Virus record (IMG/VR): IMGVR_UViG_3300043449_002450 | Location: 96,001-160,000 of that record | Direction: 5' to 3' (one strand) | Length of the DNA stretch: 64,000 nt | Source of the DNA: a virus | Shown here: one piece after another, positions 1-64,000 of the stretch | Numbering within the stretch: the stretch's first letter is position 1 | How the letters are laid out: each line of letters starts with the position of its first letter | Made by a program: the position numbers and the translations under genes | The notes under the pieces: generated by a model | The model's database searches: none | Told to the model about the DNA's origin: nothing | Seen by the model: only the letters and a program-made list of their open reading frames with translations

Positions 1-294
1 ATGTTGATCGAGGTTGCTGCTAGAGTTTCTACAATAGGACTAGGCTATGTCTTTGAGCAGAATACACCCTCAACTAGAGCAAGATTCGTATCACAGCTCA
101 CACCTGCTCTAACACTCGTGCAGTCACAGAGCGGAATAGATAGCTTCACGATCACGATGAACGAGACAAATAACACACAGACTGACATCGAGCAAAATAA
201 GCTAAATGGTCGCATAACGATTGTTCCAACACGCGCGGTTGAGTTCATCGCAATCGACTTCATAGTGACGAATGCTGGAGTGCAGTTCGCATGA
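1..294 (+). CDS. Contractile tail sheath protein, C-terminal part (begins before the window)
   Basis: FEQNTPSTRARF...NETNNTQTDIEQNKLNGRITIVPTRAVEFIAIDF is a typical sheath C-terminal domain and parallels the C-terminus of the next ORF. Confidence 0.9.
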   Translation: MLIEVAARVSTIGLGYVFEQNTPSTRARFVSQLTPALTLVQSQSGIDSFTITMNETNNTQTDIEQNKLNGRITIVPTRAVEFIAIDFIVTNAGVQFA

Positions 295-296
295 GA

Positions 297-303
297 ATAA
301 TTA
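297..303 (+). promoter_or_regulatory. Putative late promoter ATAnnTA (ATAATTA)
   Basis: Same motif recurs upstream of the tube, tape measure and about 10 other genes. Confidence 0.6.
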
Positions 304-321
304 AATGTGGGAGCAGATGAT

Positions 322-3204
322 ATGAGTAGCCCATTCGTAAGAGTCAATATATTAGACCAGTCACAGCCCATACAATCGCCCGCGTCCGGCATACCGGCGG
401 GCGTTGTTGGAACTGCTGCAGGCGGTCCTGCGTTCGTCCCTGTTACTTTCACAAATTACGCATCTTGGCAAACGCTATTTGGCGAGAGCGGCGACAGATT
501 CGGCCCCATAGCTGTTAGCCAATGGCTTGCAAATGCTTCACAGGCTACATATGTCAGAGTTCTTGGCACCGGTGACGGTAGCAAAAGAAATGCTTCTACA
601 GGCCAGGTAAATAATGCCGGATTCGTTGTCGGTGGTCAAGAAGTTTTAAACACCGGGTTATTAGGCAATAACCCATATGCGAATGTCGGGGGTGTAGAAG
701 GGAGAACGCACTTCTTAGGTTGCTACATGTCAGAGTCAGCAGGATCCACAGTATTCTCTGAGGCTGGAATACAAACTGGACCCGCTGCTGTTTCCATTCT
801 TCGTGGCATTGTCATGACACCCTCGGGCGTTGCTCTAACACTATCCGGTGTTAATATTGCGTCAAACGCGCCCGCATCTCTGTCATCGGCTCCAAATGGT
901 GGCACAACTGGTTCTATTGATGTGGCATCTGGTCAATTTACATTACTGCTTAATGGCCACATCTCAACATCGCGCTATCCCAATATAATCACTGCATCAT
1001 TTGCTGGTGATTCACATATAAAGAACGTCCTTAATCGTGATCCGACGCTAATTCAACAGGCAGGACACTATCTTTACACATTTTATGACGTTCCTAGCTC
1101 ACTAGCAGTCATTACTGGCACCAATGTGTTGAAGACGACAGATGCGTTAGCTAAGATTGATGCCGTGTTTGTTGCTACCAGCTCGATCTCTAGGAACACA
1201 TCTACGACAGTCATACCGAACTATGAGAATTTTAGAGAGAGATATCAGACACCTCATACACCTTACATTGTGTCACAAGACTTCGGAGGATCTAGATATC
1301 CACTCTTTAAGGTCGTCACACTATCTGACGGTGCAGTTCCGAATGTCAACGATTCTTATCGCATAAGAATTGAAAATATTCGTCCATCAAACAATGATGC
1401 CTATGAATATGGCACATTTGACCTGTCAGTTATCAAATATTTCACAACTGGCAGCGAGCTTGTAAAGCAGTTCTCAGGCCTGTCTCTAGATCCTACGTCG
1501 CAAAACTACATCGCGCGCCAGATCGGAGACCAGAACGTCTACTTTGATTTTGATAGAGCATCCAGCTCACAGAAGCTAGTTGTTTCTGGTGACTATCCCA
1601 CAACAACACCGTATGTTAGAGTTGAGCTCTCAAGTGATCTGGTCGCAGGAAACGTTCCAGCTACAGCACTACCATTTGGATTTAGAGGTTATGGTGTGCC
1701 TGTCACATCGGGCAGCATCCTTGCATATCCAAGTGACTCGGGCGCAGTGAACGCAGGACAGCTCGACATAATAAGAAGAGTCGTTGTTCCGCCAGTTCCG
1801 ATGAGAAAGAATATCTCGACTGGCACACCGGCTGTCGCACAAGACACTCTGCCATGGGGAACACAATTCACGCTCCAGAGTCTTACTGACGGCTACAACT
1901 ATTCAGAAGTTTATGATGACTCAGTCGCTAGTTATGCATCTTTCTTCCCGTCATTCAAGCCAGGCGGTGCTAACTTCTTTAACGAGAATAGCACGTCTGC
2001 TGATTCTTTTGCCAATAACCTCTTTACAATAGAAAAGATAAAGGTCGTAACCGGGTCAGACACTTATGCAGATCCTGAGCAGTGGAATAGCGCAACATAT
2101 GTTCGCCAGGGTGGAATCACTGCAGACTCTGCTGCAAAGACACGTGCTTTAACAGCGGGGGACCTGGGTAACACAACTTCAAACACAAACACATATGTTT
2201 GGTTTGATGTCATGATGCAAGGCGGATTTAATGGCACAAACATCTTTGACGCTGAGAAGACAAAGCTGACAAATCTTGCCGCCAAGAGAGAAGTTGACGA
2301 TATCAATCAAGGCGGCGCGACATCAGGACCCACGGTCGTTGCTTACAAGAAGGCTATCGACATAATGGGTAGTAGCGCTGATACAGACATCCAGGTTCTC
2401 GCAACGCCGGGAATAAGGATACCAAGCATCACAAATTACGCAATTTCTGCAGTTGAAAATCGATTTGATGCAATGTATGTCATGGACATTGAAGAGCGCG
2501 ACAATCTCAATAATGTGATAACAGGATCGACGACGCCAGAGGTAACAAGCACGGTTAACGCTTTCACATCTAGAAACCTGAACTCATCGTTTGTTGCTGC
2601 TTACTTCCCAGACATCTTTATGAACCACCCAGACACGGGCATTCCGACCAAAGTGCCACCATCGATAGCTGCTCTAAGTGCCTTTTCATCTAACGACAGG
2701 ATCGGATCATATTGGAATGCACCTGCAGGCTATAACAGAGCAGCGCTCACAAATGTGACAAACTCATCCATAGAGTTTAAGCAGCGGGATCTTGATGTCT
2801 TGTATGACGTTGCAATCAATCCCATCGTATTTTTCCCTGGCAGCGGATTTACGGTGTGGGGCCAGAAGACTCTTCTAAAGGCAGCAAGCTCGCTTGATAG
2901 GATTAACGTAAGGCGTCTCCTCATATTCCTAAGACGTCAGGTCCGCGCGGTCGCAAACAGCCTTCTATTTGAGCCTAACACACAGGCAACACTTGACAGG
3001 TTTAACGCGCTTGTTAACCCAATCCTACAGCGTGTCCAGGCAGGCGGAGGTGTGGATAGATACAGAGTCCAGATCGATACGTCTACAACAACACAGGCTG
3101 ACATTGAGAATAATACGATCCGCGGCAAGATCTTCGTACAACCCACAAGAACAGCAGAGTTTATCACCATTGACTTCGTCGTCAATGGTCGTAGCACAAG
3201 TTAA
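322..3204 (+). CDS. Second contractile tail sheath protein
   Basis: GPAFVP near the N-terminus, WNAPAG, INPI, VWGQKTL, LDRINVRRLL, FEPN, PTRTAEFI motifs; ATG 322 follows GGGAG. Confidence 0.92.
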   Translation: MSSPFVRVNILDQSQPIQSPASGIPAGVVGTAAGGPAFVPVTFTNYASWQTLFGESGDRFGPIAVSQWLANASQATYVRVLGTGDGSKRNASTGQVNNAGFVVGGQEVLNTGLLGNNPYANVGGVEGRTHFLGCYMSESAGSTVFSEAGIQTGPAAVSILRGIVMTPSGVALTLSGVNIASNAPASLSSAPNGGTTGSIDVASGQFTLLLNGHISTSRYPNIITASFAGDSHIKNVLNRDPTLIQQAGHYLYTFYDVPSSLAVITGTNVLKTTDALAKIDAVFVATSSISRNTSTTVIPNYENFRERYQTPHTPYIVSQDFGGSRYPLFKVVTLSDGAVPNVNDSYRIRIENIRPSNNDAYEYGTFDLSVIKYFTTGSELVKQFSGLSLDPTSQNYIARQIGDQNVYFDFDRASSSQKLVVSGDYPTTTPYVRVELSSDLVAGNVPATALPFGFRGYGVPVTSGSILAYPSDSGAVNAGQLDIIRRVVVPPVPMRKNISTGTPAVAQDTLPWGTQFTLQSLTDGYNYSEVYDDSVASYASFFPSFKPGGANFFNENSTSADSFANNLFTIEKIKVVTGSDTYADPEQWNSATYVRQGGITADSAAKTRALTAGDLGNTTSNTNTYVWFDVMMQGGFNGTNIFDAEKTKLTNLAAKREVDDINQGGATSGPTVVAYKKAIDIMGSSADTDIQVLATPGIRIPSITNYAISAVENRFDAMYVMDIEERDNLNNVITGSTTPEVTSTVNAFTSRNLNSSFVAAYFPDIFMNHPDTGIPTKVPPSIAALSAFSSNDRIGSYWNAPAGYNRAALTNVTNSSIEFKQRDLDVLYDVAINPIVFFPGSGFTVWGQKTLLKAASSLDRINVRRLLIFLRRQVRAVANSLLFEPNTQATLDRFNALVNPILQRVQAGGGVDRYRVQIDTSTTTQADIENNTIRGKIFVQPTRTAEFITIDFVVNGRSTS

Positions 3205-3207
3205 TAG

Positions 3208-3214
3208 ATAAGTA
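3208..3214 (+). promoter_or_regulatory. Putative late promoter (ATAAGTA)
   Basis: Intergenic, upstream of AGGAG RBS and the tube gene. Confidence 0.6.
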
Positions 3215-3232
3215 AGAATATAGGAGCGACAT

Positions 3233-3730
3233 ATGGCGACCGCAGCAGAAACATTATCCGTCACGGATATGCTTCCTAACAAGTTTGAGCCCAAGAGGAA
3301 GCATCGATGGATATTTTCCATCGAGGGCATTGACGCGTTCCTGATCAAGTCGACATCGCGTCCAACATTCACCATGACTGACAAACCAATCCAGTGGATG
3401 AACGTGACACGTTACATCTCTGGAAAGATGACATTTGGCACAATCAACGTCAACCTCCATGATCCAATCGCACCATCAGGCGCACAGCAGGTCATGGAGT
3501 GGATCCGCACTCATCACGAGTCGGTATCTGGAAGAAGCGGTTACGCCGACTTCTACAAGCGTGACTGCCAGCTAAAGATGGTCGATGGAATTGGAACTGT
3601 CGTAGAGCTCTGGGATCTGAAGGGATGCTTCCTCACCAACGCGAACTTTAACGGCGTTGATTACGGTGCTGACGACCCGATCGACATCGCGCTCACGATC
3701 AGGTTTGACAACTGCGTCCTGCAATACTGA
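3233..3730 (+). CDS. Tail tube protein (T4 gp19-like)
   Basis: 165 aa right after the sheath; FEPKRKHRW, YKRDCQLKM..G.VVELWDLKGCF, IALTIRFD. Confidence 0.88.
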   Translation: MATAAETLSVTDMLPNKFEPKRKHRWIFSIEGIDAFLIKSTSRPTFTMTDKPIQWMNVTRYISGKMTFGTINVNLHDPIAPSGAQQVMEWIRTHHESVSGRSGYADFYKRDCQLKMVDGIGTVVELWDLKGCFLTNANFNGVDYGADDPIDIALTIRFDNCVLQY

Positions 3731-3746
3731 TTATTCATCATTTGTT

Positions 3747-3778
3747 AGAACAGGCCTTTTAGGGCCTGTTCTTGTTTA
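3747..3778 (+). terminator. Intrinsic terminator
   Basis: AGAACAGGCC-TTTTAG-GGCCTGTTCT, 10-bp stem followed by TGTTT. Confidence 0.75.
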
Positions 3779-3809
3779 CACATGATCTTTTGCTGCAATA
3801 ATACTGATT

Positions 3810-4637
3810 ATGCCTAAAAGAGACTCAACAGATCTAGTTAGTCAAATTCCACGCAGCTCGCCTGTCCAGGACGTATTTGGGTGGACAATTCCAATTGAGC
3901 AGATTCCACTCCCGTCGAATGGTCTTCTGTATCCACCACAATCAGTTTTGCACAACAGGGAGACAGTGCAGATCAAGGCGATGACTGCGCAGGAGGAAGA
4001 CATCCTCATGAGTCGCGCGCTGCTGAAGGAAGGAACTGTTCTGACGCACTTGATCAAAAGCAGCTTGATTGACAAGACAATAGACCCAGCAGATCTTTTG
4101 GCAGGTGACAGAAATGCCATCTTGATTGCCATTAGGATCACTGGCTACGGCAGTGACTATTCGGCGCCCATGGCATGTCCTGCTTGCGCTAGGCAAGACA
4201 TCCAGAACTTTGATCTATCGAACTTGGGCATCAAGCGTCTAGAAGTGCAACCTGTAGCGCCTGGCGCAAATGAATTCGAATTCATTCTACCTGTCTCAAA
4301 GAAGCGCGTGACCTATAAGCATCTCACTGTCAGAGATGAGGAAGATGCGGTCAAGACAGCAGAAAGGATGCGCAAGCTATTTCCAGATGCTAAGGTCGAA
4401 AATGACGTAACACGTCAATTAGAACTTCAGGTCGTGTCAATCGATGGTAATAGAGATAGAGCACCCATCAGCGCCTTTATCAAGGCTATGCCAGCGCGTG
4501 ATTCAAGAGAGCTTAGGGCACACATCTCTAAGACAGAGCCTGGAATTGACACACGTGTTGATGTTAAGTGCAAGTCTTGCGGCGTGGAGTCGAAGGTTGG
4601 TTTGCCAATCGGTGTCGGATTTTTTTGGCCTGAGTGA
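3810..4637 (+). CDS. Tail/baseplate hub assembly chaperone (T4 gp26-like)
   Basis: LPSNG, MTAQEEDIL, GDRNAILIAIRITGYG, two CxxC pairs, ends FFWPE; lies between tube and tape measure. Confidence 0.75.
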   Translation: MPKRDSTDLVSQIPRSSPVQDVFGWTIPIEQIPLPSNGLLYPPQSVLHNRETVQIKAMTAQEEDILMSRALLKEGTVLTHLIKSSLIDKTIDPADLLAGDRNAILIAIRITGYGSDYSAPMACPACARQDIQNFDLSNLGIKRLEVQPVAPGANEFEFILPVSKKRVTYKHLTVRDEEDAVKTAERMRKLFPDAKVENDVTRQLELQVVSIDGNRDRAPISAFIKAMPARDSRELRAHISKTEPGIDTRVDVKCKSCGVESKVGLPIGVGFFWPE

Positions 4638-4830
4638 AGCCTATCGTGAGATCCAGCTAGAGGAATTCTTCATACTCATGAAGATGTGCAACTTCTCATA
4701 TGAGAATTTAAGGAATCTTCCCGTGCCTTATCGGACATGGTTCATAAAGCGCCTCCTGCGAGAGAGAAATGAGCTACCGAAGGATCAATATGGAGTTGAT
4801 ACGGATACGCCAATATTCGCCGGTAGATAA
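4621..4830 (+). CDS. Chaperone extension (gp51-like), probably reached by a +1 frameshift at T7
   Basis: Open +1 frame FFGLSEAYREIQLEEFFILMKMCNFSYENLRNLPVPYRTWFIKRL starting in the T run at 4620-4626; alternative ATG at 4678. Confidence 0.6.
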   Translation, partial: FFGLSEAYREIQLEEFFILMKMCNFSYENLRNLPVPYRTWFIKRLLRERNELPKDQYGVDTDTPIFAGR

Positions 4831-4833
4831 ATA
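4827..4833 (+). promoter_or_regulatory. Putative late promoter (ATAAATA), leaderless start
   Basis: 5 nt before ATG 4839, no SD. Confidence 0.6.
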
Positions 4834-4838
4834 GTATC

Positions 4839-7061
4839 ATGCCAGCACCTCCGCCACCTCCTGGAAGCCCACCATCGTCGACACCTAGCCAAGTTGCTAG
4901 TCAGGTGGCCTCTAATATCCAGCAAGATGTTAAGAATGTTCTAGATTTTGCTAAAGCAGTCGAGCAAGCTGCGCTCTCAATCAAGGGAGTGTCAGATCTG
5001 CTAGGTGACACTCTCTCTGCAACGTCAGAGAAGAGTGTCTTCTTTACCATGCAGAAGTCGATTGATCTTGTCCAAAAGCGGATTCAAGAGCAAGAGAAAG
5101 CCGATCGACAGTCTGTTCTTGCATCATCGATGCTTGAGCGTATCACAGGTATGAACGCGATAGCAAGAGCTGAGACTATCAAGGAGCTCGGCCCAGACTC
5201 ACTATTGTCGCGCGTATCTGATGGCATGTTTAAGACTGTCAACGACTACGGCAAGTCAATGATCACGTTTCTTGATGGAACGACTGTTAAGGCGGCAGCC
5301 GCATTCGGTGACATCAACGAGCTCTTTGAGAACTTCAATAACGCGATCCTCGATGACACTAGGCTGACTGTTGCAGCACAGCGAAACATAAATTACGATC
5401 TTGTTGAAAGCACTAAGCTTGCGACCAAGCAGCTAGGATTATCACAAGCCGATCTCAACGAGATCTTCCAGAAAGAACTATCAGAGCAGGGTGAGATTAC
5501 AGGTAAGGCGCTAAAGGACTTTGAGAAAACTGCATTAACAGCAGCACAAAGCACAGGAATGAGCGTTACTCTGATCACCAAAGACATGGCGAAGATGACA
5601 AGCGACTTTGCTCACTTCGGCATGATGACCAACGAGCAAATGGCATCACTATCAGTCAACATCCACCAGTTGGGGATGGACATCAGTGATGTGACACGCC
5701 TGTCAGATAATTTTTCATCGTTTGACAAGGCTGCTGCAACCATGAGCAACCTTGCTGCCTCGACTGGAGCAACACTTGACACATTAGAGCTGTTTAAGCT
5801 CGCTAACACTGACCAAGAAGAGTTCATCAGGTCTCTACGACAGCAGCTTGAGGACCAGGGTGTCGAGTTTGAGAGCATGAACTTTTTGCAACAAAAGCAA
5901 ATAGCATCAGCTTTTGGCCTTGACCCTAGGGTCATGCAGCGCCTGTTAAGTGACAACTTTGAGATGGTCGACAATATGACGACCCAATTTCAAGCTGCTA
6001 AGGATGAGACAAGCGATGAAACATTAAGAGCAACGCTTGTGGGCCTAGGCTCGCTTCGAGATGAAGTCTCTAAGCTTGACGTCGCAACTCTTGCACACCG
6101 CGTTGCAAGCTTGCAAGGTGCATCAGCTCAAGTCGCGCAGGATCTTGAGAAAACTTACAGAAGTGTTCTACAGCTCACCGACGTGGGAGTCGCGAAGCTC
6201 GGCGGCGGCCTTGACGACATGGTCAAGAAAGCTGAGCATGCGAGAAAAATGCTGGTAGATTTCTCCGAGAATGTTGTAACTCAAAATTTGCAAGCAACCC
6301 CAGCACTTGCAGCAACTTATGACAAGGTTGGTCATCAAATTGCCGAAAGCATGGCAAGGGGTCTTGAAAATTCTAAGCCTGTAATACGAGAGATAGCATT
6401 TGGTGTGGGCAAGGAGCTTGTTGCAGGCTTAAAGGCAGGCTCTAGTGATCTTACGCCTAGATCACCATCGGTATTTGGAACTGAGATTATCAAGGGAATT
6501 GAGCTAGCATTTAAGAAATTTGATGATGAAAAAGTTGCAGCAAATTTCGGCGGTAAGATGTCAGATGATCTCAAAAAGACGCTAGCGAGCAAGCGTCAAG
6601 AGATTACATCAACGCTGCAAGGCATTGGTGCAGAGATTGAGGCGGAGTCTTCTGTCGCTGCCATGACTAAGAGCGGTGCCGATGTAAACGCTCTAATCGC
6701 AGGTCGCTACAAGGACATCCTCACAGCAGAGCAGGTCGCGAAGCTTAGATCAGGCGGTGCAGAGGCTGTAGCATCAGAGATGTATGAGAAACAGATCAAG
6801 GGACTCGCAGCGCCTGCTGCACCTGCTGCTGGAGCTGCTGCAGCGACAGGAACAGCCGCTACACCTGGTGCACCAACAAAGATCGAGCTCACGCCACAGG
6901 ATATCAAGATACACGTGACACTATCAGGTGGTGATGCTCTCACACAGTTGCTTGCTGACGCGATAATCGGTGCTGCCACCAGCGCCGATGGCATAAAGCT
7001 CACATCCTCAGGTGATAACATCAAGCTAGCAACAGTAGGAAAGACAGATGCAACAAGCTGA
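4839..7061 (+). CDS. Tape measure protein
   Basis: 740 aa, helical and Ala/Leu/Gln-rich, in the expected position after the chaperone. Confidence 0.75.
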   Translation: MPAPPPPPGSPPSSTPSQVASQVASNIQQDVKNVLDFAKAVEQAALSIKGVSDLLGDTLSATSEKSVFFTMQKSIDLVQKRIQEQEKADRQSVLASSMLERITGMNAIARAETIKELGPDSLLSRVSDGMFKTVNDYGKSMITFLDGTTVKAAAAFGDINELFENFNNAILDDTRLTVAAQRNINYDLVESTKLATKQLGLSQADLNEIFQKELSEQGEITGKALKDFEKTALTAAQSTGMSVTLITKDMAKMTSDFAHFGMMTNEQMASLSVNIHQLGMDISDVTRLSDNFSSFDKAAATMSNLAASTGATLDTLELFKLANTDQEEFIRSLRQQLEDQGVEFESMNFLQQKQIASAFGLDPRVMQRLLSDNFEMVDNMTTQFQAAKDETSDETLRATLVGLGSLRDEVSKLDVATLAHRVASLQGASAQVAQDLEKTYRSVLQLTDVGVAKLGGGLDDMVKKAEHARKMLVDFSENVVTQNLQATPALAATYDKVGHQIAESMARGLENSKPVIREIAFGVGKELVAGLKAGSSDLTPRSPSVFGTEIIKGIELAFKKFDDEKVAANFGGKMSDDLKKTLASKRQEITSTLQGIGAEIEAESSVAAMTKSGADVNALIAGRYKDILTAEQVAKLRSGGAEAVASEMYEKQIKGLAAPAAPAAGAAAATGTAATPGAPTKIELTPQDIKIHVTLSGGDALTQLLADAIIGAATSADGIKLTSSGDNIKLATVGKTDATS

Positions 7062-7236
7062 TGATAATTTTGCGGATGAGCTCGTCGAGCTAGTGAACAG
7101 CACAATCACGAGCATCAAGTCAGTCTACATGGACCAGCAATTTCTTAGCAAGGTCGACCAGCTCTTGGCGGAGATACCTATTAACGTAGGCGATGCCACA
7201 CAGGACGAGGATGTCAACACGTCAGACACTACGTGA
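7048..7236 (+). CDS. Small hypothetical protein
   Basis: AGGA upstream; overlaps both neighbours and fills the gap. Confidence 0.5.
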   Translation: MQQADDNFADELVELVNSTITSIKSVYMDQQFLSKVDQLLAEIPINVGDATQDEDVNTSDTT

Positions 7237-10200
7237 TTTTTTAAGCAGCGTGGGCTCCACAAAGAGCTCGATATCCATCGTAGTCGAAGGTGACCCAGCA
7301 ACAGGAATAGTCGCCGAAGGGAACGATCTGGGCGTTGAGCCCCAGACAGCAAAAGAGCTCCTAGACTTTAGCACAGGAGATTCTTTGCTGGGTGACTACA
7401 CGTCTTTTGTCACTCGTCGAAACATGTATCCCATCATGCCAGGAACGAGAGCAGCACCCGAGGCGAGGCGCGGGAGCGCGCTCGAGCCACCCGAGGAAGT
7501 GTCTGCTGCAAGAGTATTCGCTGCATCTAACACAGATGAGATCGATAGATCTAGCAGCGGGATGTTCGATGCGGCAGGTGTGCCGCTCAGAACGATCGTA
7601 GATAAGGTTGGCAATGGGTCCGCAAGAGATGGCAACTATCTGTTGCCTGAGGTTGTCTCTGCGCCCGCCAACTCCGATGCTGCTGCAGGTCAGAGCAATG
7701 CAGTTGTTGGTGCGTTCGCCATGCTCAAAAAATACAACAACATGGGCCCAACATCTGACACTCAGACATACACAGATGGCTATAGCTCTGTTGAAAGATT
7801 TGGTAGACAGTCCCAGATTAGAATTCAAACAGGCGAAGGCGTTTATGAGCCACAAACTGTTGAGTTAAGTGCCGACATAGGCCAGTCTGACTTAGTTGAG
7901 ATAGCTAGAAGCATGATGATTCGTGCCGCGGGATGGGATCGAACAATTTCTCCTGGTGATGCTGGCAATCCCGAGGGCGTCTTCAATGCCGCTAGTCTAG
8001 AACGACTTGATAGCTTTCCAGGTATTTCTGGACGTCAATCTGGACCAGACCCATACCGTGCAAGAGACGCATATGGAATGCCTGCCTCGGCCACGGGAGA
8101 TAGCATACTCGAAGGTCAAGGTGACATACTACCAAGAACGACAGAAGATGCAAAATACACATCTTCTAACGGCTCTTCTGACACACCCTACAGCCCCTAC
8201 CTTGACGATCCTTCAACCGCAATCGGAAATAGAATTCAAGCACTGCAATCAGGCATTGCTATAATGGGCCTAGCGTGCCTGCTCGATAGATCATTTATTG
8301 CCATAGACCGATATGTCAGCGAGCTCCAGATAAAGTCTGATTCATCTGATCCTGAACACAATGACAATGTGCTTCGTGGTCCTTATTTTATGGGCACAAG
8401 CTTGAAATCTAATGTTTCATCACGAGTTCGTGCATACACGCGCGTTTTCACAACTACAACAGGAATTTACAGCTACCGCGCTTGTGTCGCTGAAGCACTA
8501 TATGGCTTGTTTGGTATTAATTTTGTAGATCTTGGACGCACAGAGGGTTTTGACATCAACACGACGGTAATAGCAAGAGCTTATAAGGAAGAAATTACTA
8601 AGATCGCTAACAACACGGAGAACGGAGCAAACTTTTATCAGTCACCCATGGGCATGTCGCACGGATTCTGGAAGTCGGTCTCTCAGAGCGCAATAAGAAC
8701 GATTAAGAATCTACAGAATGCTGCTGTCGAGGGCAATGCATCAGACTTTGTCTCAGCGATCACCGGTCTCTCAAATTCGCTTGCAATCAAGATCTTGAAT
8801 GTCTTTGCGCAGATCGGTTATCAGCGTCTTGTCATACAGTCTATACCTACATCTGAAATTGCAGAAGGCGGCCAGGTCAAGAATCCATGGGGCATAGATG
8901 ATTATCCAAATGCACCAGGCACGCGGCAGATGAAATCACGTGATGGAGTCCTTAGCAAGACTTCACTGGCATGGAGAAATAGTGCGTTACCCAGCATGTT
9001 CTTGCTGCCCGTCGAGGCAATGTCGGCGACGCTAGATCTCGATTTTCTCACTGACAAGGAAGCGGGCTCAAATCCCATAAAGGGAATGTTGGGATCCACA
9101 CTTTTTGATAAAGTCTACGTCAATGCAACAAGAAACAGCTCGATGATACCTGCAGCTGTTGCTAAACGCCTAGAGGATCGCCTTGGAGCCGAATATCTGC
9201 CCTTCTACTTCCGTGACTTGCGCACTAACGAGATCATAGCATTTCACGGCTTTCTAGAGCAAATCAGCGACGGTTTTACGCCTAGCAACACGACGACAAC
9301 AGGATTTGGGCGATCTGACGGTGTTAGAAATTACAGCAGCACAAAGCGAGCAATCGGTGGAACATTTTGGATTGTTGCAACATCGAAGGAGGACTTCGAT
9401 GAGATGTGGTTTAAGATAAACAAGCTGACGACCATGGTCTACCCACAATATACAAAAGGGCGCCTTGTAAGAGCAAAAAACAACACTTTGGGCGCTGGGC
9501 TTATTAGTCCTGCAGATGTTGATTTTGAACAACCTTTTAGCCAGCTCGCAGGCGGAACACCTATCATTAGAATGCGTGTTGGTGATCTCATAAAGAGCAA
9601 TTATAGCAGATATAACTTCTCAAGACTTTTTGGCGTGGGAAATGATACTTTCAAGGGAGTAGATGAAAAGGGCCTTGGAGCTGCTGTGATAAGCGCCGTT
9701 GCGGGCGGACTCGGTGGATTAAGAAGCAGTAGCCTAGGTGGTTTTAATTTTGACGCGAGGCTCGTGCCATTTTTGGTTTATGCTGCATCTCCCATGGAGG
9801 CTGGTCGACTTACGGGCCTCATCGGCAATGCCACGGGACAGGCAGCAGCTGACTTCGCCGCTGAAGCTGCAGGAGATGCTATTGCTTACTTGCTTAAGAA
9901 TGGCTTTGTCAATCCCCTGATATACGGCGACAGAAAAAAGATGTTTGCGGGTGAAAGAGAGGAAACCGATGGGCTAATCAGCGCGCTATACGGCGCAGGA
10001 ACTGTTTTGCTGAAATCTAGGGGCACACCTTACATTGTCAATAAAGATAATAGCACAGTCAACATGCGCTTGCACAGGCCTGTTCTTGTTAAGGTGGGTT
10101 CAAAAGTTAAAAATAGCAGCGGACCTTCTTTTAATGTCACGATCGTAGATGAGTCTGCTGGTAATCTAAACGGCGCCAAATTGATAGTGTCTGATGCTGA

Positions 10201-10753
10201 CCTCTATATTGATACAGCATCTATCGTAGATGTTTCTGGTTATCCTGGCCTCCTTTTGGCACTTGGTCTTATAAGTTTGGGAACGTTAACAAACGCCGGA
10301 GGCGCTGCAATACAAGCAGGCATACAAAACAACTCAGATATCGGGCCAATTGATCTTCCCCTGTCAGATGTCGTGGGAAGCCTAGGACGCACATTCACAT
10401 CACCCATCTACAACCCGATCACACGCGCCATGGAAGAGCGCATGGGTGAGGGCCTCGCAGGCGTCTTTACGAATCTATCATTTACCTGGATGGAGGCACC
10501 TTGGGAGACAGATTGGAACGCGCGTGCCCCCATGGCGTGCAAGGTGACGTTCGGGTTTGACCCAATTCACGATATCTCGCCGGGTCTCGATGCAAGCGGA
10601 TTCAATCGTGCGCCAATTTACAATGTTGGTCAGATCATGAACGATTCATTCGGCCAGCCAAGGAGAGATGGAGGCGCCGCTTCAAGATACTTCTACAAGC
10701 GTGGTGGTGCTGTCGCAGAGGATGCTAAAGGTCCCATGAGCAAGACGGAATAG
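7211..10753 (+). CDS. Large baseplate/tube-initiator protein (gp48/gp54-like tube fold in the C-terminal third)
   Basis: PFYFRDLR...AF...ISDGF...GRSDGVRNYSSTKRAI, PIIRMRVGDLI, LSFTW..PWE...PMACKVTFGFDPIHD; GAGG before ATG 7211. Confidence 0.6.
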   Translation: MSTRQTLRDFLSSVGSTKSSISIVVEGDPATGIVAEGNDLGVEPQTAKELLDFSTGDSLLGDYTSFVTRRNMYPIMPGTRAAPEARRGSALEPPEEVSAARVFAASNTDEIDRSSSGMFDAAGVPLRTIVDKVGNGSARDGNYLLPEVVSAPANSDAAAGQSNAVVGAFAMLKKYNNMGPTSDTQTYTDGYSSVERFGRQSQIRIQTGEGVYEPQTVELSADIGQSDLVEIARSMMIRAAGWDRTISPGDAGNPEGVFNAASLERLDSFPGISGRQSGPDPYRARDAYGMPASATGDSILEGQGDILPRTTEDAKYTSSNGSSDTPYSPYLDDPSTAIGNRIQALQSGIAIMGLACLLDRSFIAIDRYVSELQIKSDSSDPEHNDNVLRGPYFMGTSLKSNVSSRVRAYTRVFTTTTGIYSYRACVAEALYGLFGINFVDLGRTEGFDINTTVIARAYKEEITKIANNTENGANFYQSPMGMSHGFWKSVSQSAIRTIKNLQNAAVEGNASDFVSAITGLSNSLAIKILNVFAQIGYQRLVIQSIPTSEIAEGGQVKNPWGIDDYPNAPGTRQMKSRDGVLSKTSLAWRNSALPSMFLLPVEAMSATLDLDFLTDKEAGSNPIKGMLGSTLFDKVYVNATRNSSMIPAAVAKRLEDRLGAEYLPFYFRDLRTNEIIAFHGFLEQISDGFTPSNTTTTGFGRSDGVRNYSSTKRAIGGTFWIVATSKEDFDEMWFKINKLTTMVYPQYTKGRLVRAKNNTLGAGLISPADVDFEQPFSQLAGGTPIIRMRVGDLIKSNYSRYNFSRLFGVGNDTFKGVDEKGLGAAVISAVAGGLGGLRSSSLGGFNFDARLVPFLVYAASPMEAGRLTGLIGNATGQAAADFAAEAAGDAIAYLLKNGFVNPLIYGDRKKMFAGEREETDGLISALYGAGTVLLKSRGTPYIVNKDNSTVNMRLHRPVLVKVGSKVKNSSGPSFNVTIVDESAGNLNGAKLIVSDADLYIDTASIVDVSGYPGLLLALGLISLGTLTNAGGAAIQAGIQNNSDIGPIDLPLSDVVGSLGRTFTSPIYNPITRAMEERMGEGLAGVFTNLSFTWMEAPWETDWNARAPMACKVTFGFDPIHDISPGLDASGFNRAPIYNVGQIMNDSFGQPRRDGGAASRYFYKRGGAVAEDAKGPMSKTE

Positions 10754-10768
10754 GAGTGGTAGAAAGAT

Positions 10769-11062
10769 ATGGCAACTAGCAGATATGCTTTCACAGAGAG
10801 GATAGACGGCACACGTGTTGGAACATCCACACTAAGCTCACGCATCTATCTCGCTGCGCAAAATGGCCAGATCGGCTATAACGACTCACGTCTTGTTAGA
10901 CAACAACGCCTTGATCACGTGGCGCATGTCACTTACGGTGATAGCACACTATGGTGGGTGATAGCTGCTGCTTCTGGGATCGGATGGGGCTTACAATGCC
11001 CACCCGGAACAGTCATCAGGATTCCAACTGATCTTAATCAAATATACGCATTAATGAGGTGA
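10769..11062 (+). CDS. LysM-like baseplate protein (gp53/tail X-like)
   Basis: RLDHVAHVTYGDSTLWWVIAAAS...PGTVIRIP. Confidence 0.8.
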   Translation: MATSRYAFTERIDGTRVGTSTLSSRIYLAAQNGQIGYNDSRLVRQQRLDHVAHVTYGDSTLWWVIAAASGIGWGLQCPPGTVIRIPTDLNQIYALMR

Positions 11063-11065
11063 TAG

Positions 11066-13993
11066 ATGCCTGGCGACGGCTTTAGCCCATCAGAATCGAT
11101 AGGCAATTACACGGAGATACGTGAGGCTGCTAATCTTCTGTCAAGATATGTCTCCTTCACAACAAAAGACAAGCTAGATCTTATTACCAGCATCGCGTCG
11201 ACCAGAGATGTGAATCAAGATCCAACGCAGGACAAAAGCCTGTTTGAGCTTGCTGGCAAGATGGAGCTAATAGTTGGATCAACAGAAGGAACACCTCTAT
11301 ATGAGGCTGCAGACAAGCTGTTGAAGGGACAGCAAAAGCCTCTTAGGTATGATAAATTTACACCAGGTGCTGGATCTATCTTGAATAGCAAAGCAGGCGC
11401 TGCTGGCGGGTTTATCTCCGTATCAAACACTAGCAAGACACCTGTTCCACGTGTCGTGAGCGTTTTCAATCACGCCGCATCAGAGAGAATCAATATCTCA
11501 TCTAGTCTTTCTGACATATCAGCTATGTTTTGTGCGCTTGTGCCGCCTGTCGAGATGTCGCTGTGTGTTCCCTACTTTAATGTCAAGATCATCTACCCAA
11601 GAGAATCTGATGGGCAAGGAAGTCTAAGCTTGATTCGTTACGTGGGCGTGAAGCCTGAGATTAAGCAAGGTAAAACGGGAGAAAAGAAGATCATAAACGA
11701 GACTCTTGGGCGCGGTTATGAGGATCCTCTCATAAATAAGATTGGCTATGACGTCGCAGGGATGGAAATTTTCACTGTGCCGCAGACTCTAGGCCCCAAG
11801 AGCTCAACAATAAACTCTGATGATGAGATTGCTGCTCGAGGTGTCACCATTCTAGACACAAACTCTCCGCTAATGACGCTTGAGTCTGCAAGCATACAGC
11901 AGACAGGAATTGGCGGCAGCTTATACGCCCAGACAAAAGTTGAGCTAAAACTGACTCTTCATGATCGATCCCGATTGGGCGAGATCGAGACGCTTGTAAG
12001 CGCCCAAGCTTTCCCAACGGTCAGTTTTAGAATCACCTACGGCTGGCAGCACCCACACGGCAATAAGATGTCTGGGAATGTCTACGCCAAGCTAATAAAT
12101 GCCATGAAGGTCACACAGGACTTTGTTGTGTCATCAGTTAGCCTTTCGTCTCGTGACTCGGCATCAATGTCAATATCGCTCAGCCTAGTGTCTGCTGGAA
12201 ACTATGTGGCTAAAAGTGCGAAGATATTGACATCTCTTGGCGAGTTGGTTCCCTACAGCGTCCTACAACCGCTTATCAAGCAAGTTGTCAACTTTAGAAC
12301 GGATAAAAATGGTAAGGAGCCATTTAAGGCTGTTGGAACGTCAATTGTGACAAACACAAGCCCAGCAGCTTCCTCTAATAAGTTTATTAGGGTCGATAAA
12401 TTTTATGAATTTAAGAAGATGCTAGATGAGCAGACTCAGCTTGTGGGAGAGAAGGACAGCTACAAGATTGAGAAAATTGTTAAAGCCCTAACAGACATAG
12501 AAACAAACGGCGTTGTGACAGCAGATTCAAGCGCTTACGGAGAGCTATTCGTCTTTCCAAGCACTGACTACGGCTTATACATGCCTAAAAATATTAGACC
12601 AGCACCGACATACGCAGCCAGAATGAATAAGCTTGCTCCCTCCTCATTGACAGAAACATCTAAGAGCTCGAGCGTTCCAGGTGCCATACCGATGTCTGCT
12701 GCAATCTCTAAATACGTTGCGCTACCCCTTCTACTTTCACAACCTGATATTGATGAGGTTAGAGTCCACTTCTACAGCTTTAATGAGACAGCAGGCTACC
12801 AGGCTGCTTCGTGCATAGGCGATTTTCCAATAATTCTGCGAGACTTGATAGCCACCAGAGATCCTAAAAGCAACAAATTGACTGACTACATTGACGGCAG
12901 AACGTCAGTTGAGAAAGTGATGTCCATGATTGTCGCCCAGGCAAGCACCCCCACATCACCCTTCTATGGCCTAACAACACACTTAGATAAACAAGCAGAG
13001 GCAGCGAAACAGACAGATACCGCAGTTCAGAGTGCTGCAAGTGATGAGCAAAGAAAAGAGAAGCAAGCAGAAGCAAAAATCCTTCAAGATAAGCTTAAGT
13101 CTGATACTGATAAAAGGAATAGAGAGATCCTGCGTGAGCTAGGCATAAAGACCTTGTCTGATACGGCTTTCGTTCCACCACGCGTCAAGACACACATGGA
13201 AGTTGTCCCAGCTTATCTAAACGACGATGAAAAGTCAACTGTGCCCAGGCGCCTTCTGCGGATACACGTCTACGACGAGAGGGCAGCTGGCATTGGCAAC
13301 AAGGCTAACTTTTTGGTCTCGCTCATGAATAATGCGACAGGTGTGGGCGCAGTCAATAGTGACATGGAAGTCTCACCAGCGATGAGCGAGCTCCTTGATA
13401 ATCTCACCGAACGAAGCGATGGTCAAATAAAATACTACGCGCTCAAGGACAAGGTCACAGCTAGGAAGTTCATATCTGACTCATATCCGACATTTGTCAT
13501 CGGTGCTGATACAGGCATGATCACTAGCACGACATTTAACTCACAGCCCGCCGGCGATGTTGCATCGTCATATTTGCTGTCTGCACTTGAGGGAGGATCA
13601 ACAGGAAACTCATCCGGTGCGTCAGTCACAAATGACCTCATAGATGATGTCAACATAATTCCCACGACTGTCACCATGAATATGATAGGAAACATATGCA
13701 TGGCAAGGGGTCAGACGTATTTCATAGATTTTAATACCGGCACGACTCTTGATAACACATACACGGTGACTTCTGTGAGCCATAGCATTAAACCCGGCGG
13801 TTTCACGACATCTGTGACATTTGCACCCGTAGCCTCAGCATCCATGAAGTCGGCACTAAGACAGATTACAGAGATCAAGAAGCTTCTAATAAAGCCTCCA
13901 GCATCCACAGCACAGACTAAGACAGGCGAAGCATTTCTAGACAAACAGCGTCGAGGCCACAGCATAGGCAGAACAAGCACAACAGGTGTCTAG
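11066..13993 (+). CDS. Baseplate hub protein (gp27-like)
   Basis: ITYGWQHP, and C-terminal TMNMIGN...GQTYFIDF..TTLDNTYTVTSVSHSIKPGGFTTSV; position after the LysM gene. Confidence 0.65.
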   Translation: MPGDGFSPSESIGNYTEIREAANLLSRYVSFTTKDKLDLITSIASTRDVNQDPTQDKSLFELAGKMELIVGSTEGTPLYEAADKLLKGQQKPLRYDKFTPGAGSILNSKAGAAGGFISVSNTSKTPVPRVVSVFNHAASERINISSSLSDISAMFCALVPPVEMSLCVPYFNVKIIYPRESDGQGSLSLIRYVGVKPEIKQGKTGEKKIINETLGRGYEDPLINKIGYDVAGMEIFTVPQTLGPKSSTINSDDEIAARGVTILDTNSPLMTLESASIQQTGIGGSLYAQTKVELKLTLHDRSRLGEIETLVSAQAFPTVSFRITYGWQHPHGNKMSGNVYAKLINAMKVTQDFVVSSVSLSSRDSASMSISLSLVSAGNYVAKSAKILTSLGELVPYSVLQPLIKQVVNFRTDKNGKEPFKAVGTSIVTNTSPAASSNKFIRVDKFYEFKKMLDEQTQLVGEKDSYKIEKIVKALTDIETNGVVTADSSAYGELFVFPSTDYGLYMPKNIRPAPTYAARMNKLAPSSLTETSKSSSVPGAIPMSAAISKYVALPLLLSQPDIDEVRVHFYSFNETAGYQAASCIGDFPIILRDLIATRDPKSNKLTDYIDGRTSVEKVMSMIVAQASTPTSPFYGLTTHLDKQAEAAKQTDTAVQSAASDEQRKEKQAEAKILQDKLKSDTDKRNREILRELGIKTLSDTAFVPPRVKTHMEVVPAYLNDDEKSTVPRRLLRIHVYDERAAGIGNKANFLVSLMNNATGVGAVNSDMEVSPAMSELLDNLTERSDGQIKYYALKDKVTARKFISDSYPTFVIGADTGMITSTTFNSQPAGDVASSYLLSALEGGSTGNSSGASVTNDLIDDVNIIPTTVTMNMIGNICMARGQTYFIDFNTGTTLDNTYTVTSVSHSIKPGGFTTSVTFAPVASASMKSALRQITEIKKLLIKPPASTAQTKTGEAFLDKQRRGHSIGRTSTTGV

Positions 13994-13997
13994 AAAT

Positions 13998-14026
13998 TGT
14001 AATATCTTGCATGCGTGATCTATGAT
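13998..14026 (+). promoter_or_regulatory. Sigma70-like promoter TGTAAT-N17-TATGAT
   Basis: Matches the recurrent TGTAAA-N16/17-TAtnnT motif; ATG lies 6 nt downstream. Confidence 0.6.
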
Positions 14027-14032
14027 CAACAT

Positions 14033-15160
14033 ATGCGAATCTTCTTCGATAAGGCGATTACGGGCGTGTCTAAGAGCTTTGTCTGGGAAAACGGTGTCAT
14101 CTCTATTGATGAGATGTGTAGTAAAGATGCATGGCATTTTAAGCCTAATGCATCGAGGTATAAGAGCGTTCTAGCCACTGCAGATGCTGCTGGTTGTGAC
14201 ATCCGTGTGGTGCCTAAAAACCCACATGCACGCTTCTGGATGAAGCACACAAATGAACCGGCGTGGCACAGAATATTTTCTAGAGACGACATGACATCGC
14301 ATATCCGTGCTCAAGTGGATGCTGTCACAAAGTTCATGACAGACGAGCGTTACGCCTACTACACGACACAATACCAGATCCAGCAAAAGCTGCTGGATAG
14401 CCTTGGTCGTATACGCGCGATTAAGGATGACGATCCTAACGATGTGCATCCGGATCGTGAAGGATTCGCAGCGCTACCCGTCTATGACAACCAAAGCTCA
14501 TCGACTGGCAGGATGTCAATCAAGGCTGGTCCTAAAATTTTGACAATGCCACGTGACACCAGAAAAAACTTTGTCTCACGCTGGCTTGGTGACGGAGAGT
14601 TGATCGAGATCGATTTTAACGCGCTCGAGCTGCGCGTCCTGTCGTGGATGGTGGGTCTCAATATTGACTCAAAGGACGCCTACCAGTGGATCGCATCTGC
14701 TGTAGATCTCTCTGACACGCCTCGACATGTCATCAAGGAGGCGACCCTGGCCTCGATGTATGGTATGTCTAGGAAGAATTTTGCGTTACGCTACCAGGAC
14801 ATGCCTGACGCGATTGACGTCTATGAGAAGGTTAGAGATCTTTTGCAGATCACTGAATTAGACAGACGAATCGCAGCAGGCGCATTCAAAAATGCGTTTG
14901 GGCGTCCGCTATCTGACACGACCGCTAGAGTTAGTCACTACGTGCAATCTTCTGCTGTTGACGTGGCGTGTGAGGGTTTCTTAAACTTTGTTGAGAACAA
15001 TCAAGAATCTGTTCCTTGCTTTTTGATCCACGACGCGCTAGTGGTTGATGTTCATAAGGACAATGTCGATAAAGTGATGTCTTTCTGTAAAAACGGTCTT
15101 AGAGTTGATTCAATAGATCTAGACATGCCAGTTAGATGTAGGAGATTTGGAAGTGAGTGA
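14033..15160 (+). CDS. Minimal family A DNA polymerase (polymerase domain only)
   Basis: TGRMS, motif A DFNALELR, motif B R...K...MYG, VQSSAVD, motif C IHDAL. Confidence 0.8.
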   Translation: MRIFFDKAITGVSKSFVWENGVISIDEMCSKDAWHFKPNASRYKSVLATADAAGCDIRVVPKNPHARFWMKHTNEPAWHRIFSRDDMTSHIRAQVDAVTKFMTDERYAYYTTQYQIQQKLLDSLGRIRAIKDDDPNDVHPDREGFAALPVYDNQSSSTGRMSIKAGPKILTMPRDTRKNFVSRWLGDGELIEIDFNALELRVLSWMVGLNIDSKDAYQWIASAVDLSDTPRHVIKEATLASMYGMSRKNFALRYQDMPDAIDVYEKVRDLLQITELDRRIAAGAFKNAFGRPLSDTTARVSHYVQSSAVDVACEGFLNFVENNQESVPCFLIHDALVVDVHKDNVDKVMSFCKNGLRVDSIDLDMPVRCRRFGSE

Positions 15161-15758
15161 ATCTGAGATTTTGGCAAACTTTGAAAAATTCTGTAAGATC
15201 CTATCAAAGGTGGAGGATGAGGGACGTGCAGCAGCAATTAAGAAGTTTCTTGACGAGAACGGCGATAGAATTGCAACAGCACCAGGTCACGATCGACATG
15301 ATCGTCACAGTGCTGCTCCCGGAGGCATGGTCAAACGTGCGCTCGATACTCTAAAAAACGCTAGAGATCTCATCAACGTGCGAGCCTTCTCGGAAGTTAA
15401 TGTGCCGCTCGATAGCGTGATAGTCGTGTGCCTCTTGCACGACGTTGGCCGAATTGGTGACGAGAATGGTGACTATTACCTGCCTCAAAAATCGTCTTGG
15501 CATCTTGAGAAGGGAAACTATTACACTTATAATCCTGCCATTCGGCGGATGACACACCCCCACCGAGGTCTCTACATGCTGCAAAGAAGCGGCATACAGC
15601 TGACACAGGATGAGTGGACAGCGATTGCCACACAGACGGGTGGCAGTCATGAGGAGAATAGATTCTATAACGGTTTTGAGACACCTCTTGCCGTTCTGCT
15701 GCAAATGGCGATTAAGCTATCCAGCATGCAAGATTTCTGTGGACCAGAGAATAGTTAG
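15153..15758 (+). CDS. HD-domain protein (YhaM-like, degenerate)
   Basis: APG...H..PGGM, LLHDVGRIG; AGGAG before GTG 15153. Confidence 0.7.
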   Translation: MSESEILANFEKFCKILSKVEDEGRAAAIKKFLDENGDRIATAPGHDRHDRHSAAPGGMVKRALDTLKNARDLINVRAFSEVNVPLDSVIVVCLLHDVGRIGDENGDYYLPQKSSWHLEKGNYYTYNPAIRRMTHPHRGLYMLQRSGIQLTQDEWTAIATQTGGSHEENRFYNGFETPLAVLLQMAIKLSSMQDFCGPENS

Positions 15759-15762
15759 ATGC

Positions 15763-17049
15763 ATGAGCAGAAAAGTAGACGGGACAGAGCGATCAGGAAG
15801 AGGAACAGCGCCATCCGCAGCAGGCGGATTTGGAGGCGCTGATACGTCGCTTGTTCGGCTTGGGAGGCCGTTTGTTCCCAAGCCATTTAGGTCAACAGGT
15901 GGGATGAGCACTTCTGCTGACTCAACATTCTCTGTCCGTCTAGGCCAGCACAACACCGATCAAGAGCTACCAGATGACCAGGTCAATATCAACGGTATTG
16001 TAGATAGGAAAGTCTCTGATAGAAGATATTTACCTAGGAAGCTTAATAACATGAAACGCTACCTTCACAAAACATCTCTAGCCGAGGCACTGTCACTTGA
16101 TGACGATGATGTCTCAAGAAAGTTCGCTGAATATGAGATCATGCTGAATGAGATGGAATCTCTTGACTTTGGTGATGTGAAGGATTTCTTGTCAATGGGC
16201 ACTCAAAAATCAGACGCAGCAGGTCAAAAGCCCATTGAGCCTTCTAGAAAGGATGTAACAGATGCTAAACACACACTGCTTGACACAGCAGCACAGTTTT
16301 TAGCTGCTCGAATTCCGTTCGGTGACGTTTACTATGGCTTCAGGGCTTTCAAGACATTTAAAGAAATCGAAGAACAGTCAAAAAAGCTCAATGAACTTTT
16401 GAGCAAGTCGGGTGTGTCAGTTGATCTCATGGCACCACCAGAGGCAAATGTTGACACAATTAAGAAGCTGTTCATAACATCAGCAGCGGATCGTGCGATG
16501 CTTAAGAAGAGCACGGTAACCATCGCGCTAAAGTGCTATGACTTCTTCACTGATCTCATCTCTTCTGTTCCACTCGAAGTTTTTCCTCCTCTTGCGATGC
16601 TTGACACCGCCATCGATGTGGGTATAAGCACCGTCGCGACCATAACACCCGATGAAACTTTAGCGATAAAGCTTTTAGACTTTGCGCTGAAGTATAATGA
16701 GACGTTGCGTGAGCTAGAAGGAAAGATTAGCGCCTATTTGCCGGGTGAAGACTTTGCACACCTTAATAAGGTTACTAACTTTATAGGCAACCTAGCGCTC
16801 ATCCACGGTTCTGTCTCAAGCGCAGAGAAAGAAATAGAAGTATCTGAAGATCCTGACATTCTCGCCGAGCGTCGCCGTCGGAAGAAGAAGCGCAGCAACG
16901 AGATGTCGATGACTGCGAATATTGCAGGCTATGTGGGTCCGATGGCGTCGCCCAAGGATCCAAAACAATTCTATGGCAAGATGGCTAAGGCAGCGGGAGG
17001 TGAATATCTCACCTCAGATCCTGCGAAAACTCTTAGATCGAAGCCATGA
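15763..17049 (+). CDS. Hypothetical late/virion-associated protein
   Basis: ATAGTTA 5 nt before ATG 15763; several LxE sites; C-terminal EMSMTANIAGYVGP. Confidence 0.6.
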   Translation: MSRKVDGTERSGRGTAPSAAGGFGGADTSLVRLGRPFVPKPFRSTGGMSTSADSTFSVRLGQHNTDQELPDDQVNINGIVDRKVSDRRYLPRKLNNMKRYLHKTSLAEALSLDDDDVSRKFAEYEIMLNEMESLDFGDVKDFLSMGTQKSDAAGQKPIEPSRKDVTDAKHTLLDTAAQFLAARIPFGDVYYGFRAFKTFKEIEEQSKKLNELLSKSGVSVDLMAPPEANVDTIKKLFITSAADRAMLKKSTVTIALKCYDFFTDLISSVPLEVFPPLAMLDTAIDVGISTVATITPDETLAIKLLDFALKYNETLRELEGKISAYLPGEDFAHLNKVTNFIGNLALIHGSVSSAEKEIEVSEDPDILAERRRRKKKRSNEMSMTANIAGYVGPMASPKDPKQFYGKMAKAAGGEYLTSDPAKTLRSKP

Positions 17050-17074
17050 AAACTCTCTCGCCACAGTCTATGAT
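17047..17074 (+). promoter_or_regulatory. Promoter TGAAAA-N16-TATGAT for ssb
   Basis: Recurrent motif; the -10 sits within hairpin CCACAGTC/GATTGTGG. Confidence 0.55.
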
Positions 17075-17165
17075 TGTGGTGTGAGGCTTACAAGACAAGC
17101 CCCTAGAATCCTCTAGAGACTAAAAACTGTAAGTTGCACATTAAACATTAAAAGGTAAAAACAAC

Positions 17166-17984
17166 ATGGCAATTAATTTTGACGCGCTCCGCAAGCGCCT
17201 TGACAATCTGTCTGGAAACAACAAGAAGAGCAACTCCTCCTGGAAGCCCAAGGAGGGTGAGGAGTATACCGTTCGCCTCCTTTCGTTCCCAAATAACGAG
17301 GGCCAGCCGTTCAAGGAGCTCTGGTTCTACTACAACATCGGCAACAACCCAGGTCTCCTCGCGCCCTATCAGTTTGGTCAGGCAGATCCGATCCAGGAGC
17401 TTATCAGCAAGCTCAAGGATGAGGGCACCAAGGAGTCCTACGAGCTCGCCAAGAAGCTCTACCCGAAGATGCGTTGCTACGCTCCGGTCATCGTCCGCGG
17501 CGAGGAGGACAAGGGAGTCCAGATCTGGGCATTCGGCAAGCAGGTCTACCAGACACTTCTCGGCATCATGCTTGATGAGGACTACGGTGACATCACCGAT
17601 CCTGAGGACGGTCGTGACGTGAAGGTCCGTTGCTTCAAGCCACCTGGCAAGAAGTATTCTGAGACCGAGGTCATGCCTCGTGGCAAGGCATCTGCGCTTA
17701 GCACTAATGTGACGCAGAACAAGCAGTGGCTCTCTAGCATTCCAGACGTCTCCAAGATGTTTGAGTCGAAGTCCTATGATGAGCTTTCTAAGATCATCAA
17801 CGACTGGATTGATGGTGGCATGCCCGATGGTAACAGCGAGGGCACCTCCCGAGGACCGTCTGAGAAGGTTGCAACTGTGTCTGAGGAAGAGGACGAGGTT
17901 CCCGTTCAGAAGAAGACAACTTCCTCTGGCAATAAAAACTACAAGTCTCTCGACGACGCTTTTAGCGATCTAATCGAAGACTAA
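17166..17984 (+). CDS. Single-stranded DNA-binding protein (T4 gp32-like)
   Basis: WKP, VRLL.F, QIWAFGK, DITDPEDGRD, acidic tail ending DDAFSDLIED. Confidence 0.85.
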   Translation: MAINFDALRKRLDNLSGNNKKSNSSWKPKEGEEYTVRLLSFPNNEGQPFKELWFYYNIGNNPGLLAPYQFGQADPIQELISKLKDEGTKESYELAKKLYPKMRCYAPVIVRGEEDKGVQIWAFGKQVYQTLLGIMLDEDYGDITDPEDGRDVKVRCFKPPGKKYSETEVMPRGKASALSTNVTQNKQWLSSIPDVSKMFESKSYDELSKIINDWIDGGMPDGNSEGTSRGPSEKVATVSEEEDEVPVQKKTTSSGNKNYKSLDDAFSDLIED

Positions 17985-17991
17985 GGTTAAT

Positions 17992-18031
17992 CGGGCGCAG
18001 GATGTAAATGCAGATCCTGCGCCCGTATTGT
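17992..18031 (+). terminator. 12-bp hairpin (probable terminator) overlapping a recA promoter TGTAAA-N17-TATTGT
   Basis: CGGGCGCAGGAT/ATCCTGCGCCCG followed by TATTGTTT. Confidence 0.65.
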
Positions 18032-18047
18032 TTCTAAAGGAGAAAAT

Positions 18048-19199
18048 ATGGCAAGAGGCTCAAGAGAAAAGCGAGGCGATGAGACAGCAGGTGACTTTAC
18101 AGCTGAGCTAATATCGTCACTCAACAAAGAAAATGGATCTAGGATTGCTTATAACCTGGCAGAGGATGAATCGCCAACGCACGTCAAGAGCTGGGTATCT
18201 ACAGGGTCCACACTTCTTGACTACTGCGTTTCAAACCGCCGGAACGGCGGCCTGCCGGTAGGTCGTATCATTGAGATCTTCGGACCGCCGTCTATCGGCA
18301 AGTCTCACATTGCAACGCAGATCGCCCGGTCAACTCAGCAGATGGGTGGAATCGTTGTTTACATCGATACCGAGAATGCCACTTCTGTTGAGAACCTCCA
18401 GGCGCTAGGCGTCGACGTCAGCAAGAGATTTGTCTATGTTGACACACACTGCACAGAGGAGGTCTTCGACACAGCGGAGAAGACCATCGTCAAGGCGAAG
18501 GCGATGCAGAAGGACGTTCCAATCACGATTGTGTGGGACTCGGTGGCTGCAAGCTCTCCGAAGGCCGAGCTTTTAGGTGACTATGACAAGGATAGCATCG
18601 GTCTGCAAGCTCGCGCGATTTCAAAGGGAATGAGAAAGATCACAGGGGTCATCGGAGACATGTCGGTCCTCATGATCTGCCTCAATCAGATCCGCACAAA
18701 GATCGGCGTTCTTCATGGCGACCCGACAACCGTGCCAGGTGGAATGGCGATCCCATTCCATGCAACAACCCGTCTCAAGCTAGGTGCAGGTCAGCAGATC
18801 CAGAACAAGAACGGTGACATCATTGGAATTCACGTGTCCGCAAAGACTGTGAAGAACAAGGTTGCACCACCATTCAGGACAGCAAACTTTCAGATCCATT
18901 TCGGCAAGGGCATTGTCGAGCACGAGGAGGTCTTTGACGTTCTGCGTGACGCGGGTGAGCGCCAGGTTGGGAACAAGATGATCTGCGTCTCCGGCGATGG
19001 TGCATGGAAGGTGTTCACAGTGACCGATCTAGATCGTGGCGTCGTGATCATTGAGAAGAAGTTCCACAAGGCCGAGTTCGGTGAGATCATGAAGACGCCA
19101 GAATACAAGGCATACATCGATGACCTGATCGAGGCTGTCATGGTTAGGACCAAGGACGACCCGCAGACAACAGAGGATGTTGAGGGAGAAGCTGAGTGA
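18048..19199 (+). CDS. recA: RecA/UvsX recombinase
   Basis: GRIIEIFGPPSIGKS, YIDTE, WDSVAA, IGLQAR, NQIR, KNKVAPPF. Confidence 0.95.
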   Translation: MARGSREKRGDETAGDFTAELISSLNKENGSRIAYNLAEDESPTHVKSWVSTGSTLLDYCVSNRRNGGLPVGRIIEIFGPPSIGKSHIATQIARSTQQMGGIVVYIDTENATSVENLQALGVDVSKRFVYVDTHCTEEVFDTAEKTIVKAKAMQKDVPITIVWDSVAASSPKAELLGDYDKDSIGLQARAISKGMRKITGVIGDMSVLMICLNQIRTKIGVLHGDPTTVPGGMAIPFHATTRLKLGAGQQIQNKNGDIIGIHVSAKTVKNKVAPPFRTANFQIHFGKGIVEHEEVFDVLRDAGERQVGNKMICVSGDGAWKVFTVTDLDRGVVIIEKKFHKAEFGEIMKTPEYKAYIDDLIEAVMVRTKDDPQTTEDVEGEAE

Positions 19200-20152
19200 C
19201 TGGAGATGCATCGATTCTATTGGTCGATGCACTCAACCTCTTCACGAGGCATTACGTAGCACATCCCGCTTTGGGTGAGAACGGTAATCATGTTGGAGGC
19301 ATTGTTGGGTTTCTCAACGAGGTCAAGAACATGTGCTTCCGTTTTCGCCCAAAGCGAGTCTACGTTGTCTGGGAAGGCGGTGGGTCCTCGCGCCGTCGGG
19401 CTCTTTACCCAGACTACAAGGGACACCGTCGTCCCGAACGTCTTAACAGGTATTACGAGAATGATATACCGCAGACTGTGTCAGACCGTAATGACCAGAT
19501 AGCCGCACTAGTCAAGATCATGAAATCGATGCCGATCTGCCAGATGTATGCGCAAGATTGCGAAGCAGATGATGTCATTGCTTACATCTGTCGATACCTG
19601 CATGCTGATTGTCTTCACGTCATCTTGTCTGCAGATAAAGACTACTACCAACTTATTCGTGACAATTCCATCATCTACTCGCCCACCTGGAAGAAGATTG
19701 TGGACACAGCGGATGTGATCAATAGATTCGGAGCGCACCCAAATAACTTTGCTCTTGCAAAGTCAATCTGTGGAGATGACTCAGATAATATACCCGGTGT
19801 TAGCGGGGTTGGGTTTAAGACACTTTCAAAGAGATTCCCAGAGCTACTAGGTGAGAGCGATATAAGGCTGGACCAGTTCATGGAGTTGGCCCGTCAGCGT
19901 CAGACAGGTAAGGTCAAGGTGATTAATGAGATCGTCAACTCTAACGATCTGATCGCTAGAAACTGGCAGCTTGTTCACCTTGACACAGCATCGATTCATC
20001 CACAACAAATAGCTAAAATCACGCACACCTATGAAAATTGGGAGCCCAAGCGAGATAAAATCTCTCTTGTGAGAGACATACAAAAAATCGGTGTAAGGAA
20101 CTTTGATACGGATTCTCTGTTCTATGCCGTTAGCCACATTGGTGCAAAATGA
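19196..20152 (+). CDS. 5'-3' exonuclease / flap endonuclease (PolI N-terminal or T4 RNase H-like)
   Basis: LLVDALN, YPDYKGHR, EADDVIA, SADKDYYQL, GDDSDNIPGVSGVG. Confidence 0.9.
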   Translation: MTGDASILLVDALNLFTRHYVAHPALGENGNHVGGIVGFLNEVKNMCFRFRPKRVYVVWEGGGSSRRRALYPDYKGHRRPERLNRYYENDIPQTVSDRNDQIAALVKIMKSMPICQMYAQDCEADDVIAYICRYLHADCLHVILSADKDYYQLIRDNSIIYSPTWKKIVDTADVINRFGAHPNNFALAKSICGDDSDNIPGVSGVGFKTLSKRFPELLGESDIRLDQFMELARQRQTGKVKVINEIVNSNDLIARNWQLVHLDTASIHPQQIAKITHTYENWEPKRDKISLVRDIQKIGVRNFDTDSLFYAVSHIGAK

Positions 20153-21522
20153 GTGATGCTTACTTTAGCCAGTATGGGAAGGGATTCCAAGAGAAGATCT
20201 TCCAGGCATTCTTGACAGATCGTCCCTGGGCAACGCAGATGATCGAGATCATGACGCCGCAATACTTCGATCTCAAGTATCTGCAGTATCTGTGCAACAG
20301 CTACTTCAATTACTACAAGAAATACAAGGACTTTCCCACCCTAAACTTGCTCATCACTATCATACGTGATGATCTTCGAGAGGGGAAGGATACTATCCTT
20401 CGTGACCAGATCGTTGATTTCTTGCAGCGGATTCGTGTCAACCCAGACATGGGTGATATTGCCTATGTCAAGGAAAAGACTCTCGACTTTTGTCGAAAGC
20501 AAGCGATGAAAGATGCGCTAGAAAAAGCTGTCGAGATGATCGCCACAGATAATTTAGATTCTGTTGTCGGTGTCATGAAGCAGGCCCTGTCTGCAGGGAC
20601 TCCAGCCACAACAGGGCATGATTTCTTCGCAGATATCGAGGCAAGATTTGTCAAGACCCGACGCTCTACATGTCCGACTGGAATCAAGCATCTTGATGCA
20701 CAGGACATTCTCAACGGGGGTCTAGGTAAAGGTGAGCTCGGCGTTGTAGTTGCACCTACTGGTGTCGGCAAGAGTCACTATCTTGTGTCCGTGGGTGCTC
20801 ACGCTCTCAAGATGGGGAAGAACGTGCTGCACTACACATTCGAGCTATCAGAAGCTGCAGTCGGTCTAAGATATGATTCAAATTTGTGCAGCATACCAAG
20901 CAATGATGTCATTGATAAGAAAGAAGAAGTCTTATCTTTCTACAAGGACAACCAGGATCTCGGGCGCCTGATCATCAAAGAATATCCAACGGGAACTGCA
21001 TCTGTTCAAACGCTTCGAAACCACATCGAGAAGCTACTGCTAAAGTCTTTCACGCCTAACATTATCTTGATTGACTACGCTGACATCATGCGTTCGTCAC
21101 GGGCATTTGATTCTCTTAGGCATGAATTGAAGCTTGTCTACGAGGAGCTACGAAATTTGGCGATGGATCTCAATGTTCCTATCTGGACAGCGTCACAGGC
21201 AAATCGTGATGCAGCAAATTCTGATGTCGTCGGTCTAGAAAATATGTCTGAGGCGTATGGCAAGGCGATGGTTGCTGACGTTGTTGTCTCTGTCTCACGA
21301 AAGCCAAATGAGAAGGCGACGGGTGCGGGCCGGCTCTTTGTTGCAAAGAATCGTGCTGGTCGGGATGGCATGCTCTTCCCGATTCGAATAGATACTGCTA
21401 TGTCGAAGTTCACTGTCCTAGAAGACGCAGCAGAGATGTCCATGGATGATGTGTTAGCTACCGACAAGACGAGCATGAAGAATCTGCTCAAAGAGAAGTG
21501 GCGCGAGGTTAACTCAAAGTAG
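20149..21522 (+). CDS. DnaB-like replicative helicase (gp41-like)
   Basis: APTGVGKS, TFEL, IDYADIM, WTASQANR, KNRAG. Confidence 0.92.
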   Translation: MSDAYFSQYGKGFQEKIFQAFLTDRPWATQMIEIMTPQYFDLKYLQYLCNSYFNYYKKYKDFPTLNLLITIIRDDLREGKDTILRDQIVDFLQRIRVNPDMGDIAYVKEKTLDFCRKQAMKDALEKAVEMIATDNLDSVVGVMKQALSAGTPATTGHDFFADIEARFVKTRRSTCPTGIKHLDAQDILNGGLGKGELGVVVAPTGVGKSHYLVSVGAHALKMGKNVLHYTFELSEAAVGLRYDSNLCSIPSNDVIDKKEEVLSFYKDNQDLGRLIIKEYPTGTASVQTLRNHIEKLLLKSFTPNIILIDYADIMRSSRAFDSLRHELKLVYEELRNLAMDLNVPIWTASQANRDAANSDVVGLENMSEAYGKAMVADVVVSVSRKPNEKATGAGRLFVAKNRAGRDGMLFPIRIDTAMSKFTVLEDAAEMSMDDVLATDKTSMKNLLKEKWREVNSK

Positions 21523-21556
21523 CCGCCCTGTAACTTAATTGGAGAGTATAACAAGA

Positions 21557-24028
21557 ATGTCTGACCAATCTGTCATTGATTATTTCGGCGGCGATGATCT
21601 CGCTGCCGATGTATTTGGTAAATACATCCTCAGGGATGCGCAGGGCAATCAGCTTGAGCGTTCACCTGTCGATATGCATCGGCGTCTTGCCAGAGAATTC
21701 GCACGAATAGAGGAAAAGTATCCAAACCCGATGTCGGAGGATGAGATCTTTAGACTTCTTGATGGATTCAAGCAGGTTGTCCCGCAGGGTTCACCGTTGT
21801 CAGGAATTGGCAACCCATACCAGCTGCAAAGTCTATCCAACTGCTTTGTGGTCGACCAGCCCCACGACAGCTACGCGGGCATCCTGTTCACAGATCAGGA
21901 GCAGGTCCAGATCATGAAGCGCCGAGGTGGAGTCGGATTTGACATCTCCACGATCCGCCCAAAGGGCCAACCGACTTCCAATGCTGCCCGGACGACAGAC
22001 GGTATTGGTGTCTTCATGGAGAGGTTCAGCAACACCTGTCGTGAAGTTGCCCAGGGAGGCCGGCGCGGCGCGCTCATGCTCACGATCGATTGTCGTCACC
22101 CCGAGATCGAGACCTTCATCGACATCAAGCGCGACCTGAAGAAGGTCACTGGTGCCAACATCTCGATCCGCTTCACCGATGAGTTCATGAAGGCAGTGGA
22201 GAGCAACGTCGGGTTCTGCCTCCGCTGGCCAGTCGAGGCACGCCCCGAGGACGCAGAGATCGTCAAGATGGTCGACGCGAAGCAGATATGGGACAAGTTT
22301 GTCGACGCCGCATGGGCTTCTGCAGAGCCCGGAGCACTGTTCTGGGATGCTGTGGTCAATAACGGAATTGTCGATTGTTATCGTGATGTTGGCTACAAGA
22401 CGATCTCTACAAATCCGTGCGGTGAGATCCCGCTCAGCCCCTACGACTCCTGTCGCTTGATGGTTGTCAATCTCACGTCGTTTGTCAATGGTCCGTTTAG
22501 CGCGAATCCATCGTTTGATTTTGCAAGATTTAATGATGTTGTCATGAAAGCGCAGCGACTCATGGACGATCTTGTGGATCTCGAGGTGGAGTGCGTCGAT
22601 CGGATCCTCGAGAAGATTGAGAGAGATCCCCAGCCTGAGAATGTGAAGGCCATCGAGCTGCAGCTCTGGAAGAAGATTCGCGCGGCAGGTCTCAACGGTC
22701 GTAGAACAGGTCTAGGAGTAACAGGACTTGGTGACACGCTTGCCGCGCTAAACATCCAGTATGGAAGCAAGTGCTCGATCGAAGTGACAGAGGAAATCTA
22801 CAAGGCTCTCGCGGTCGGTGCTCATCGTTCATCTTTGGTCATGGCGAAAGAGCGCGGTGCATTCCCAGTGTGGGACTACCAGAAAGAGAAGGATCACCCC
22901 TATCTTCAGAAAGTGATAAACACATGCAACGGTGAATATCATGACATGTGGCGAACCACAGGCCGTCGAAACATCGCGCTAACAACAACTGCGCCTGTTG
23001 GATCGATCTCCTGCCTCACGCAGACCACAAGCGGAATCGAGCCCGCATTCCTCCTCTCCTATAAGCGTCGCCGCAAGATTACACAAAGTGATACTAAGAC
23101 TGTTCCAGACTTCGTAGACCCATTGGGTGATAAGTGGCAAGAATATACTGTCTACCACCACTGGTTCAAGAAGTGGATGGAAGTGACAGGAAAGTCAGAT
23201 CCAAAAGAGAGCCCATACTGGGGTGGAACTGCCAACGATATTGATTGGGTAAAATCAGTTGAGATCCAGGCAGCAGCACAGCGGTGGATCGACCACAGTA
23301 TTAGCAAGACTTGCAATCTTCCAAACACAGCCACACGTGAGATCGTCAATGACGTCTATCTTAAGGCGTGGCGCGAGGGATGCAAGGGATTCACGGTCTA
23401 CCGTGACGGATGCAGGACAGGTGTTCTCATCTCAACAGAGGAGAAGAAAGAGACACCCAAGACTGCTGCAGACGTCCATCCCAAGCGCCCCAAGGAGCTA
23501 CCTTGTGACATCCACCGCGTCAACATAAAGGACGATGCGGGAAATACACAGTCATGGATGGTCTTGGTCGGCCTTAAAGATGGCGCACCATACGAAGTCT
23601 TCAGCGGCCTAGCAGAGCACATCGAGGTCCCCAAGAAGACCAAGAGTGGTGTCCTCATCCGTAACGGCAAGAAGGACGGTGTTGCCACCTACAACCTTCG
23701 TGTCCCAGTCGGCAATGACGATGAGATCCTCTTCAAGGACGTGGTGAACCTGTTCGCCAACCCGACACAGGGTGCCTTCACGAGGACGATCTCTCTGGCA
23801 CTCCGGCACGGCATCCCGGTCAACTTCGTGGTAGACCAGCTCCAGAAGGATAAGGACTCAGATATGTTCACGTTCTCACGGTGTGTCGCTCGTGTTCTCA
23901 AGGGCTACATTCCAGATGGGACCAAGTCGACGTCGGAGAAGAAGTGCAAGGAGTGCGGTAGCGATCAGGTCTTCTACATGGAAGGATGCATCACCTGCCA
24001 GTCTTGCGGTTCTAGCAAGTGCTCTTAA
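21557..24028 (+). CDS. nrdJ: Class II (B12-dependent) ribonucleotide reductase
   Basis: SNCFV, GGVG, RRGALM, TNPCGE, GLGVTG, APVGS, SGIEP, VYRDG, C-terminal CxxC...CxxC; no beta-subunit gene nearby. Confidence 0.9.
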   Translation: MSDQSVIDYFGGDDLAADVFGKYILRDAQGNQLERSPVDMHRRLAREFARIEEKYPNPMSEDEIFRLLDGFKQVVPQGSPLSGIGNPYQLQSLSNCFVVDQPHDSYAGILFTDQEQVQIMKRRGGVGFDISTIRPKGQPTSNAARTTDGIGVFMERFSNTCREVAQGGRRGALMLTIDCRHPEIETFIDIKRDLKKVTGANISIRFTDEFMKAVESNVGFCLRWPVEARPEDAEIVKMVDAKQIWDKFVDAAWASAEPGALFWDAVVNNGIVDCYRDVGYKTISTNPCGEIPLSPYDSCRLMVVNLTSFVNGPFSANPSFDFARFNDVVMKAQRLMDDLVDLEVECVDRILEKIERDPQPENVKAIELQLWKKIRAAGLNGRRTGLGVTGLGDTLAALNIQYGSKCSIEVTEEIYKALAVGAHRSSLVMAKERGAFPVWDYQKEKDHPYLQKVINTCNGEYHDMWRTTGRRNIALTTTAPVGSISCLTQTTSGIEPAFLLSYKRRRKITQSDTKTVPDFVDPLGDKWQEYTVYHHWFKKWMEVTGKSDPKESPYWGGTANDIDWVKSVEIQAAAQRWIDHSISKTCNLPNTATREIVNDVYLKAWREGCKGFTVYRDGCRTGVLISTEEKKETPKTAADVHPKRPKELPCDIHRVNIKDDAGNTQSWMVLVGLKDGAPYEVFSGLAEHIEVPKKTKSGVLIRNGKKDGVATYNLRVPVGNDDEILFKDVVNLFANPTQGAFTRTISLALRHGIPVNFVVDQLQKDKDSDMFTFSRCVARVLKGYIPDGTKSTSEKKCKECGSDQVFYMEGCITCQSCGSSKCS

Positions 24029-24060
24029 TAAATTGATCGAGAGACGCGTATAATAGATGT

Positions 24061-24663
24061 ATGAACATCATCACACGCGTCTCTCCCCTCATTAAGGAAT
24101 GCGAACTTCGCGCTCCGCCTATCATCATCCGCGTCAATAAGTTCGATGAGGACTCAGCAAAGGAGTTTGTCCAGCACATGTCGATTGCCCAGTCTTCTGG
24201 GCAAAATGTGATTCCTGTCGTCATCGACAGCTATGGCGGTCAGGTCTACTCTCTTATGACCATGATCGATGCAATCAAGGGGTCACGAGTTCCTGTCGCG
24301 ACCATCGTCGAGGGTAAGGCGATGTCCTGCGGCGCTGTCCTGTTGACTTGTGGCGCGCCTGGCATGCGCTATGCATCTCCTCACTCCACCATCATGATCC
24401 ACGAGGTAGCGTCTGGTGGTGCTGGCAAGGTCGAGGAGATCAAGGCAGATGCCAAGGAGACAGATCGACTCAATGAGAAGATCTTCAAGCTTATGGCAGA
24501 CAACATTGGTAAGGATGAATCATTCTTCCTCGATGAGATCCATCACAAGAAGCATGCAGACTGGTATCTTGAGCCAGAAGAAGCAAAAGAGATTGGCCTT
24601 ATTAACCATGTTAAGATTCCAGAGATGATGTTAACTGTTGACGTCAAATATAAGTTTGAATAG
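24061..24663 (+). CDS. clpP: ClpP-like serine protease
   Basis: IDSYGG, AMSCGA (Ser), IMIHE (His), DWYL...EAKEIGLI. Confidence 0.88.
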   Translation: MNIITRVSPLIKECELRAPPIIIRVNKFDEDSAKEFVQHMSIAQSSGQNVIPVVIDSYGGQVYSLMTMIDAIKGSRVPVATIVEGKAMSCGAVLLTCGAPGMRYASPHSTIMIHEVASGGAGKVEEIKADAKETDRLNEKIFKLMADNIGKDESFFLDEIHHKKHADWYLEPEEAKEIGLINHVKIPEMMLTVDVKYKFE

Positions 24664-24949
24664 AAGAGCAGAACTACTATTAAAAGTTGTCACATGGAGA
24701 CTCTTCTCCATGTGTTACGGCTTTTCGATCGCATACTTTTTCACAAATAACGCCATGGAATCTCTAGGAATTGTGGCTCTAACAGGATCCACTTTGACAC
24801 TTTTGCAGTGGCTTTTTGAGATTTTGTGGGATAACCACATCAGGGAGCGCTTAAGATATGCCCTTTCAAGAGAACAAGGTAGAGCTAGTTGGCTATTATG
24901 GTGGCGACGAGGCACACGCGCTGTCAGCGTGGACGAGCACAAGCCGTGA
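24638..24949 (+). CDS. Small membrane protein (DUF2061-like); start uncertain
   Basis: LLKVVTWR...IAYFFT...FEILW with two hydrophobic segments. Confidence 0.55.
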   Translation: MTSNISLNRRAELLLKVVTWRLFSMCYGFSIAYFFTNNAMESLGIVALTGSTLTLLQWLFEILWDNHIRERLRYALSREQGRASWLLWWRRGTRAVSVDEHKP

Positions 24950-25523
24950 CCTAACAGAGGAGAAGCGGAATCGAATCCCGACGCTCCTAAAAATGCTTGC
25001 AGAAAATGGACACGAGACACCGTTTGAGAAGAGCTCACTTCATTTTCTAGTGACAGTTGACACAGCAACACACATCCACCTCCTAAAGCATCGCATTGGC
25101 GTGTCCATTAATGGCGAATCAGCACGCTACAAAGAGCTGCGTGATGATAAATACTTTCTTCCAAAAGACTGGCCGCTAGAGGAGCAGGCGCTTTATGTTG
25201 CCTTCATGGAGGACGCTCTCATGCGCTATCATGATGCGCTCGAGCGCTTCTTCGAGAATGGCATGAATCGAAAGCGTGCGAAAGAATCGGCTAGATTCTA
25301 CCTTCCCTATGGCAACCAGGTTACATTGGATGTGATGTTTAACTGGAGATCTTTTAACCACTTTCTTGGCCTACGCATGAAGCAAGACGCCCAGAGAGAA
25401 GTTAGAGAGCTAGCAGAAAAGATGCTACTCCTAGTAAGGAACATTCCAGGTGATCCGTTCAAGCACACGATCGAAGCATTCGGTCATCTTGATGATGTCG
25501 AGCAGTTTTCTCCGCCTTACTAA
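24858..25523 (+). CDS. thyX: Flavin-dependent thymidylate synthase
   Basis: GHETPFE, KHRIGVSINGESARY, ESARFYLP, NWRS..HF..LR...AQRE. Confidence 0.92.
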   Translation: MPFQENKVELVGYYGGDEAHALSAWTSTSRDLTEEKRNRIPTLLKMLAENGHETPFEKSSLHFLVTVDTATHIHLLKHRIGVSINGESARYKELRDDKYFLPKDWPLEEQALYVAFMEDALMRYHDALERFFENGMNRKRAKESARFYLPYGNQVTLDVMFNWRSFNHFLGLRMKQDAQREVRELAEKMLLLVRNIPGDPFKHTIEAFGHLDDVEQFSPPY

Positions 25524-25535
25524 TAAGTAAGAGCG

Positions 25536-25856
25536 ATGCCCTCAAAATACGCACCAGCACCCGACTCAACTTCACAGAAGGTCATTAGATTCTTCCTAAA
25601 GAAGCTAAAGAAGTCGGGTCATTCTGCATTTGAGATCGATAAGGAAACGAGACGCTTCACGTCGATCTATAGCTCTGTTGTCAATCATGCAATGAACGCA
25701 AAAGGTCAATCACGGAAGCAAGCGCACAAGTATGCCTTAAAGGTCTACACAGAGCAAGCCCCAAAATGGGCGGCCAAAGTTCTAAAGAAGAGTAAAGCTT
25801 CCAAAAAGAAGGCGCTCAAAGAGGTTATTAGGTTGATCATCGATACACTCATGTAA
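25536..25856 (+). CDS. Basic hypothetical late protein
   Basis: ATAAGTA 6 nt before the ATG; very Lys-rich. Confidence 0.6.
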   Translation: MPSKYAPAPDSTSQKVIRFFLKKLKKSGHSAFEIDKETRRFTSIYSSVVNHAMNAKGQSRKQAHKYALKVYTEQAPKWAAKVLKKSKASKKKALKEVIRLIIDTLM

Positions 25857-25879
25857 AACACAAAATTTGTGTTTATTAT
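25852..25879 (+). promoter_or_regulatory. Promoter TGTAAA-N16-TATTAT, leaderless start
   Basis: Recurrent motif; ATG 5 nt downstream; spacer holds the inverted repeat AAACACAAA/TTTGTGTTT. Confidence 0.6.
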
Positions 25880-25884
25880 GATTT

Positions 25885-26316
25885 ATGCGTGCTCCCCCGT
25901 CGCCTTATAGTCTAATACAAGAGAAGGTCCAGGATGATCCCTGGCGTGTCTTTGTTGTTTGCATATTCTGCAACTTGACTAAGCGTGTTGATGCCGAGCC
26001 CATCATGTGGAAGTTCTTTGACAGATGGCCAGACGCATCATCTGCTGCGCTTGCGGATCAAGAAGAGATCCGTCTAATGATCAAGGATCTTGGTCTTGGA
26101 GAACGACGTAGCAAGACCCTTGTAAGGATGTCTCAAGATTATCTTTCGTGGAACTCCCGTGACCCTGGAGACCTCTATGGTATTGGAGAATATGCAACAG
26201 CAGCCTACAAGATTTTCTGTGAACACGCGTGGAGCCAGATCGCTGAGCCAAAGGACGGCGCACTGAAGAAGTATTGGAAATGGATCAACAACGTGCAGGA
26301 GGTTAGAAATGCCTGA
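25885..26316 (+). CDS. MBD4-like HhH mismatch DNA glycosylase
   Basis: PPSPYSLIQE...DPW.....IFCN.T, LGL..R, LYGIGEYA..AYKIFC, P.D..L.KY..W is collinear with the MBD4 catalytic domain as recalled. Confidence 0.85.
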   Translation: MRAPPSPYSLIQEKVQDDPWRVFVVCIFCNLTKRVDAEPIMWKFFDRWPDASSAALADQEEIRLMIKDLGLGERRSKTLVRMSQDYLSWNSRDPGDLYGIGEYATAAYKIFCEHAWSQIAEPKDGALKKYWKWINNVQEVRNA

Positions 26317-27106
26317 GGGGCCAGAAGTTAGGATCGTTACAGACGGATTGCGACGCTCTATCCTAGACCAGAAAATTGTATCGGCATCTATTATAAGCGG
26401 TCGCTATGCTAAGCGCTCGCCTGATGGGTGGAACCTTCTGCAGGTTCCTAGGCAAGTTATTGATGTGAGCTGCAAGGGTAAATTTATCTACATGTCTCTT
26501 GAAGGCGACACATACCTTCTAAGCACGCTGGGTATGACAGGATCATGGTCATCAAATCTGACTAAGCACAGTCGAATTAAGATTGAGCTAGAGAGCGGTG
26601 GGACGGTCTACTTCAACGATATGAGAAATTTTGGGACAGTAAAATTGATCTCATCTCGGGACCAGCTAGATAAGAAGCTGAAAGAACTGGGACCTGATAT
26701 GCTATCTGAAGACGTGACAGATACAGTCTTTCTTAGATCTATTAGAAGATATAATAAGACACTAGCAGAAGTGTTAATGGACCAGAAAGTAGTTTGTGGT
26801 GTAGGAAACTATCTTAAATCAGAATCTCTATATTTTAGCGGTCTTGATCCTCACCGTCTAACATCAACTTTAAGTGACGAAGAAATTAAAAATCTTAATA
26901 AAGTCATCAAAAAGGTGATTAGAACTTCTTATGAGACAGGAGGCGCGACGATCTACACTTTCTCCAACTTTGATGGAGAGAAGGGCGATTACACCAAGCG
27001 TTTTGCTGTCTACAATCAGACCCAGGATCCTCTGGGCAACAAGATCAAAAGGGAAACGACAAGGGACGGTCGGACAACCTTTTGGGTTCCAGGAATTCAA
27101 AAATAA
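26309..27106 (+). CDS. Fpg/Nei DNA glycosylase-AP lyase, zincless type
   Basis: MPEGPE, KGKF, LGMTG, D.RNFG, LMDQ..V.GVGNY, GRTTFWVP with no Cys finger. Confidence 0.92.
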   Translation: MPEGPEVRIVTDGLRRSILDQKIVSASIISGRYAKRSPDGWNLLQVPRQVIDVSCKGKFIYMSLEGDTYLLSTLGMTGSWSSNLTKHSRIKIELESGGTVYFNDMRNFGTVKLISSRDQLDKKLKELGPDMLSEDVTDTVFLRSIRRYNKTLAEVLMDQKVVCGVGNYLKSESLYFSGLDPHRLTSTLSDEEIKNLNKVIKKVIRTSYETGGATIYTFSNFDGEKGDYTKRFAVYNQTQDPLGNKIKRETTRDGRTTFWVPGIQK

Positions 27107-27115
27107 GAGGAAAAG

Positions 27116-27361
27116 ATGGAAACAAATAGTTACAAGCTTTCTGATGATGTGATTGGTCAGGTTGCAAAGCTTCTACAGCTAGCCATTATCACAGGAACAG
27201 ACGTCGTCGACAATCTCAGGACCCTTAAGGTCAAGCTTGATGTCGATTCTGGTTTGGTTGTTCCAGACCCAGACTACATCAAGACTTTCGACGAGAACCT
27301 AACACGCCTTGTCGCAACAGCAGCGATGGTATCTGCTCATGACGATGAGGGAGAAAACTAG
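27116..27361 (+). CDS. Hypothetical protein
   Basis: GAGG RBS; tightly packed in the operon. Confidence 0.65.
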   Translation: METNSYKLSDDVIGQVAKLLQLAIITGTDVVDNLRTLKVKLDVDSGLVVPDPDYIKTFDENLTRLVATAAMVSAHDDEGEN

Positions 27362-27735
27362 TGGCCGATAAGCTCGATCTAATGTTTGATATGCGGGCCA
27401 AGTTCATGGATGAGCTTCGTAAGAAGCACCCGGACGCCTATCCAGACATGCCCGTTGATCTAACTAGCAAGAAGTCGCAACAGCACCTCAGGGATCTCGC
27501 TCTGCGTGGCGTCGAGGAGGTCTTTGAGGCTGTCCAGCACCTTAAGAACTGGAAGCCACATAGGGAGACTGAGGTCGCCGATTTTGATCGCGCGGCTTTC
27601 AAAGAGGAGATGGTTGATTCATTCAACTACTTCCTGTCTCTTCTCATCCTGATGGGTGTTACACCGGACGAACTTTACCAAGCTTACGTCGATAAAGATC
27701 AGGTCATACACGGTAGAATAAAAGGTAACTACTGA
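27361..27735 (+). CDS. All-alpha dNTP pyrophosphatase (dimeric dUTPase/dCTPase/MazG-like)
   Basis: EEVFEA...WKPH...EEMVD acidic metal-binding motif. Confidence 0.8.
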   Translation: MADKLDLMFDMRAKFMDELRKKHPDAYPDMPVDLTSKKSQQHLRDLALRGVEEVFEAVQHLKNWKPHRETEVADFDRAAFKEEMVDSFNYFLSLLILMGVTPDELYQAYVDKDQVIHGRIKGNY

Positions 27736-27742
27736 GGATCAT

Positions 27743-28678
27743 ATGAAATTGTCTGACGCGCTCCAGCGCCAGCGTGTGTTTTCTGATCTGTTCTTTGATT
27801 CCACCAAGTTTGATGATGCCAAGCGCGAGGAGATGACAAAGTCTTTCGCGCTTGCATTGCATGGCGAAGTATCAGAACTTATCAGCTCGATCAACTTCAA
27901 GGACCATCACTCAAATAGGAAAACTCCTGATCGGGAGAAGATCCTATACGAGTCGATCGACGTGATGCGTTATCTCTTCGCGATCATGAATGTATGGGGA
28001 TGTGAACCTGACGAGGTCGAGACAGCCTTTGAAGATAAGGACACATTCCTACACATGCGCCATCGTATCGAGAACGCAAAGTGGGACGGTCGCCCGGTCC
28101 TCCTCGTCGACGTCGATGATGTTATTGCGCACTTCAGGAAGGACTACTTCGAGTGGCTTAGCGACAAACACGGAATCAACATCCCGTTGGACTATCCGGA
28201 ATACTACGCATCCTCACCACTGCACGAGCGTGGCATCAACCCAGAAGCTTCCTTTAAGGAATTCATTAGCGAGCGTCGACTCCGTGTCATCGAGCCCATA
28301 GAGGGTGTCCGCGCCGTGCTTAGGGAGGCGCAGAAGATGGGTTTTTGGATCCAGCTTCTGACTGCACGTCCCGACCAGAATCTCATTTGCCTCTATGACA
28401 CCTACCACTGGATAGACAAGATGAGCATCCCATTTGATGGGATTGCTTTCAGCGGTGAAAAATACAGGTGGCTTGTGCAGAGTCAGTTTTATGGTCATGT
28501 AGCAGCATGCATCGATGATTCGCCCAAGCACGCGGCAGAGTATGCAAATCACGGTCTTCTTGTAATCTCACCGAAGCTTTCGTATAATGAATCATTGAGA
28601 GACGTAAAAAACGTCATTCGATATGGCAGCGTCGATGAGCTGCTTGAACAGATCACAGCACTTAAAGAAAAGAGGTAA
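27743..28678 (+). CDS. All-alpha NTP pyrophosphatase fused to a HAD 5'(3')-nucleotidase
   Basis: N-terminal GEVSEL...ESID; C-terminal DVDDVI, LTAR, IDDSP. Confidence 0.78.
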   Translation: MKLSDALQRQRVFSDLFFDSTKFDDAKREEMTKSFALALHGEVSELISSINFKDHHSNRKTPDREKILYESIDVMRYLFAIMNVWGCEPDEVETAFEDKDTFLHMRHRIENAKWDGRPVLLVDVDDVIAHFRKDYFEWLSDKHGINIPLDYPEYYASSPLHERGINPEASFKEFISERRLRVIEPIEGVRAVLREAQKMGFWIQLLTARPDQNLICLYDTYHWIDKMSIPFDGIAFSGEKYRWLVQSQFYGHVAACIDDSPKHAAEYANHGLLVISPKLSYNESLRDVKNVIRYGSVDELLEQITALKEKR

Positions 28679-28680
28679 AA

Positions 28681-29628
28681 ATGCCCCAGAATCTAGACCT
28701 ACAACCTATCACCCTTCCCATGGCGATCCGCTTCGGCGAGAAGCCCACAACCGAGTTTGTCAACAGCCTTGATGCACTCAAGCTCGAGCTTGTTGACGCT
28801 CCGGACCCCTACACCATTCGACAGGCTGTCTACTGCTTTGTCAAGTCGACCTGGGCTGACCAGCATGTTCCATTCCGCGATGCATCTGATGCTGATCTCT
28901 CGAAGACTCTTGAGGACGTCTTCGCAGGACGTGCTCTTCCTGCAGCGATGGAGCTGATCGGTCTCACCTTCCTCGTGGGTGGCATCGACACACAGACCGT
29001 GACTCACCTCATCCGCCACCGTGCAGGTTCCTTCGCAGCACAGTGCACCGGCGACCGTTGGCTCTCTCACGAGCGCAGCCTTGTTCCTGGTTCCATCCAG
29101 AACAGTCCGGAGTTCTATGCCCGGTGGCAGGCGCATGTCCAGGAGGCGAAGGAGCTCTACACAGACATGGTCGACTCCAAGCAGATCAGCCTGATGGATG
29201 CTCGCCACGTCCTTCCCAAGTGCCTTGAGACCTTCTACTACATGCGCATGAACATCCGTGACGCGTTTGGTTTCATCAAGCAGCGGCAGGATAAGCAGAT
29301 CCAGCCCGAGGAGGACAACATCCTCGCAGCTCTCATGGCCCGCGAGATCATCAAGATCTTCCCTGAGGCACACGTGGCGATCAACCTCCGCGAGCCTGCC
29401 TGGCACTACATCAAGACGTTTCGCAATGGCACGGGCACCAACCTCTACTGGCCTGATGAGGACAGTGAGAAGCACCTTACATACCACCCGAACGACACGA
29501 TCTACCAGGCAACTCGTGACGACATGAATGGCGCGGATGGCGGCGTCCCACACTTCCGCAAGCTCTGGAATGAGATCCTGTCTGACATCGACACTCTCGT
29601 TACTAACTACAAGAATAGCAAGGTATAA
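28681..29628 (+). CDS. Divergent ThyX-family flavoprotein (motif Ser replaced by Cys)
   Basis: HLIRHRAGSFAAQC, DARHVLP, MNIRDAFGFIKQR, extra C-terminal region. Confidence 0.75.
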   Translation: MPQNLDLQPITLPMAIRFGEKPTTEFVNSLDALKLELVDAPDPYTIRQAVYCFVKSTWADQHVPFRDASDADLSKTLEDVFAGRALPAAMELIGLTFLVGGIDTQTVTHLIRHRAGSFAAQCTGDRWLSHERSLVPGSIQNSPEFYARWQAHVQEAKELYTDMVDSKQISLMDARHVLPKCLETFYYMRMNIRDAFGFIKQRQDKQIQPEEDNILAALMAREIIKIFPEAHVAINLREPAWHYIKTFRNGTGTNLYWPDEDSEKHLTYHPNDTIYQATRDDMNGADGGVPHFRKLWNEILSDIDTLVTNYKNSKV

Positions 29629-29630
29629 CA

Positions 29631-30074
29631 ATGAATAACGTCTACATCGCAAGTGGCTGGTTCTCTCCTGAATGGCTCCAGGAGGTCGAGGACATCAAGA
29701 AGGTCCTCGAGGATCTCGACCTCGCTTACTTCTCTCCCAAGGACTATGCCATCGCAGAGGCTGACTCTTCGACTGACACCCAGAAGCAGATCTTTGACGG
29801 CAACGTCAAACACCTTGACACCTGTGACTGGATGGTCTGCAATACCCGCAATAAGGATATGGGATCGATCTGGGAGGCAGGTTATTTCTACAGTCTCAAC
29901 AAGCCCATCGTCTACTTCTGTGCAGGTCTACCACCGGGCGCCAAGTTTAATCTGATGCTTGCAGCAAGTGGTGTTGCTGTGTGCACATCCGTCCAGGACC
30001 TACGTGATTATCTTCGTCAGTGCAAGGAGGCAGGCAAGCTCTTGCCACGCACCTACGGCGGATTGATCGAGTAG
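29631..30074 (+). CDS. Nucleoside 2-deoxyribosyltransferase / nucleotide N-glycosidase family (DNPH1/MilB-like)
   Basis: VYIASGWF, FSP, IFDGN...L..CD, DMGSIWEAGY...NKP. Confidence 0.85.
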   Translation: MNNVYIASGWFSPEWLQEVEDIKKVLEDLDLAYFSPKDYAIAEADSSTDTQKQIFDGNVKHLDTCDWMVCNTRNKDMGSIWEAGYFYSLNKPIVYFCAGLPPGAKFNLMLAASGVAVCTSVQDLRDYLRQCKEAGKLLPRTYGGLIE

Positions 30075-30087
30075 CCTGCAGTAATGC

Positions 30088-30129
30088 TTCAAGCCTCACC
30101 AACGTGATAAATAGTTGGTGAGGCTTGAA
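30088..30129 (+). promoter_or_regulatory. 16-bp perfect hairpin with late promoter motif in the loop and SD in the 3' arm
   Basis: TTCAAGCCTCACCAAC-GTGATAAATA-GTTGGTGAGGCTTGAA. Confidence 0.75.
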
Positions 30130-30133
30130 CTAT

Positions 30134-30583
30134 ATGGATAGAATGATGATTAGGCGCATGGTTCTGAAAGAGATGCATGATCACATGGCGCATGCACATC
30201 ACAAGCACCGCCACCATGATGAAGAACACGATGATCATGAGGGGCGCGTCTTTCACCACAACGGAGCTGAGGCTGAGAGTGACATGATTCACTCCAATCT
30301 CTGGACTCTCAAGACACAGGCTTGTGATCTCTACGATATGATCGGAGATAGAGACGATCTTCCAGAGTGGGTCCAGGAGAAAATAGCTGTTGCTGGATCG
30401 ATGCTCGATTCAGTCTACGACTATCTTCACTATGAGTATCATGGCGAGGAAGAAGATAGACACGTTCACAGTGATAGAATTGCTTCTTTTGAGACAGGAC
30501 ACAACTTTGCTTCTGATGCTGATGTTTATGTCGCTCATTTAAATGAAAAGGCGTCGCGGCGCCTTCGCAGAAGAAGAGCCTGA
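30134..30583 (+). CDS. His-rich late protein
   Basis: IRRMVLKE leader, HDHMAHAHHKHRHHDEEHDDH, DDLPEWVQEKIA. Confidence 0.7.
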   Translation: MDRMMIRRMVLKEMHDHMAHAHHKHRHHDEEHDDHEGRVFHHNGAEAESDMIHSNLWTLKTQACDLYDMIGDRDDLPEWVQEKIAVAGSMLDSVYDYLHYEYHGEEEDRHVHSDRIASFETGHNFASDADVYVAHLNEKASRRLRRRRA

Positions 30584-30609
30584 ATGTGAATCCAGCCCAC
30601 GGTCGTGGG

Positions 30610-30637
30610 TGTAAAATAAGGCCACGGTGGCTATGAT
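30610..30637 (+). promoter_or_regulatory. Promoter TGTAAA-N16-TATGAT, leaderless start
   Basis: ATG 30644 lies 6 nt after the -10. Confidence 0.65.
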
Positions 30638-30643
30638 GTGAGC

Positions 30644-31624
30644 ATGAAAGTTCTCATTACTGGCCACCGTGGCTTTATAGCGTCTAATCTTCCAAGAGCA
30701 CTCGAGGATCTGGGTCATGAGGTCGTCGCTCCTCATGATATCCACCTGGACTTCAAAATCAAGTCAGGCGAGCATTGCGTCCACAGGAACTCTGAGGATC
30801 ATTGGGCGCGTGAGCTTGACTATCACGGCGTCGACGTTGTCATACACAACGCTGCGCTTGTTGGAACAGATGTTGTCGCGCTTAATCCCTCTGAGGCAAC
30901 ACTTTCTAACGTGACCGGGACATACAACATCTGTCGAGCTGCTGAAAAATCTGGTGCAGCTTTGCTCTATCTGGGCACAACTGTGATCTATGACACAGAT
31001 CGCTATCAAGATGTTGAGATCACTGAGCGATCCTCGCACGGCCCGCAGACGCTTTACGGTTCTCTGAAACTGGCAGGCGAGCACATCGTCCGCGCACACA
31101 GCACGAGGTGGTCGATCGTCCGCCCGCTCTTCTGCTACGGCGGCGTAGGTGACAACAACTCACTGATCGCGAAGGGGTTCTTTGGTGCTGCCAGCGGCAA
31201 GGAGAAGATCGACATGTTCCTCGATCCGAAGAAGATCAAGGACTACATGCGCGTGGAGGACTTCTGCGATGCTGTGGCAACTGTCGTGGACAAGGAGCTC
31301 TGGAACGATGACTGGAACGTCGCAGCGGAGACGCCTGAGAACACGGGCAAGATCGTCGAGATGATGAGCGAGATCTCGTGCAAGGATCTAAAGGGTGTGG
31401 TAAAATGGCACCCAGGAACCGACTACTTGGGTAACCATCGTCTAAGCTCACAGAAGTTCAGGGATGCATCTGGTTGGTCTCCAAAGTTCGACCTATATGG
31501 TGGCTTGAAAAAGTCATGGAATGACATCCAGCGCAATCTGGGTTCAACGGATTACAATCCCCTCCGCTACCTGGAAGATGCCAAGAAGCGCGGCCTTGAT
31601 CTCACACAATTCTTCAACCGGTGA
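30644..31624 (+). CDS. NAD-dependent nucleotide-sugar epimerase/dehydratase (extended SDR)
   Basis: ITGHRGFIAS, HNAA, NVTGT, YGSLK, KDYM.VED. Confidence 0.85.
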   Translation: MKVLITGHRGFIASNLPRALEDLGHEVVAPHDIHLDFKIKSGEHCVHRNSEDHWARELDYHGVDVVIHNAALVGTDVVALNPSEATLSNVTGTYNICRAAEKSGAALLYLGTTVIYDTDRYQDVEITERSSHGPQTLYGSLKLAGEHIVRAHSTRWSIVRPLFCYGGVGDNNSLIAKGFFGAASGKEKIDMFLDPKKIKDYMRVEDFCDAVATVVDKELWNDDWNVAAETPENTGKIVEMMSEISCKDLKGVVKWHPGTDYLGNHRLSSQKFRDASGWSPKFDLYGGLKKSWNDIQRNLGSTDYNPLRYLEDAKKRGLDLTQFFNR

Positions 31625-31630
31625 AATAAC

Positions 31631-34600
31631 ATGAGTATCATTCGACCTCCGGATCGGTTTGTGGGCCTCCATGCCCACTCCGGTTTCTCGACCATGGACG
31701 GCCTCGGCTATCCTGCCCAGCACATTGACTTTGTGCTGAAGAACGGCATGGATGCCTGGGCACTGACAGACCACGGCAACGGCAGCGGTCTTGCCCACGC
31801 TCAGTCACACGCTAAGAAGATGAAGAAGGCTGGCCAGAAGTATCGCCAGCTGAACGGCGTGGAGTTCTACTTTGTCCCATCGTTGAAGAACTGGGCAGAT
31901 CAGTATCAAGATCACAAGGACGCTGTCGCTGCCGCTCGTTCTGAGAAGAAGGCGAAGGAGGCGACCGACATCGATGCTGATGATGAGGCAGGTGCAGGTC
32001 ACATCATCGAGAACGAGGACGAGACCAAGGACGCTTCTGCGCTGTCTGTCAAGGATGATGAGTGGAAGCGTCGTTATCACCTTGTCGTCATTGCCAAGAA
32101 CAAGCAGGGCCTGTCCAACCTCTTCACTCTTGTCAAGCGGTCCTTCAAGGAGGGGTATTACCGGTTCCCGCGCATCGACTTTGATATGCTTAAGGAGCAC
32201 GGCGAAGGCCTCGTCGTCTCGACAGCATGCATCGGCGGAATCATGTCCAACCGCGTCCTCCGCGGCCAGGCAATGCAGAAGTCTGATGCTGAGATCCAGC
32301 GTGATCTCAAGAACCTGACAGATCGATTTGTCGATGCGGTCGGCCTTGAGAACTTCAACCTCGAGATCCAGTTCAATAAGCTGCAGGCACAGCACGATGT
32401 CAACCGCCATCTGATCCAACTGCACAAGAGCACAGGTGTCCCGCTGGTTGCAACTTGCGACAGCCACTATCCTACACCCGACAAGTGGAAGACCCGTGAG
32501 CTCTACAAGAAGCTGGCGTGGATGAATGCCAAGGAGGAGCCCAAGCCCCTCCCAGCTTTCGATGAGCTGAAGTGTGAGCTCTACCCGAAGAACGCCGAGC
32601 AGATGTGGGAGGAGTTCAACCGCCACACCGATGACTATGCCTTCTACAAGGGCAACGAGGAGCTGGTCCGCGATGCGATCGAGCGGACCCATGACATCGC
32701 CTGGCAGCAGTGTGAGGACGTCTGGGTTGACACGGGAGCAAAGCTTCCTGTGTTCGCAACTCCCGAGAAGAGCGAGTTCCAGCAGCTTCTGGATCTCGTC
32801 AAGGAACGGATGATCGATATCGGCCTGCACGAGAAGCCGGAGTATGTTGAGCGTGTGAAAGAAGAGCTCTCAGACATCAAGCATCTGGGACATGCCTCTT
32901 ACTTCCTCACGATGTATAAGATCTTCCATCGTGCAGAGCAAAAGACTCTCCTCGGGCCAGGCCGTGGATCTGCTCCTGGTTCTCTCGTCAACTACATCCT
33001 CGGGATTACACAGATTGATCCGCTTCCGTTCGGTCTCCTCTGGAATCGCTTCCTTGGTCGGCATCGTGTGTCTTGGCCTGATATTGACTCCGATGCTGGT
33101 GATCGTGACGTTCTTATTGACGCGGCACGTGAGCTCTTCGGTGACGATGCTGTCATTCCCGTCTCCAACTTCAACACCCTGAAGCTGAAGTCGCTGGTGA
33201 AGGACGTCGCGAAGTTCTTCAATGTTCCGTTCGATGAGGTCAATGCGGTCACTGGTCCGCTCCAGGATGAGGTCATGCCACATGCTAAGGATGATGACCA
33301 GGAGAAATCGGTCTTCGTTCTGAAGCATGATGACTGCATGAAGTATTCTCCAAAATACAAGGCCTTCATGGAGAAATACCCGGAGGTGGAGGAGCACGTT
33401 AATGCGCTCTTCATGGAGAACCGATCGATCGGCCGTCACGCTGGCGGCGTCCTCGTTGCAGAACCCAAGGCGTTGGCCGAAGGCATGCCCATCATCGGTG
33501 TTCGCGGTGAATTGCAGACACCGTGGACAGAAGGTATGAACTTCCGCAACCTGGAGGATAACGGCTTCCTCAAGTTCGACTTCCTCGGCCTAACACTGCT
33601 CAAGGACGTAGAGAACTGCATCAAGCGGATCCTAATTGGGCAAGGTAATCCTGAGCCGACATTCCTTCAAATCAAGGAGTTCTTTGACCAGAATCTTAAT
33701 TGCCGAACGGTCAATCAAGACGATCCTGAAGTTTGGAAGCATGTGTATCATGACGGACGATTTGTCGGTGTCTTCCAGTTCACAGCGGACGGTGCAAGGC
33801 GGTTCTGCTTGGATGCAAAGCCGACAAACATCGGCGAGCTGGCGGCTCTAACTGCAATCTATCGGCCAGGTCCGCTGAAGGCGAACGTTCACAAGCTCTA
33901 TGTCAAGGCCAAGAAGGATGCCGACAACATCAAGTATGACCATCCAGTCATCCAGGAAGTGCTAGGGCCCACGTTTGGTTACGTCGTCTTCCAGGAGCAG
34001 TTCATGATGCTGGCCCAAAAGCTAGCAGGGTTCTCTCCTGGCGAGGCTGACCAACTCCGCAAGACTCTTGTCAAGAAATCGCTGGACACGCTGGGCAAGA
34101 AGTCTTCTGAGAAGGAGGCTGCACGGAAGCAGTTCATCGACGGTGCGCTTGCTCTGCACGGTGTGCCCGAGAAGGTGACAGGACCGCTATGGGATACGAT
34201 CGAGGCGTTCTCGGTATACGGCTTCAACAAGTCACACTCGGTCTCCTACGCGATCGATTCCTACTACGCAGCATGGTTGCACACCCACTATGAGAAGGAG
34301 TGGCTGGCAACAATCCTACAGTCTGAGACCGGTAATCCCAAGGGCATCGCAAAGGCCATTGCAGAGATCAAGCAGATCGGTTACAAGTTCGCGCAAGTCG
34401 ACATTAACTACTCGGGTCTCGAATGGCAATACTCTGAGGAGGCACAGGCATTCGTTGCGCCCCTTACCTCGGTCAAGGGGCTAGGTGATGCGGCAGTTGC
34501 CGAGATCTTCCAGAATCGTCCTTACCGCGGTCTTGATGATCTATTCTTCGATGAGGAAGGTGAGTGGCGTCACTCCAAGCTGAACAAGGGTTGCCTTGAG

Positions 34601-35197
34601 TCTCTAGTTCTTGTTGAAGGTTTCGGTTCTCTCAAGGAAATGCGAGATGGCACACTCAAGAATCACAACCAGCTCCACAACCTGCTGTCTTCAAACTATG
34701 ATGCCCTTCGCAAGGGTCGCATGGGCATGACCAAGACTGCTGCCAAAAAATACGAGAAAGAACACGGGACCAAGCCAGATGCACTTTCGATGATGATCCC
34801 TGAGGTAAATCATATCGAGGACTGGACGAGAACACAGAAGATCGCAAACATCGTGGAGGTCTTGTCCTCTGCGCCAGAGGATCTGATCTTCCCGCCCGAC
34901 ATCATGCGCAAGGTTAAGAAGTCACAGGTTCAGGCGCTTTATGACCTCGAACCCGGAGAGCCAGGCATCGTATGGTTCTGCGCCACAGCAGTGACCAAGA
35001 AGGTGACCAAGAATAATAAACAGTTCTATGTGTTCGATACAGTTGATGATCAGAGCCGCACTATTCGACTTCGTGTTTGGGGACAGTTCAAGACCGAGCC
35101 TGAGCCCTACACGATCTGGATGGCTGAGGCTGAACGTGATCCAAATTGGGGACCTTCAACAATGGCATCTAAACTTCGGCGTGTGGAGACAAAGTGA
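31631..35197 (+). CDS. dnaE: DNA polymerase III alpha subunit
   Basis: PHP domain HAHS..S..DG, TDHG; GPGRGSA, PDIDSD, GRHAGG, KFDFLGL, RPGP, YGFNKSH. Confidence 0.95.
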   Translation: MSIIRPPDRFVGLHAHSGFSTMDGLGYPAQHIDFVLKNGMDAWALTDHGNGSGLAHAQSHAKKMKKAGQKYRQLNGVEFYFVPSLKNWADQYQDHKDAVAAARSEKKAKEATDIDADDEAGAGHIIENEDETKDASALSVKDDEWKRRYHLVVIAKNKQGLSNLFTLVKRSFKEGYYRFPRIDFDMLKEHGEGLVVSTACIGGIMSNRVLRGQAMQKSDAEIQRDLKNLTDRFVDAVGLENFNLEIQFNKLQAQHDVNRHLIQLHKSTGVPLVATCDSHYPTPDKWKTRELYKKLAWMNAKEEPKPLPAFDELKCELYPKNAEQMWEEFNRHTDDYAFYKGNEELVRDAIERTHDIAWQQCEDVWVDTGAKLPVFATPEKSEFQQLLDLVKERMIDIGLHEKPEYVERVKEELSDIKHLGHASYFLTMYKIFHRAEQKTLLGPGRGSAPGSLVNYILGITQIDPLPFGLLWNRFLGRHRVSWPDIDSDAGDRDVLIDAARELFGDDAVIPVSNFNTLKLKSLVKDVAKFFNVPFDEVNAVTGPLQDEVMPHAKDDDQEKSVFVLKHDDCMKYSPKYKAFMEKYPEVEEHVNALFMENRSIGRHAGGVLVAEPKALAEGMPIIGVRGELQTPWTEGMNFRNLEDNGFLKFDFLGLTLLKDVENCIKRILIGQGNPEPTFLQIKEFFDQNLNCRTVNQDDPEVWKHVYHDGRFVGVFQFTADGARRFCLDAKPTNIGELAALTAIYRPGPLKANVHKLYVKAKKDADNIKYDHPVIQEVLGPTFGYVVFQEQFMMLAQKLAGFSPGEADQLRKTLVKKSLDTLGKKSSEKEAARKQFIDGALALHGVPEKVTGPLWDTIEAFSVYGFNKSHSVSYAIDSYYAAWLHTHYEKEWLATILQSETGNPKGIAKAIAEIKQIGYKFAQVDINYSGLEWQYSEEAQAFVAPLTSVKGLGDAAVAEIFQNRPYRGLDDLFFDEEGEWRHSKLNKGCLESLVLVEGFGSLKEMRDGTLKNHNQLHNLLSSNYDALRKGRMGMTKTAAKKYEKEHGTKPDALSMMIPEVNHIEDWTRTQKIANIVEVLSSAPEDLIFPPDIMRKVKKSQVQALYDLEPGEPGIVWFCATAVTKKVTKNNKQFYVFDTVDDQSRTIRLRVWGQFKTEPEPYTIWMAEAERDPNWGPSTMASKLRRVETK

Positions 35198-36102
35198 TTC
35201 AATTCGATCTTCGTAGCGTGACAATCGAGGGGCCAGACTGCTCAGGCAAGTCAACCCTCTATTATGGGATTCATAAGCTCACAAACTTCAAGTGGAACAT
35301 CCAGGATAGAAGCACATTGTCCATGCTCTGCTACGCGAAGATGTATGGGCGCGATGTGTCTGTCTGGCGCAGGCTTCTTGATGAGGAACTGAAAGTCATC
35401 AATAATGCTGTCATTGTCCTCTTGCCAGAGCCTGATGATCTTGTCCAGCGGTTGCGCACTCGAGGTGATGACTTCCAGGACGAGGAATCTATCGTTCGCC
35501 TCCTGCAGATATTTGAAGAGGAGACGGATAAGATCAAAGGTTATCCTAACGTCAAGGTCATAAGGGCCTTGCCAGATCCTGCTAAGGTTGTTAGCTGGTT
35601 GCAATCGCGCGAGCACCTCACATATTCTGATATCGCTCGTGACATCGAAGCTCATGCTGATGGGACAATCAAGCAGGAAACGACACTACTCAGAGCTTTC
35701 TGGCTTGACTCACACTTCGAGACGTTGGATGAGGCAGCTCTTCACTATGAGCATGAGATCGAGTATTACAATGAGACCAGAGCCAAGCTGATTAGGAAGA
35801 TCAATGATGAGCTTGTAGGTAATAATGAATATAAGCGCCCACAGGATCTAAAGTCCCGTCGCTTTATACTGACGCAGGACACATGCATATCTTATGTCCA
35901 TTTTTTGGTTAGAGATGACTTTGTAATATGCAGCTCGACTGTGAGGTCATCTGAGTGCAGTCAGACGTTCCACAGAGATATTCATTTTATCGCCGATCTT
36001 GCACGCGTGTTCAAGAACATGCTCAACCTCAGCCCTAAGATGCCTGTCTCATTTTCTTTGACCATGGACTCGGCACATATTATCCGCAGCGCTGTAAGAT
36101 AG
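35194..36102 (+). CDS. dNMP kinase fused to a minimal thymidylate-synthase-fold domain
   Basis: EGPDCSGKST and DRS in the N-terminal half; SRR...C.SYVHF.VR...RSSE.......D...SAHI in the C-terminal half. Confidence 0.75.
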   Translation: MIQFDLRSVTIEGPDCSGKSTLYYGIHKLTNFKWNIQDRSTLSMLCYAKMYGRDVSVWRRLLDEELKVINNAVIVLLPEPDDLVQRLRTRGDDFQDEESIVRLLQIFEEETDKIKGYPNVKVIRALPDPAKVVSWLQSREHLTYSDIARDIEAHADGTIKQETTLLRAFWLDSHFETLDEAALHYEHEIEYYNETRAKLIRKINDELVGNNEYKRPQDLKSRRFILTQDTCISYVHFLVRDDFVICSSTVRSSECSQTFHRDIHFIADLARVFKNMLNLSPKMPVSFSLTMDSAHIIRSAVR

Positions 36103-36117
36103 CGCTTTGGAGGGAGT

Positions 36118-37104
36118 ATGTCTAGAGTTTTAGTAACAGGTGGTGCAGGATTCATAGGCTCACACCTGGTTGATGGCCTCGTGAGTCAAGGGTATAAGGT
36201 TGACGTCGTCGATGATCTCAGATCTGGTGATCTTGGCAATCTATCCAACCACACCTATAGAACAGTGCCAGGAATGCTGATAGACCAGCTTGATATTAAT
36301 TTGAAGCTAGACACTCCCATTCGTGTCATCATGGATGATTTTGCTTCTAATGCTGTGCTGAATAGAATTGCGTCAGGAAAGTATGATGTAATATTTCATC
36401 TTGCTGCAGAACCAAGCGTGCCGTTCTCAGTAGAGTGGCCCGCACTTACAACTGATGAGAACTTTTCTAAATATGTTAAATTGCTTACGGCCGCTCGTGG
36501 TAATACTAGCAGAGTAGTTTTTGCATCGTCAGCTGCTGTCTATGGTGATATAAAGCAGCTTCCCATACATGAAGATCTTCCTACCAAGCCTGTGAGTCCT
36601 TATGGACTACAGAAAAAGATGGGTGAGGAGATGGGTGAGATGTTTAGCGATCTTTATAAACTTGATGTTGTCTCGTTAAGGTTTTTTAACGTCTTTGGTC
36701 CACGACAAAAAGGAGCAGGTGCTTATGCAAATGCCATATCATCTTGGTGCTGCGCTGCGTTTGAGAATAGACCACTAAGATCAGATGGCACAGGTGACCA
36801 GACACGTGATCTTTGCTACGTCGGTGAGATAGTGAATGCTTGCATAGCAGCTGGGAGATATACAGGAAAGTTTGCAGGTGAAAAGATCAATGTTTGCACA
36901 GGCACACAGAGAAGCAACAACTCTATCCTTAAGTTCTTTCTTGACCGACATGATAGTTTAAAGATTACAAGCTCACCCAAGCGCCCAGGCGACGTCGATC
37001 ATATTCTAGGATCAGATATCAAGATGCGAAAATACTTAGGAGATTGTGCTACACTAAGCTTTGACGAAGCACTCGATATAACTTTAAAGAGTTGGGGTCT
37101 GTAA
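36118..37104 (+). CDS. NAD-dependent epimerase (UDP-glucose 4-epimerase-like SDR)
   Basis: VTGGAGFIGSH, HLAA, ASSAAVYG, SPYGLQK, LRFFNVFGP, QTRD, RPGD. Confidence 0.9.
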   Translation: MSRVLVTGGAGFIGSHLVDGLVSQGYKVDVVDDLRSGDLGNLSNHTYRTVPGMLIDQLDINLKLDTPIRVIMDDFASNAVLNRIASGKYDVIFHLAAEPSVPFSVEWPALTTDENFSKYVKLLTAARGNTSRVVFASSAAVYGDIKQLPIHEDLPTKPVSPYGLQKKMGEEMGEMFSDLYKLDVVSLRFFNVFGPRQKGAGAYANAISSWCCAAFENRPLRSDGTGDQTRDLCYVGEIVNACIAAGRYTGKFAGEKINVCTGTQRSNNSILKFFLDRHDSLKITSSPKRPGDVDHILGSDIKMRKYLGDCATLSFDEALDITLKSWGL

Positions 37105-37655
37105 TGAGTTCACCAAGATTTGTTATTTATTGCGGTCCAATGATGAGCTCTAAGACGACTCGTCTCATTGCTGCAATCGAGAGATATCGTTTTAAGAACA
37201 AGAAGGTATTCTCCTTCAAGCCCAAGCTTGACAGTCGATATACGCCTGACGAGATCTGCACACATAGCGGCAGCAAGATTAACGCAAGAGTTATCACAAG
37301 CGGAAGCGACATCACAAAATGTGTCATGTTTGATGAGCCTGATGTCATTGCTGTCGATGAAGCATTCATGATTGATGGCGTCGCTGAGGCACTAATAGAT
37401 GCTTACAGGCGTGGTGTTACCGTGCTGGTGTCTACGATTGAGCTGTCCTCATCTTGCAATGTCTTTGCTGAAGTGGAGAAGATGCTACCCTGGGCGACAG
37501 AGATTGAGAAGTGCACTGCAGTTTGCGTCGTATGCGGAGAAGATGCACAATACACCCATCGGAAGGTTGATAATCTGGGAGAGATCGCCGTCGGAGGCGC
37601 AGAGTTATATGAACCGAGATGCTGGTTGCATCATGCAACGGCACGCCTCCAGTAG
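37104..37655 (+). CDS. tdk: Thymidine kinase
   Basis: GPMMSSKTT, DSRY, THSG, VDEAF, CxxC, VGG.E.YEPRC. Confidence 0.9.
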   Translation: MSSPRFVIYCGPMMSSKTTRLIAAIERYRFKNKKVFSFKPKLDSRYTPDEICTHSGSKINARVITSGSDITKCVMFDEPDVIAVDEAFMIDGVAEALIDAYRRGVTVLVSTIELSSSCNVFAEVEKMLPWATEIEKCTAVCVVCGEDAQYTHRKVDNLGEIAVGGAELYEPRCWLHHATARLQ

Positions 37656-37676
37656 TATAATTGAGCTAGGGCAGTC

Positions 37677-38510
37677 ATGATCGATCCAAACAGCGTCAAT
37701 CTGGTTATCTACCACGCATCTTGCACTGATGGATTTGGTGCTGCTTATGCAGCATGGAAGCTCCTTGGTGACAGAGCTGAGTATCACGCAGCGAAATACG
37801 GCGAATCGCCACCTGACGTCAAGGGCAAAAATGTAGTTGTCCTTGACTTCTCTTATGATAATTCGACAACAAAGAAGCTTATGAAGGAAGCCAAAAGCTT
37901 CTTTATCCTTGATCATCACAAGTCAGCAATGGTCGAGCTTCACGACATTACTTGCACACATTTTGATATGAACCACAGCGGTGCAATGCTATCATGGAAG
38001 TTCTTCCATCCGGGCAAGGAAGCGCCTCGCATGATTAAGTTCATCGAGGACCGCGACCTCTGGAAGTGGGACATTCCATATTCGAAGGAGTTCTCTGCTG
38101 CCTTTGACATGGTGCCTTATGACTTTGAAGAGTTTGACAAATATCTTGATGACTCTGCAGTCGATGATGCTCAGGAGCGAGGTGCTTACATCCTTGCTTA
38201 TTCCAAGACGGTCATCTCCAAGATCGCGAAGCACGCTGCACCACGCAGATTAGCCGGTAAAGACGTCCTGGTCGTCAATTCACCACACTGGATGTCAGAG
38301 ATTGGCAACGCGCTCTCCCCTAAGTGTGACTTCGCCGTGATCTGGTTCTATGACCATGATACACGCCAAGTGAAGGTGAGTCTCAGAGCACATCATGACG
38401 ACTCCGACGTGAGTGAGGTCGCGAAGAAGTTCGGCGGTGGGGGACACCGGAAGGCAGCAGGTTTTAGTCTACCAACAAACGTCAGTATCGAAACAATCTT
38501 TGACAAGTGA
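37677..38510 (+). CDS. DHH/DHHA1 phosphoesterase
   Basis: YH..CTDG, LDFS, DHH, SGA, DRDLW, SLR, GGGH. Confidence 0.88.
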   Translation: MIDPNSVNLVIYHASCTDGFGAAYAAWKLLGDRAEYHAAKYGESPPDVKGKNVVVLDFSYDNSTTKKLMKEAKSFFILDHHKSAMVELHDITCTHFDMNHSGAMLSWKFFHPGKEAPRMIKFIEDRDLWKWDIPYSKEFSAAFDMVPYDFEEFDKYLDDSAVDDAQERGAYILAYSKTVISKIAKHAAPRRLAGKDVLVVNSPHWMSEIGNALSPKCDFAVIWFYDHDTRQVKVSLRAHHDDSDVSEVAKKFGGGGHRKAAGFSLPTNVSIETIFDK

Positions 38511-38977
38511 TGCTAATGACTAATATGATTGACAGGCCAACGTGGGACAGCGTGTGGATGGATGTTGCTAAGACAATCGCACAACGCTCGCCTGATCCTA
38601 ACCACAAAGTTGCTGCTATTGTTGTAACAGATGACAACACACAGCTCCTGTCGTTGGGTTACAACGGCGATCATGCAGGCGGCACAAATATTAGAGAATC
38701 TGATGAGCCAGGTGAATCTGGATTCATCCATGCTGAGGTAAATGCGCTGATAAAACTTGACTATAACAACCCTAAACGTAAGGTAATGTATGTTACTCTG
38801 AGCCCATGCAAGATGTGTGCGAAGTCGATCGTGAACGCAGGCATATCAGAGGTCGTGTTTTCTGAGATTTACCGCGATTCAATTGGCATCAAGATACTGG
38901 AATCAGCAGGTATCCACGTTAGGAAGATAAATAGCTTTAGAGCGGGTTTGACGCATGACAAGACTCACAGCGGCTGA
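38507..38977 (+). CDS. dCMP deaminase family
   Basis: RS.D, GYNG, HAEVNA, PCKMC. Confidence 0.88.
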   Translation: MMLMTNMIDRPTWDSVWMDVAKTIAQRSPDPNHKVAAIVVTDDNTQLLSLGYNGDHAGGTNIRESDEPGESGFIHAEVNALIKLDYNNPKRKVMYVTLSPCKMCAKSIVNAGISEVVFSEIYRDSIGIKILESAGIHVRKINSFRAGLTHDKTHSG

Positions 38978-39218
38978 TATTGAGAAAATGCTGAACCAGA
39001 AGATTCAAGAGAATTTAAAGGTGACGGCGGGCAAAGGCAAGAAGCAGAAAATACTGATTCAGAACGGATTCAAGATTATGCATCTTGAGTCGGGGTTGAT
39101 CTATACAGTCAATAAAGTGACAATTGATGGCAAAAAACCCGTTATACACGCAGTAAGTGGCGACGGTAATGACATCGTGATCACATCAAAAGATTTTAAG
39201 AATTACAAGGGGACATGA
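38955..39218 (+). CDS. Hypothetical late protein
   Basis: Preceded by ATAAATA at 38927-38933. Confidence 0.6.
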   Translation: MTRLTAADIEKMLNQKIQENLKVTAGKGKKQKILIQNGFKIMHLESGLIYTVNKVTIDGKKPVIHAVSGDGNDIVITSKDFKNYKGT

Positions 39219-39913
39219 TGATTAGGAACTCCGACATATCAAGGATAATCAACGAGTCTCTTAAGACTGATACCGACAAGCGACTTAATGAGTCGCTTGT
39301 CGCTCAAGAGAAGCAATTTAATTTAGCCACTGAGTTCCAGAGCGGTGCCACGAAGAAGGCCCACGAAGGACTTTACCAGAAGTATTTAGAGACATTTAAT
39401 AGAATCAGCGCAGAGCTAGATACAGCTGATAGATCAGCAGCAAGTTCTAATGGTTCTGTTTATAGATCACTGAAGGAAGATGAGACCTACAACATGAACG
39501 CCGTGTATCTGCACGAGCTTTATTTTGCGAACATCAGTGATCTAGCCAGTAATATAGGCATGGACTCATTGACGTTCATGCGCTTTTCTAGAGACTTTGG
39601 AGATTTTGACAAGTGGCAGAATGACTTTATTGCTTGCTGTCTGTCTTCTCGATGCGGTTGGGCTATCACCTATTACAACATTTACACGCAGACATACATG
39701 AACACTTTCATGGATCTTCACAGCTTGCAGGTTCCTGTTGGTTGCATACCTGTCCTTGTCATGGATGTTTGGCAACATGCATACTACAAGGATTATCTTT
39801 CTGATGTCAAGACATACACATATGCTATGATGAAAGAAATTAACTGGAGCACCGTGGAGGAGCGCGTCAAGCGTGCTGAGAAGATAGCTGTGGTTATCAA
39901 GGGAGGTATGTGA
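39215..39913 (+). CDS. Fe/Mn superoxide dismutase-like protein with N-terminal leader
   Basis: KAH..LY..Y, LHELYF, DFG, GWA, PVLVMDVWQHAYYKDY, INW. Confidence 0.85.
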   Translation: MMIRNSDISRIINESLKTDTDKRLNESLVAQEKQFNLATEFQSGATKKAHEGLYQKYLETFNRISAELDTADRSAASSNGSVYRSLKEDETYNMNAVYLHELYFANISDLASNIGMDSLTFMRFSRDFGDFDKWQNDFIACCLSSRCGWAITYYNIYTQTYMNTFMDLHSLQVPVGCIPVLVMDVWQHAYYKDYLSDVKTYTYAMMKEINWSTVEERVKRAEKIAVVIKGGM

Positions 39914-40464
39914 TGCGTAGGTTGCTTAACGAGGACGAAAACGACTCACCTGTTGCAGGCATGATGAAGAATGTTGAGGCTCCTCCCGATTCTGTTGACG
40001 ACATCATCGATTCTCTCATTATAAGATATGAGAATGAGTCAGTCAAGGATGAAGAGGATGAGTCTGAGCAGATGTTCGAGTCTTTACGCAGAAAGTCACT
40101 TCGGTTTCTCTTTGAACAAGAGGGAGACGCAGCGGGTGCAGAGCCAAATGCCGAGCCACCCGAGGGGAGCGAAACACCGAAAGAGGATGTCCCGGCTGCT
40201 GAGACTGCAAAACCACCACTAGACATTGATCTTTTTACCAAGAAGATCGCTAGACTTGTGTTAAACGGGAGAAACATGATACCGCTAGAGGAGGTTATTA
40301 TCTCACGTGCGCAGTCATTCTTGAGCAAGAATTACGGCAAGGATTACGTTGATCAAATGCAGGATATCCTTGATCAGCAGTTTGACTTTGATCTGACGGG
40401 TGAAGAAGACGTCATCGACGTTCCCATAGCAGCAGGTGCAGCAGGCAAGTCATCTGGCGCTTAG
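39910..40464 (+). CDS. Acidic hypothetical (virion-associated?) protein
   Basis: Coupled to the SOD gene; RRLLNE and FLFEQ motifs. Confidence 0.65.
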   Translation: MMRRLLNEDENDSPVAGMMKNVEAPPDSVDDIIDSLIIRYENESVKDEEDESEQMFESLRRKSLRFLFEQEGDAAGAEPNAEPPEGSETPKEDVPAAETAKPPLDIDLFTKKIARLVLNGRNMIPLEEVIISRAQSFLSKNYGKDYVDQMQDILDQQFDFDLTGEEDVIDVPIAAGAAGKSSGA

Positions 40465-40470
40465 CCAAAA

Positions 40471-40779
40471 ATGAAAAGAACAAAAAAAGAGCAAAAACTA
40501 ATAGACCTGACGACAAGAAAGTCAATACACGTCAGCATGACGTCAGGGACACATTCACAGTTTAGAATAGCGTGTTTCAAGCATAAAGTTAGCATGCAAG
40601 AGGCAATCGAAGAGTTTGCCTCTCTTATCGCAAATGATAACCCAGATATGATTTCTGTCCTTGAAGAAATTGCGATGAGAAAACTTAATAAAGAACTGCG
40701 AAAGTTTGATAACAGCGACACAGATAGCATCTATGATATTTTAGAGCTTGAAAACCCACTTAAGGACAAAGGGCTGTGA
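40471..40779 (+). CDS. Possible ribbon-helix-helix protein
   Basis: RKSIHVSM...HSQFRIAC....SMQEAIEEF fits a beta-alpha-alpha pattern. Confidence 0.45.
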   Translation: MKRTKKEQKLIDLTTRKSIHVSMTSGTHSQFRIACFKHKVSMQEAIEEFASLIANDNPDMISVLEEIAMRKLNKELRKFDNSDTDSIYDILELENPLKDKGL

Positions 40780-41045
40780 TGAAACTAATTGGCAGTTACT
40801 TAAATAACCTCTTAGAGCTTGATGAGATCAAACAGAACAACGAGCTCATGGCTGAGAGAGTCTCTGCTTTAGAAAAGAAAGTAGCTGATCTGGAAAAAAT
40901 AAACGAAGATCTATCACGCTCCGTTGCAGCTATAGCAATAATTCAAGCTAATTTATTAAAAGAACTTCAAAACTTGTTCAGTAGCGCGAAGAAAACAACG
41001 CCTCGCATTTTTGCTCAACGTAAAACGGATGATTATACTAATTGA
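40776..41045 (+). CDS. Coiled-coil hypothetical protein
   Basis: Heptad pattern, overlapping start. Confidence 0.6.
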   Translation: MMKLIGSYLNNLLELDEIKQNNELMAERVSALEKKVADLEKINEDLSRSVAAIAIIQANLLKELQNLFSSAKKTTPRIFAQRKTDDYTN

Positions 41046-41081
41046 TACTTAGAACGATAGTTAGCTTAGAAGGACGACGAC

Positions 41082-43184
41082 ATGAATGTCATTGTGAAGA
41101 AGCACGCACTGCAACAGCTTATAAGCACTCTTGCCGAAGAGAGAAGCTTTCACTCAAGACGCTATGACCAGATCGCAGGAGACGACAAGCCGGTCCTGCC
41201 TGATGCTCAAATGGCGTCACAGTTAAGCACAGAACAGGTTCCAGTCGCAGATCCTGACTTCTTGCCAGTCAACAAACAACAGCTCAAGAAAGCAGCTACA
41301 CAGATCGCTGACAATGTGCCACCCGAGAAGATACAGAAATACTATAGCGGTCTCAAGAAGCTCTTAAGAAAGACAGCAGAGAATGATACACCCGTCTTAG
41401 CTGAGAACGATCTTGTAGAGTTGCTTCGTAAATCATTGGCAGAGGCTCGTGGTGAAGGACGCGGTCTTGAAAAATCAGATCAGGAGCTTGCATCACAGCT
41501 GGCAGCAGCATCAGCAGCTTCTGCACTACAAACAAACATTGATCTTGCAACTCAATCAGCAGAGCAGTCAGGACCTGAGGCGATTGGGGATTTAAAGAGC
41601 ACTCTTGTTGGCACCATAAATCGGCTGGTCGATGAATATGAGAAGAAGAAGAATGACGGCGAGCATTTTCCCGACGAGAGCGGATATGCAGAACTCGTTG
41701 CAGATCTTGCCAAGCCAGAATCTTACACAGTCAACAAGAGCAGTAACGAATTGACAATCAGAGCAGGCGGCGCGTCCTTCAAGGACCGTTTTAATTTGGC
41801 TTCGCTTAATCCTAACATCACGCCAAAAGTGATTGCAAGAGCTGCGAAAGAGGTAGCTAACGAGACCATTGGTGACATTGTTGGGAGCCGCGCTACTAGC
41901 AGGTTCCTTGGCGATCCTAACGCGCCTTTCAATCGCCCACGGCAGCGTTACGGCGAGCTTGGCATGATCGCGAAGGACGTCGCGCGCGGTGCTTTCGCAC
42001 AGCTCGGTGACGCGTTACCCGATAAGAGCGCGCTTTCTGAGGACCAGATTGATGACTTCATCCGTGTCTTCACAGATTTCGTAACAACGCAGCTTGGCGA
42101 CGGCAATAAGCAGTTCACCTATAACGTCCAAGAAGATCCAAACAGCGTGAACGTCGAGCCAATATCTGTCACTATAACACTCGATGTCCCAGACTCATCA
42201 TCACTTCCCGCCACAGTTCGCCAGTTTACTAAGACATCACAGTCACTGTCAGGTGTCAAAGCTAGCGACCCTGCCCAGACAATGGATAAGCTTAAGGCTA
42301 TGATCGTGTCTGAGATCGAAGCGGTGCGTGCTGATATTCTTGCAAAAGCAGATGAGACGCTTGCCAAGCGCAAGGTCAAGTCATTCAAGCCCTCTGGTGA
42401 AGGCAGAAACTTTGCCAGCGACATTCTGCGCAGGTTTGGTGGAACGCGTCGTGACGCCCCGGCAGAGCGAGTGAGAGCCGCAGCTCAAGAGCTAGGAAAG
42501 GAGCTTGGCACCGATCCTATGAATACGCTGACAAGCTTGGACGTTCTTGATCCTCGCGCGCTTGATCTACGTGAAAACCTACTTGGCCAGTTCACGCCTA
42601 CCTTGTCTGACATTGTTGATGAAGCTTCCAAGATGTTTGAAGATTCTCAATTTGTCTTTGAAGCTACCATGGCAGACATTGATGACTCAATACAAACCAA
42701 GGGTGGCGACGTCTGGGATATTGTTTACGATCTCTTCAAGGACACCCTTAAGGAATTTGGTGAGAAGCCTGAGAAAGGCTTGCCGCCCGTGGACTTCTTT
42801 AAGACATACCAGCGAATCATCTCTAACCCGAAGTTTAGGGAATACGTTGTCGCCCGCGGCGGCGGCACAGCCCGATCAGACATGTTCGAGAGGTCAGGAA
42901 AATACTTCTTTGACTCCGACACAACGTTCGTGGGCAATCTAATGTTGATTAGGAAGTATCTTCTTGCAACAGGCCGCGGCAAGGACGCTGCTGAACTCAT
43001 CTACGATGAGGATAGCAATGAATATCCAGTTGTTACTGCATTCGGTGAATTCGTCGGTAGTAACATAGTTTCAGGAGAGAAGGATTACGATGACATGGTC
43101 AAGAAAATCGTGAAGCTCATCGAGTCTAAGCATCCTGAGTTTGTCCGTGCTGCCAAGCCAAAGAAGGAAAAGAAGGAGAAGTAA
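41082..43184 (+). CDS. Large hypothetical late protein (candidate internal head protein)
   Basis: Two ATAnnTA motifs upstream (41045, 41057); LQQLISTLAEE leader. Confidence 0.65.
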   Translation: MNVIVKKHALQQLISTLAEERSFHSRRYDQIAGDDKPVLPDAQMASQLSTEQVPVADPDFLPVNKQQLKKAATQIADNVPPEKIQKYYSGLKKLLRKTAENDTPVLAENDLVELLRKSLAEARGEGRGLEKSDQELASQLAAASAASALQTNIDLATQSAEQSGPEAIGDLKSTLVGTINRLVDEYEKKKNDGEHFPDESGYAELVADLAKPESYTVNKSSNELTIRAGGASFKDRFNLASLNPNITPKVIARAAKEVANETIGDIVGSRATSRFLGDPNAPFNRPRQRYGELGMIAKDVARGAFAQLGDALPDKSALSEDQIDDFIRVFTDFVTTQLGDGNKQFTYNVQEDPNSVNVEPISVTITLDVPDSSSLPATVRQFTKTSQSLSGVKASDPAQTMDKLKAMIVSEIEAVRADILAKADETLAKRKVKSFKPSGEGRNFASDILRRFGGTRRDAPAERVRAAAQELGKELGTDPMNTLTSLDVLDPRALDLRENLLGQFTPTLSDIVDEASKMFEDSQFVFEATMADIDDSIQTKGGDVWDIVYDLFKDTLKEFGEKPEKGLPPVDFFKTYQRIISNPKFREYVVARGGGTARSDMFERSGKYFFDSDTTFVGNLMLIRKYLLATGRGKDAAELIYDEDSNEYPVVTAFGEFVGSNIVSGEKDYDDMVKKIVKLIESKHPEFVRAAKPKKEKKEK

Positions 43185-43187
43185 GAA

Positions 43188-43535
43188 GTGTCTCTCTACT
43201 TTCTAGACAAGACTATGAGGAGGCCCAACGGTTCTCTAAATGAGAATTTTGATCTTCCCATAAGAGTAAAGAAAGAATCTTGGGAACACCTCACAAATCC
43301 ACGTCGAATCGGTAAAAACTATGCATTCGACAACGCACAACAAATTAGATACTTCATAAGCTCAATTTTTGAGCAGCTTGACATCGATAGACATCCTGTC
43401 AAGATCACAATTGATGATCATGATGTTAGCGTTGAACTTTACACAAAGATCATAGATGATGTTACCGAAGTGGACCTTGAAATGGCACGTGCACTTGACG
43501 AGATCTACGAAGAATCTTCTCTTATAGTGAGTTAA
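43188..43535 (+). CDS. Pterin-4a-carbinolamine dehydratase-like fold
   Basis: W.....I.KNYAFD....YF......HP.KITI....V.V.LYT....VTEVDLEMARALD. Confidence 0.65.
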   Translation: MSLYFLDKTMRRPNGSLNENFDLPIRVKKESWEHLTNPRRIGKNYAFDNAQQIRYFISSIFEQLDIDRHPVKITIDDHDVSVELYTKIIDDVTEVDLEMARALDEIYEESSLIVS

Positions 43536-43536
43536 A

Positions 43537-43851
43537 ATGAGCCTCTTGATTAGTGATTCGCTTGTTGGTCTTGTAGATGAAGAAACGCTTATGGGAGGAT
43601 TTGACTTCTTGGGCGAGGTCACCATAGATGGGAGCAAGTATAGAATAGACGCATTTGTAGCGGACCAGAAGACCATACGGTTCTACGCGGTCGCGCCGCA
43701 CGAGATTGCATTGAAATTGTTAGACCTTAAAGCGGGCAATACAGTTAAAATGTCGTTAGGTGATGTCTTCGAAGCTGAGGGCAAAATTATACAAATCGGG
43801 TGGGATGACACACCTCGAGGCGGTCGTGTAATATTGTGCATGGCAAGGTAG
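43537..43851 (+). CDS. Hypothetical protein
   Basis: Packed ORF on the coding strand. Confidence 0.6.
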   Translation: MSLLISDSLVGLVDEETLMGGFDFLGEVTIDGSKYRIDAFVADQKTIRFYAVAPHEIALKLLDLKAGNTVKMSLGDVFEAEGKIIQIGWDDTPRGGRVILCMAR

Positions 43852-43874
43852 ATAGTTAGCAACAGAGGCACGCG

Positions 43875-44048
43875 ATGGAAAAGTTCACATTTGACAAATT
43901 TATTGACGATATCTGCAAGCGCGAGGAAGACACACGTAGACAGCTTGAAGAGCATGCTCAGGGTCAGGAAGAGCACCCACAGAGAATCTATAATCGGCTG
44001 TATCGTGAGCACCAGCAAAATAGAATCGTGTATAGGAGGCCAGAGTGA
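43875..44048 (+). CDS. 57-aa hypothetical protein (missing from the ORF track)
   Basis: MEKFTFDKFIDDICKREE...YRRPE; ATAGTTA at 43852 and GAGG RBS; stop overlaps the next GTG. Confidence 0.65.
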   Translation: MEKFTFDKFIDDICKREEDTRRQLEEHAQGQEEHPQRIYNRLYREHQQNRIVYRRPE

Positions 44049-44719
44049 GCACGGTCAAGATTAAGACTGCAGCAGGCCTTGAGAAGTTCCTGCGCATTCT
44101 TGCTGAAGAGAGTGTGTCAATGGCGCAGGCAGAGCCACGCTCACAAGAGCCTGCACGCCAGCGTGACATCATCAAGAGGATGAAGCAGGATAAGCTATCA
44201 TTGAGCGAGGAAGATCCTGAGCGTGCAGCTCCCGAAGCACCTGCTGATAGCGAACCTCCACCGGCTCCCGATAAGCCAGCAGCTCAAACACCCAAAGATG
44301 TTGAGCCTAGTGAGATCAATCCCACTCTTGACGCAATCATAAGGGCAATCAAAGAGATACGCAGCGGATTTGGCGCTGATGACAGCGCCATAGAGCAAGA
44401 GCTGAGCAATTACTTTGATAGGCTTGATGAGGCTGAAAAAGTGACAATGATTGTGTTGATGAGAAGTGTGGGTGACATAATGCGCAGAGAAGCAACGGGA
44501 GCCACTGCACCTGAGCCCGCCCAATACAATGTTGTCATGTCTATGAAGTCAGCAGAAAAAGCGACACCCGCCCCTGCTGAGGCACCACAGACTGCTAGTG
44601 AGCCACCACAGGCAGCTGGGAGTGGTGAGGATACAACACCGCCCATCAAGGTCGGAGAACCCGTATCTGAAGCATATAGACGCCGGATTAAGGATTTACT
44701 CAGCAGAAATAAGTCATAG
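44045..44719 (+). CDS. Hypothetical late protein with Pro/Ala-rich linkers
   Basis: GGAGG RBS; LEKFLRILAEE leader. Confidence 0.65.
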   Translation: MSTVKIKTAAGLEKFLRILAEESVSMAQAEPRSQEPARQRDIIKRMKQDKLSLSEEDPERAAPEAPADSEPPPAPDKPAAQTPKDVEPSEINPTLDAIIRAIKEIRSGFGADDSAIEQELSNYFDRLDEAEKVTMIVLMRSVGDIMRREATGATAPEPAQYNVVMSMKSAEKATPAPAEAPQTASEPPQAAGSGEDTTPPIKVGEPVSEAYRRRIKDLLSRNKS

Positions 44720-44728
44720 ATTCTCTTT

Positions 44729-44935
44729 ATGAGAAAGATCACTGTTCAAAAAGATGATATGACTTATGAGATAGATGTGTCACCTGCTCTTATAGGGCAG
44801 GTTTCAAATCGTTTGATGTTGCCTGCAGATGCTATCTCAGATCAAGATATCGTTAAATTCGTTGTTGATGCTGCTACACAGGCGTTCGATCGCGCCGCTG
44901 TTGAATACTTAAGATCTGATGGCAAAGATACCTGA
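44729..44935 (+). CDS. Hypothetical protein
   Basis: Packed ORF. Confidence 0.55.
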   Translation: MRKITVQKDDMTYEIDVSPALIGQVSNRLMLPADAISDQDIVKFVVDAATQAFDRAAVEYLRSDGKDT

Positions 44936-45134
44936 AAATTATGGGACGTTAAAATACTTGCACGAGCTTGATGAGATACTGAACGACCTAGATGGCGTCA
45001 GAAGTCATCTAGGTCGTCTTGAACGCAAGGAAAGGTTCACAATTTCACGCGCGATGGAGAGCCTCCGCTACCTTAGACGCAAGGCATCGCGCCACGGTCT
45101 CAAGGTCGGTCTCCTTGAGGAGGAAGACTTATGA
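44919..45134 (+). CDS. Hypothetical protein
   Basis: Packed ORF. Confidence 0.55.
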   Translation: MAKIPENYGTLKYLHELDEILNDLDGVRSHLGRLERKERFTISRAMESLRYLRRKASRHGLKVGLLEEEDL

Positions 45135-46018
45135 ATGCTTTGAGAACATACGTCCGCGCCGTCCTCTCTGAGGCCGTAGGTCAGGTCACATACCAGCGGA
45201 CCGATATAGGCAGAGCAGCGGATAAATTCAGCGGTGCCGATGAACTCAACCCTGGCGGATCAGTTCTGGCGAGCGCTGTCAAGGGCATGGCCACGCTTGG
45301 CACAGCCGCTAAAGTCATGTCTAGGACAAAGTCAGGCAAAGTTGCTGCAGGCTGGAATGCAACAAAAGGCTCTAGAAAAAATGTTCTCTCTGCTGTTGGC
45401 GCGTTGGGTGTTGTTGGATACGCTGTAAGTCAAGATTTTGCTTCTAAAAGAAGTAATGCAGACGCAAAAGATGATGATGATGAGCGCTTAAGAGCGCAGA
45501 TGGCTCAATTCCACGAGAAGCTGATAGCATCGCTGGATGCAACCCAGACACAAATGCTTGAAAGTTTCAGGACGCCCGAGGTTAGATCTGCAAGCTCTGA
45601 TCAAATGACACCTGATAAGGCCAAGGCGCTCTTGACGAATTTTAAAGCCAACTACACAAAATATGTCGGCGACTACACTCGAAAAGGATCCGTGCCCTTA
45701 AACAATCGATATGCAGATGTTTTCATGGGGTCCACCGAGACAGGATCAGCCAAGGGTAGACTAGAAAGTATCATCAAAGATACGGCAGCCAACACGAAAG
45801 AGTTTGATGAAGCAGGACTCAGATACTACGCGTCTTGCGTCATGCAGATATATGAGGCACAGCTAATTGTTGCTGCGATGACCGAAGACCTCGCTGTCAT
45901 TCCTGATGAGATTACAGACAAGAAGACGTTCCAGGCAGCGTCGGATCAATTCAAGACAAGAATTGATAGCACAAAAGCGCTTAAGGAGGCGCTTGACGTT
46001 ACTAGCGGAATGGAATAA
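45131..46018 (+). CDS. Hypothetical protein with leader motif and a hydrophobic helix
   Basis: LRTYVRAVLSE; VLSAVGALGVVGYAV. Confidence 0.65.
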   Translation: MNALRTYVRAVLSEAVGQVTYQRTDIGRAADKFSGADELNPGGSVLASAVKGMATLGTAAKVMSRTKSGKVAAGWNATKGSRKNVLSAVGALGVVGYAVSQDFASKRSNADAKDDDDERLRAQMAQFHEKLIASLDATQTQMLESFRTPEVRSASSDQMTPDKAKALLTNFKANYTKYVGDYTRKGSVPLNNRYADVFMGSTETGSAKGRLESIIKDTAANTKEFDEAGLRYYASCVMQIYEAQLIVAAMTEDLAVIPDEITDKKTFQAASDQFKTRIDSTKALKEALDVTSGME

Positions 46019-46071
46019 CGTTTTAACGTGCATCCCGCGCTGTCTAAGATCGCTTAAAGCACGGAGTTTCT

Positions 46072-46407
46072 ATGTCTTGGTTTCCAGAGATCATGTATGA
46101 GGAGGAGGATAATGGTGTTTCCTCTAAGATACCTTTTATTGCCGTTCCAGCTGACCAGGAGATGCCTAAGTTCCTGTTTATCTTTGAGAGCAGAGAGACA
46201 GGTGAGTTCGAGCCGGGCCCAGAGGGTGAGGATCTACCCGTCGTGCAGCTAGATCTACATCAGTATGCTGATATGACACGCTTGAAGGCGGGACTCGATG
46301 CAGAGACCTTTGACAAGGTGAGAGGTGTTCTCGGCCTAGAGCCTTTAGGCACGGCTGCTTCTAAAGGCGCAAAAATAACGCAGAACATCAGAAAAAATCT
46401 GAGCTGA
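46072..46407 (+). CDS. Hypothetical protein
   Basis: GGAG RBS. Confidence 0.65.
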   Translation: MSWFPEIMYEEEDNGVSSKIPFIAVPADQEMPKFLFIFESRETGEFEPGPEGEDLPVVQLDLHQYADMTRLKAGLDAETFDKVRGVLGLEPLGTAASKGAKITQNIRKNLS

Positions 46408-46438
46408 CGTATAGTTAAATTTGACGCAGGAGTTTAAA

Positions 46439-46957
46439 ATGCGCTTTGATGTTAATCGTATCTGTGAGCTCGCCGGCATTGGAGCAGCATCCGGTGGTCT
46501 AATGAATGAGGCAGTAACTGCCGCACCCCCAGCAACTGCCAAGCCTGCACCAGGTGCCAAGCCTGCACCAGGTGCCAAGCCCGCCCCGGCTCCCACAGCC
46601 ACAACCAAGCCACCAGGTCAGGCGCCTAAGCCAGCTGCTGAGGGTGATGAACATGACGAAGGCTACCATCTTGATGAGATGGGCTATGAGGAAGGCGACT
46701 ACCACATGGAAGAGATGAGCATCGATGACGGCGATGTCTATGAGATCGATGAATATGCTCTCATGGAGGCGCTCGTTGGCATGCGTCAGCGTCGCCTTGA
46801 GGAGTCACAGGTCCGTGACACAGTTCGTGATGAGATTCGTCGCGCGCTCAGCGACCGAAGCGGTTCTTGGATTTACGGTGCCAATAAGCCCACCAACAGC
46901 AAGGCTGGCCAGATCGCTCGTGGCGGATTTGGAATTGGATTTGGTTTCCGTCGCTAA
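46439..46957 (+). CDS. Hypothetical late protein (scaffold/head-like, low complexity)
   Basis: ATAGTTA at 46411, AGGAG RBS; RICELAGI, LMNE, acidic middle. Confidence 0.65.
   Translation: MRFDVNRICELAGIGAASGGLMNEAVTAAPPATAKPAPGAKPAPGAKPAPAPTATTKPPGQAPKPAAEGDEHDEGYHLDEMGYEEGDYHMEEMSIDDGDVYEIDEYALMEALVGMRQRRLEESQVRDTVRDEIRRALSDRSGSWIYGANKPTNSKAGQIARGGFGIGFGFRR
46538..46591 (+). repeat. Coding tandem repeat, 3 x 18 bp (AKPAPG)
   Basis: GCCAAGCCTGCACCAGGT twice plus a degenerate third copy. Confidence 0.85.
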
Positions 46958-46983
46958 TTAGATAAAACATAGATCATTAGAAG

Positions 46984-47032
46984 TTAAAAAACTGGCTCCG
47001 GTCCTCTATGATAAAGGGGACCGGAGCTTTTT
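46984..47032 (+). terminator. Terminator hairpin containing a -10 in the loop and the downstream SD in the 3' arm
   Basis: GCTCCGGTCC-TCTATGATAAAGG-GGACCGGAGC-TTTTT; TTAAAA-N17-TATGAT. Confidence 0.7.
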
Positions 47033-47362
47033 ATGACTTATGAAGTTGGCCAAATCGTGTATCTATTGAGCAATAATGACATGAAGATCTTCCCAGTGCA
47101 GGTCGTAGAAGAGATCACTAGAAAGCGGATCGGAGGTGAAGATGTGACATATAAGATTGTCCTGCCCAATAAGGCACGAACACAAGCTGATCTTGAGAGC
47201 ATGGATGCGACCCCTTTTACTTCGCCAGGTGAGCTTAGGACACACATGATTGAAAACGCGATACGCATGATTGACACCATGATAGAGCGTGCCAATCGAA
47301 TGAGTGTGCAAGCGTTCGAAACAGCTCAACCCGTGCAAGACGACGAGAGTGTGGTAGAATAG
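47033..47362 (+). CDS. Hypothetical protein
   Basis: GGAG RBS; beta-rich N-terminus YEVGQIVY. Confidence 0.65.
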   Translation: MTYEVGQIVYLLSNNDMKIFPVQVVEEITRKRIGGEDVTYKIVLPNKARTQADLESMDATPFTSPGELRTHMIENAIRMIDTMIERANRMSVQAFETAQPVQDDESVVE

Positions 47363-47376
47363 ACTAGAGGTAAAAA

Positions 47377-48183
47377 ATGAAGGTCGCGCTTCTAGATGGT
47401 TACAATCTCATGCATCGCTCACGCTTCGGTGTCAAGGGTGAGAACAGCACAGTGTTCACTTTCTTCCGCAGCTTGCGTCCGCTAATCGAGGCACTTTCAC
47501 CCGACAAGGTGTATCTCGTCCTCGAGGGCGTGCCGGTCCACCGCCAGGCACTTGATTCAGAATATAAAGCTAATCGACGAATCGAAGAAGGAACGAAACA
47601 GCATGAGGAGATGCTAGAGTTTCGTCGGCAGAAGAGGATCATCATTGACCTCCTCCAGCACTTTCCTATCACACTCGCTAAGCATCCTGAGCTTGAGTGC
47701 GACGATACCATTGCGTCTCTCTCTCGGGCACACGCCGCTGATGAGGTTACCATCGTCAGCACGGACACTGACTTCTACCAGCTCCTAGGCCAAGAAAATC
47801 TACGAATCTACAATCCTGTCCGTAAGGAGTATGTCGTGCCTGTCGAGTATGATTATCTCGCTTGGAAGGCTCTCCGCGGCGACAAGACAGACAACGTTCC
47901 ATCTGTTGCTGGCCTCACTGACAAGGCAGCTGAGAAGCTGCTTGCCAATCCTCAGAAGCTCGAATCATTCCTCAATGAGGGAAATAACCGAGCTGATTAC
48001 GCACGCAATCTGGAGCTAATTGGGTTCAAGTATGTGGGCCCAGATGTCATTAATTATGTTGTTGGAAATCCTGACTGGGGAAAATTGCGCTCTCACCTAA
48101 CAGGGCTCAAGTTCTTCTCCATGACCAACGACAAGGCATGGAAGAACTACACGGCGACCTTTGAGGCTATTTACTCCCGCTGA
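47377..48183 (+). CDS. Second 5'-3' exonuclease / flap endonuclease
   Basis: LLDGYNL.HR, YKANR, ECDDTIA, STDTDFYQL, GDKTDNVP. Confidence 0.9.
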   Translation: MKVALLDGYNLMHRSRFGVKGENSTVFTFFRSLRPLIEALSPDKVYLVLEGVPVHRQALDSEYKANRRIEEGTKQHEEMLEFRRQKRIIIDLLQHFPITLAKHPELECDDTIASLSRAHAADEVTIVSTDTDFYQLLGQENLRIYNPVRKEYVVPVEYDYLAWKALRGDKTDNVPSVAGLTDKAAEKLLANPQKLESFLNEGNNRADYARNLELIGFKYVGPDVINYVVGNPDWGKLRSHLTGLKFFSMTNDKAWKNYTATFEAIYSR

Positions 48184-48203
48184 CGCGTGTTTATGATGTG
48201 CTC

Positions 48204-48392
48204 ATGGAAGCACATCTTACAGACAATCAACAACAACAGCTCCGGCAGCGCGGTGTCATCGCACATGATGAGATCGCGATCCGAATGGGCGATCTTGTGA
48301 TCGCAGAGAACGTCGTCACCCGTAACCGGCGCGTGATCGAGGCGGCACAACTTTCTGAGGACATGCGTCCCCGCCGCGTCCTGAGGGATTAA
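48204..48392 (+). CDS. Small hypothetical protein
   Basis: TATGAT 6 nt before the ATG; abuts groEL. Confidence 0.55.
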   Translation: MEAHLTDNQQQQLRQRGVIAHDEIAIRMGDLVIAENVVTRNRRVIEAAQLSEDMRPRRVLRD

Positions 48393-49985
48393 ATGCACGA
48401 AGAGACTGACAAGCTTGTTCTCTTTGATCATGACACACGCGACCGCCTGTTAAAGGGAGTCAACACACTTGCTGACGCGGTCAAGGTGACGATGGGACCC
48501 CGCGGTAGGAATGTGATCATTGAGCGACCTGGGCAGCACCCTATCCTCACAAAGGATGGCGTGACTGTTGCTAGAGCTATCAACCTGCGTGACAAGGTCG
48601 CCAATCTAGGCGCACAGATGGCTAAGGAAGCAGCCTCGCGGACAGCAGACGAGGCAGGTGATGGGACGACCACAGCCACAGTCCTCACACAGGCGATCTA
48701 TGCTGAAGGGCTCAAGATGCTCGCCGCGGGATACTCAGCCTCAGATCTCAAGAAGGGCATCGACATGGCTGTCGATGAGGCGCTGGATGCTATAACAGGC
48801 ATATCGACACCTGTCGCTGGCGAGGAGGATCTACTTAGGGTTGCAACAGTTTCTGCTAATGGCGAGACAGAGCTGGGCGAGCTCATCTCGCGTGCGATCA
48901 AGACAGTCGGTCAGGACGGTGTTGTCACAGTCGAGGAGGCGAAGGGATTCAGCAGCTCGCTTAACGTGGTATCGGGCGCTCGACTCGAGCGAGGCTACCT
49001 GTCTCCTTATTTTGTCACAAACCAGGATAAGATGGTCTGCGAGCTTGATCGGCCTGTTGTCCTAGTTCTTAATACGCGCCTTGACACGCTTCGTGATATC
49101 GCAGGATTTCTTGAGCGAGTTCTAGCTGCCAAGAGGCCCTTACTCTTGATCTGTGAAGACGTCGATGGTGAGGCATTGCAGGGGCTCGTTGTCAATAAGC
49201 TCAAGGGAATTCTGAATGTCTGCGCAATAAGGCTTCCTGGGATTGGCGAGAGCAGATATGACTACGCGCAAGATCTTGCATCTTTGCTAGGCACCACAGT
49301 CTTTCACACATCTGACGTGAGCAGCCTTGCTTCCACTTCGATCGACTCTCTAGGTTCGTGTCTTCGTGCAACAATCAGCAAGTCAGAGTCTATTCTTGTT
49401 GGCGCAAAGGGCACGGCTGAGTCATACGCAGATCGTGTCGAGGAGATCAGAGCACGTGCTGCTGAGACACCTGACGAGGATGAGCGCGAACATTGCAAGC
49501 GTCGTCTAGCCTTGCTTTCCGGAGGTGTTGCCGTGCTCAAGGTGGGCGGCGCTACAGAGGCTGAACTCCGAGAAAGACGAGACCGAGTTGATGATGCTCT
49601 TCATGCAACGCAGGCAGCTCTTCGTGAAGGAATAGTCCCCGGCGGTGGAGTAGCCCTGGCCCGCGCGAGCAAGCAGCTTTCCGAAGTGCAACCTGGGCCA
49701 TACACCGCGGGCAGGCAGGTCGTGAGGCACGCTTGCAGCATGCCACTACGTCAGATTGTTGCAAACAGTGGTGGTGTTCCAGACATTGTCTTAGCACGCG
49801 TGCTTGAAGGTGAGACACGTCAGGGATACAATGCCTACACTGAGACATACGGTGATATGCTTGAAATGGGCATCATTGATCCTGCTAGAGTGGTTCGTTG
49901 CGCTCTGAAGAACGCAGCATCTGCTGCTGGAATGATGCTTACAGCAGGATGCACTCTTGTCGAGGACGAAGGCGGCGCTGCTTGA
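48393..49985 (+). CDS. groEL: Chaperonin GroEL
   Basis: TMGPRGRNV, TKDGVTVA, AGDGTTTATVL, GYLSPYF, GGVAVLKVG, EGIVPGGG, GIIDP. Confidence 0.95.
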   Translation: MHEETDKLVLFDHDTRDRLLKGVNTLADAVKVTMGPRGRNVIIERPGQHPILTKDGVTVARAINLRDKVANLGAQMAKEAASRTADEAGDGTTTATVLTQAIYAEGLKMLAAGYSASDLKKGIDMAVDEALDAITGISTPVAGEEDLLRVATVSANGETELGELISRAIKTVGQDGVVTVEEAKGFSSSLNVVSGARLERGYLSPYFVTNQDKMVCELDRPVVLVLNTRLDTLRDIAGFLERVLAAKRPLLLICEDVDGEALQGLVVNKLKGILNVCAIRLPGIGESRYDYAQDLASLLGTTVFHTSDVSSLASTSIDSLGSCLRATISKSESILVGAKGTAESYADRVEEIRARAAETPDEDEREHCKRRLALLSGGVAVLKVGGATEAELRERRDRVDDALHATQAALREGIVPGGGVALARASKQLSEVQPGPYTAGRQVVRHACSMPLRQIVANSGGVPDIVLARVLEGETRQGYNAYTETYGDMLEMGIIDPARVVRCALKNAASAAGMMLTAGCTLVEDEGGAA

Positions 49986-49997
49986 TAAATAGATTCG

Positions 49998-50339
49998 ATG
50001 CGCTACTTAAACGAAGACAAGACACTCAACAGCAAGCTGCTCAAGATCTCGGTATCGGTGACGATGACCGAGGAATCTCACGTGCCTGACACCATGCTAC
50101 TGATTCGATGCTTACCCGCAGTGGCTGTCGTTGGCCAGTCTGATAGGGTCGAGCGATCGCAGGCGACAGGAACGATTCTTGATCTGTATATCAAGTTCCT
50201 GCCCAATCCCGGATCTCTCTACAAGAATCTCATGGACCTCTGTAGGGCGATCAAGAAGCTAAAGGGCGTCAAGCACATCAAGATCGAGCGTGTAGGTGGA
50301 AGAACTGTAACCTACAAAGGCCAGGCGATCGTCATATGA
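49998..50339 (+). CDS. Hypothetical late protein
   Basis: ATAAATA 6 nt before the ATG; YLNE. Confidence 0.65.
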   Translation: MRYLNEDKTLNSKLLKISVSVTMTEESHVPDTMLLIRCLPAVAVVGQSDRVERSQATGTILDLYIKFLPNPGSLYKNLMDLCRAIKKLKGVKHIKIERVGGRTVTYKGQAIVI

Positions 50340-50545
50340 ATGCGCATCTCATCGCGGGATTTAGATCGGATCTCGAGGTGGGGATGGGCTACCTCAAGAT
50401 CAGCAAGTCTATCAAGGATATTGGCGATGTCAGGCAAGCGAGAGGTGTCTACGTCTGCACTGTCAAGCTCGCCAAGCCTTTTAACGAAGTCGCTGCCGAC
50501 ATATCAGCAAGATTCGGTAGGTTCGTTCAACTTAGAAAAGTTTAG
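50336..50545 (+). CDS. Hypothetical protein
   Basis: ATGA overlap with the previous gene. Confidence 0.55.
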   Translation: MNAHLIAGFRSDLEVGMGYLKISKSIKDIGDVRQARGVYVCTVKLAKPFNEVAADISARFGRFVQLRKV

Positions 50546-50546
50546 T

Positions 50547-50575
50547 TGTAAAGTCGCCCCATCCCATCCTATTAT
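50547..50575 (+). promoter_or_regulatory. Promoter TGTAAA-N17-TATTAT
   Basis: Recurrent motif, intergenic. Confidence 0.6.
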
Positions 50576-50632
50576 TGTTATGTCCAGCAGGACAGCTAAC
50601 TAAAACAAGGTAATGAGCAAGGAGACATAGAG

Positions 50633-50854
50633 TTGAGGGTTGGAACTTTTGATGAGCTAGGTATGCGTGAGCTTCATGAGCTTGAGCAGATGCAGTCATT
50701 CTACAAGGATAGGATCCGGTCATGCAAGCGAAACGGAGAGCCAACGAAGCACTTCGAGGTTGAGCTTACCTACGTGCAGCGCGAGCTTGAGATCCGAGAG
50801 AAGCGCGCACTTTTTGTCGAAAAAATGAATCGTGCCCCTGTTCAAAACGGTTAG
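50633..50854 (+). CDS. Hypothetical protein
   Basis: AAGGAG before TTG. Confidence 0.6.
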   Translation: MRVGTFDELGMRELHELEQMQSFYKDRIRSCKRNGEPTKHFEVELTYVQRELEIREKRALFVEKMNRAPVQNG

Positions 50855-50887
50855 CGTGATTACATTGCGTGTGCACAAGGAGGCAAA

Positions 50888-51265
50888 GTGAGATACGCTT
50901 TTATGAATGATCCGTTCGATTTCATCAGTAACACTCGAAATAGTGTCACGCCACGCATCAACGTGGGTCACAATAAGGAGGGCATCATGCTACAAGTTGC
51001 CCTCCCGGGTTTCTCTCGATCAGATATTGATGTTGAGGTTGCAAATGGCAGGCTCAATGTCCGAGCGAAGAGCAACAATGCTGCATCTAACTATGAGTTC
51101 TCCACACAGGAGTTCAAGATTGGCGATTACACCCAGTCTTGGAGCCTTCCTAAGAATGTGAACTCTGATGCAGTCGAGGCAGAGTATGAGGCAGGAATCC
51201 TCTCGGTGACACTGCCGTATAGCCAGAGCAATCGCGAAAACGTTCGTAAGATTGCACTAGGCTGA
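50888..51265 (+). CDS. Small heat-shock protein (HSP20)
   Basis: ALPGFSRSDIDVEV..G.L.V, SWSLP, AEYEAGILSVTLP. Confidence 0.9.
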   Translation: MRYAFMNDPFDFISNTRNSVTPRINVGHNKEGIMLQVALPGFSRSDIDVEVANGRLNVRAKSNNAASNYEFSTQEFKIGDYTQSWSLPKNVNSDAVEAEYEAGILSVTLPYSQSNRENVRKIALG

Positions 51266-51270
51266 TCAAC

Positions 51271-51310
51271 CACGGGCCCGCAGCGAATACCTGCGGGCCC
51301 GTGCGTGTTT
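51271..51310 (+). terminator. 13-bp GC-rich hairpin, probable terminator
   Basis: CACGGGCCCGCAG-CGAATAC-CTGCGGGCCCGTG. Confidence 0.7.
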
Positions 51311-51348
51311 GGCGCAATATGGTAGAATAGTAACACAAGGAGGCAAAC

Positions 51349-52089
51349 GTGGCAGAAATGGAGACATACTTTAAGCATCTTTCTCGTGGTCGGCTTCTCA
51401 CCCGTGAGGAGGAGGTCGAGCTTTCCCAGCTCATCGAGGCAGGCGATAAGCGCGCACGGGATCGAATGATCGAGTCAAATCTTCGACTCGCAGTTTCGAT
51501 CGCCAAGCGGCACCAGCGTAGCGGCTGTAACCTGGAGGATCTGATTCAGGAGTCGAACGTGGGCCTGATCAAGGCAGTAGATCGGTTCGACTGGCGTCGA
51601 GGCTTCAAGTTCTCCACCTACGCGTCCTGGTGGATCAAGCAGGCGGTCCGACGACACGTCACTGACACGTCGTCCGACATTCGCGTTCCGGCACACACGA
51701 CCGCTCTCGCGTATCGGATCTCGGTCTTTGTCGATGAATATGAGAATGAGTTCAACACTCGACCCACCGTCGAGGAGATCGCCGAGATGATGTGCGTCCC
51801 GGTGTCTACTGTTCAGGAGCTCATGAACAGCAGCGGTGTTCGATCGATGGTCTCTCTGGACGCGATGATCGGAGATGAGGACGGCAAGAAGATCCTCGAG
51901 ACGATTCCGGACGACAACGCAGTCTCGCCCGATGAGGCTATTGATCGCGAGAAGATCCTCAGCGCGATCAGCCGCTGCCTTGACAAGCTCACTCCCCGAG
52001 AGGAGCAGGTCCTTCGTCTTCGGTTTGGCGTGTCTGATGTGCAGGATACTAGCAACTTTCCCGAACAGCTCTTTACTGGAGGCATCTAA
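51349..52089 (+). CDS. Sigma70-family factor lacking the region 4.2 HTH
   Basis: LLTREEEVEL, SNLRLAVSIAK, DLIQE.NVGL.KAVDRFD..RGFKFSTYASWWIKQ, SLD, LTPREEQVLRLRFG then stops. Confidence 0.9.
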   Translation: MAEMETYFKHLSRGRLLTREEEVELSQLIEAGDKRARDRMIESNLRLAVSIAKRHQRSGCNLEDLIQESNVGLIKAVDRFDWRRGFKFSTYASWWIKQAVRRHVTDTSSDIRVPAHTTALAYRISVFVDEYENEFNTRPTVEEIAEMMCVPVSTVQELMNSSGVRSMVSLDAMIGDEDGKKILETIPDDNAVSPDEAIDREKILSAISRCLDKLTPREEQVLRLRFGVSDVQDTSNFPEQLFTGGI

Positions 52090-52091
52090 TC

Positions 52092-52379
52092 ATGGCTAAG
52101 CCCAAGGGACACAAGTCCCAGCACGGCTACTCTGTCTTTTCTGAGTTCAACGGTGGCCTTGGCTACAAGGACATCGCAGAGAAGATGACTGAGACGGGTC
52201 ACAAGATGAACCTGTCGACTGCACGAAACGTCCTCGTCTCAGCCTTGGACAAGGTGGCGCGGGAGGTTTGCAGTGCCTACGGCGTCGAGGCAACAGACGA
52301 GGATCTCAAGCGGATCGCATCTGACCCGCGCTTCCAGTCTGGCATCTATGACATGCTAAACGAGCGCAGCAAGCGTTGA
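52092..52379 (+). CDS. Sigma region-4.2-like HTH protein
   Basis: GLGYKDIAEKM....MNLSTARNVLVSALDKV; own GGAGG RBS. Confidence 0.6.
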   Translation: MAKPKGHKSQHGYSVFSEFNGGLGYKDIAEKMTETGHKMNLSTARNVLVSALDKVAREVCSAYGVEATDEDLKRIASDPRFQSGIYDMLNERSKR

Positions 52380-52419
52380 TATTTAACACGAGGCACAACA
52401 GCCTCGACGGGAGGCTAAA

Positions 52420-52647
52420 ATGGACGGGTGCTTCTACGATCAAGAGACAAAGACAGTAATCCTCAAGTTCGACCGGACGATGATCAATATCGACCTCGAG
52501 GATTTCATGGACATGCTTTACAGCCTTCACGAGGCGAAGATAGCCATCCAGGAGGATCCTGAGGTTGAGCTAGGCACGTTCACAGATGAGGATGGTAAGA
52601 CCTGGGAGCAGTTTGTTGTAAAGGGCGAAGACGAAGAGTATAGTTGA
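52420..52647 (+). CDS. Acidic hypothetical protein
   Basis: GGAGG RBS. Confidence 0.6.
   Translation: MDGCFYDQETKTVILKFDRTMINIDLEDFMDMLYSLHEAKIAIQEDPEVELGTFTDEDGKTWEQFVVKGEDEEYS
52617..52644 (+). promoter_or_regulatory. Promoter TGTAAA-N16-TATAGT
   Basis: Recurrent motif at the end of the upstream gene. Confidence 0.5.
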
Positions 52648-52673
52648 GTCACTAAACAAGGAGTTTATAGAAT

Positions 52674-52895
52674 ATGTCCACGACAGATAAGGTAGCAATT
52701 GCAGAGCTAGTTGAGCGCATCAAGCAGATCGATAATGAGATCAAGCTTCTCCAGGAGGATCGAAAGACTGTCCTCGATGACTACAAGGACAAGCTTGACA
52801 TTAAGGCATTCAAGGCTGCCCTTCGCATTGTCAAGCTCCGAAAGGATGTCGACGAGACAGAGCTTGACAGTATTATTGACGTCCTGGAGGCCTAA
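52674..52895 (+). CDS. GapR/DUF2312 (T4 DsbA-like) DNA-binding protein
   Basis: VERIKQIDNEIKLLQEDRK.V....K...DIKAFK....I.K. Confidence 0.65.
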   Translation: MSTTDKVAIAELVERIKQIDNEIKLLQEDRKTVLDDYKDKLDIKAFKAALRIVKLRKDVDETELDSIIDVLEA

Positions 52896-53368
52896 TGGGC
52901 AACTTCATCACCCGGCGCGGTCTCAACAAGCTTGAAGCAGTGCTACTCAAGCTGAAGACGACCGACCTTCGAGCAGCGCAGGAGCAGGTCAACGATGCGC
53001 GGGAGGAGGGGCGTCTGGAGGAAAACGAGGGTTACCTCCACGCTCAGGAGCAGTGCAGGATGATTGAGGGTCGGATCGCTGAGCTCGAAGATTCGCTGTC
53101 CACACTCGAGGTCTTTGAGGGTCCCGTCTCGACAGACGTCGTTGGCTTCTGTAGCTACGTCACCATCGAGGATGTTGATACAGGCAAGACACGTGTTGTG
53201 CAGATTGTCAATGAGTTCGAGGCAAACATCAGCGTCGGAATGCTCAGCATCAACTCTCCCCTCGGTAGCATCTTGCTTGGCAGCGCCGTTGATGATGAGG
53301 TCGAGCTCATAACGCCTCGTGGCACAACCAACTATCGAATCTTGAAGATCGAGTCGAGTAGTTTCTAA
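52895..53368 (+). CDS. greA: Transcription elongation factor GreA
   Basis: ITRRGL.KL, AREEG.LEENEGY, RIAELE, SINSPLG..LLG..V.D.V...PRG. Confidence 0.88.
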   Translation: MGNFITRRGLNKLEAVLLKLKTTDLRAAQEQVNDAREEGRLEENEGYLHAQEQCRMIEGRIAELEDSLSTLEVFEGPVSTDVVGFCSYVTIEDVDTGKTRVVQIVNEFEANISVGMLSINSPLGSILLGSAVDDEVELITPRGTTNYRILKIESSSF

Positions 53369-53379
53369 CACGTGCGTGC

Positions 53380-53413
53380 GTGGGTCCTGGGTGCTATAAT
53401 GCCTAGGACCCAC
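53380..53413 (+). promoter_or_regulatory. Hairpin with TATAAT in the loop
   Basis: GTGGGTCCTGGGT-GCTATAAT-GCCTAGGACCCAC. Confidence 0.55.
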
Positions 53414-53424
53414 TTGGAGTATTC

Positions 53425-54006
53425 GTGAACATCTTCGTCCTAGATAATGATCCCGTTCGTGCAGCGCAATATCACTGCGATAAGCACATCTGCAAGATGA
53501 TTCTTGAGAGCGCACAGATGCTATGCGCTGCGCACTGGATCGGCTGGCAGCGGATGCTCAATCCGCCTACCAAGCTTAAGCAGCGTGAGATGCAGGCCTG
53601 GCTACGTGAGAATGTGCACACCAGCCTACAGCCACCCTGGAAGATGACGCACGTCGGGCACCCATGCACTCAGTGGACACAGCGTGTGTGGGGAAATTAC
53701 ATGTGGCACAGCCGGCTTGGCCTAGCACTTTGTGAGGAATACACGCGCCGTTACGGCCGAGAGCATAAGTCTCTTGCCGTTCACCGCTGGCTAAATCGTC
53801 ACATCCCACCCACCTTCGAGAGCACAGTTCCCGATCCCGTTGGAATGACACCTTTCGCAGTCTGCATGCCAGATGAATGTAAAGTGCCCGATGACCCTGT
53901 AGCATCTTACAGGATCTACTACAACCAGAAGAAGGTCAGGTTTGCCCGATGGGCACACTCAGAAAGGCCCACCTGGTTCATCCAGGATCAGCAGGAGACA
54001 AAGTGA
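53425..54006 (+). CDS. Pyrimidine-dimer DNA glycosylase (DenV)-related protein
   Basis: MNIFVLD...AA..HCDKH..KMILESAQML, HPC..W, EYTRRYG..H, SYR.YY. Confidence 0.75.
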   Translation: MNIFVLDNDPVRAAQYHCDKHICKMILESAQMLCAAHWIGWQRMLNPPTKLKQREMQAWLRENVHTSLQPPWKMTHVGHPCTQWTQRVWGNYMWHSRLGLALCEEYTRRYGREHKSLAVHRWLNRHIPPTFESTVPDPVGMTPFAVCMPDECKVPDDPVASYRIYYNQKKVRFARWAHSERPTWFIQDQQETK

Positions 54007-55670
54007 GCGGTATCACCAAGGAGAAATGGGTCGGGTTCTTTCCTTTCAAGGAGCCACGTCCGGAGCAGGAGGAGGCGATCAACTTCATCCTCCGGTCATT
54101 TCTAGAGGACGGCAAGCGTTTTGTGATCGCTGACCTTGGGACAGGCATCGGCAAGTCCGCGATCGGTGTGACTGTCGCACGCTATCTAAACGCGAACTCA
54201 CCGCCCGTCGTCCTCCAGCAACCTCCCGGCGAGGAGCCTGTTCTCGATTGCAAGCCGGGTGCATGGTTCCTGACGACGCAAAAGATCCTCCAGGAGCAGT
54301 ATCTAGACGACTTCGGCGGTGGCAAGGGCTGCATGCGCGACATCAAGTCAGCCTCCAACTACAAGTGCAGCTACTACAAGAAGCTCACATGCAGCGAGGG
54401 ACAGGGGATGCTCCGGACTGCGGACAAGGCATCCAAGTTCTGGAAGTCTTGCATGTTCAACTGCAATTACAAGCTGCAGCGCAAGTCCTTCCTCGAGGCA
54501 TCAGAATCTGTCACCAACTTTTCCTACGCGCTGACCGAGGCAAACTACAGCGGCAAGATCACGAAGCGGAATCTCATGGTTGTTGACGAGTGTCACAACG
54601 CCGAGAATGAGCTCTGCCGCTTCATCGAGGCATCGGTGTCCGACCGCTCTGCTGCAGCTTTGGGCCTCGAGTGGCCACAGATCAACACATACGCTCAGGC
54701 GTTGAAATGGGTGAAGGAGACTTACCTGCCCGCAGCAAAGGTGGCAGCAGCTGACATGGAGCGGGATGCTGAGGACTTCAAGCAGTTGGAAGGCCATGAG
54801 AAGGAGTATGGTGACCTCGTCAAGCGGCTCGAGACCCTAAAGGGTCACGTTGTCAAGATCGACAGCTTCATCCAGTGCTCCGATCCTGAGAACTGGATCG
54901 TTGATATTCTCCCGCCTGTGGGCAAGGTGTCAGGTAAGATCACCTTCAAGCCCATCGACGTGAGCCCATACACAGAGCAGAACCTGTTCCGGCTTGGCAA
55001 GCGAGTCCTCCTCATGTCGGCAACCGTGATCAACACTGAGGCATTCGCCGAGGCGCTGGGCATTCCAGAGGCAGATTATGCTGCGATCACGATGCCTACA
55101 CCGTTCCCTGTCGCTAACCGCCCGATCTACTTCCACCCGATCGGGCGGATGACCGCAGACAACATCGATGACTCGCTACCCAAGGTAGCAGCAGCGCTGC
55201 GCGAGATCTTGAAGGAGCATAAGGCAGACAAGGGCATCATCCACTGCCACTCCTACAAGATCGTCTCCTACCTGCGGAAGCACCTAAAGTCTGATCGGCT
55301 CATCTTCCATGACGCGCATGACCGTGATGAGGCGCTGGCGAAGCACATCGCCGACCCGAAGCCCACGGTGCTTGTGTCACCTAGCATGTCGGAGGGAGTC
55401 GACCTTCGTGACAACCTGGCGCGGTTCCAGATCCTTCTGAAGGTGCCCTATCCCTCTCTTGGTGACAAGATCGTGAAGAAGCGGATGCACCGCTGGAAGT
55501 GGTGGTATCCTCTCCAGACAGTGAAGACGATCGTCCAGTCTGTGGGCCGCGGAGTGCGATCTGAGACAGATCATGCTGTCACATACATCCTCGATGCCGA
55601 TTGGCAGCGGTTCTACGGCCAGAACCGCGACATGTTCCCAAAGGCCTTCCGTGACGCGGTGCAGAAGTGA
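54003..55670 (+). CDS. DinG/XPD-family helicase
   Basis: PR.EQ, GTGIGKS, Cys cluster, DECHN, MSAT, EGVD, KVPYP, QSVGRGVRS.TD; AGGAG before GTG 54003. Confidence 0.9.
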   Translation: MSGITKEKWVGFFPFKEPRPEQEEAINFILRSFLEDGKRFVIADLGTGIGKSAIGVTVARYLNANSPPVVLQQPPGEEPVLDCKPGAWFLTTQKILQEQYLDDFGGGKGCMRDIKSASNYKCSYYKKLTCSEGQGMLRTADKASKFWKSCMFNCNYKLQRKSFLEASESVTNFSYALTEANYSGKITKRNLMVVDECHNAENELCRFIEASVSDRSAAALGLEWPQINTYAQALKWVKETYLPAAKVAAADMERDAEDFKQLEGHEKEYGDLVKRLETLKGHVVKIDSFIQCSDPENWIVDILPPVGKVSGKITFKPIDVSPYTEQNLFRLGKRVLLMSATVINTEAFAEALGIPEADYAAITMPTPFPVANRPIYFHPIGRMTADNIDDSLPKVAAALREILKEHKADKGIIHCHSYKIVSYLRKHLKSDRLIFHDAHDRDEALAKHIADPKPTVLVSPSMSEGVDLRDNLARFQILLKVPYPSLGDKIVKKRMHRWKWWYPLQTVKTIVQSVGRGVRSETDHAVTYILDADWQRFYGQNRDMFPKAFRDAVQK

Positions 55671-55813
55671 TGATTAGGTGGGCATTCATCCTCATGAATG
55701 GGGTCATGGCAGGAATAAACATTCACCAGGCCAATTATATTTGGGTTGGGATCAATGTTGCCTGCGCGTCACTACTCATCATCGGCGCCGGCGGATCTGA
55801 CAAGAAGGAGTGA
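55670..55813 (+). CDS. 47-aa membrane peptide (missing from the ORF track)
   Basis: MIRWAFILMNGVMAGINIHQANYIWVGINVACASLLIIGAGGSDKKE; TGATG coupling; fills the gap exactly. Confidence 0.5.
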   Translation: MIRWAFILMNGVMAGINIHQANYIWVGINVACASLLIIGAGGSDKKE

Positions 55814-55815
55814 TC

Positions 55816-56283
55816 ATGGCATGGATGACAGGAGCAGACACACCGACCGATTGGGATGCAGTCATTGAGGATGCTCGAGGCCACGCGGTCCGCGGCGGAG
55901 GAATATACGTTGGCTGTGACAGCCATTATGCATCTGGAACTTGCACCTATGTCGTCGCCGTCTGCCTCCACGGCGCTGCGGACCAACAAGGTGGTAGATA
56001 CTACTTCCTTCGTGACAAGGTCCCGATGCCTGGCGGAAAGGCGATGATGTGGCTCAGGATCACTGAAGAGGCCAATCGTGCGGTTTCTGTCGCGATGACA
56101 TTGATGGGCTCTGTCCCTGATGCGAGGATCGAGGTCCACCTTGACGTCTCATCTGACAGGAAGCACGCATCAGGCGCGTTATCTGAGTCACTATCGGGAT
56201 ATGCAAGAGCAGCTGGGTTCGTGTGCAGGGTTAAGCCCGCGGGATGGGCTGCAACGTCTATCGCAGATGGGCACACTCGCTAG
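55816..56283 (+). CDS. RNase H-like (YkuK family) protein
   Basis: YVGCDS, RI..E...AV..A, EVHLDV, VKP..WAA..IAD. Confidence 0.8.
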   Translation: MAWMTGADTPTDWDAVIEDARGHAVRGGGIYVGCDSHYASGTCTYVVAVCLHGAADQQGGRYYFLRDKVPMPGGKAMMWLRITEEANRAVSVAMTLMGSVPDARIEVHLDVSSDRKHASGALSESLSGYARAAGFVCRVKPAGWAATSIADGHTR

Positions 56284-57170
56284 ACTGCTGTAGGACGACC
56301 TGATGTGTCCGGTCTACGCTTGAGCTTTCCTTCTGTCTCAAAGCGCTCTGCTAGGACTTGTCTCGCACAATCGATCATCGGCGTTTGTATTGTCCCAATT
56401 TTAATAGGACCAACCATCATGTCTTTAACATCATACTCAGGAACTTTAATTGATTCGAACGATTTGCGAATTTTCTCAATCTGCGCAGAAGATGCCTTAT
56501 CTGCTTGCTCAATTGCCTCCATGGCTTCGATAGCACGCAACATTTTCCTACCGGACTCAGCTTCAGCCGCATATTCTCCGATAAGCGTCTGGTTCCTAAA
56601 TAGTAAATCTATTGACAATATACTCAAAGATTCTTTTACAATCCACCCGAGAATCGTTGGTGCTTGATCTAAGCAGGCCTTGATTGAAATCCATATCTTT
56701 TCGAGTGTTGTCATAGATGACGCCAGACCAAGCTCGACGTTAAGTGGGTTTGTCATCCACATGGTGAGACGATATATGATTAGATCAACTAAGATCTCAC
56801 AAAGAAGTGCTGTTGTCTTTTGATGCTTCTCTTTGTCTGATGCGACAGGCGACATGTTGACAACTATGATCTTGTAAGATTTTGATAAGATTTGAACAGC
56901 CGTTGTTCCTTGCGCAATTGTGCGCAAGACGCCAGAGAGCCGTGATAAAGCGGGCCAAGACAGCGACGCTGCTCCAGCTGCCTCGAGAGCAATTACGCCA
57001 CCCACCCACATCGCTATAAGCGTGTCAGTGTCATATGTAATGATGTCATCACACGGTCCTGGCGCATTAGCTGTTGGAATGAAGATCAACGGAAGCATTG
57101 AAAATTCATTTATAGCGCCGCTAGATTGCACGGTCTCGCGTATAAAGTGTCTAAGCGTTCTTAGCTGCAT
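56280..57170 (-). CDS. Hydrophobic hypothetical late protein (the only convincing minus-strand gene)
   Basis: LRHFIRE leader, several hydrophobic helices; occupies a region with no long + ORF. Confidence 0.65.
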   Translation of the reverse strand: MQLRTLRHFIRETVQSSGAINEFSMLPLIFIPTANAPGPCDDIITYDTDTLIAMWVGGVIALEAAGAASLSWPALSRLSGVLRTIAQGTTAVQILSKSYKIIVVNMSPVASDKEKHQKTTALLCEILVDLIIYRLTMWMTNPLNVELGLASSMTTLEKIWISIKACLDQAPTILGWIVKESLSILSIDLLFRNQTLIGEYAAEAESGRKMLRAIEAMEAIEQADKASSAQIEKIRKSFESIKVPEYDVKDMMVGPIKIGTIQTPMIDCARQVLAERFETEGKLKRRPDTSGRPTAV

Positions 57171-57200
57171 ATAATCTTCATCCTTGATGCGTAAGATCGA

Positions 57201-57212
57201 TAATACATATTA
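57201..57212. promoter_or_regulatory. Near-palindromic bidirectional late promoter
   Basis: TAATACATATTA reads ATACATA on + and ATATGTA on -, between divergent genes. Confidence 0.5.
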
Positions 57213-57228
57213 GCTGGAAGGCAAAGAT

Positions 57229-59658
57229 ATGAAAGTTCTAATTTCTGAGGTAGCGCTAAGGCGTGCAATTGCGAAAATGTTGCTAGAAGCTCGCCAGACC
57301 GTAAATTTCTTAGAACGCATGGATGAAAAAGCTGTAGCAGCAGTAAAAAATGATGTTATACAGTTTCTTAACATCGTTTTTCTCAATATCGATGATGCTG
57401 AAACGCATACTGATAATCCATTAGCATCCGCCGAAATGTTTGGCACGAGCTACAATGTCACGCTTGGCGAATTAAATATTGATAGTCTTAATGGCGATGA
57501 TCTAAATACTATTTATACGGGCTATCTGGCTGTAAAGTTTGGATCATACGTAAAGACGCCAGGTGGTGCCACTGTGCCCATCTATGACCTAGTCGGTGAA
57601 CTTGACGGTGTCATGATATCTCTGGGTTATGGACAAAATCTTTCTATAAAAGATCTCAACCGGTTCACTCTAAACCTAACACGTGGCGGACCGTTGACAG
57701 CGCAATCCGATGATCCGAGCGTTGCGAAATCGCGCGACCCAAGTGCAGAGACAGGAACTGCAACGTATTACTCAGAGGAGCCTGAACCAGGGGAGCCGGA
57801 GTCGGGTCGTGAGTCTACAGTTGCAATATCAGATCTAATAGACACGCTTGTGAAAGGCTCTAATGTGACCGGCAACATCCAAGAGTTTCTTGGAAAGTAT
57901 CGAGCCGAGCAGGTTACACCACTAGCAGACAGCCTTTCAATTATTGTCGATGCTATGGCATCTGCGGGACCTATAAAGGGCCTCACATCAATCTTTACTG
58001 TTGATATTTTGAACCCAACTGAGCTCGAAGACGTTGCAAATGAGCTATTAAAATCCTATAAGTCACCTGTGACGCTAGCTGCAACAGCTGCACGTCCCCC
58101 AAGCGTTGCAGCATACTCGCTTGTTGACGCGTGCAATTTAAGCTACGGTGATGAGAAATCTGGCCTCAAAGAATTTGCGGGTCTCTTCTTGGTCTCTCTT
58201 GTATTGAATTCAATCTTAATTGCCAGGGGCGTGGGCGTGAGCAATCCAGCATTTTCAGGCGCTGAGAAGCGCCTCAGAAGGTTAACACGCAATGTAGAAG
58301 AGCTGGATGTAAAACTTGCTACACTTAAAGGCACGCCCCAATATGAAAGGTTTATGGCAGTCAAGAAAGAATTGGAGGCTATAAAGCTCGAAGCTGAGAA
58401 GGCTGTGAGCGACCTAAAGACATCTAAAGAAATTGCTACGTCCTCGCCAGACGCCAGAAAATTTATAACACCTAGCTCTAATCTCGATAGCGACGTAATC
58501 GATCTAAAACAAAAAGTAGCTGACAAGGCGTTAAATCTAGCCAGAGACAAGCAGGCAATGAGTGCATATCTCGAAGATTACTCGGCCTACAGACAAGCAC
58601 TCATTGATGAGCAGGAAAAGATTAGAAAGTCATATGACGCTGCAAAAACAGCGCTTGAGGCTCGCGCCACGAGAAAGTATGAGTCCGATTTGGCACTATA
58701 TAATCAGGCAAACAAGAGCACAAAAGGCAGATCAACTGTTCCAGTTCCCTCGTTACCAGCAGATCCGACGCCAGATGAAATCATCAGTCGAGCGCTGGGC
58801 ACCACTGATCCCGCGCGCATCGCTGAGTTTAGGCGCGTCCTAGATATCAGCATACCTCCAGCAAAGCCGCCGCCAACGTCAACATCGTTGCCCACCACAG
58901 CCCGCGCGCCCAGGTCGCCTGTGAAGCCACCCCTTGCAGTTGGCGATCCAAGCACACCTGAATTTGAGGCGTGGGTCAAAAATGTCGAGACCTTCAAGCA
59001 GAAAATTGATGATATTGAGACACTTGAAACACTTGTTGCACGCAAGAGAGCAGAAGTCAGCAGAACTGAGGGGAGAATTCCTACCAATGTTGATGCTGAG
59101 CTTCGAGGCATAGAAGCTGATATTGAGGACGCCAAAACCATAGTTGATAGATTCAAAAAGCAGAAAGCATCTCTTGAAGATGGCATGCCTGATACAGGAG
59201 AAACAACGAGCCAGTGGGTGGCACGCGCCGTGGACGACTTTACCCAAATTCATGGAATTGGCTCCCTGCTAGGTAAATTTGTTACCATGGTAGCATTAAC
59301 TGAGGTTGCAGCAATCGCGGTAGCAGCTATCTATAGATCTTTCTCCACGTGGTCGCCAGATGAGCAGCTTATCTCGCAGTGTCTTGATAGAGGTTTCACT
59401 CAATACGCAGGCGGCCAAGCCAATTTTAAGCCAAGCGCGTCTATGAACAAACTAGAGAGCATGGCTGCTGATGTATACTCATCGGGCACGATAGCTCGAG
59501 CACGACTCGATTGGTTCAACACAAAAGAAGAGGAGCAGGCCTACTACGCCCTAGCGAGGGCGGTCGCGAAGTTTGCAAGTGAAGCAGTGTCACCCAGCGG
59601 TGCAACATCAACCGCTGCGGCTTCGCTCCAGACAGCACTCGACAAGGTGAAAGCATGA
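57229..59658 (+). CDS. Large coiled-coil protein with two hydrophobic segments (candidate virion/ejection protein)
   Basis: LRRAIAKMLLE leader; LFLVSLVLNSILIA and FVTMVALTEVAAIAVAAIY flank coiled coils. Confidence 0.65.
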   Translation: MKVLISEVALRRAIAKMLLEARQTVNFLERMDEKAVAAVKNDVIQFLNIVFLNIDDAETHTDNPLASAEMFGTSYNVTLGELNIDSLNGDDLNTIYTGYLAVKFGSYVKTPGGATVPIYDLVGELDGVMISLGYGQNLSIKDLNRFTLNLTRGGPLTAQSDDPSVAKSRDPSAETGTATYYSEEPEPGEPESGRESTVAISDLIDTLVKGSNVTGNIQEFLGKYRAEQVTPLADSLSIIVDAMASAGPIKGLTSIFTVDILNPTELEDVANELLKSYKSPVTLAATAARPPSVAAYSLVDACNLSYGDEKSGLKEFAGLFLVSLVLNSILIARGVGVSNPAFSGAEKRLRRLTRNVEELDVKLATLKGTPQYERFMAVKKELEAIKLEAEKAVSDLKTSKEIATSSPDARKFITPSSNLDSDVIDLKQKVADKALNLARDKQAMSAYLEDYSAYRQALIDEQEKIRKSYDAAKTALEARATRKYESDLALYNQANKSTKGRSTVPVPSLPADPTPDEIISRALGTTDPARIAEFRRVLDISIPPAKPPPTSTSLPTTARAPRSPVKPPLAVGDPSTPEFEAWVKNVETFKQKIDDIETLETLVARKRAEVSRTEGRIPTNVDAELRGIEADIEDAKTIVDRFKKQKASLEDGMPDTGETTSQWVARAVDDFTQIHGIGSLLGKFVTMVALTEVAAIAVAAIYRSFSTWSPDEQLISQCLDRGFTQYAGGQANFKPSASMNKLESMAADVYSSGTIARARLDWFNTKEEEQAYYALARAVAKFASEAVSPSGATSTAAASLQTALDKVKA

Positions 59659-62003
59659 TCAATCCTCATCTGGAATCGCTTCAAGAGCTGCGTGGCATCA
59701 TTAGATCACTTCTACTGGAAGGAGCGCCACCGCCAGAGACTTTCACAAGAAAAAGTGACAGCACGACCTTTGCTAAGGCGTCAGGACCGGATGTTGGTAA
59801 TCCCAGAAAGCCTTACAAGTATACGGGCACCCCTAGGGGTGGCAAAGAGGAAACTCTCACATTCACTGATAATGCGGATGCCAACGCTAAGATTGCAAAA
59901 CTGACGGGCACTGCTGCACCCGCCGCTGCGCCTGGTGCTAAAAAGAGTGACAAAGCAGATGGCAAAGTCGCAAGTCTTGACAGCAGCGTAAGTTTTGAAA
60001 AGTTGAACAGAACGCTTGTCACGTATCACGACAAAAATGGTCTGCAACTTGGACCAGCTGGGTATAACGGCAAAGTCATCAATGCCGACAAAATACCCAC
60101 CGAGATGACAGCCAAGCCAAACATCGCTTCTGCAGCGACTGTCGCCTACCTGATCAGCGTGTGCGAGAGCTTACAGGCCAAAGTCAACGAGGCAAAGTCA
60201 CAACAAGATAAGGAGAGCTTCTTCACACGTTGGAAAAATCGAAAGCAGCGCTCTGCACAAATTAGCAGCATTGATCAGCTATATGACGAGACTGCTTGGA
60301 AAGCGCTTATCACATCGCTCAAGAATAGCGATTCACGCCCGTCCGGCATCACACCAGTGCTTGTTACATACATCAACGCCGTCAAAGATGATGTCTCCCA
60401 AGATCCCGACGGTTTCGCAAGATACATCAGCGACCTTGCATCAGCTTTGCAGACGCCCGGTGCGGATGCCGTGGCGGTCTCATCAGGTGCCGCCCCAACG
60501 CCGGCACCAGCTGCTACTGGCGGTGACATGTCTGATCTTGCTCCGCTCAAAGCTTTCCTCACGGGCAAGGATTCTATCACGGGTGTCAAAGGCCAGATTG
60601 ATGATAAAAATGTCGTTACTGCTCTAGTTGGGTTCATAAACAAAACCCTTGCAACTTCACCAACAGATCGCAGCTTCACAGATTCGTCATCGACAAATGA
60701 GCTCATCATGAGTGCTCTCAACGGATTGCAGTCTGCAAAGAAGACTTCTGATCTTAACGCGTGGAAGGGCATAAAACACTTGGGCCAGGAGTTCCCAGGA
60801 ACAGCAGCAGGCCTCGTCCAGTTCCTCAAGTTCTCCTATATAATGCGTGCAGGAGACACAGCGCAAGCAGCCGCGTCCGCAATGGGTTATGCTGATCCTA
60901 GCAGCATCTACACGCCTCAAGACGCGGATTCCGCCTTCAAGGCAGCGCGGATTGTGGGCGCACTGTCACCTGTCGCATACATGACGATCAAGGGTCCCGA
61001 TGGCAAGATACCCAAGGACGCACGTCTCGTGATTAGCAAGCAGCGCGTAGGGACAACAACCGCAGAGCTGCAGAACCTTCCAGGCACAGGGCGCGACGTC
61101 TTTGTAACAACTTTCACCGCAGACTATCCCGATGGCGCAGCGCTTGTCTTCGGTAAGACTAAGGGACAATCTGGCAACGCCATAGTTGACTATGATGGTC
61201 CTACATCAAAGACGATTGTAGACGCAGGAATGGAGCAGGGCATTGTTCTCACATTGCAGATTGGTGACAATGTCTATGTGAAGGAGGGCGCGCAGTTCAC
61301 ATTAGGCAGCGTCATAACTTTTACAGCGGGTGACATAAAGGGCGCAGGGTCCGCGTCTGCTGCAGGACCTGACTTCGTCGATCTCGCAGGCATGCCAGCG
61401 GGCGTCACTGATGTCAGAGGTGTCTCGCAGGAAGGACCGATCCAGTTCAAGTTCCGCAACATCTACCCCGACCGTGAGGGGCGACTGCAGGCGGGCGACA
61501 TCGATGCGACGCTTGACAAGAAGGTCTCGATGAACCGTGATAGGTTCACGATTAGTGTCACTCCGGCGAACAACGATCCCTCCTCGTTCATCCTCGTCCC
61601 CGTCCCAATCAAGCAGAGTCTCCAGGAGGGAGCGCACTGGACCCTCAAGCTGCTTGACACAGGCGCCTCAAAGAAGCAGAGCGTTGTCCTAGTTCCTCTC
61701 ACCGCGATCGAATACAACTTCAAGGGGAATAAGATCGGCTACGGTGAATCCTATGACAACCTGACGACAGTCAGCATCACACCCTACGAGGGCGCGCTCG
61801 GCGCGGATGAAGGTCTCAACGTCAAGACAGTGGGGCAGGTGCTCCAGGATCCTGAGCTTGAGCTCACTCAAGATGACATAGATGCGGCCGTGCGCAACTA
61901 TCTTGTGTCAGACAAGAACCCGATCGGCGGTCCCATGCTGTCATCTGGCCCGCTTCACAACACGATGAACACATATCGTCGCGCCACCCGGGTCACATTC
62001 TAG
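59655..62003 (+). CDS. Large hypothetical protein (candidate virion protein)
   Basis: LRGIIRSLLLE leader; Ala/Pro linkers; beta-rich C-terminal half. Confidence 0.65.
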   Translation: MINPHLESLQELRGIIRSLLLEGAPPPETFTRKSDSTTFAKASGPDVGNPRKPYKYTGTPRGGKEETLTFTDNADANAKIAKLTGTAAPAAAPGAKKSDKADGKVASLDSSVSFEKLNRTLVTYHDKNGLQLGPAGYNGKVINADKIPTEMTAKPNIASAATVAYLISVCESLQAKVNEAKSQQDKESFFTRWKNRKQRSAQISSIDQLYDETAWKALITSLKNSDSRPSGITPVLVTYINAVKDDVSQDPDGFARYISDLASALQTPGADAVAVSSGAAPTPAPAATGGDMSDLAPLKAFLTGKDSITGVKGQIDDKNVVTALVGFINKTLATSPTDRSFTDSSSTNELIMSALNGLQSAKKTSDLNAWKGIKHLGQEFPGTAAGLVQFLKFSYIMRAGDTAQAAASAMGYADPSSIYTPQDADSAFKAARIVGALSPVAYMTIKGPDGKIPKDARLVISKQRVGTTTAELQNLPGTGRDVFVTTFTADYPDGAALVFGKTKGQSGNAIVDYDGPTSKTIVDAGMEQGIVLTLQIGDNVYVKEGAQFTLGSVITFTAGDIKGAGSASAAGPDFVDLAGMPAGVTDVRGVSQEGPIQFKFRNIYPDREGRLQAGDIDATLDKKVSMNRDRFTISVTPANNDPSSFILVPVPIKQSLQEGAHWTLKLLDTGASKKQSVVLVPLTAIEYNFKGNKIGYGESYDNLTTVSITPYEGALGADEGLNVKTVGQVLQDPELELTQDDIDAAVRNYLVSDKNPIGGPMLSSGPLHNTMNTYRRATRVTF

Positions 62004-62082
62004 GGGGGCACACGATAAATCGAACGGGACCTACCAGAAGCTGGCTGGGTCAACTCGAAAGAAATAATGGGTAGATAAACAC

Positions 62083-62364
62083 TTGTCGAGAAAAACGCAA
62101 CACGCATCATCTGGGGCAGCATGGTGGCTTTACATCGTCGAGTGCGCTGATGGAAGCTTATACACTGGTGTGACGACCGACGTCAGCCGCAGGATCGCGG
62201 AGCACAACGGAAGCTCGCGCGGTGCCAGATACACGAGGAGCAGGCGCCCTGTCACTCTTCGTTACATGCAGCCCTGCATCGATCGATCCGACGCCCAGAA
62301 GCACGAGGCGAGGATCAAGCGACTTAGCAGGGCGGATAAGCTTCGCCTGCTGGAGAAAATATGA
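62083..62364 (+). CDS. GIY-YIG nuclease (UPF0213/YhbQ-like)
   Basis: LYIVECADGSLYTGVTTD..RR..EHN..GARYTR.RRP. Confidence 0.88.
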   Translation: MSRKTQHASSGAAWWLYIVECADGSLYTGVTTDVSRRIAEHNGSSRGARYTRSRRPVTLRYMQPCIDRSDAQKHEARIKRLSRADKLRLLEKI

Positions 62365-62654
62365 CGCGCACGATCCGACGCTCGGCTATCAGAGACCTTC
62401 CGCCCACAGCTGACAGCCCGCAGGCGCCTCCCGCGGTCACATCGACGCCAACGCAGGGCGCGCGCATCAAGGTGAAAACATTCAGCGGCGTGACTATTGA
62501 CGCTGTCATCCGCGACGTCCGCAATGTGGGTGATGGCTGGATCGCGACAGCACGGATGACCGATCATATGCAGCTCGCCCTCCTCCGCCGTGCGGGTGTC
62601 CCCGCTCACGCCATCGATGAGGACTTTACCGTCTTTGACTGGCAGGTCATCTGA
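62361..62654 (+). CDS. Hypothetical protein
   Basis: GGAG RBS, ATGA overlap. Confidence 0.6.
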   Translation: MTRTIRRSAIRDLPPTADSPQAPPAVTSTPTQGARIKVKTFSGVTIDAVIRDVRNVGDGWIATARMTDHMQLALLRRAGVPAHAIDEDFTVFDWQVI

Positions 62655-62673
62655 CAAAGAGATAGTTATGCAC

Positions 62674-63189
62674 ATGGAAAACATCGTCACAATCAAGATC
62701 GAGCAGAGCGGAGACCAGGTCCTTCACGAGTTCTACTTCTCCTACATTGCCTACCTCAGGGCAGCATACGTCTGGTTCCACTCAGCGCACCACGCGACAC
62801 GCGGCGTCTCATTCTCGGGTGATCACACATCTCTCTACACGAAGATCTATGAGTTCTTCGAGGCGGAGATCGATGGTGTCATCGAGAAGGGTGTCGCGCA
62901 GGTGGGCATGGAGCTTGTCTGTCCGAAAGAGCAGCTCGCTGCAGCGGCACAGATTGTCTGCTGCTATCCCTCACCCGCCACCGTGTCTCCCACCGCCATC
63001 GCGGCAACGGGCCTTTGCTTCGTCAAGGACATCGTCGAGTTCATCGAGGAGCAATTTAAGTGTCTGGAGGACAAGGGCTGCCTCAGCCTTGGGCTCAATG
63101 ACATGCTAGCCGCACACGCCAATGGGATCGAGACCTTCATCTATCTGCTCAAGCAGCGGACAGCTGTTGAGATGGAAGGCAACCTTTAA
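62674..63189 (+). CDS. Dps/ferritin-like four-helix protein
   Basis: HSAHH..RG.SF..DH..LY..IYE.....IDG..EK, GLNDML; ATAGTTA 5 nt before the ATG. Confidence 0.7.
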   Translation: MENIVTIKIEQSGDQVLHEFYFSYIAYLRAAYVWFHSAHHATRGVSFSGDHTSLYTKIYEFFEAEIDGVIEKGVAQVGMELVCPKEQLAAAAQIVCCYPSPATVSPTAIAATGLCFVKDIVEFIEEQFKCLEDKGCLSLGLNDMLAAHANGIETFIYLLKQRTAVEMEGNL

Positions 63190-63218
63190 TCTCGGCATGC
63201 ACGCTGTAGAATGGATGC

Positions 63219-63713
63219 ATGAGCATATTCACACATCCAAAACACTTAGTTGAGGCAGCAGCAGCTGACGGTCCCTGGCCCGATCGTGGCTGTGTAGTCA
63301 CCTCCGGCGGCTTTGACCCAATGCACGTGGGTCACCTTCGCTGCATCCTAGAATCGGCTGACCTTGCACAGCGTTCTGGCATGCCGCTTATCGTCATCGT
63401 CAACGGCGACGGATTCTTGCACAGGAAGAAGGGTTACGCCTTCATGCCTCACGAGGAGCGCATGGAGATAATCGCAGGAATCCGCGGTGTCGATCATGTC
63501 GTGGGCTGGGATGACGGCAGCCAGTTCGTCACAGAAGCGCTCCGCATCCTGCGCCCTGCCTTCTTCACGAAGGGCGGAGATCGTGACACAGCAGCGAATG
63601 TCCCGGAGTTCGACCTTTGTAATGCGATCCGCTGCACCGTATTATTTGGTGTCGGCGGCGGCAAGATCCAATCATCTTCGGATCTTGTCCGCGCCATTAA
63701 GGAGCACCGATGA
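63219..63713 (+). CDS. Cytidylyltransferase-like (RfaE/TagD family)
   Basis: SGGFDPMHVGH, VNGD, ER.EI, KGGD, KIQSSS. Confidence 0.85.
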   Translation: MSIFTHPKHLVEAAAADGPWPDRGCVVTSGGFDPMHVGHLRCILESADLAQRSGMPLIVIVNGDGFLHRKKGYAFMPHEERMEIIAGIRGVDHVVGWDDGSQFVTEALRILRPAFFTKGGDRDTAANVPEFDLCNAIRCTVLFGVGGGKIQSSSDLVRAIKEHR

Positions 63714-64000
63714 GGATCGTCAAGAAGCCGTGGGGCCATGAGGAGATTTGGGCAGAGACCGACAAGTATCTGGGTAAGATCCTCTACATCAATGCCGGAA
63801 AGCGTCTATCTCTTCAATATCACGAGCGCAAGGTTGAGACAATCCGAGTCCTCCAGGGCAAGCTAATGCTTGTCATCCAAGAGGGGCGAGATGGTCCCAT
63901 CTACAATAAGACCTTGTCTGAGGGTGAGACATACCATGTCGCGCAGGGCACGATCCACAGGTTCTGTGCGGGCGATGCAGATGTCTCGATCGTCGAGGTC
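63710..64000 (+). CDS. Cupin (mannose-6-phosphate isomerase type II-like), truncated by the window end
   Basis: MRIVKKPWGHEEIWA...LSLQYH..K.ET, GTIHR. Confidence 0.8.
   Translation, partial: MRIVKKPWGHEEIWAETDKYLGKILYINAGKRLSLQYHERKVETIRVLQGKLMLVIQEGRDGPIYNKTLSEGETYHVAQGTIHRFCAGDADVSIVEV

Follow-up and report, generated by a model that had tools for sequence, protein, structure and literature searches.

The long ThyX-like flavoprotein P0001, encoded by the giant uncultured phage of the IMG/VR record IMGVR_UViG_3300043449_002450, may well be a neofunctionalised flavoenzyme that, together with a cassette of neighbouring genes, would make a modified pyrimidine deoxynucleoside monophosphate. Judging from the sequence and its surroundings, we give this reading slightly better than an even chance. 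The window analysed here is the whole stretch of 64,000 nucleotides (positions 96,001 to 160,000 of the record), and it holds the gene and a canonical relative:

28681 to 29628, + strand: P0001, long ThyX-like flavoprotein of 315 aa (Pfam Thy1).
24858 to 25523, + strand: P0003, canonical ThyX (Pfam Thy1, 120 bits; NCBIfam TIGR02170, 104.5 bits, above the cut-off of 87.9).

The initial annotation had noticed a canonical ThyX 3 kb upstream, and P0003 indeed lies 3.16 kb away. P0003 reads KHR, with one additional residue ahead of the Ser, and is likely the real thymidylate synthase of this phage. The open reading frame of P0001 is preceded by a Shine-Dalgarno sequence (AGAGG, 7 nt 5' of the start), and a gap of 2 nt separates the stop codon of the upstream gene from this start. 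Counts of promoters and terminators around the gene are at chance level. An antisense open reading frame (28699-29652, 317 aa) is without a family match and was rejected as a shadow ORF.

P0001 belongs to the Thy1 fold, as its score with the Pfam Thy1 family (PF02511) is 71.4 bits for a cut-off of 24.8. Its score with the thyX equivalog TIGR02170 is 50.3 bits, below the cut-off of 87.9. A sequence search of the PDB with P0001 returned marginal matches to PBCV-1 ThyX alone (E 0.04). The AF2 model has a pLDDT of 83.9, with values of only 61-69 in the substrate-loop region. In VIA comparisons this model matches M. tuberculosis ThyX (3gwc) with a Z of 16.4 and an rmsd of 3.3 over 214 aligned aa, and T. 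maritima ThyX and PolB with a Z of about 15, the next unrelated chain being at about 5. The main motifs are R112-H113-R114-x7-C122-T-G-D-R126-W127, M-D-A-R175 and Q-R202-x-D, and a C-terminal insert contains GTNLYWP. In a profile-profile alignment (hhalign, probability 99.6), C122 falls on the Ser of the canonical ThyX signature and T-G-D-R-W on the canonical x-R-Y, as had been proposed from the letters alone; the signature RHR-x7-S followed by x-R-Y is absent. At the N-terminal end the canonical G-H-x-S/T-x-x-E-H is replaced by R-A-L-P-A-A-M-E. The His has become Ala85 and the Ser/Thr has become Pro87, but the Glu is kept as E91, so the N-terminal motif, first reported as absent, is absent only in part. 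The C-terminal extension that had also been noticed amounts to about 80 residues past the Pfam domain, and the N-terminal end is extended too, by about 28 residues.

His53 is the folate-stacking residue of ThyX, and its mutation cripples the enzyme. P0001 lacks the equivalents of His53, Ser88, Arg90 and Tyr91 in the hhalign alignment, and R112, R114, R175 and R202 align to R78, R80, R147 and R174 of the T. maritima enzyme. Each of the latter four is kept by 95-100% of 94 representatives of the family, and wherever conservation within the long ThyX-like family is 90% or higher, canonical ThyX shares the position. In canonical ThyX, S88, R90, Y91 and R174 take part in methylene transfer and in the activation of dUMP, and mutation of Arg90 or Tyr91 cripples the enzyme (PMC8316439). 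P0001 has kept the FAD and nucleotide-phosphate residues shared with ThyX (E91, R112, R114, R175), as well as the pyrimidine-ring-activating arginine (R202, equivalent to T. maritima R174). Ala-Leu-Pro and Gln-Cys-Thr-Gly-Asp-Arg have taken the places of the His that stacks folate and of the Ser-x-Arg-Tyr loop for methylene transfer from flavin to dUMP, both of which are lost. A homodimer model of P0001 with FAD scored 0.81 versus 0.00 for the best control, a value that may echo the solved ThyX tetramers; of the solved one-chain pairs 20 of 30 reach the mark used for this score, and of the single chains 1 of 23. In the dimer, contacts agree to 96% or better and the partner has a pLDDT of 89 or higher, although the model may here recall solved ThyX structures. 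Residues 2-16 and 248-285 contribute to the predicted interface, as do the loops with RHR and the Cys. P0001 is probably a repurposed ThyX-fold flavoprotein that forms homo-oligomers.

Compared with characterised flavin-dependent thymidylate synthases (ThyX/FDTS, EC 2.1.1.148; T. maritima TM0449, M. tuberculosis ThyX, PBCV-1 A674R), P0001 shares the Thy1 fold (Z 15-16), the RHR motif, the equivalents of E58, R78, R80, R147 and R174, and a predicted homo-oligomer with the motif loops at the subunit interface. It differs by the changes His53 to Ala, Ser/Thr55 to Pro, Ser88 to Cys, Arg90-Tyr91 to T-G-D-R-W and Glu144 to Met, by about 100 further residues with conserved N- and C-terminal additions, and by its occurrence in viruses only. 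The Streptomyces cacaoi PolB (4p5a/4p5b), a ThyX-fold C5-methylase of UMP/dUMP in polyoxin biosynthesis, also illustrates recruitment of this fold beyond housekeeping dTMP supply (structure match with a Z of 15.2 over 201 aa). However, PolB still methylates by the canonical chemistry and belongs to a bacterial antibiotic cluster rather than to a phage replication module.

The long ThyX-like family, as delimited by homology searches, is large, virus-restricted and uncharacterised. It comprises 1234 close homologues of P0001 and 485 clusters at 50% identity, with 1 match among 185,579 species genomes as its cellular occurrence; viral taxa make up 86-97% of its Atlas clusters. Ocean viromes contain it in abundance. 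No match came from a megablast search of 50,697 phage records with the region, and protein searches of cultured phages found a full-length relative in Geobacillus phage GR1 alone, also when a second deep branch served as the query, the remaining matches then being ordinary short ThyX. The full-text literature yielded no paper on the family or on phage GR1, nor one on ThyX together with a deoxyribosyltransferase in phages. No fusion protein of more than 553 aa was found in the family. P0143 (551 aa) is a ThyX-like fusion whose N-terminal 270 aa are weakly GT2-like, with a sub-threshold match, and are without match in PDB and PHROG searches. P0148 combines a ThyX-like protein with an HNH homing endonuclease and is uninformative on function.

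The Cys-TGDR motif is present in all 121 close homologues (121/121), and the Cys is kept in 66 of 97 non-canonical cluster representatives, so the motif is not due to chance. The middle His of RHR is variable across the family. According to a tree from a quick IQ-TREE search, the Cys is ancestral and was lost at least nine times, to Ser, Gly, Thr, Ala, Val or Asn, and at least one Ser variant retains the same neighbour genes as the Cys forms. With such replacements in at least nine lineages, the Cys cannot be the indispensable nucleophile of the family. A family-wide covalent role for Cys122 was indeed rejected, as Gly, Ala or Val stand there in some lineages. The proposal of a neofunctionalised flavoenzyme stands on its other grounds (the sub-cut-off score, the lost residues, the canonical ThyX alongside and the conserved cassette), but not with the Cys as an essential nucleophile throughout the family. 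The non-methyl C5 chemistry suggested at the outset is one reading among several.

The neighbouring genes of P0001 are the following:

27116 to 27361, + strand: conserved 81-aa protein at the head of the gene run, in the same position in 64 of 81 loci.
27361 to 27735, + strand: short MazG/dUTPase_2-like nucleotide pyrophosphohydrolase (Pfam dUTPase_2; phrog_12184, E 6e-18), in 78 of 81 loci.
27743 to 28678, + strand: P0002, fusion of a MazG/dUTPase_2-like dNTP pyrophosphatase and an NT5C-type HAD 5'-deoxynucleotidase.
29631 to 30074, + strand: nucleoside 2-deoxyribosyltransferase-family protein (Pfam Nuc_deoxyrib_tr, E 8e-17), in 75 of 81 loci.
30638 to 31624, + strand: SDR nucleotide-sugar epimerase/reductase (Pfam Epimerase, E 6e-29; phrog_540), the SDR cluster being found in 57 of 81 loci.
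35194 to 36102, + strand: Tmk/dNK-like P-loop kinase (residues 5-142) followed by a mini ThyA-fold domain (residues 142-300).
36118 to 37104, + strand: second SDR, of the NDP-sugar 4,6-dehydratase/epimerase type (Epimerase, E 1e-47; GDP_Man_Dehyd, E 7e-43).

The 81-aa protein has no Pfam or PHROG match and was not found in the distant contexts. P0002 matches Pfam NT5C (E 5e-11) and dUTPase_2 (E 6e-5), with an all-alpha pyrophosphatase part; it lies directly 5' of the ThyX-like gene in most of the 81 related loci, and in L090 and L092, too, the same fusion precedes the ThyX-like gene. The deoxyribosyltransferase gene starts 2 nt past the stop codon of P0001. Its product has 6evs, a nucleoside deoxyribosyltransferase (NDT), as best PDB match (E 2.6e-11), and the catalytic Glu of W-E-x-G is retained. 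The fusion of kinase and mini ThyA domain is modelled with a pLDDT of 93.8. The kinase domain gives a VIA Z of about 12 against dNK/Tmk structures, in keeping with a dedicated dNMP kinase. The mini ThyA domain (about 150 aa) is without the N-terminal half of ThyA, and its invariant residues in the alignment are R222-R223, C231, R251-S252, D262 and S293-x-H295. Foldseek places 9iqu and 9iqc, structures of a flavin-dependent dCMP hydroxylase from a phage, at the top, ahead of ThyA, MilA and T4 gp42; against 9iqu the VIA Z is 12.2 over 148 aa.

The gene order is common to 81 IMG/VR loci, in a tight gene run with 2-nt gaps. These syntenic loci all represent one phage lineage, so the independent evidence amounts to about ten distant contexts. 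There, at 25-49% identity, the recurring set of MazG-like dNTP pyrophosphatase(s), 5'-nucleotidase, nucleoside deoxyribosyltransferase, Tmk-like kinase and mini ThyA-fold domain is repeated, across phages with DnaE, PolA or PolB replicases. A putative MazG-like gene, the candidate dNTP pyrophosphatase, occurs in 10 of 10 distant contexts examined, and two such genes lie directly upstream of P0001. The nucleotidase is of the HAD or the HD type, a non-orthologous swap. NDT genes adjoin the ThyX-like genes in L082, L084, L085-87, L088, L091, L094 and GR1, and kinase genes abut them in L082, L085-87, L093 and L094. Kinase and mini ThyA are fused in this lineage and in L091; they are separate genes beside the ThyX-like gene in GR1, L089 and L093, where the mini ThyA gene comes directly or one gene after it. 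No mini ThyA was detected in L082, L084, L088, L090 and L094, some of these contigs being short. The gene immediately 5' of the ThyX-like gene in GR1 encodes a flavin reductase of the nitroreductase type. Genes inserted between cassette members in the related loci are mostly without assignment, or encode DnaJ/Hsp70, sulfotransferase or DUF7487 proteins.

Glycosyltransferases also occur with the cassette. In L094 a TET-associated glycosyltransferase (TAGT) is located 0.9 kb from the ThyX-like gene, and GR1 has a glycosyltransferase within the cassette. Our phage encodes eight glycosyltransferases (GT1, GT2), clustered about 50 kb from the ThyX-like gene, and this cluster may serve another purpose; neither TAGT nor Tet_JBP was found in this half-complete record. 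The SDR encoded at 30638 to 31624 is a possible supplier of sugar donors; both SDR genes are taken as context only. Hints of a hydroxyl handle can be listed here: the hydroxylase likeness of the mini ThyA domain, the L094 TAGT, the GR1 glycosyltransferase, the GT2-like end of P0143, and the eight glycosyltransferases and two SDRs of this phage.

Two known phage systems may be compared with the cassette. The modified-cytosine pathway of T4 uses gp56 (dCTPase), gp42 (dCMP hydroxymethylase) and gp1 (dNMP kinase), and then glucosyltransferases. T4 and the present phage follow the same logic, in which a dNTP pyrophosphatase is combined with a TS-like C5 enzyme and with a kinase dedicated to dNMPs, next to ordinary TS, dCMP deaminase, TK and RNR. 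However, the C5 candidates here are a ThyX-fold protein and a mini ThyA fused to a kinase, and the 5'-nucleotidase and deoxyribosyltransferase have no T4 counterpart. To our knowledge, a shunt formed by such a pair of enzymes is not known from T4-like systems. The 5-hydroxy-dCMP synthases RB69 gp48, DLP3 gp80 and HY126 AfhB hydroxylate C5 of dCMP with flavin and O2, need a cognate kinase and feed glycosylation (PMC13326640), and so provide a precedent for a flavin-using ThyA-fold enzyme working in this manner. AfhB (9iqu/9iqc) is the nearest structure to the mini ThyA domain of the cassette. In contrast, these synthases have the ThyA fold and hold flavin loosely, whereas P0001 has the ThyX fold, of which FAD is the native cofactor, and there is no sequence relationship between them and P0001.

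As the family's genes always lie among others for breaking down, re-phosphorylating or exchanging the building blocks of DNA, an unusual pyrimidine is a likelier product than thymidylate. We can predict that P0001 would bind a pyrimidine deoxynucleoside monophosphate freed by the pyrophosphatase, and that its flavin would place a non-methyl group on C5, most likely an oxygen-bearing one such as hydroxymethyl or hydroxyl. The Cys at the C6-proximal site may assist, and P0001 could act alone or jointly with its mini ThyA-fold neighbour. After phosphorylation by the kinase of the cassette, the product would be incorporated by the DnaE polymerase of the phage. Meanwhile the pyrophosphatase-nucleotidase fusion and the deoxyribosyltransferase would drain and recycle the competing canonical nucleotide, and glycosyltransferases may decorate the base afterwards. 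Against this reading, many large phages cluster nucleotide-metabolism genes without having a modified base. A more specific version can be put forward only tentatively: P0001 and the mini ThyA would form a two-protein flavin system that installs an oxygen-bearing or new C5 group, leading to a probably glycosylated new DNA base, with the nucleotidase and deoxyribosyltransferase shunt clearing the canonical nucleotide.

P0001 could also be a divergent but genuine flavin-dependent thymidylate synthase converting dUMP to dTMP, which we consider rather unlikely. Its neighbours would then form an ordinary synthesis and salvage module, in which the dUTPase-like proteins give dUMP, the nucleotidase, NDT and TK turn deoxyribose back into dU/dUMP, and the kinase gives dTDP. 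Each neighbour can indeed be read as pyrimidine salvage, and the residues for FAD and phosphate, like those of the R174 type, are conserved. The Ser88Cys mutant of T. maritima ThyX reportedly stays active. This mutant protein was stable enough for crystals (3g4c). In the complete genome of GR1 the ThyX-like gene is the sole ThyX or ThyA relative. A canonical ThyX accompanies the ThyX-like gene in 19 of 41 fragmentary phage records, so that about half of these partial records show none. However, both genes are present in four of the five records estimated to be at least 60% complete (87, 77, 70 and 61%), the fifth (70% complete) having the ThyX-like gene and no canonical ThyX. A Pfam ThyA search of five phage records gave no match; the mini ThyA domain is missed by this search because it is too divergent. 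Retention of the ThyX-like gene beside the canonical one over 50-94% sequence divergence, and the presence of a second Thy1 gene also in the unrelated PolA phage L092, argue against a thymidylate synthase. So do the score below the equivalog cut-off, the loss of the His53, Arg90 and Tyr91 equivalents, and the recurrence of a second C5 enzyme domain (ThyA-fold) and of glycosyltransferases in the cassette.

That P0001 is instead the flavin-handling partner of the mini ThyA seems improbable to us. Its part would be to deliver flavin in reduced form, or else an oxygen or one-carbon unit bound to flavin, to the Cys- and Asp-bearing mini ThyA, which would bind dCMP and receive the group, like the flavin-dependent dCMP hydroxylases. 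Consistent with this, the mini ThyA adjoins the ThyX-like gene or is one gene away in GR1, L089 and L093, forms one protein with the kinase of the cassette in this lineage and L091, has the phage dCMP hydroxylases 9iqu and 9iqc as nearest structures, and at about 150 aa lacks the N-terminal half of ThyA. The flavin reductase gene directly 5' of the GR1 ThyX-like gene and the loose binding of flavin by ThyA-fold 5hodCMP synthases (PMC13326640) point the same way. However, P0001 keeps its own nucleotide-phosphate and pyrimidine-activating arginines, which suggests a substrate of its own, no mini ThyA was detected in the five loci named above, and no fusion of ThyX-like and mini ThyA was found.

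It is very improbable that P0001 is a flavin and Cys reductase of the pyrimidine C5=C6 bond, which would make a dihydropyrimidine deoxynucleotide without carbon transfer by a chemistry like that of dihydrouridine synthase, dihydroorotate dehydrogenase or dihydropyrimidine dehydrogenase. The loss of the folate-stacking His with the gain of a Cys beside the stacked pyrimidine and the ability of ThyX to hold H2-dUMP (5jfe) would fit. So would the Nth- and Nei-like glycosylase genes that 51 of 81 loci have a short way upstream, as these classes excise dihydropyrimidines. Against it, we know of no precedent for dihydropyrimidines as programmed DNA bases, the Cys is dispensable in many lineages, and the glycosyltransferase and kinase associations better fit a hydroxyl-bearing base.

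Until now the known activity of ThyX has essentially been the methylation of dUMP (or of UMP in the case of PolB). What is new here is the recurring cassette across DnaE, PolA and PolB phages, the nearby glycosyltransferases, and a Cys that is ancestral yet repeatedly lost. If the production of a modified pyrimidine by P0001 is true, a virus-only branch with a rebuilt substrate loop and fixed partners would represent new enzymology for the ThyX fold, and probably also a new route to modified phage DNA. There would then be a new base in a widespread giant marine phage lineage and in Geobacillus phage GR1. The latter is a cultured thermophilic phage with a compact, whole cassette in which flavin reductase, ThyX-like and mini ThyA genes are consecutive, and this makes the question directly testable. 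Modifications of phage DNA decide the escape from restriction enzymes, glycosylases and CRISPR, and also yield tools for DNA chemistry. Given the abundance of the family in ocean viromes, an unrecognised base could affect the sequencing and counting of marine phage DNA.

The window is phage DNA with almost every gene on the + strand, taken from a virus record of 176 kb with an estimated completeness of about 52%.

Genes of the window discussed here (the cassette is the gene set that recurs around the ThyX-like gene)
24061-24663, phage-encoded ClpP protease
24858-25523, + strand, canonical ThyX
25885-26316, + strand, HhH-GPD (Nth-like) glycosylase of 143 aa, just upstream of the cassette
26309-27106, + strand, Fpg/Nei-family glycosylase of 265 aa with the N-terminal P-E catalytic pair, just upstream of the cassette
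28681-29628, + strand, ThyX-like protein of 315 aa, with a good ribosome-binding site
35194-36102, + strand, 302-aa fusion of a Tmk/dNK-like kinase and a mini ThyA-fold domain of roughly 150 aa
39215-39913, phage-encoded protein with an Fe/Mn superoxide-dismutase C-terminal domain
48393-49985, phage-encoded GroEL-type chaperonin
51349-52089, phage-encoded sigma-70 factor

The ThyX-like ORF starts 2 nt past the upstream stop codon, and the next gene begins 2 nt past its own. Gene calls elsewhere begin the protein at Met14; position 28681 is the likely start because residues 1-13 are conserved among homologues. An antisense ORF of 317 aa (28699-29652, - strand) spans the entire gene and is favoured by a length-greedy gene caller. 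It is without any family match and was rejected as a shadow ORF. Pfam recognizes Thy1 at residues 71-229 (E 1e-19). About 28 extra residues precede the ThyX core and, as the initial annotation had proposed, there is a C-terminal extension, of about 80 residues beyond the Pfam domain.

Profile-profile alignment to canonical ThyX (probability 99.6) places C122 of the R112-H113-R114-x7-C122 stretch exactly on the signature Ser, as first read from the raw sequence, and C122 is followed by T-G-D-R-W, with TGDR indeed replacing xRY. The N-terminal H.S/T..E motif had been described as absent. Its His and Ser/Thr are gone, the canonical G-H-x-S/T-x-x-E-H reading R-A-L-P-A-A-M-E in the profile-profile alignment, but its Glu survives as E91 in a wider alignment. 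His53 of ThyX is reported to stack on the folate pterin, reportedly by Koehn et al. in 2012 (PDB 4gt9). The canonical ThyX said to lie upstream was found at 24858-25523, and itself has KHR and one additional residue ahead of the Ser.

With an E-value limit of 1e-5, a large protein collection yields 1234 homologues, most of them 314-333 aa long; 121 were read, and each has Cys-T-G-D-R. When 50%-identity representatives were searched exhaustively, 485 clusters matched with E under 1e-3, 122 of them under 1e-10. The wide alignment of this long family shows two deep branches, with the motifs V-T-H-L-I-R-H-R...S-F-S-A-Q-C-T-G-D-R and T-H-Q-L-V-R-x-R-I-G-V-T-F-S-Q-Q-C-[TS]-G-D, and in a quick maximum-likelihood tree canonical ThyX groups on one side (support 89) with the long family opposite. 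The central His of RHR varies within the family. Cys is found in 66 of 97 non-canonical representatives and was lost at least nine times, to Ser, Gly, Thr, Ala, Val or Asn; being lost repeatedly, it is not essential family-wide. Conserved at 90% or more are E91, R112, R114, Y160, A174, R175, P179, R202, P228 and P258, all of them also common to canonical ThyX. R112, R114, R175 and R202 align with R78, R80, R147 and R174 of Thermotoga maritima ThyX, of which R174 has a role in dUMP activation (PMC8316439). ThyX S88, R90 and Y91 help methylene transfer from the flavin carbinolamine, and mutating these three causes large rate losses (PMC8316439). Judged from the retained and the lost residues, the long family is one that keeps the predicted parts for holding FAD and a pyrimidine nucleotide, with the folate-handling and methylene-transfer parts rebuilt. 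When an AF2 model of the protein (pLDDT 83.9) is compared with solved structures, ThyX scores Z 15-16 and unrelated chains fall off sharply, to Z 5. Against the NCBIfam thyX equivalog the protein scores 50.3 bits, below the cut-off of 87.9, versus 104.5 for its canonical neighbour.

The long family is essentially viral. Its Atlas clusters are 86-97% viral, IMG/VR has 221 matches, and the only match among 185,579 cellular species genomes is on a MAG contig. Among 50,697 cultured-phage records, a full-length member occurs only in Geobacillus phage GR1 (45.7% identity, Q-C-T-G-D-R motif kept). Databases name the members thymidylate synthase, and full-text literature searches found no paper on the family.

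The ThyX-like gene is the fourth of a tight run, after genes for an 81-aa protein of unknown family, a MazG/dUTPase_2-like pyrophosphatase and a MazG-like/NT5C-HAD nucleotidase fusion, and before a nucleoside deoxyribosyltransferase (NDT). Upstream of the run are RNR, ClpP, the canonical ThyX and the two DNA glycosylases; an SDR sugar enzyme, DnaE, the 302-aa kinase-like protein, a second SDR, TK, a DHH phosphoesterase and dCMP deaminase follow it. This order is kept in 81 IMG/VR loci, small inserts varying, with MazG in 78, NDT in 75, the 81-aa protein in 64 and the SDR in 57. These syntenic loci represent one lineage, and distant members (25-49% identity) were therefore sampled, and HMMs made from the neighbouring genes in the window were run over their contigs.

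Cassette genes around ThyX-like genes of distant relatives from other phages
L082 (PolB phage): MazG, NDT, kinase, then a GT2-like/ThyX-like fusion
L084: MazG, NDT, YfbR-type HD nucleotidase, ThyX-like
L085-87 (second branch): NDT, MazG, ThyX-like, kinase-like
L088 (Ser variant): ThyX-like, NDT, HD nucleotidase
L090: MazG-HAD fusion upstream of ThyX-like
L091: NDT, ThyX-like, MazG, kinase fusion
L092 (PolA phage): MazG-HAD, ThyX-like, kinase-like
L093: double MazG, ThyX-like, kinase, mini-ThyA, UDG-family gene, radical SAM genes
L094: NDT, kinase-like, ThyX-like, TET-associated glycosyltransferase, dUTPase
GR1: NDT, HD, glycosyltransferase, kinase, RNase H, nitroreductase, ThyX-like, mini-ThyA; MazG farther along

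The nucleotidase slot is filled by a HAD or an HD enzyme, depending on context. This non-orthologous swap in the same role is good evidence for selection on nucleotidase function, and not on gene order alone. Small ORFs, some of them homing-endonuclease-like (HNH, GIY-YIG), frequently separate cassette genes or are fused to them, as in a 515-aa ThyX-like protein joined to an HNH endonuclease (P0148), and the order survives such insertions in many IMG/VR loci. At L093:6001-12927, the ThyX-like, kinase and mini-ThyA genes precede a UDG-superfamily gene, two radical SAM genes and a ferredoxin/DHO_dh-like gene, a run that could constitute a more complex gene cluster for base modification.

We propose that the ThyX-like protein would bind FAD together with a pyrimidine dNMP that the MazG-like enzyme provides, and make a flavin-dependent C5 change other than simple methylation; the cassette kinase would phosphorylate the product, for use by the phage polymerase. 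That the protein is instead a divergent true thymidylate synthase is unlikely, although the complete GR1 genome carries the long form alone, with neither canonical ThyX nor Pfam-detectable ThyA. Both forms occur together in the source record, in 19 of 41 fragmentary records of its lineage, and in the unrelated L092 phage with its family-A polymerase. Of five records at least 60% complete by estimate, four have both (87, 77, 70 and 61% complete) and the fifth (70%) only the long form; ThyA was undetectable by Pfam in any record examined. Such long-term co-retention, across a sequence divergence of 50-94%, points to separate functions. In the L092 phage, the second Thy1-domain protein (L092:10974-11711, 245 aa, Pfam 127 bits) has K-S-N at the RHR position, with S-R-R-Y retained.

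The product of 35194-36102 has an invariant P-loop in its alignment (A3). Its C-terminal half, which gets no recognition in a Pfam search, has R222-R223, C231 in D-S-C-I-S, R251-S252, D262 and S293-x-H295, which by eye mirror, in that order, ThyA R126-R127, P-P-C146-H, R166-S167, N177 and D205-x-H207. Asp262 thus occupies the N177 position, where Asp is the dCMP-type residue (PMC13326640). The AF2 model (pLDDT 93.8) comprises a dNK/Tmk-fold domain (Z about 12) and a ThyA-fold domain, whose best structural match is the phage HY126 dCMP hydroxylase AfhB (9iqu, Z 12.2 over 148 aa), with the riboflavin-dependent dCMP monooxygenase 9iqc the other top match and MilA and ThyA tied with them within one Z unit. 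GR1, L089 and L093 encode the mini ThyA on its own, in a gene that follows the ThyX-like gene either immediately or with one gene in between. With both proteins, the cassette holds two rebuilt relatives, one per unrelated thymidylate-synthase fold. That the ThyX-like protein instead handles flavin for the mini ThyA enzyme seems rather improbable.

For the proposed C5 change, our best guess is an oxygen-bearing handle, hydroxymethyl or hydroxyl. It is favoured because glycosyltransferases recur near ThyX-like genes, because the partner mini ThyA domain resembles dCMP hydroxylases, and because ThyA-fold 5-hydroxy-dCMP synthases are thymidylate-synthase relatives capable of using flavin and O2 (PMC13326640). 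As for the canonical base that would be displaced, the mini ThyA Asp and the dCMP deaminase recall the cytosine logic of T4; the R174-type Arg in the ThyX-like protein suits uracil. A glycosyltransferase of the TET-associated kind (L094:7848-8726 and L095:2829-3707; PF20691, E 1e-19) is encoded 0.9 kb downstream of a ThyX-like gene, with no TET/JBP gene in the 13 kb read. Another glycosyltransferase is inside the GR1 cassette, a 551-aa ThyX-like protein (P0143) has a weak GT2-like fusion, and the source phage has eight GT genes and two SDR sugar enzymes. Outside the window, at G000:C1:28000-46000 of the source record, no fewer than four GT2 genes cluster with three or four GT1 genes; their products may act on DNA, virion or host glycan.

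Cys122 occupies the position of T. maritima Ser88, once proposed as the C6 nucleophile, and may add to pyrimidine C6 or serve as acid. A flavin-plus-Cys C5=C6 reductase is very improbable, in a family where only part of the members have the Cys. The homodimer model with FAD scored 0.81 versus 0.00 for the best control, a pass that may reflect likeness to solved ThyX oligomers; of solved one-chain pairs 20 of 30 attain the mark, of single chains 1 of 23. Contacts agree to 96% or better, and the partner's pLDDT is 89 or higher. In the model, the C-terminal insert 248-285 and residues 2-16 join the RHR and Cys loops in the interface, which suggests that family-specific extensions could reshape the inter-subunit active site.

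Of the 81 related loci, 51 also have the Nth-like and Fpg/Nei-family glycosylases. Enzymes of these classes remove pyrimidines that have been oxidised or reduced, e.g. 5-hydroxy-C/U and dihydropyrimidines, and are odd beside a putative pyrimidine-modifying pathway. ClpP, the superoxide-dismutase-domain protein, GroEL and sigma-70, with the DnaJ and Hsp70 carried by related loci, form a set typical of giant phages.

In GR1, three consecutive genes (11286-13424) encode a nitroreductase/dihydropteridine-reductase-type flavoprotein, the ThyX-like protein and, annotated as 'hypothetical', a 151-aa protein matching the mini ThyA domain; amidoligase and gamma-glutamylcyclotransferase genes lie about 10 kb downstream. 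This compact cassette in a cultured phage provides an experimental handle on the long ThyX-like family.
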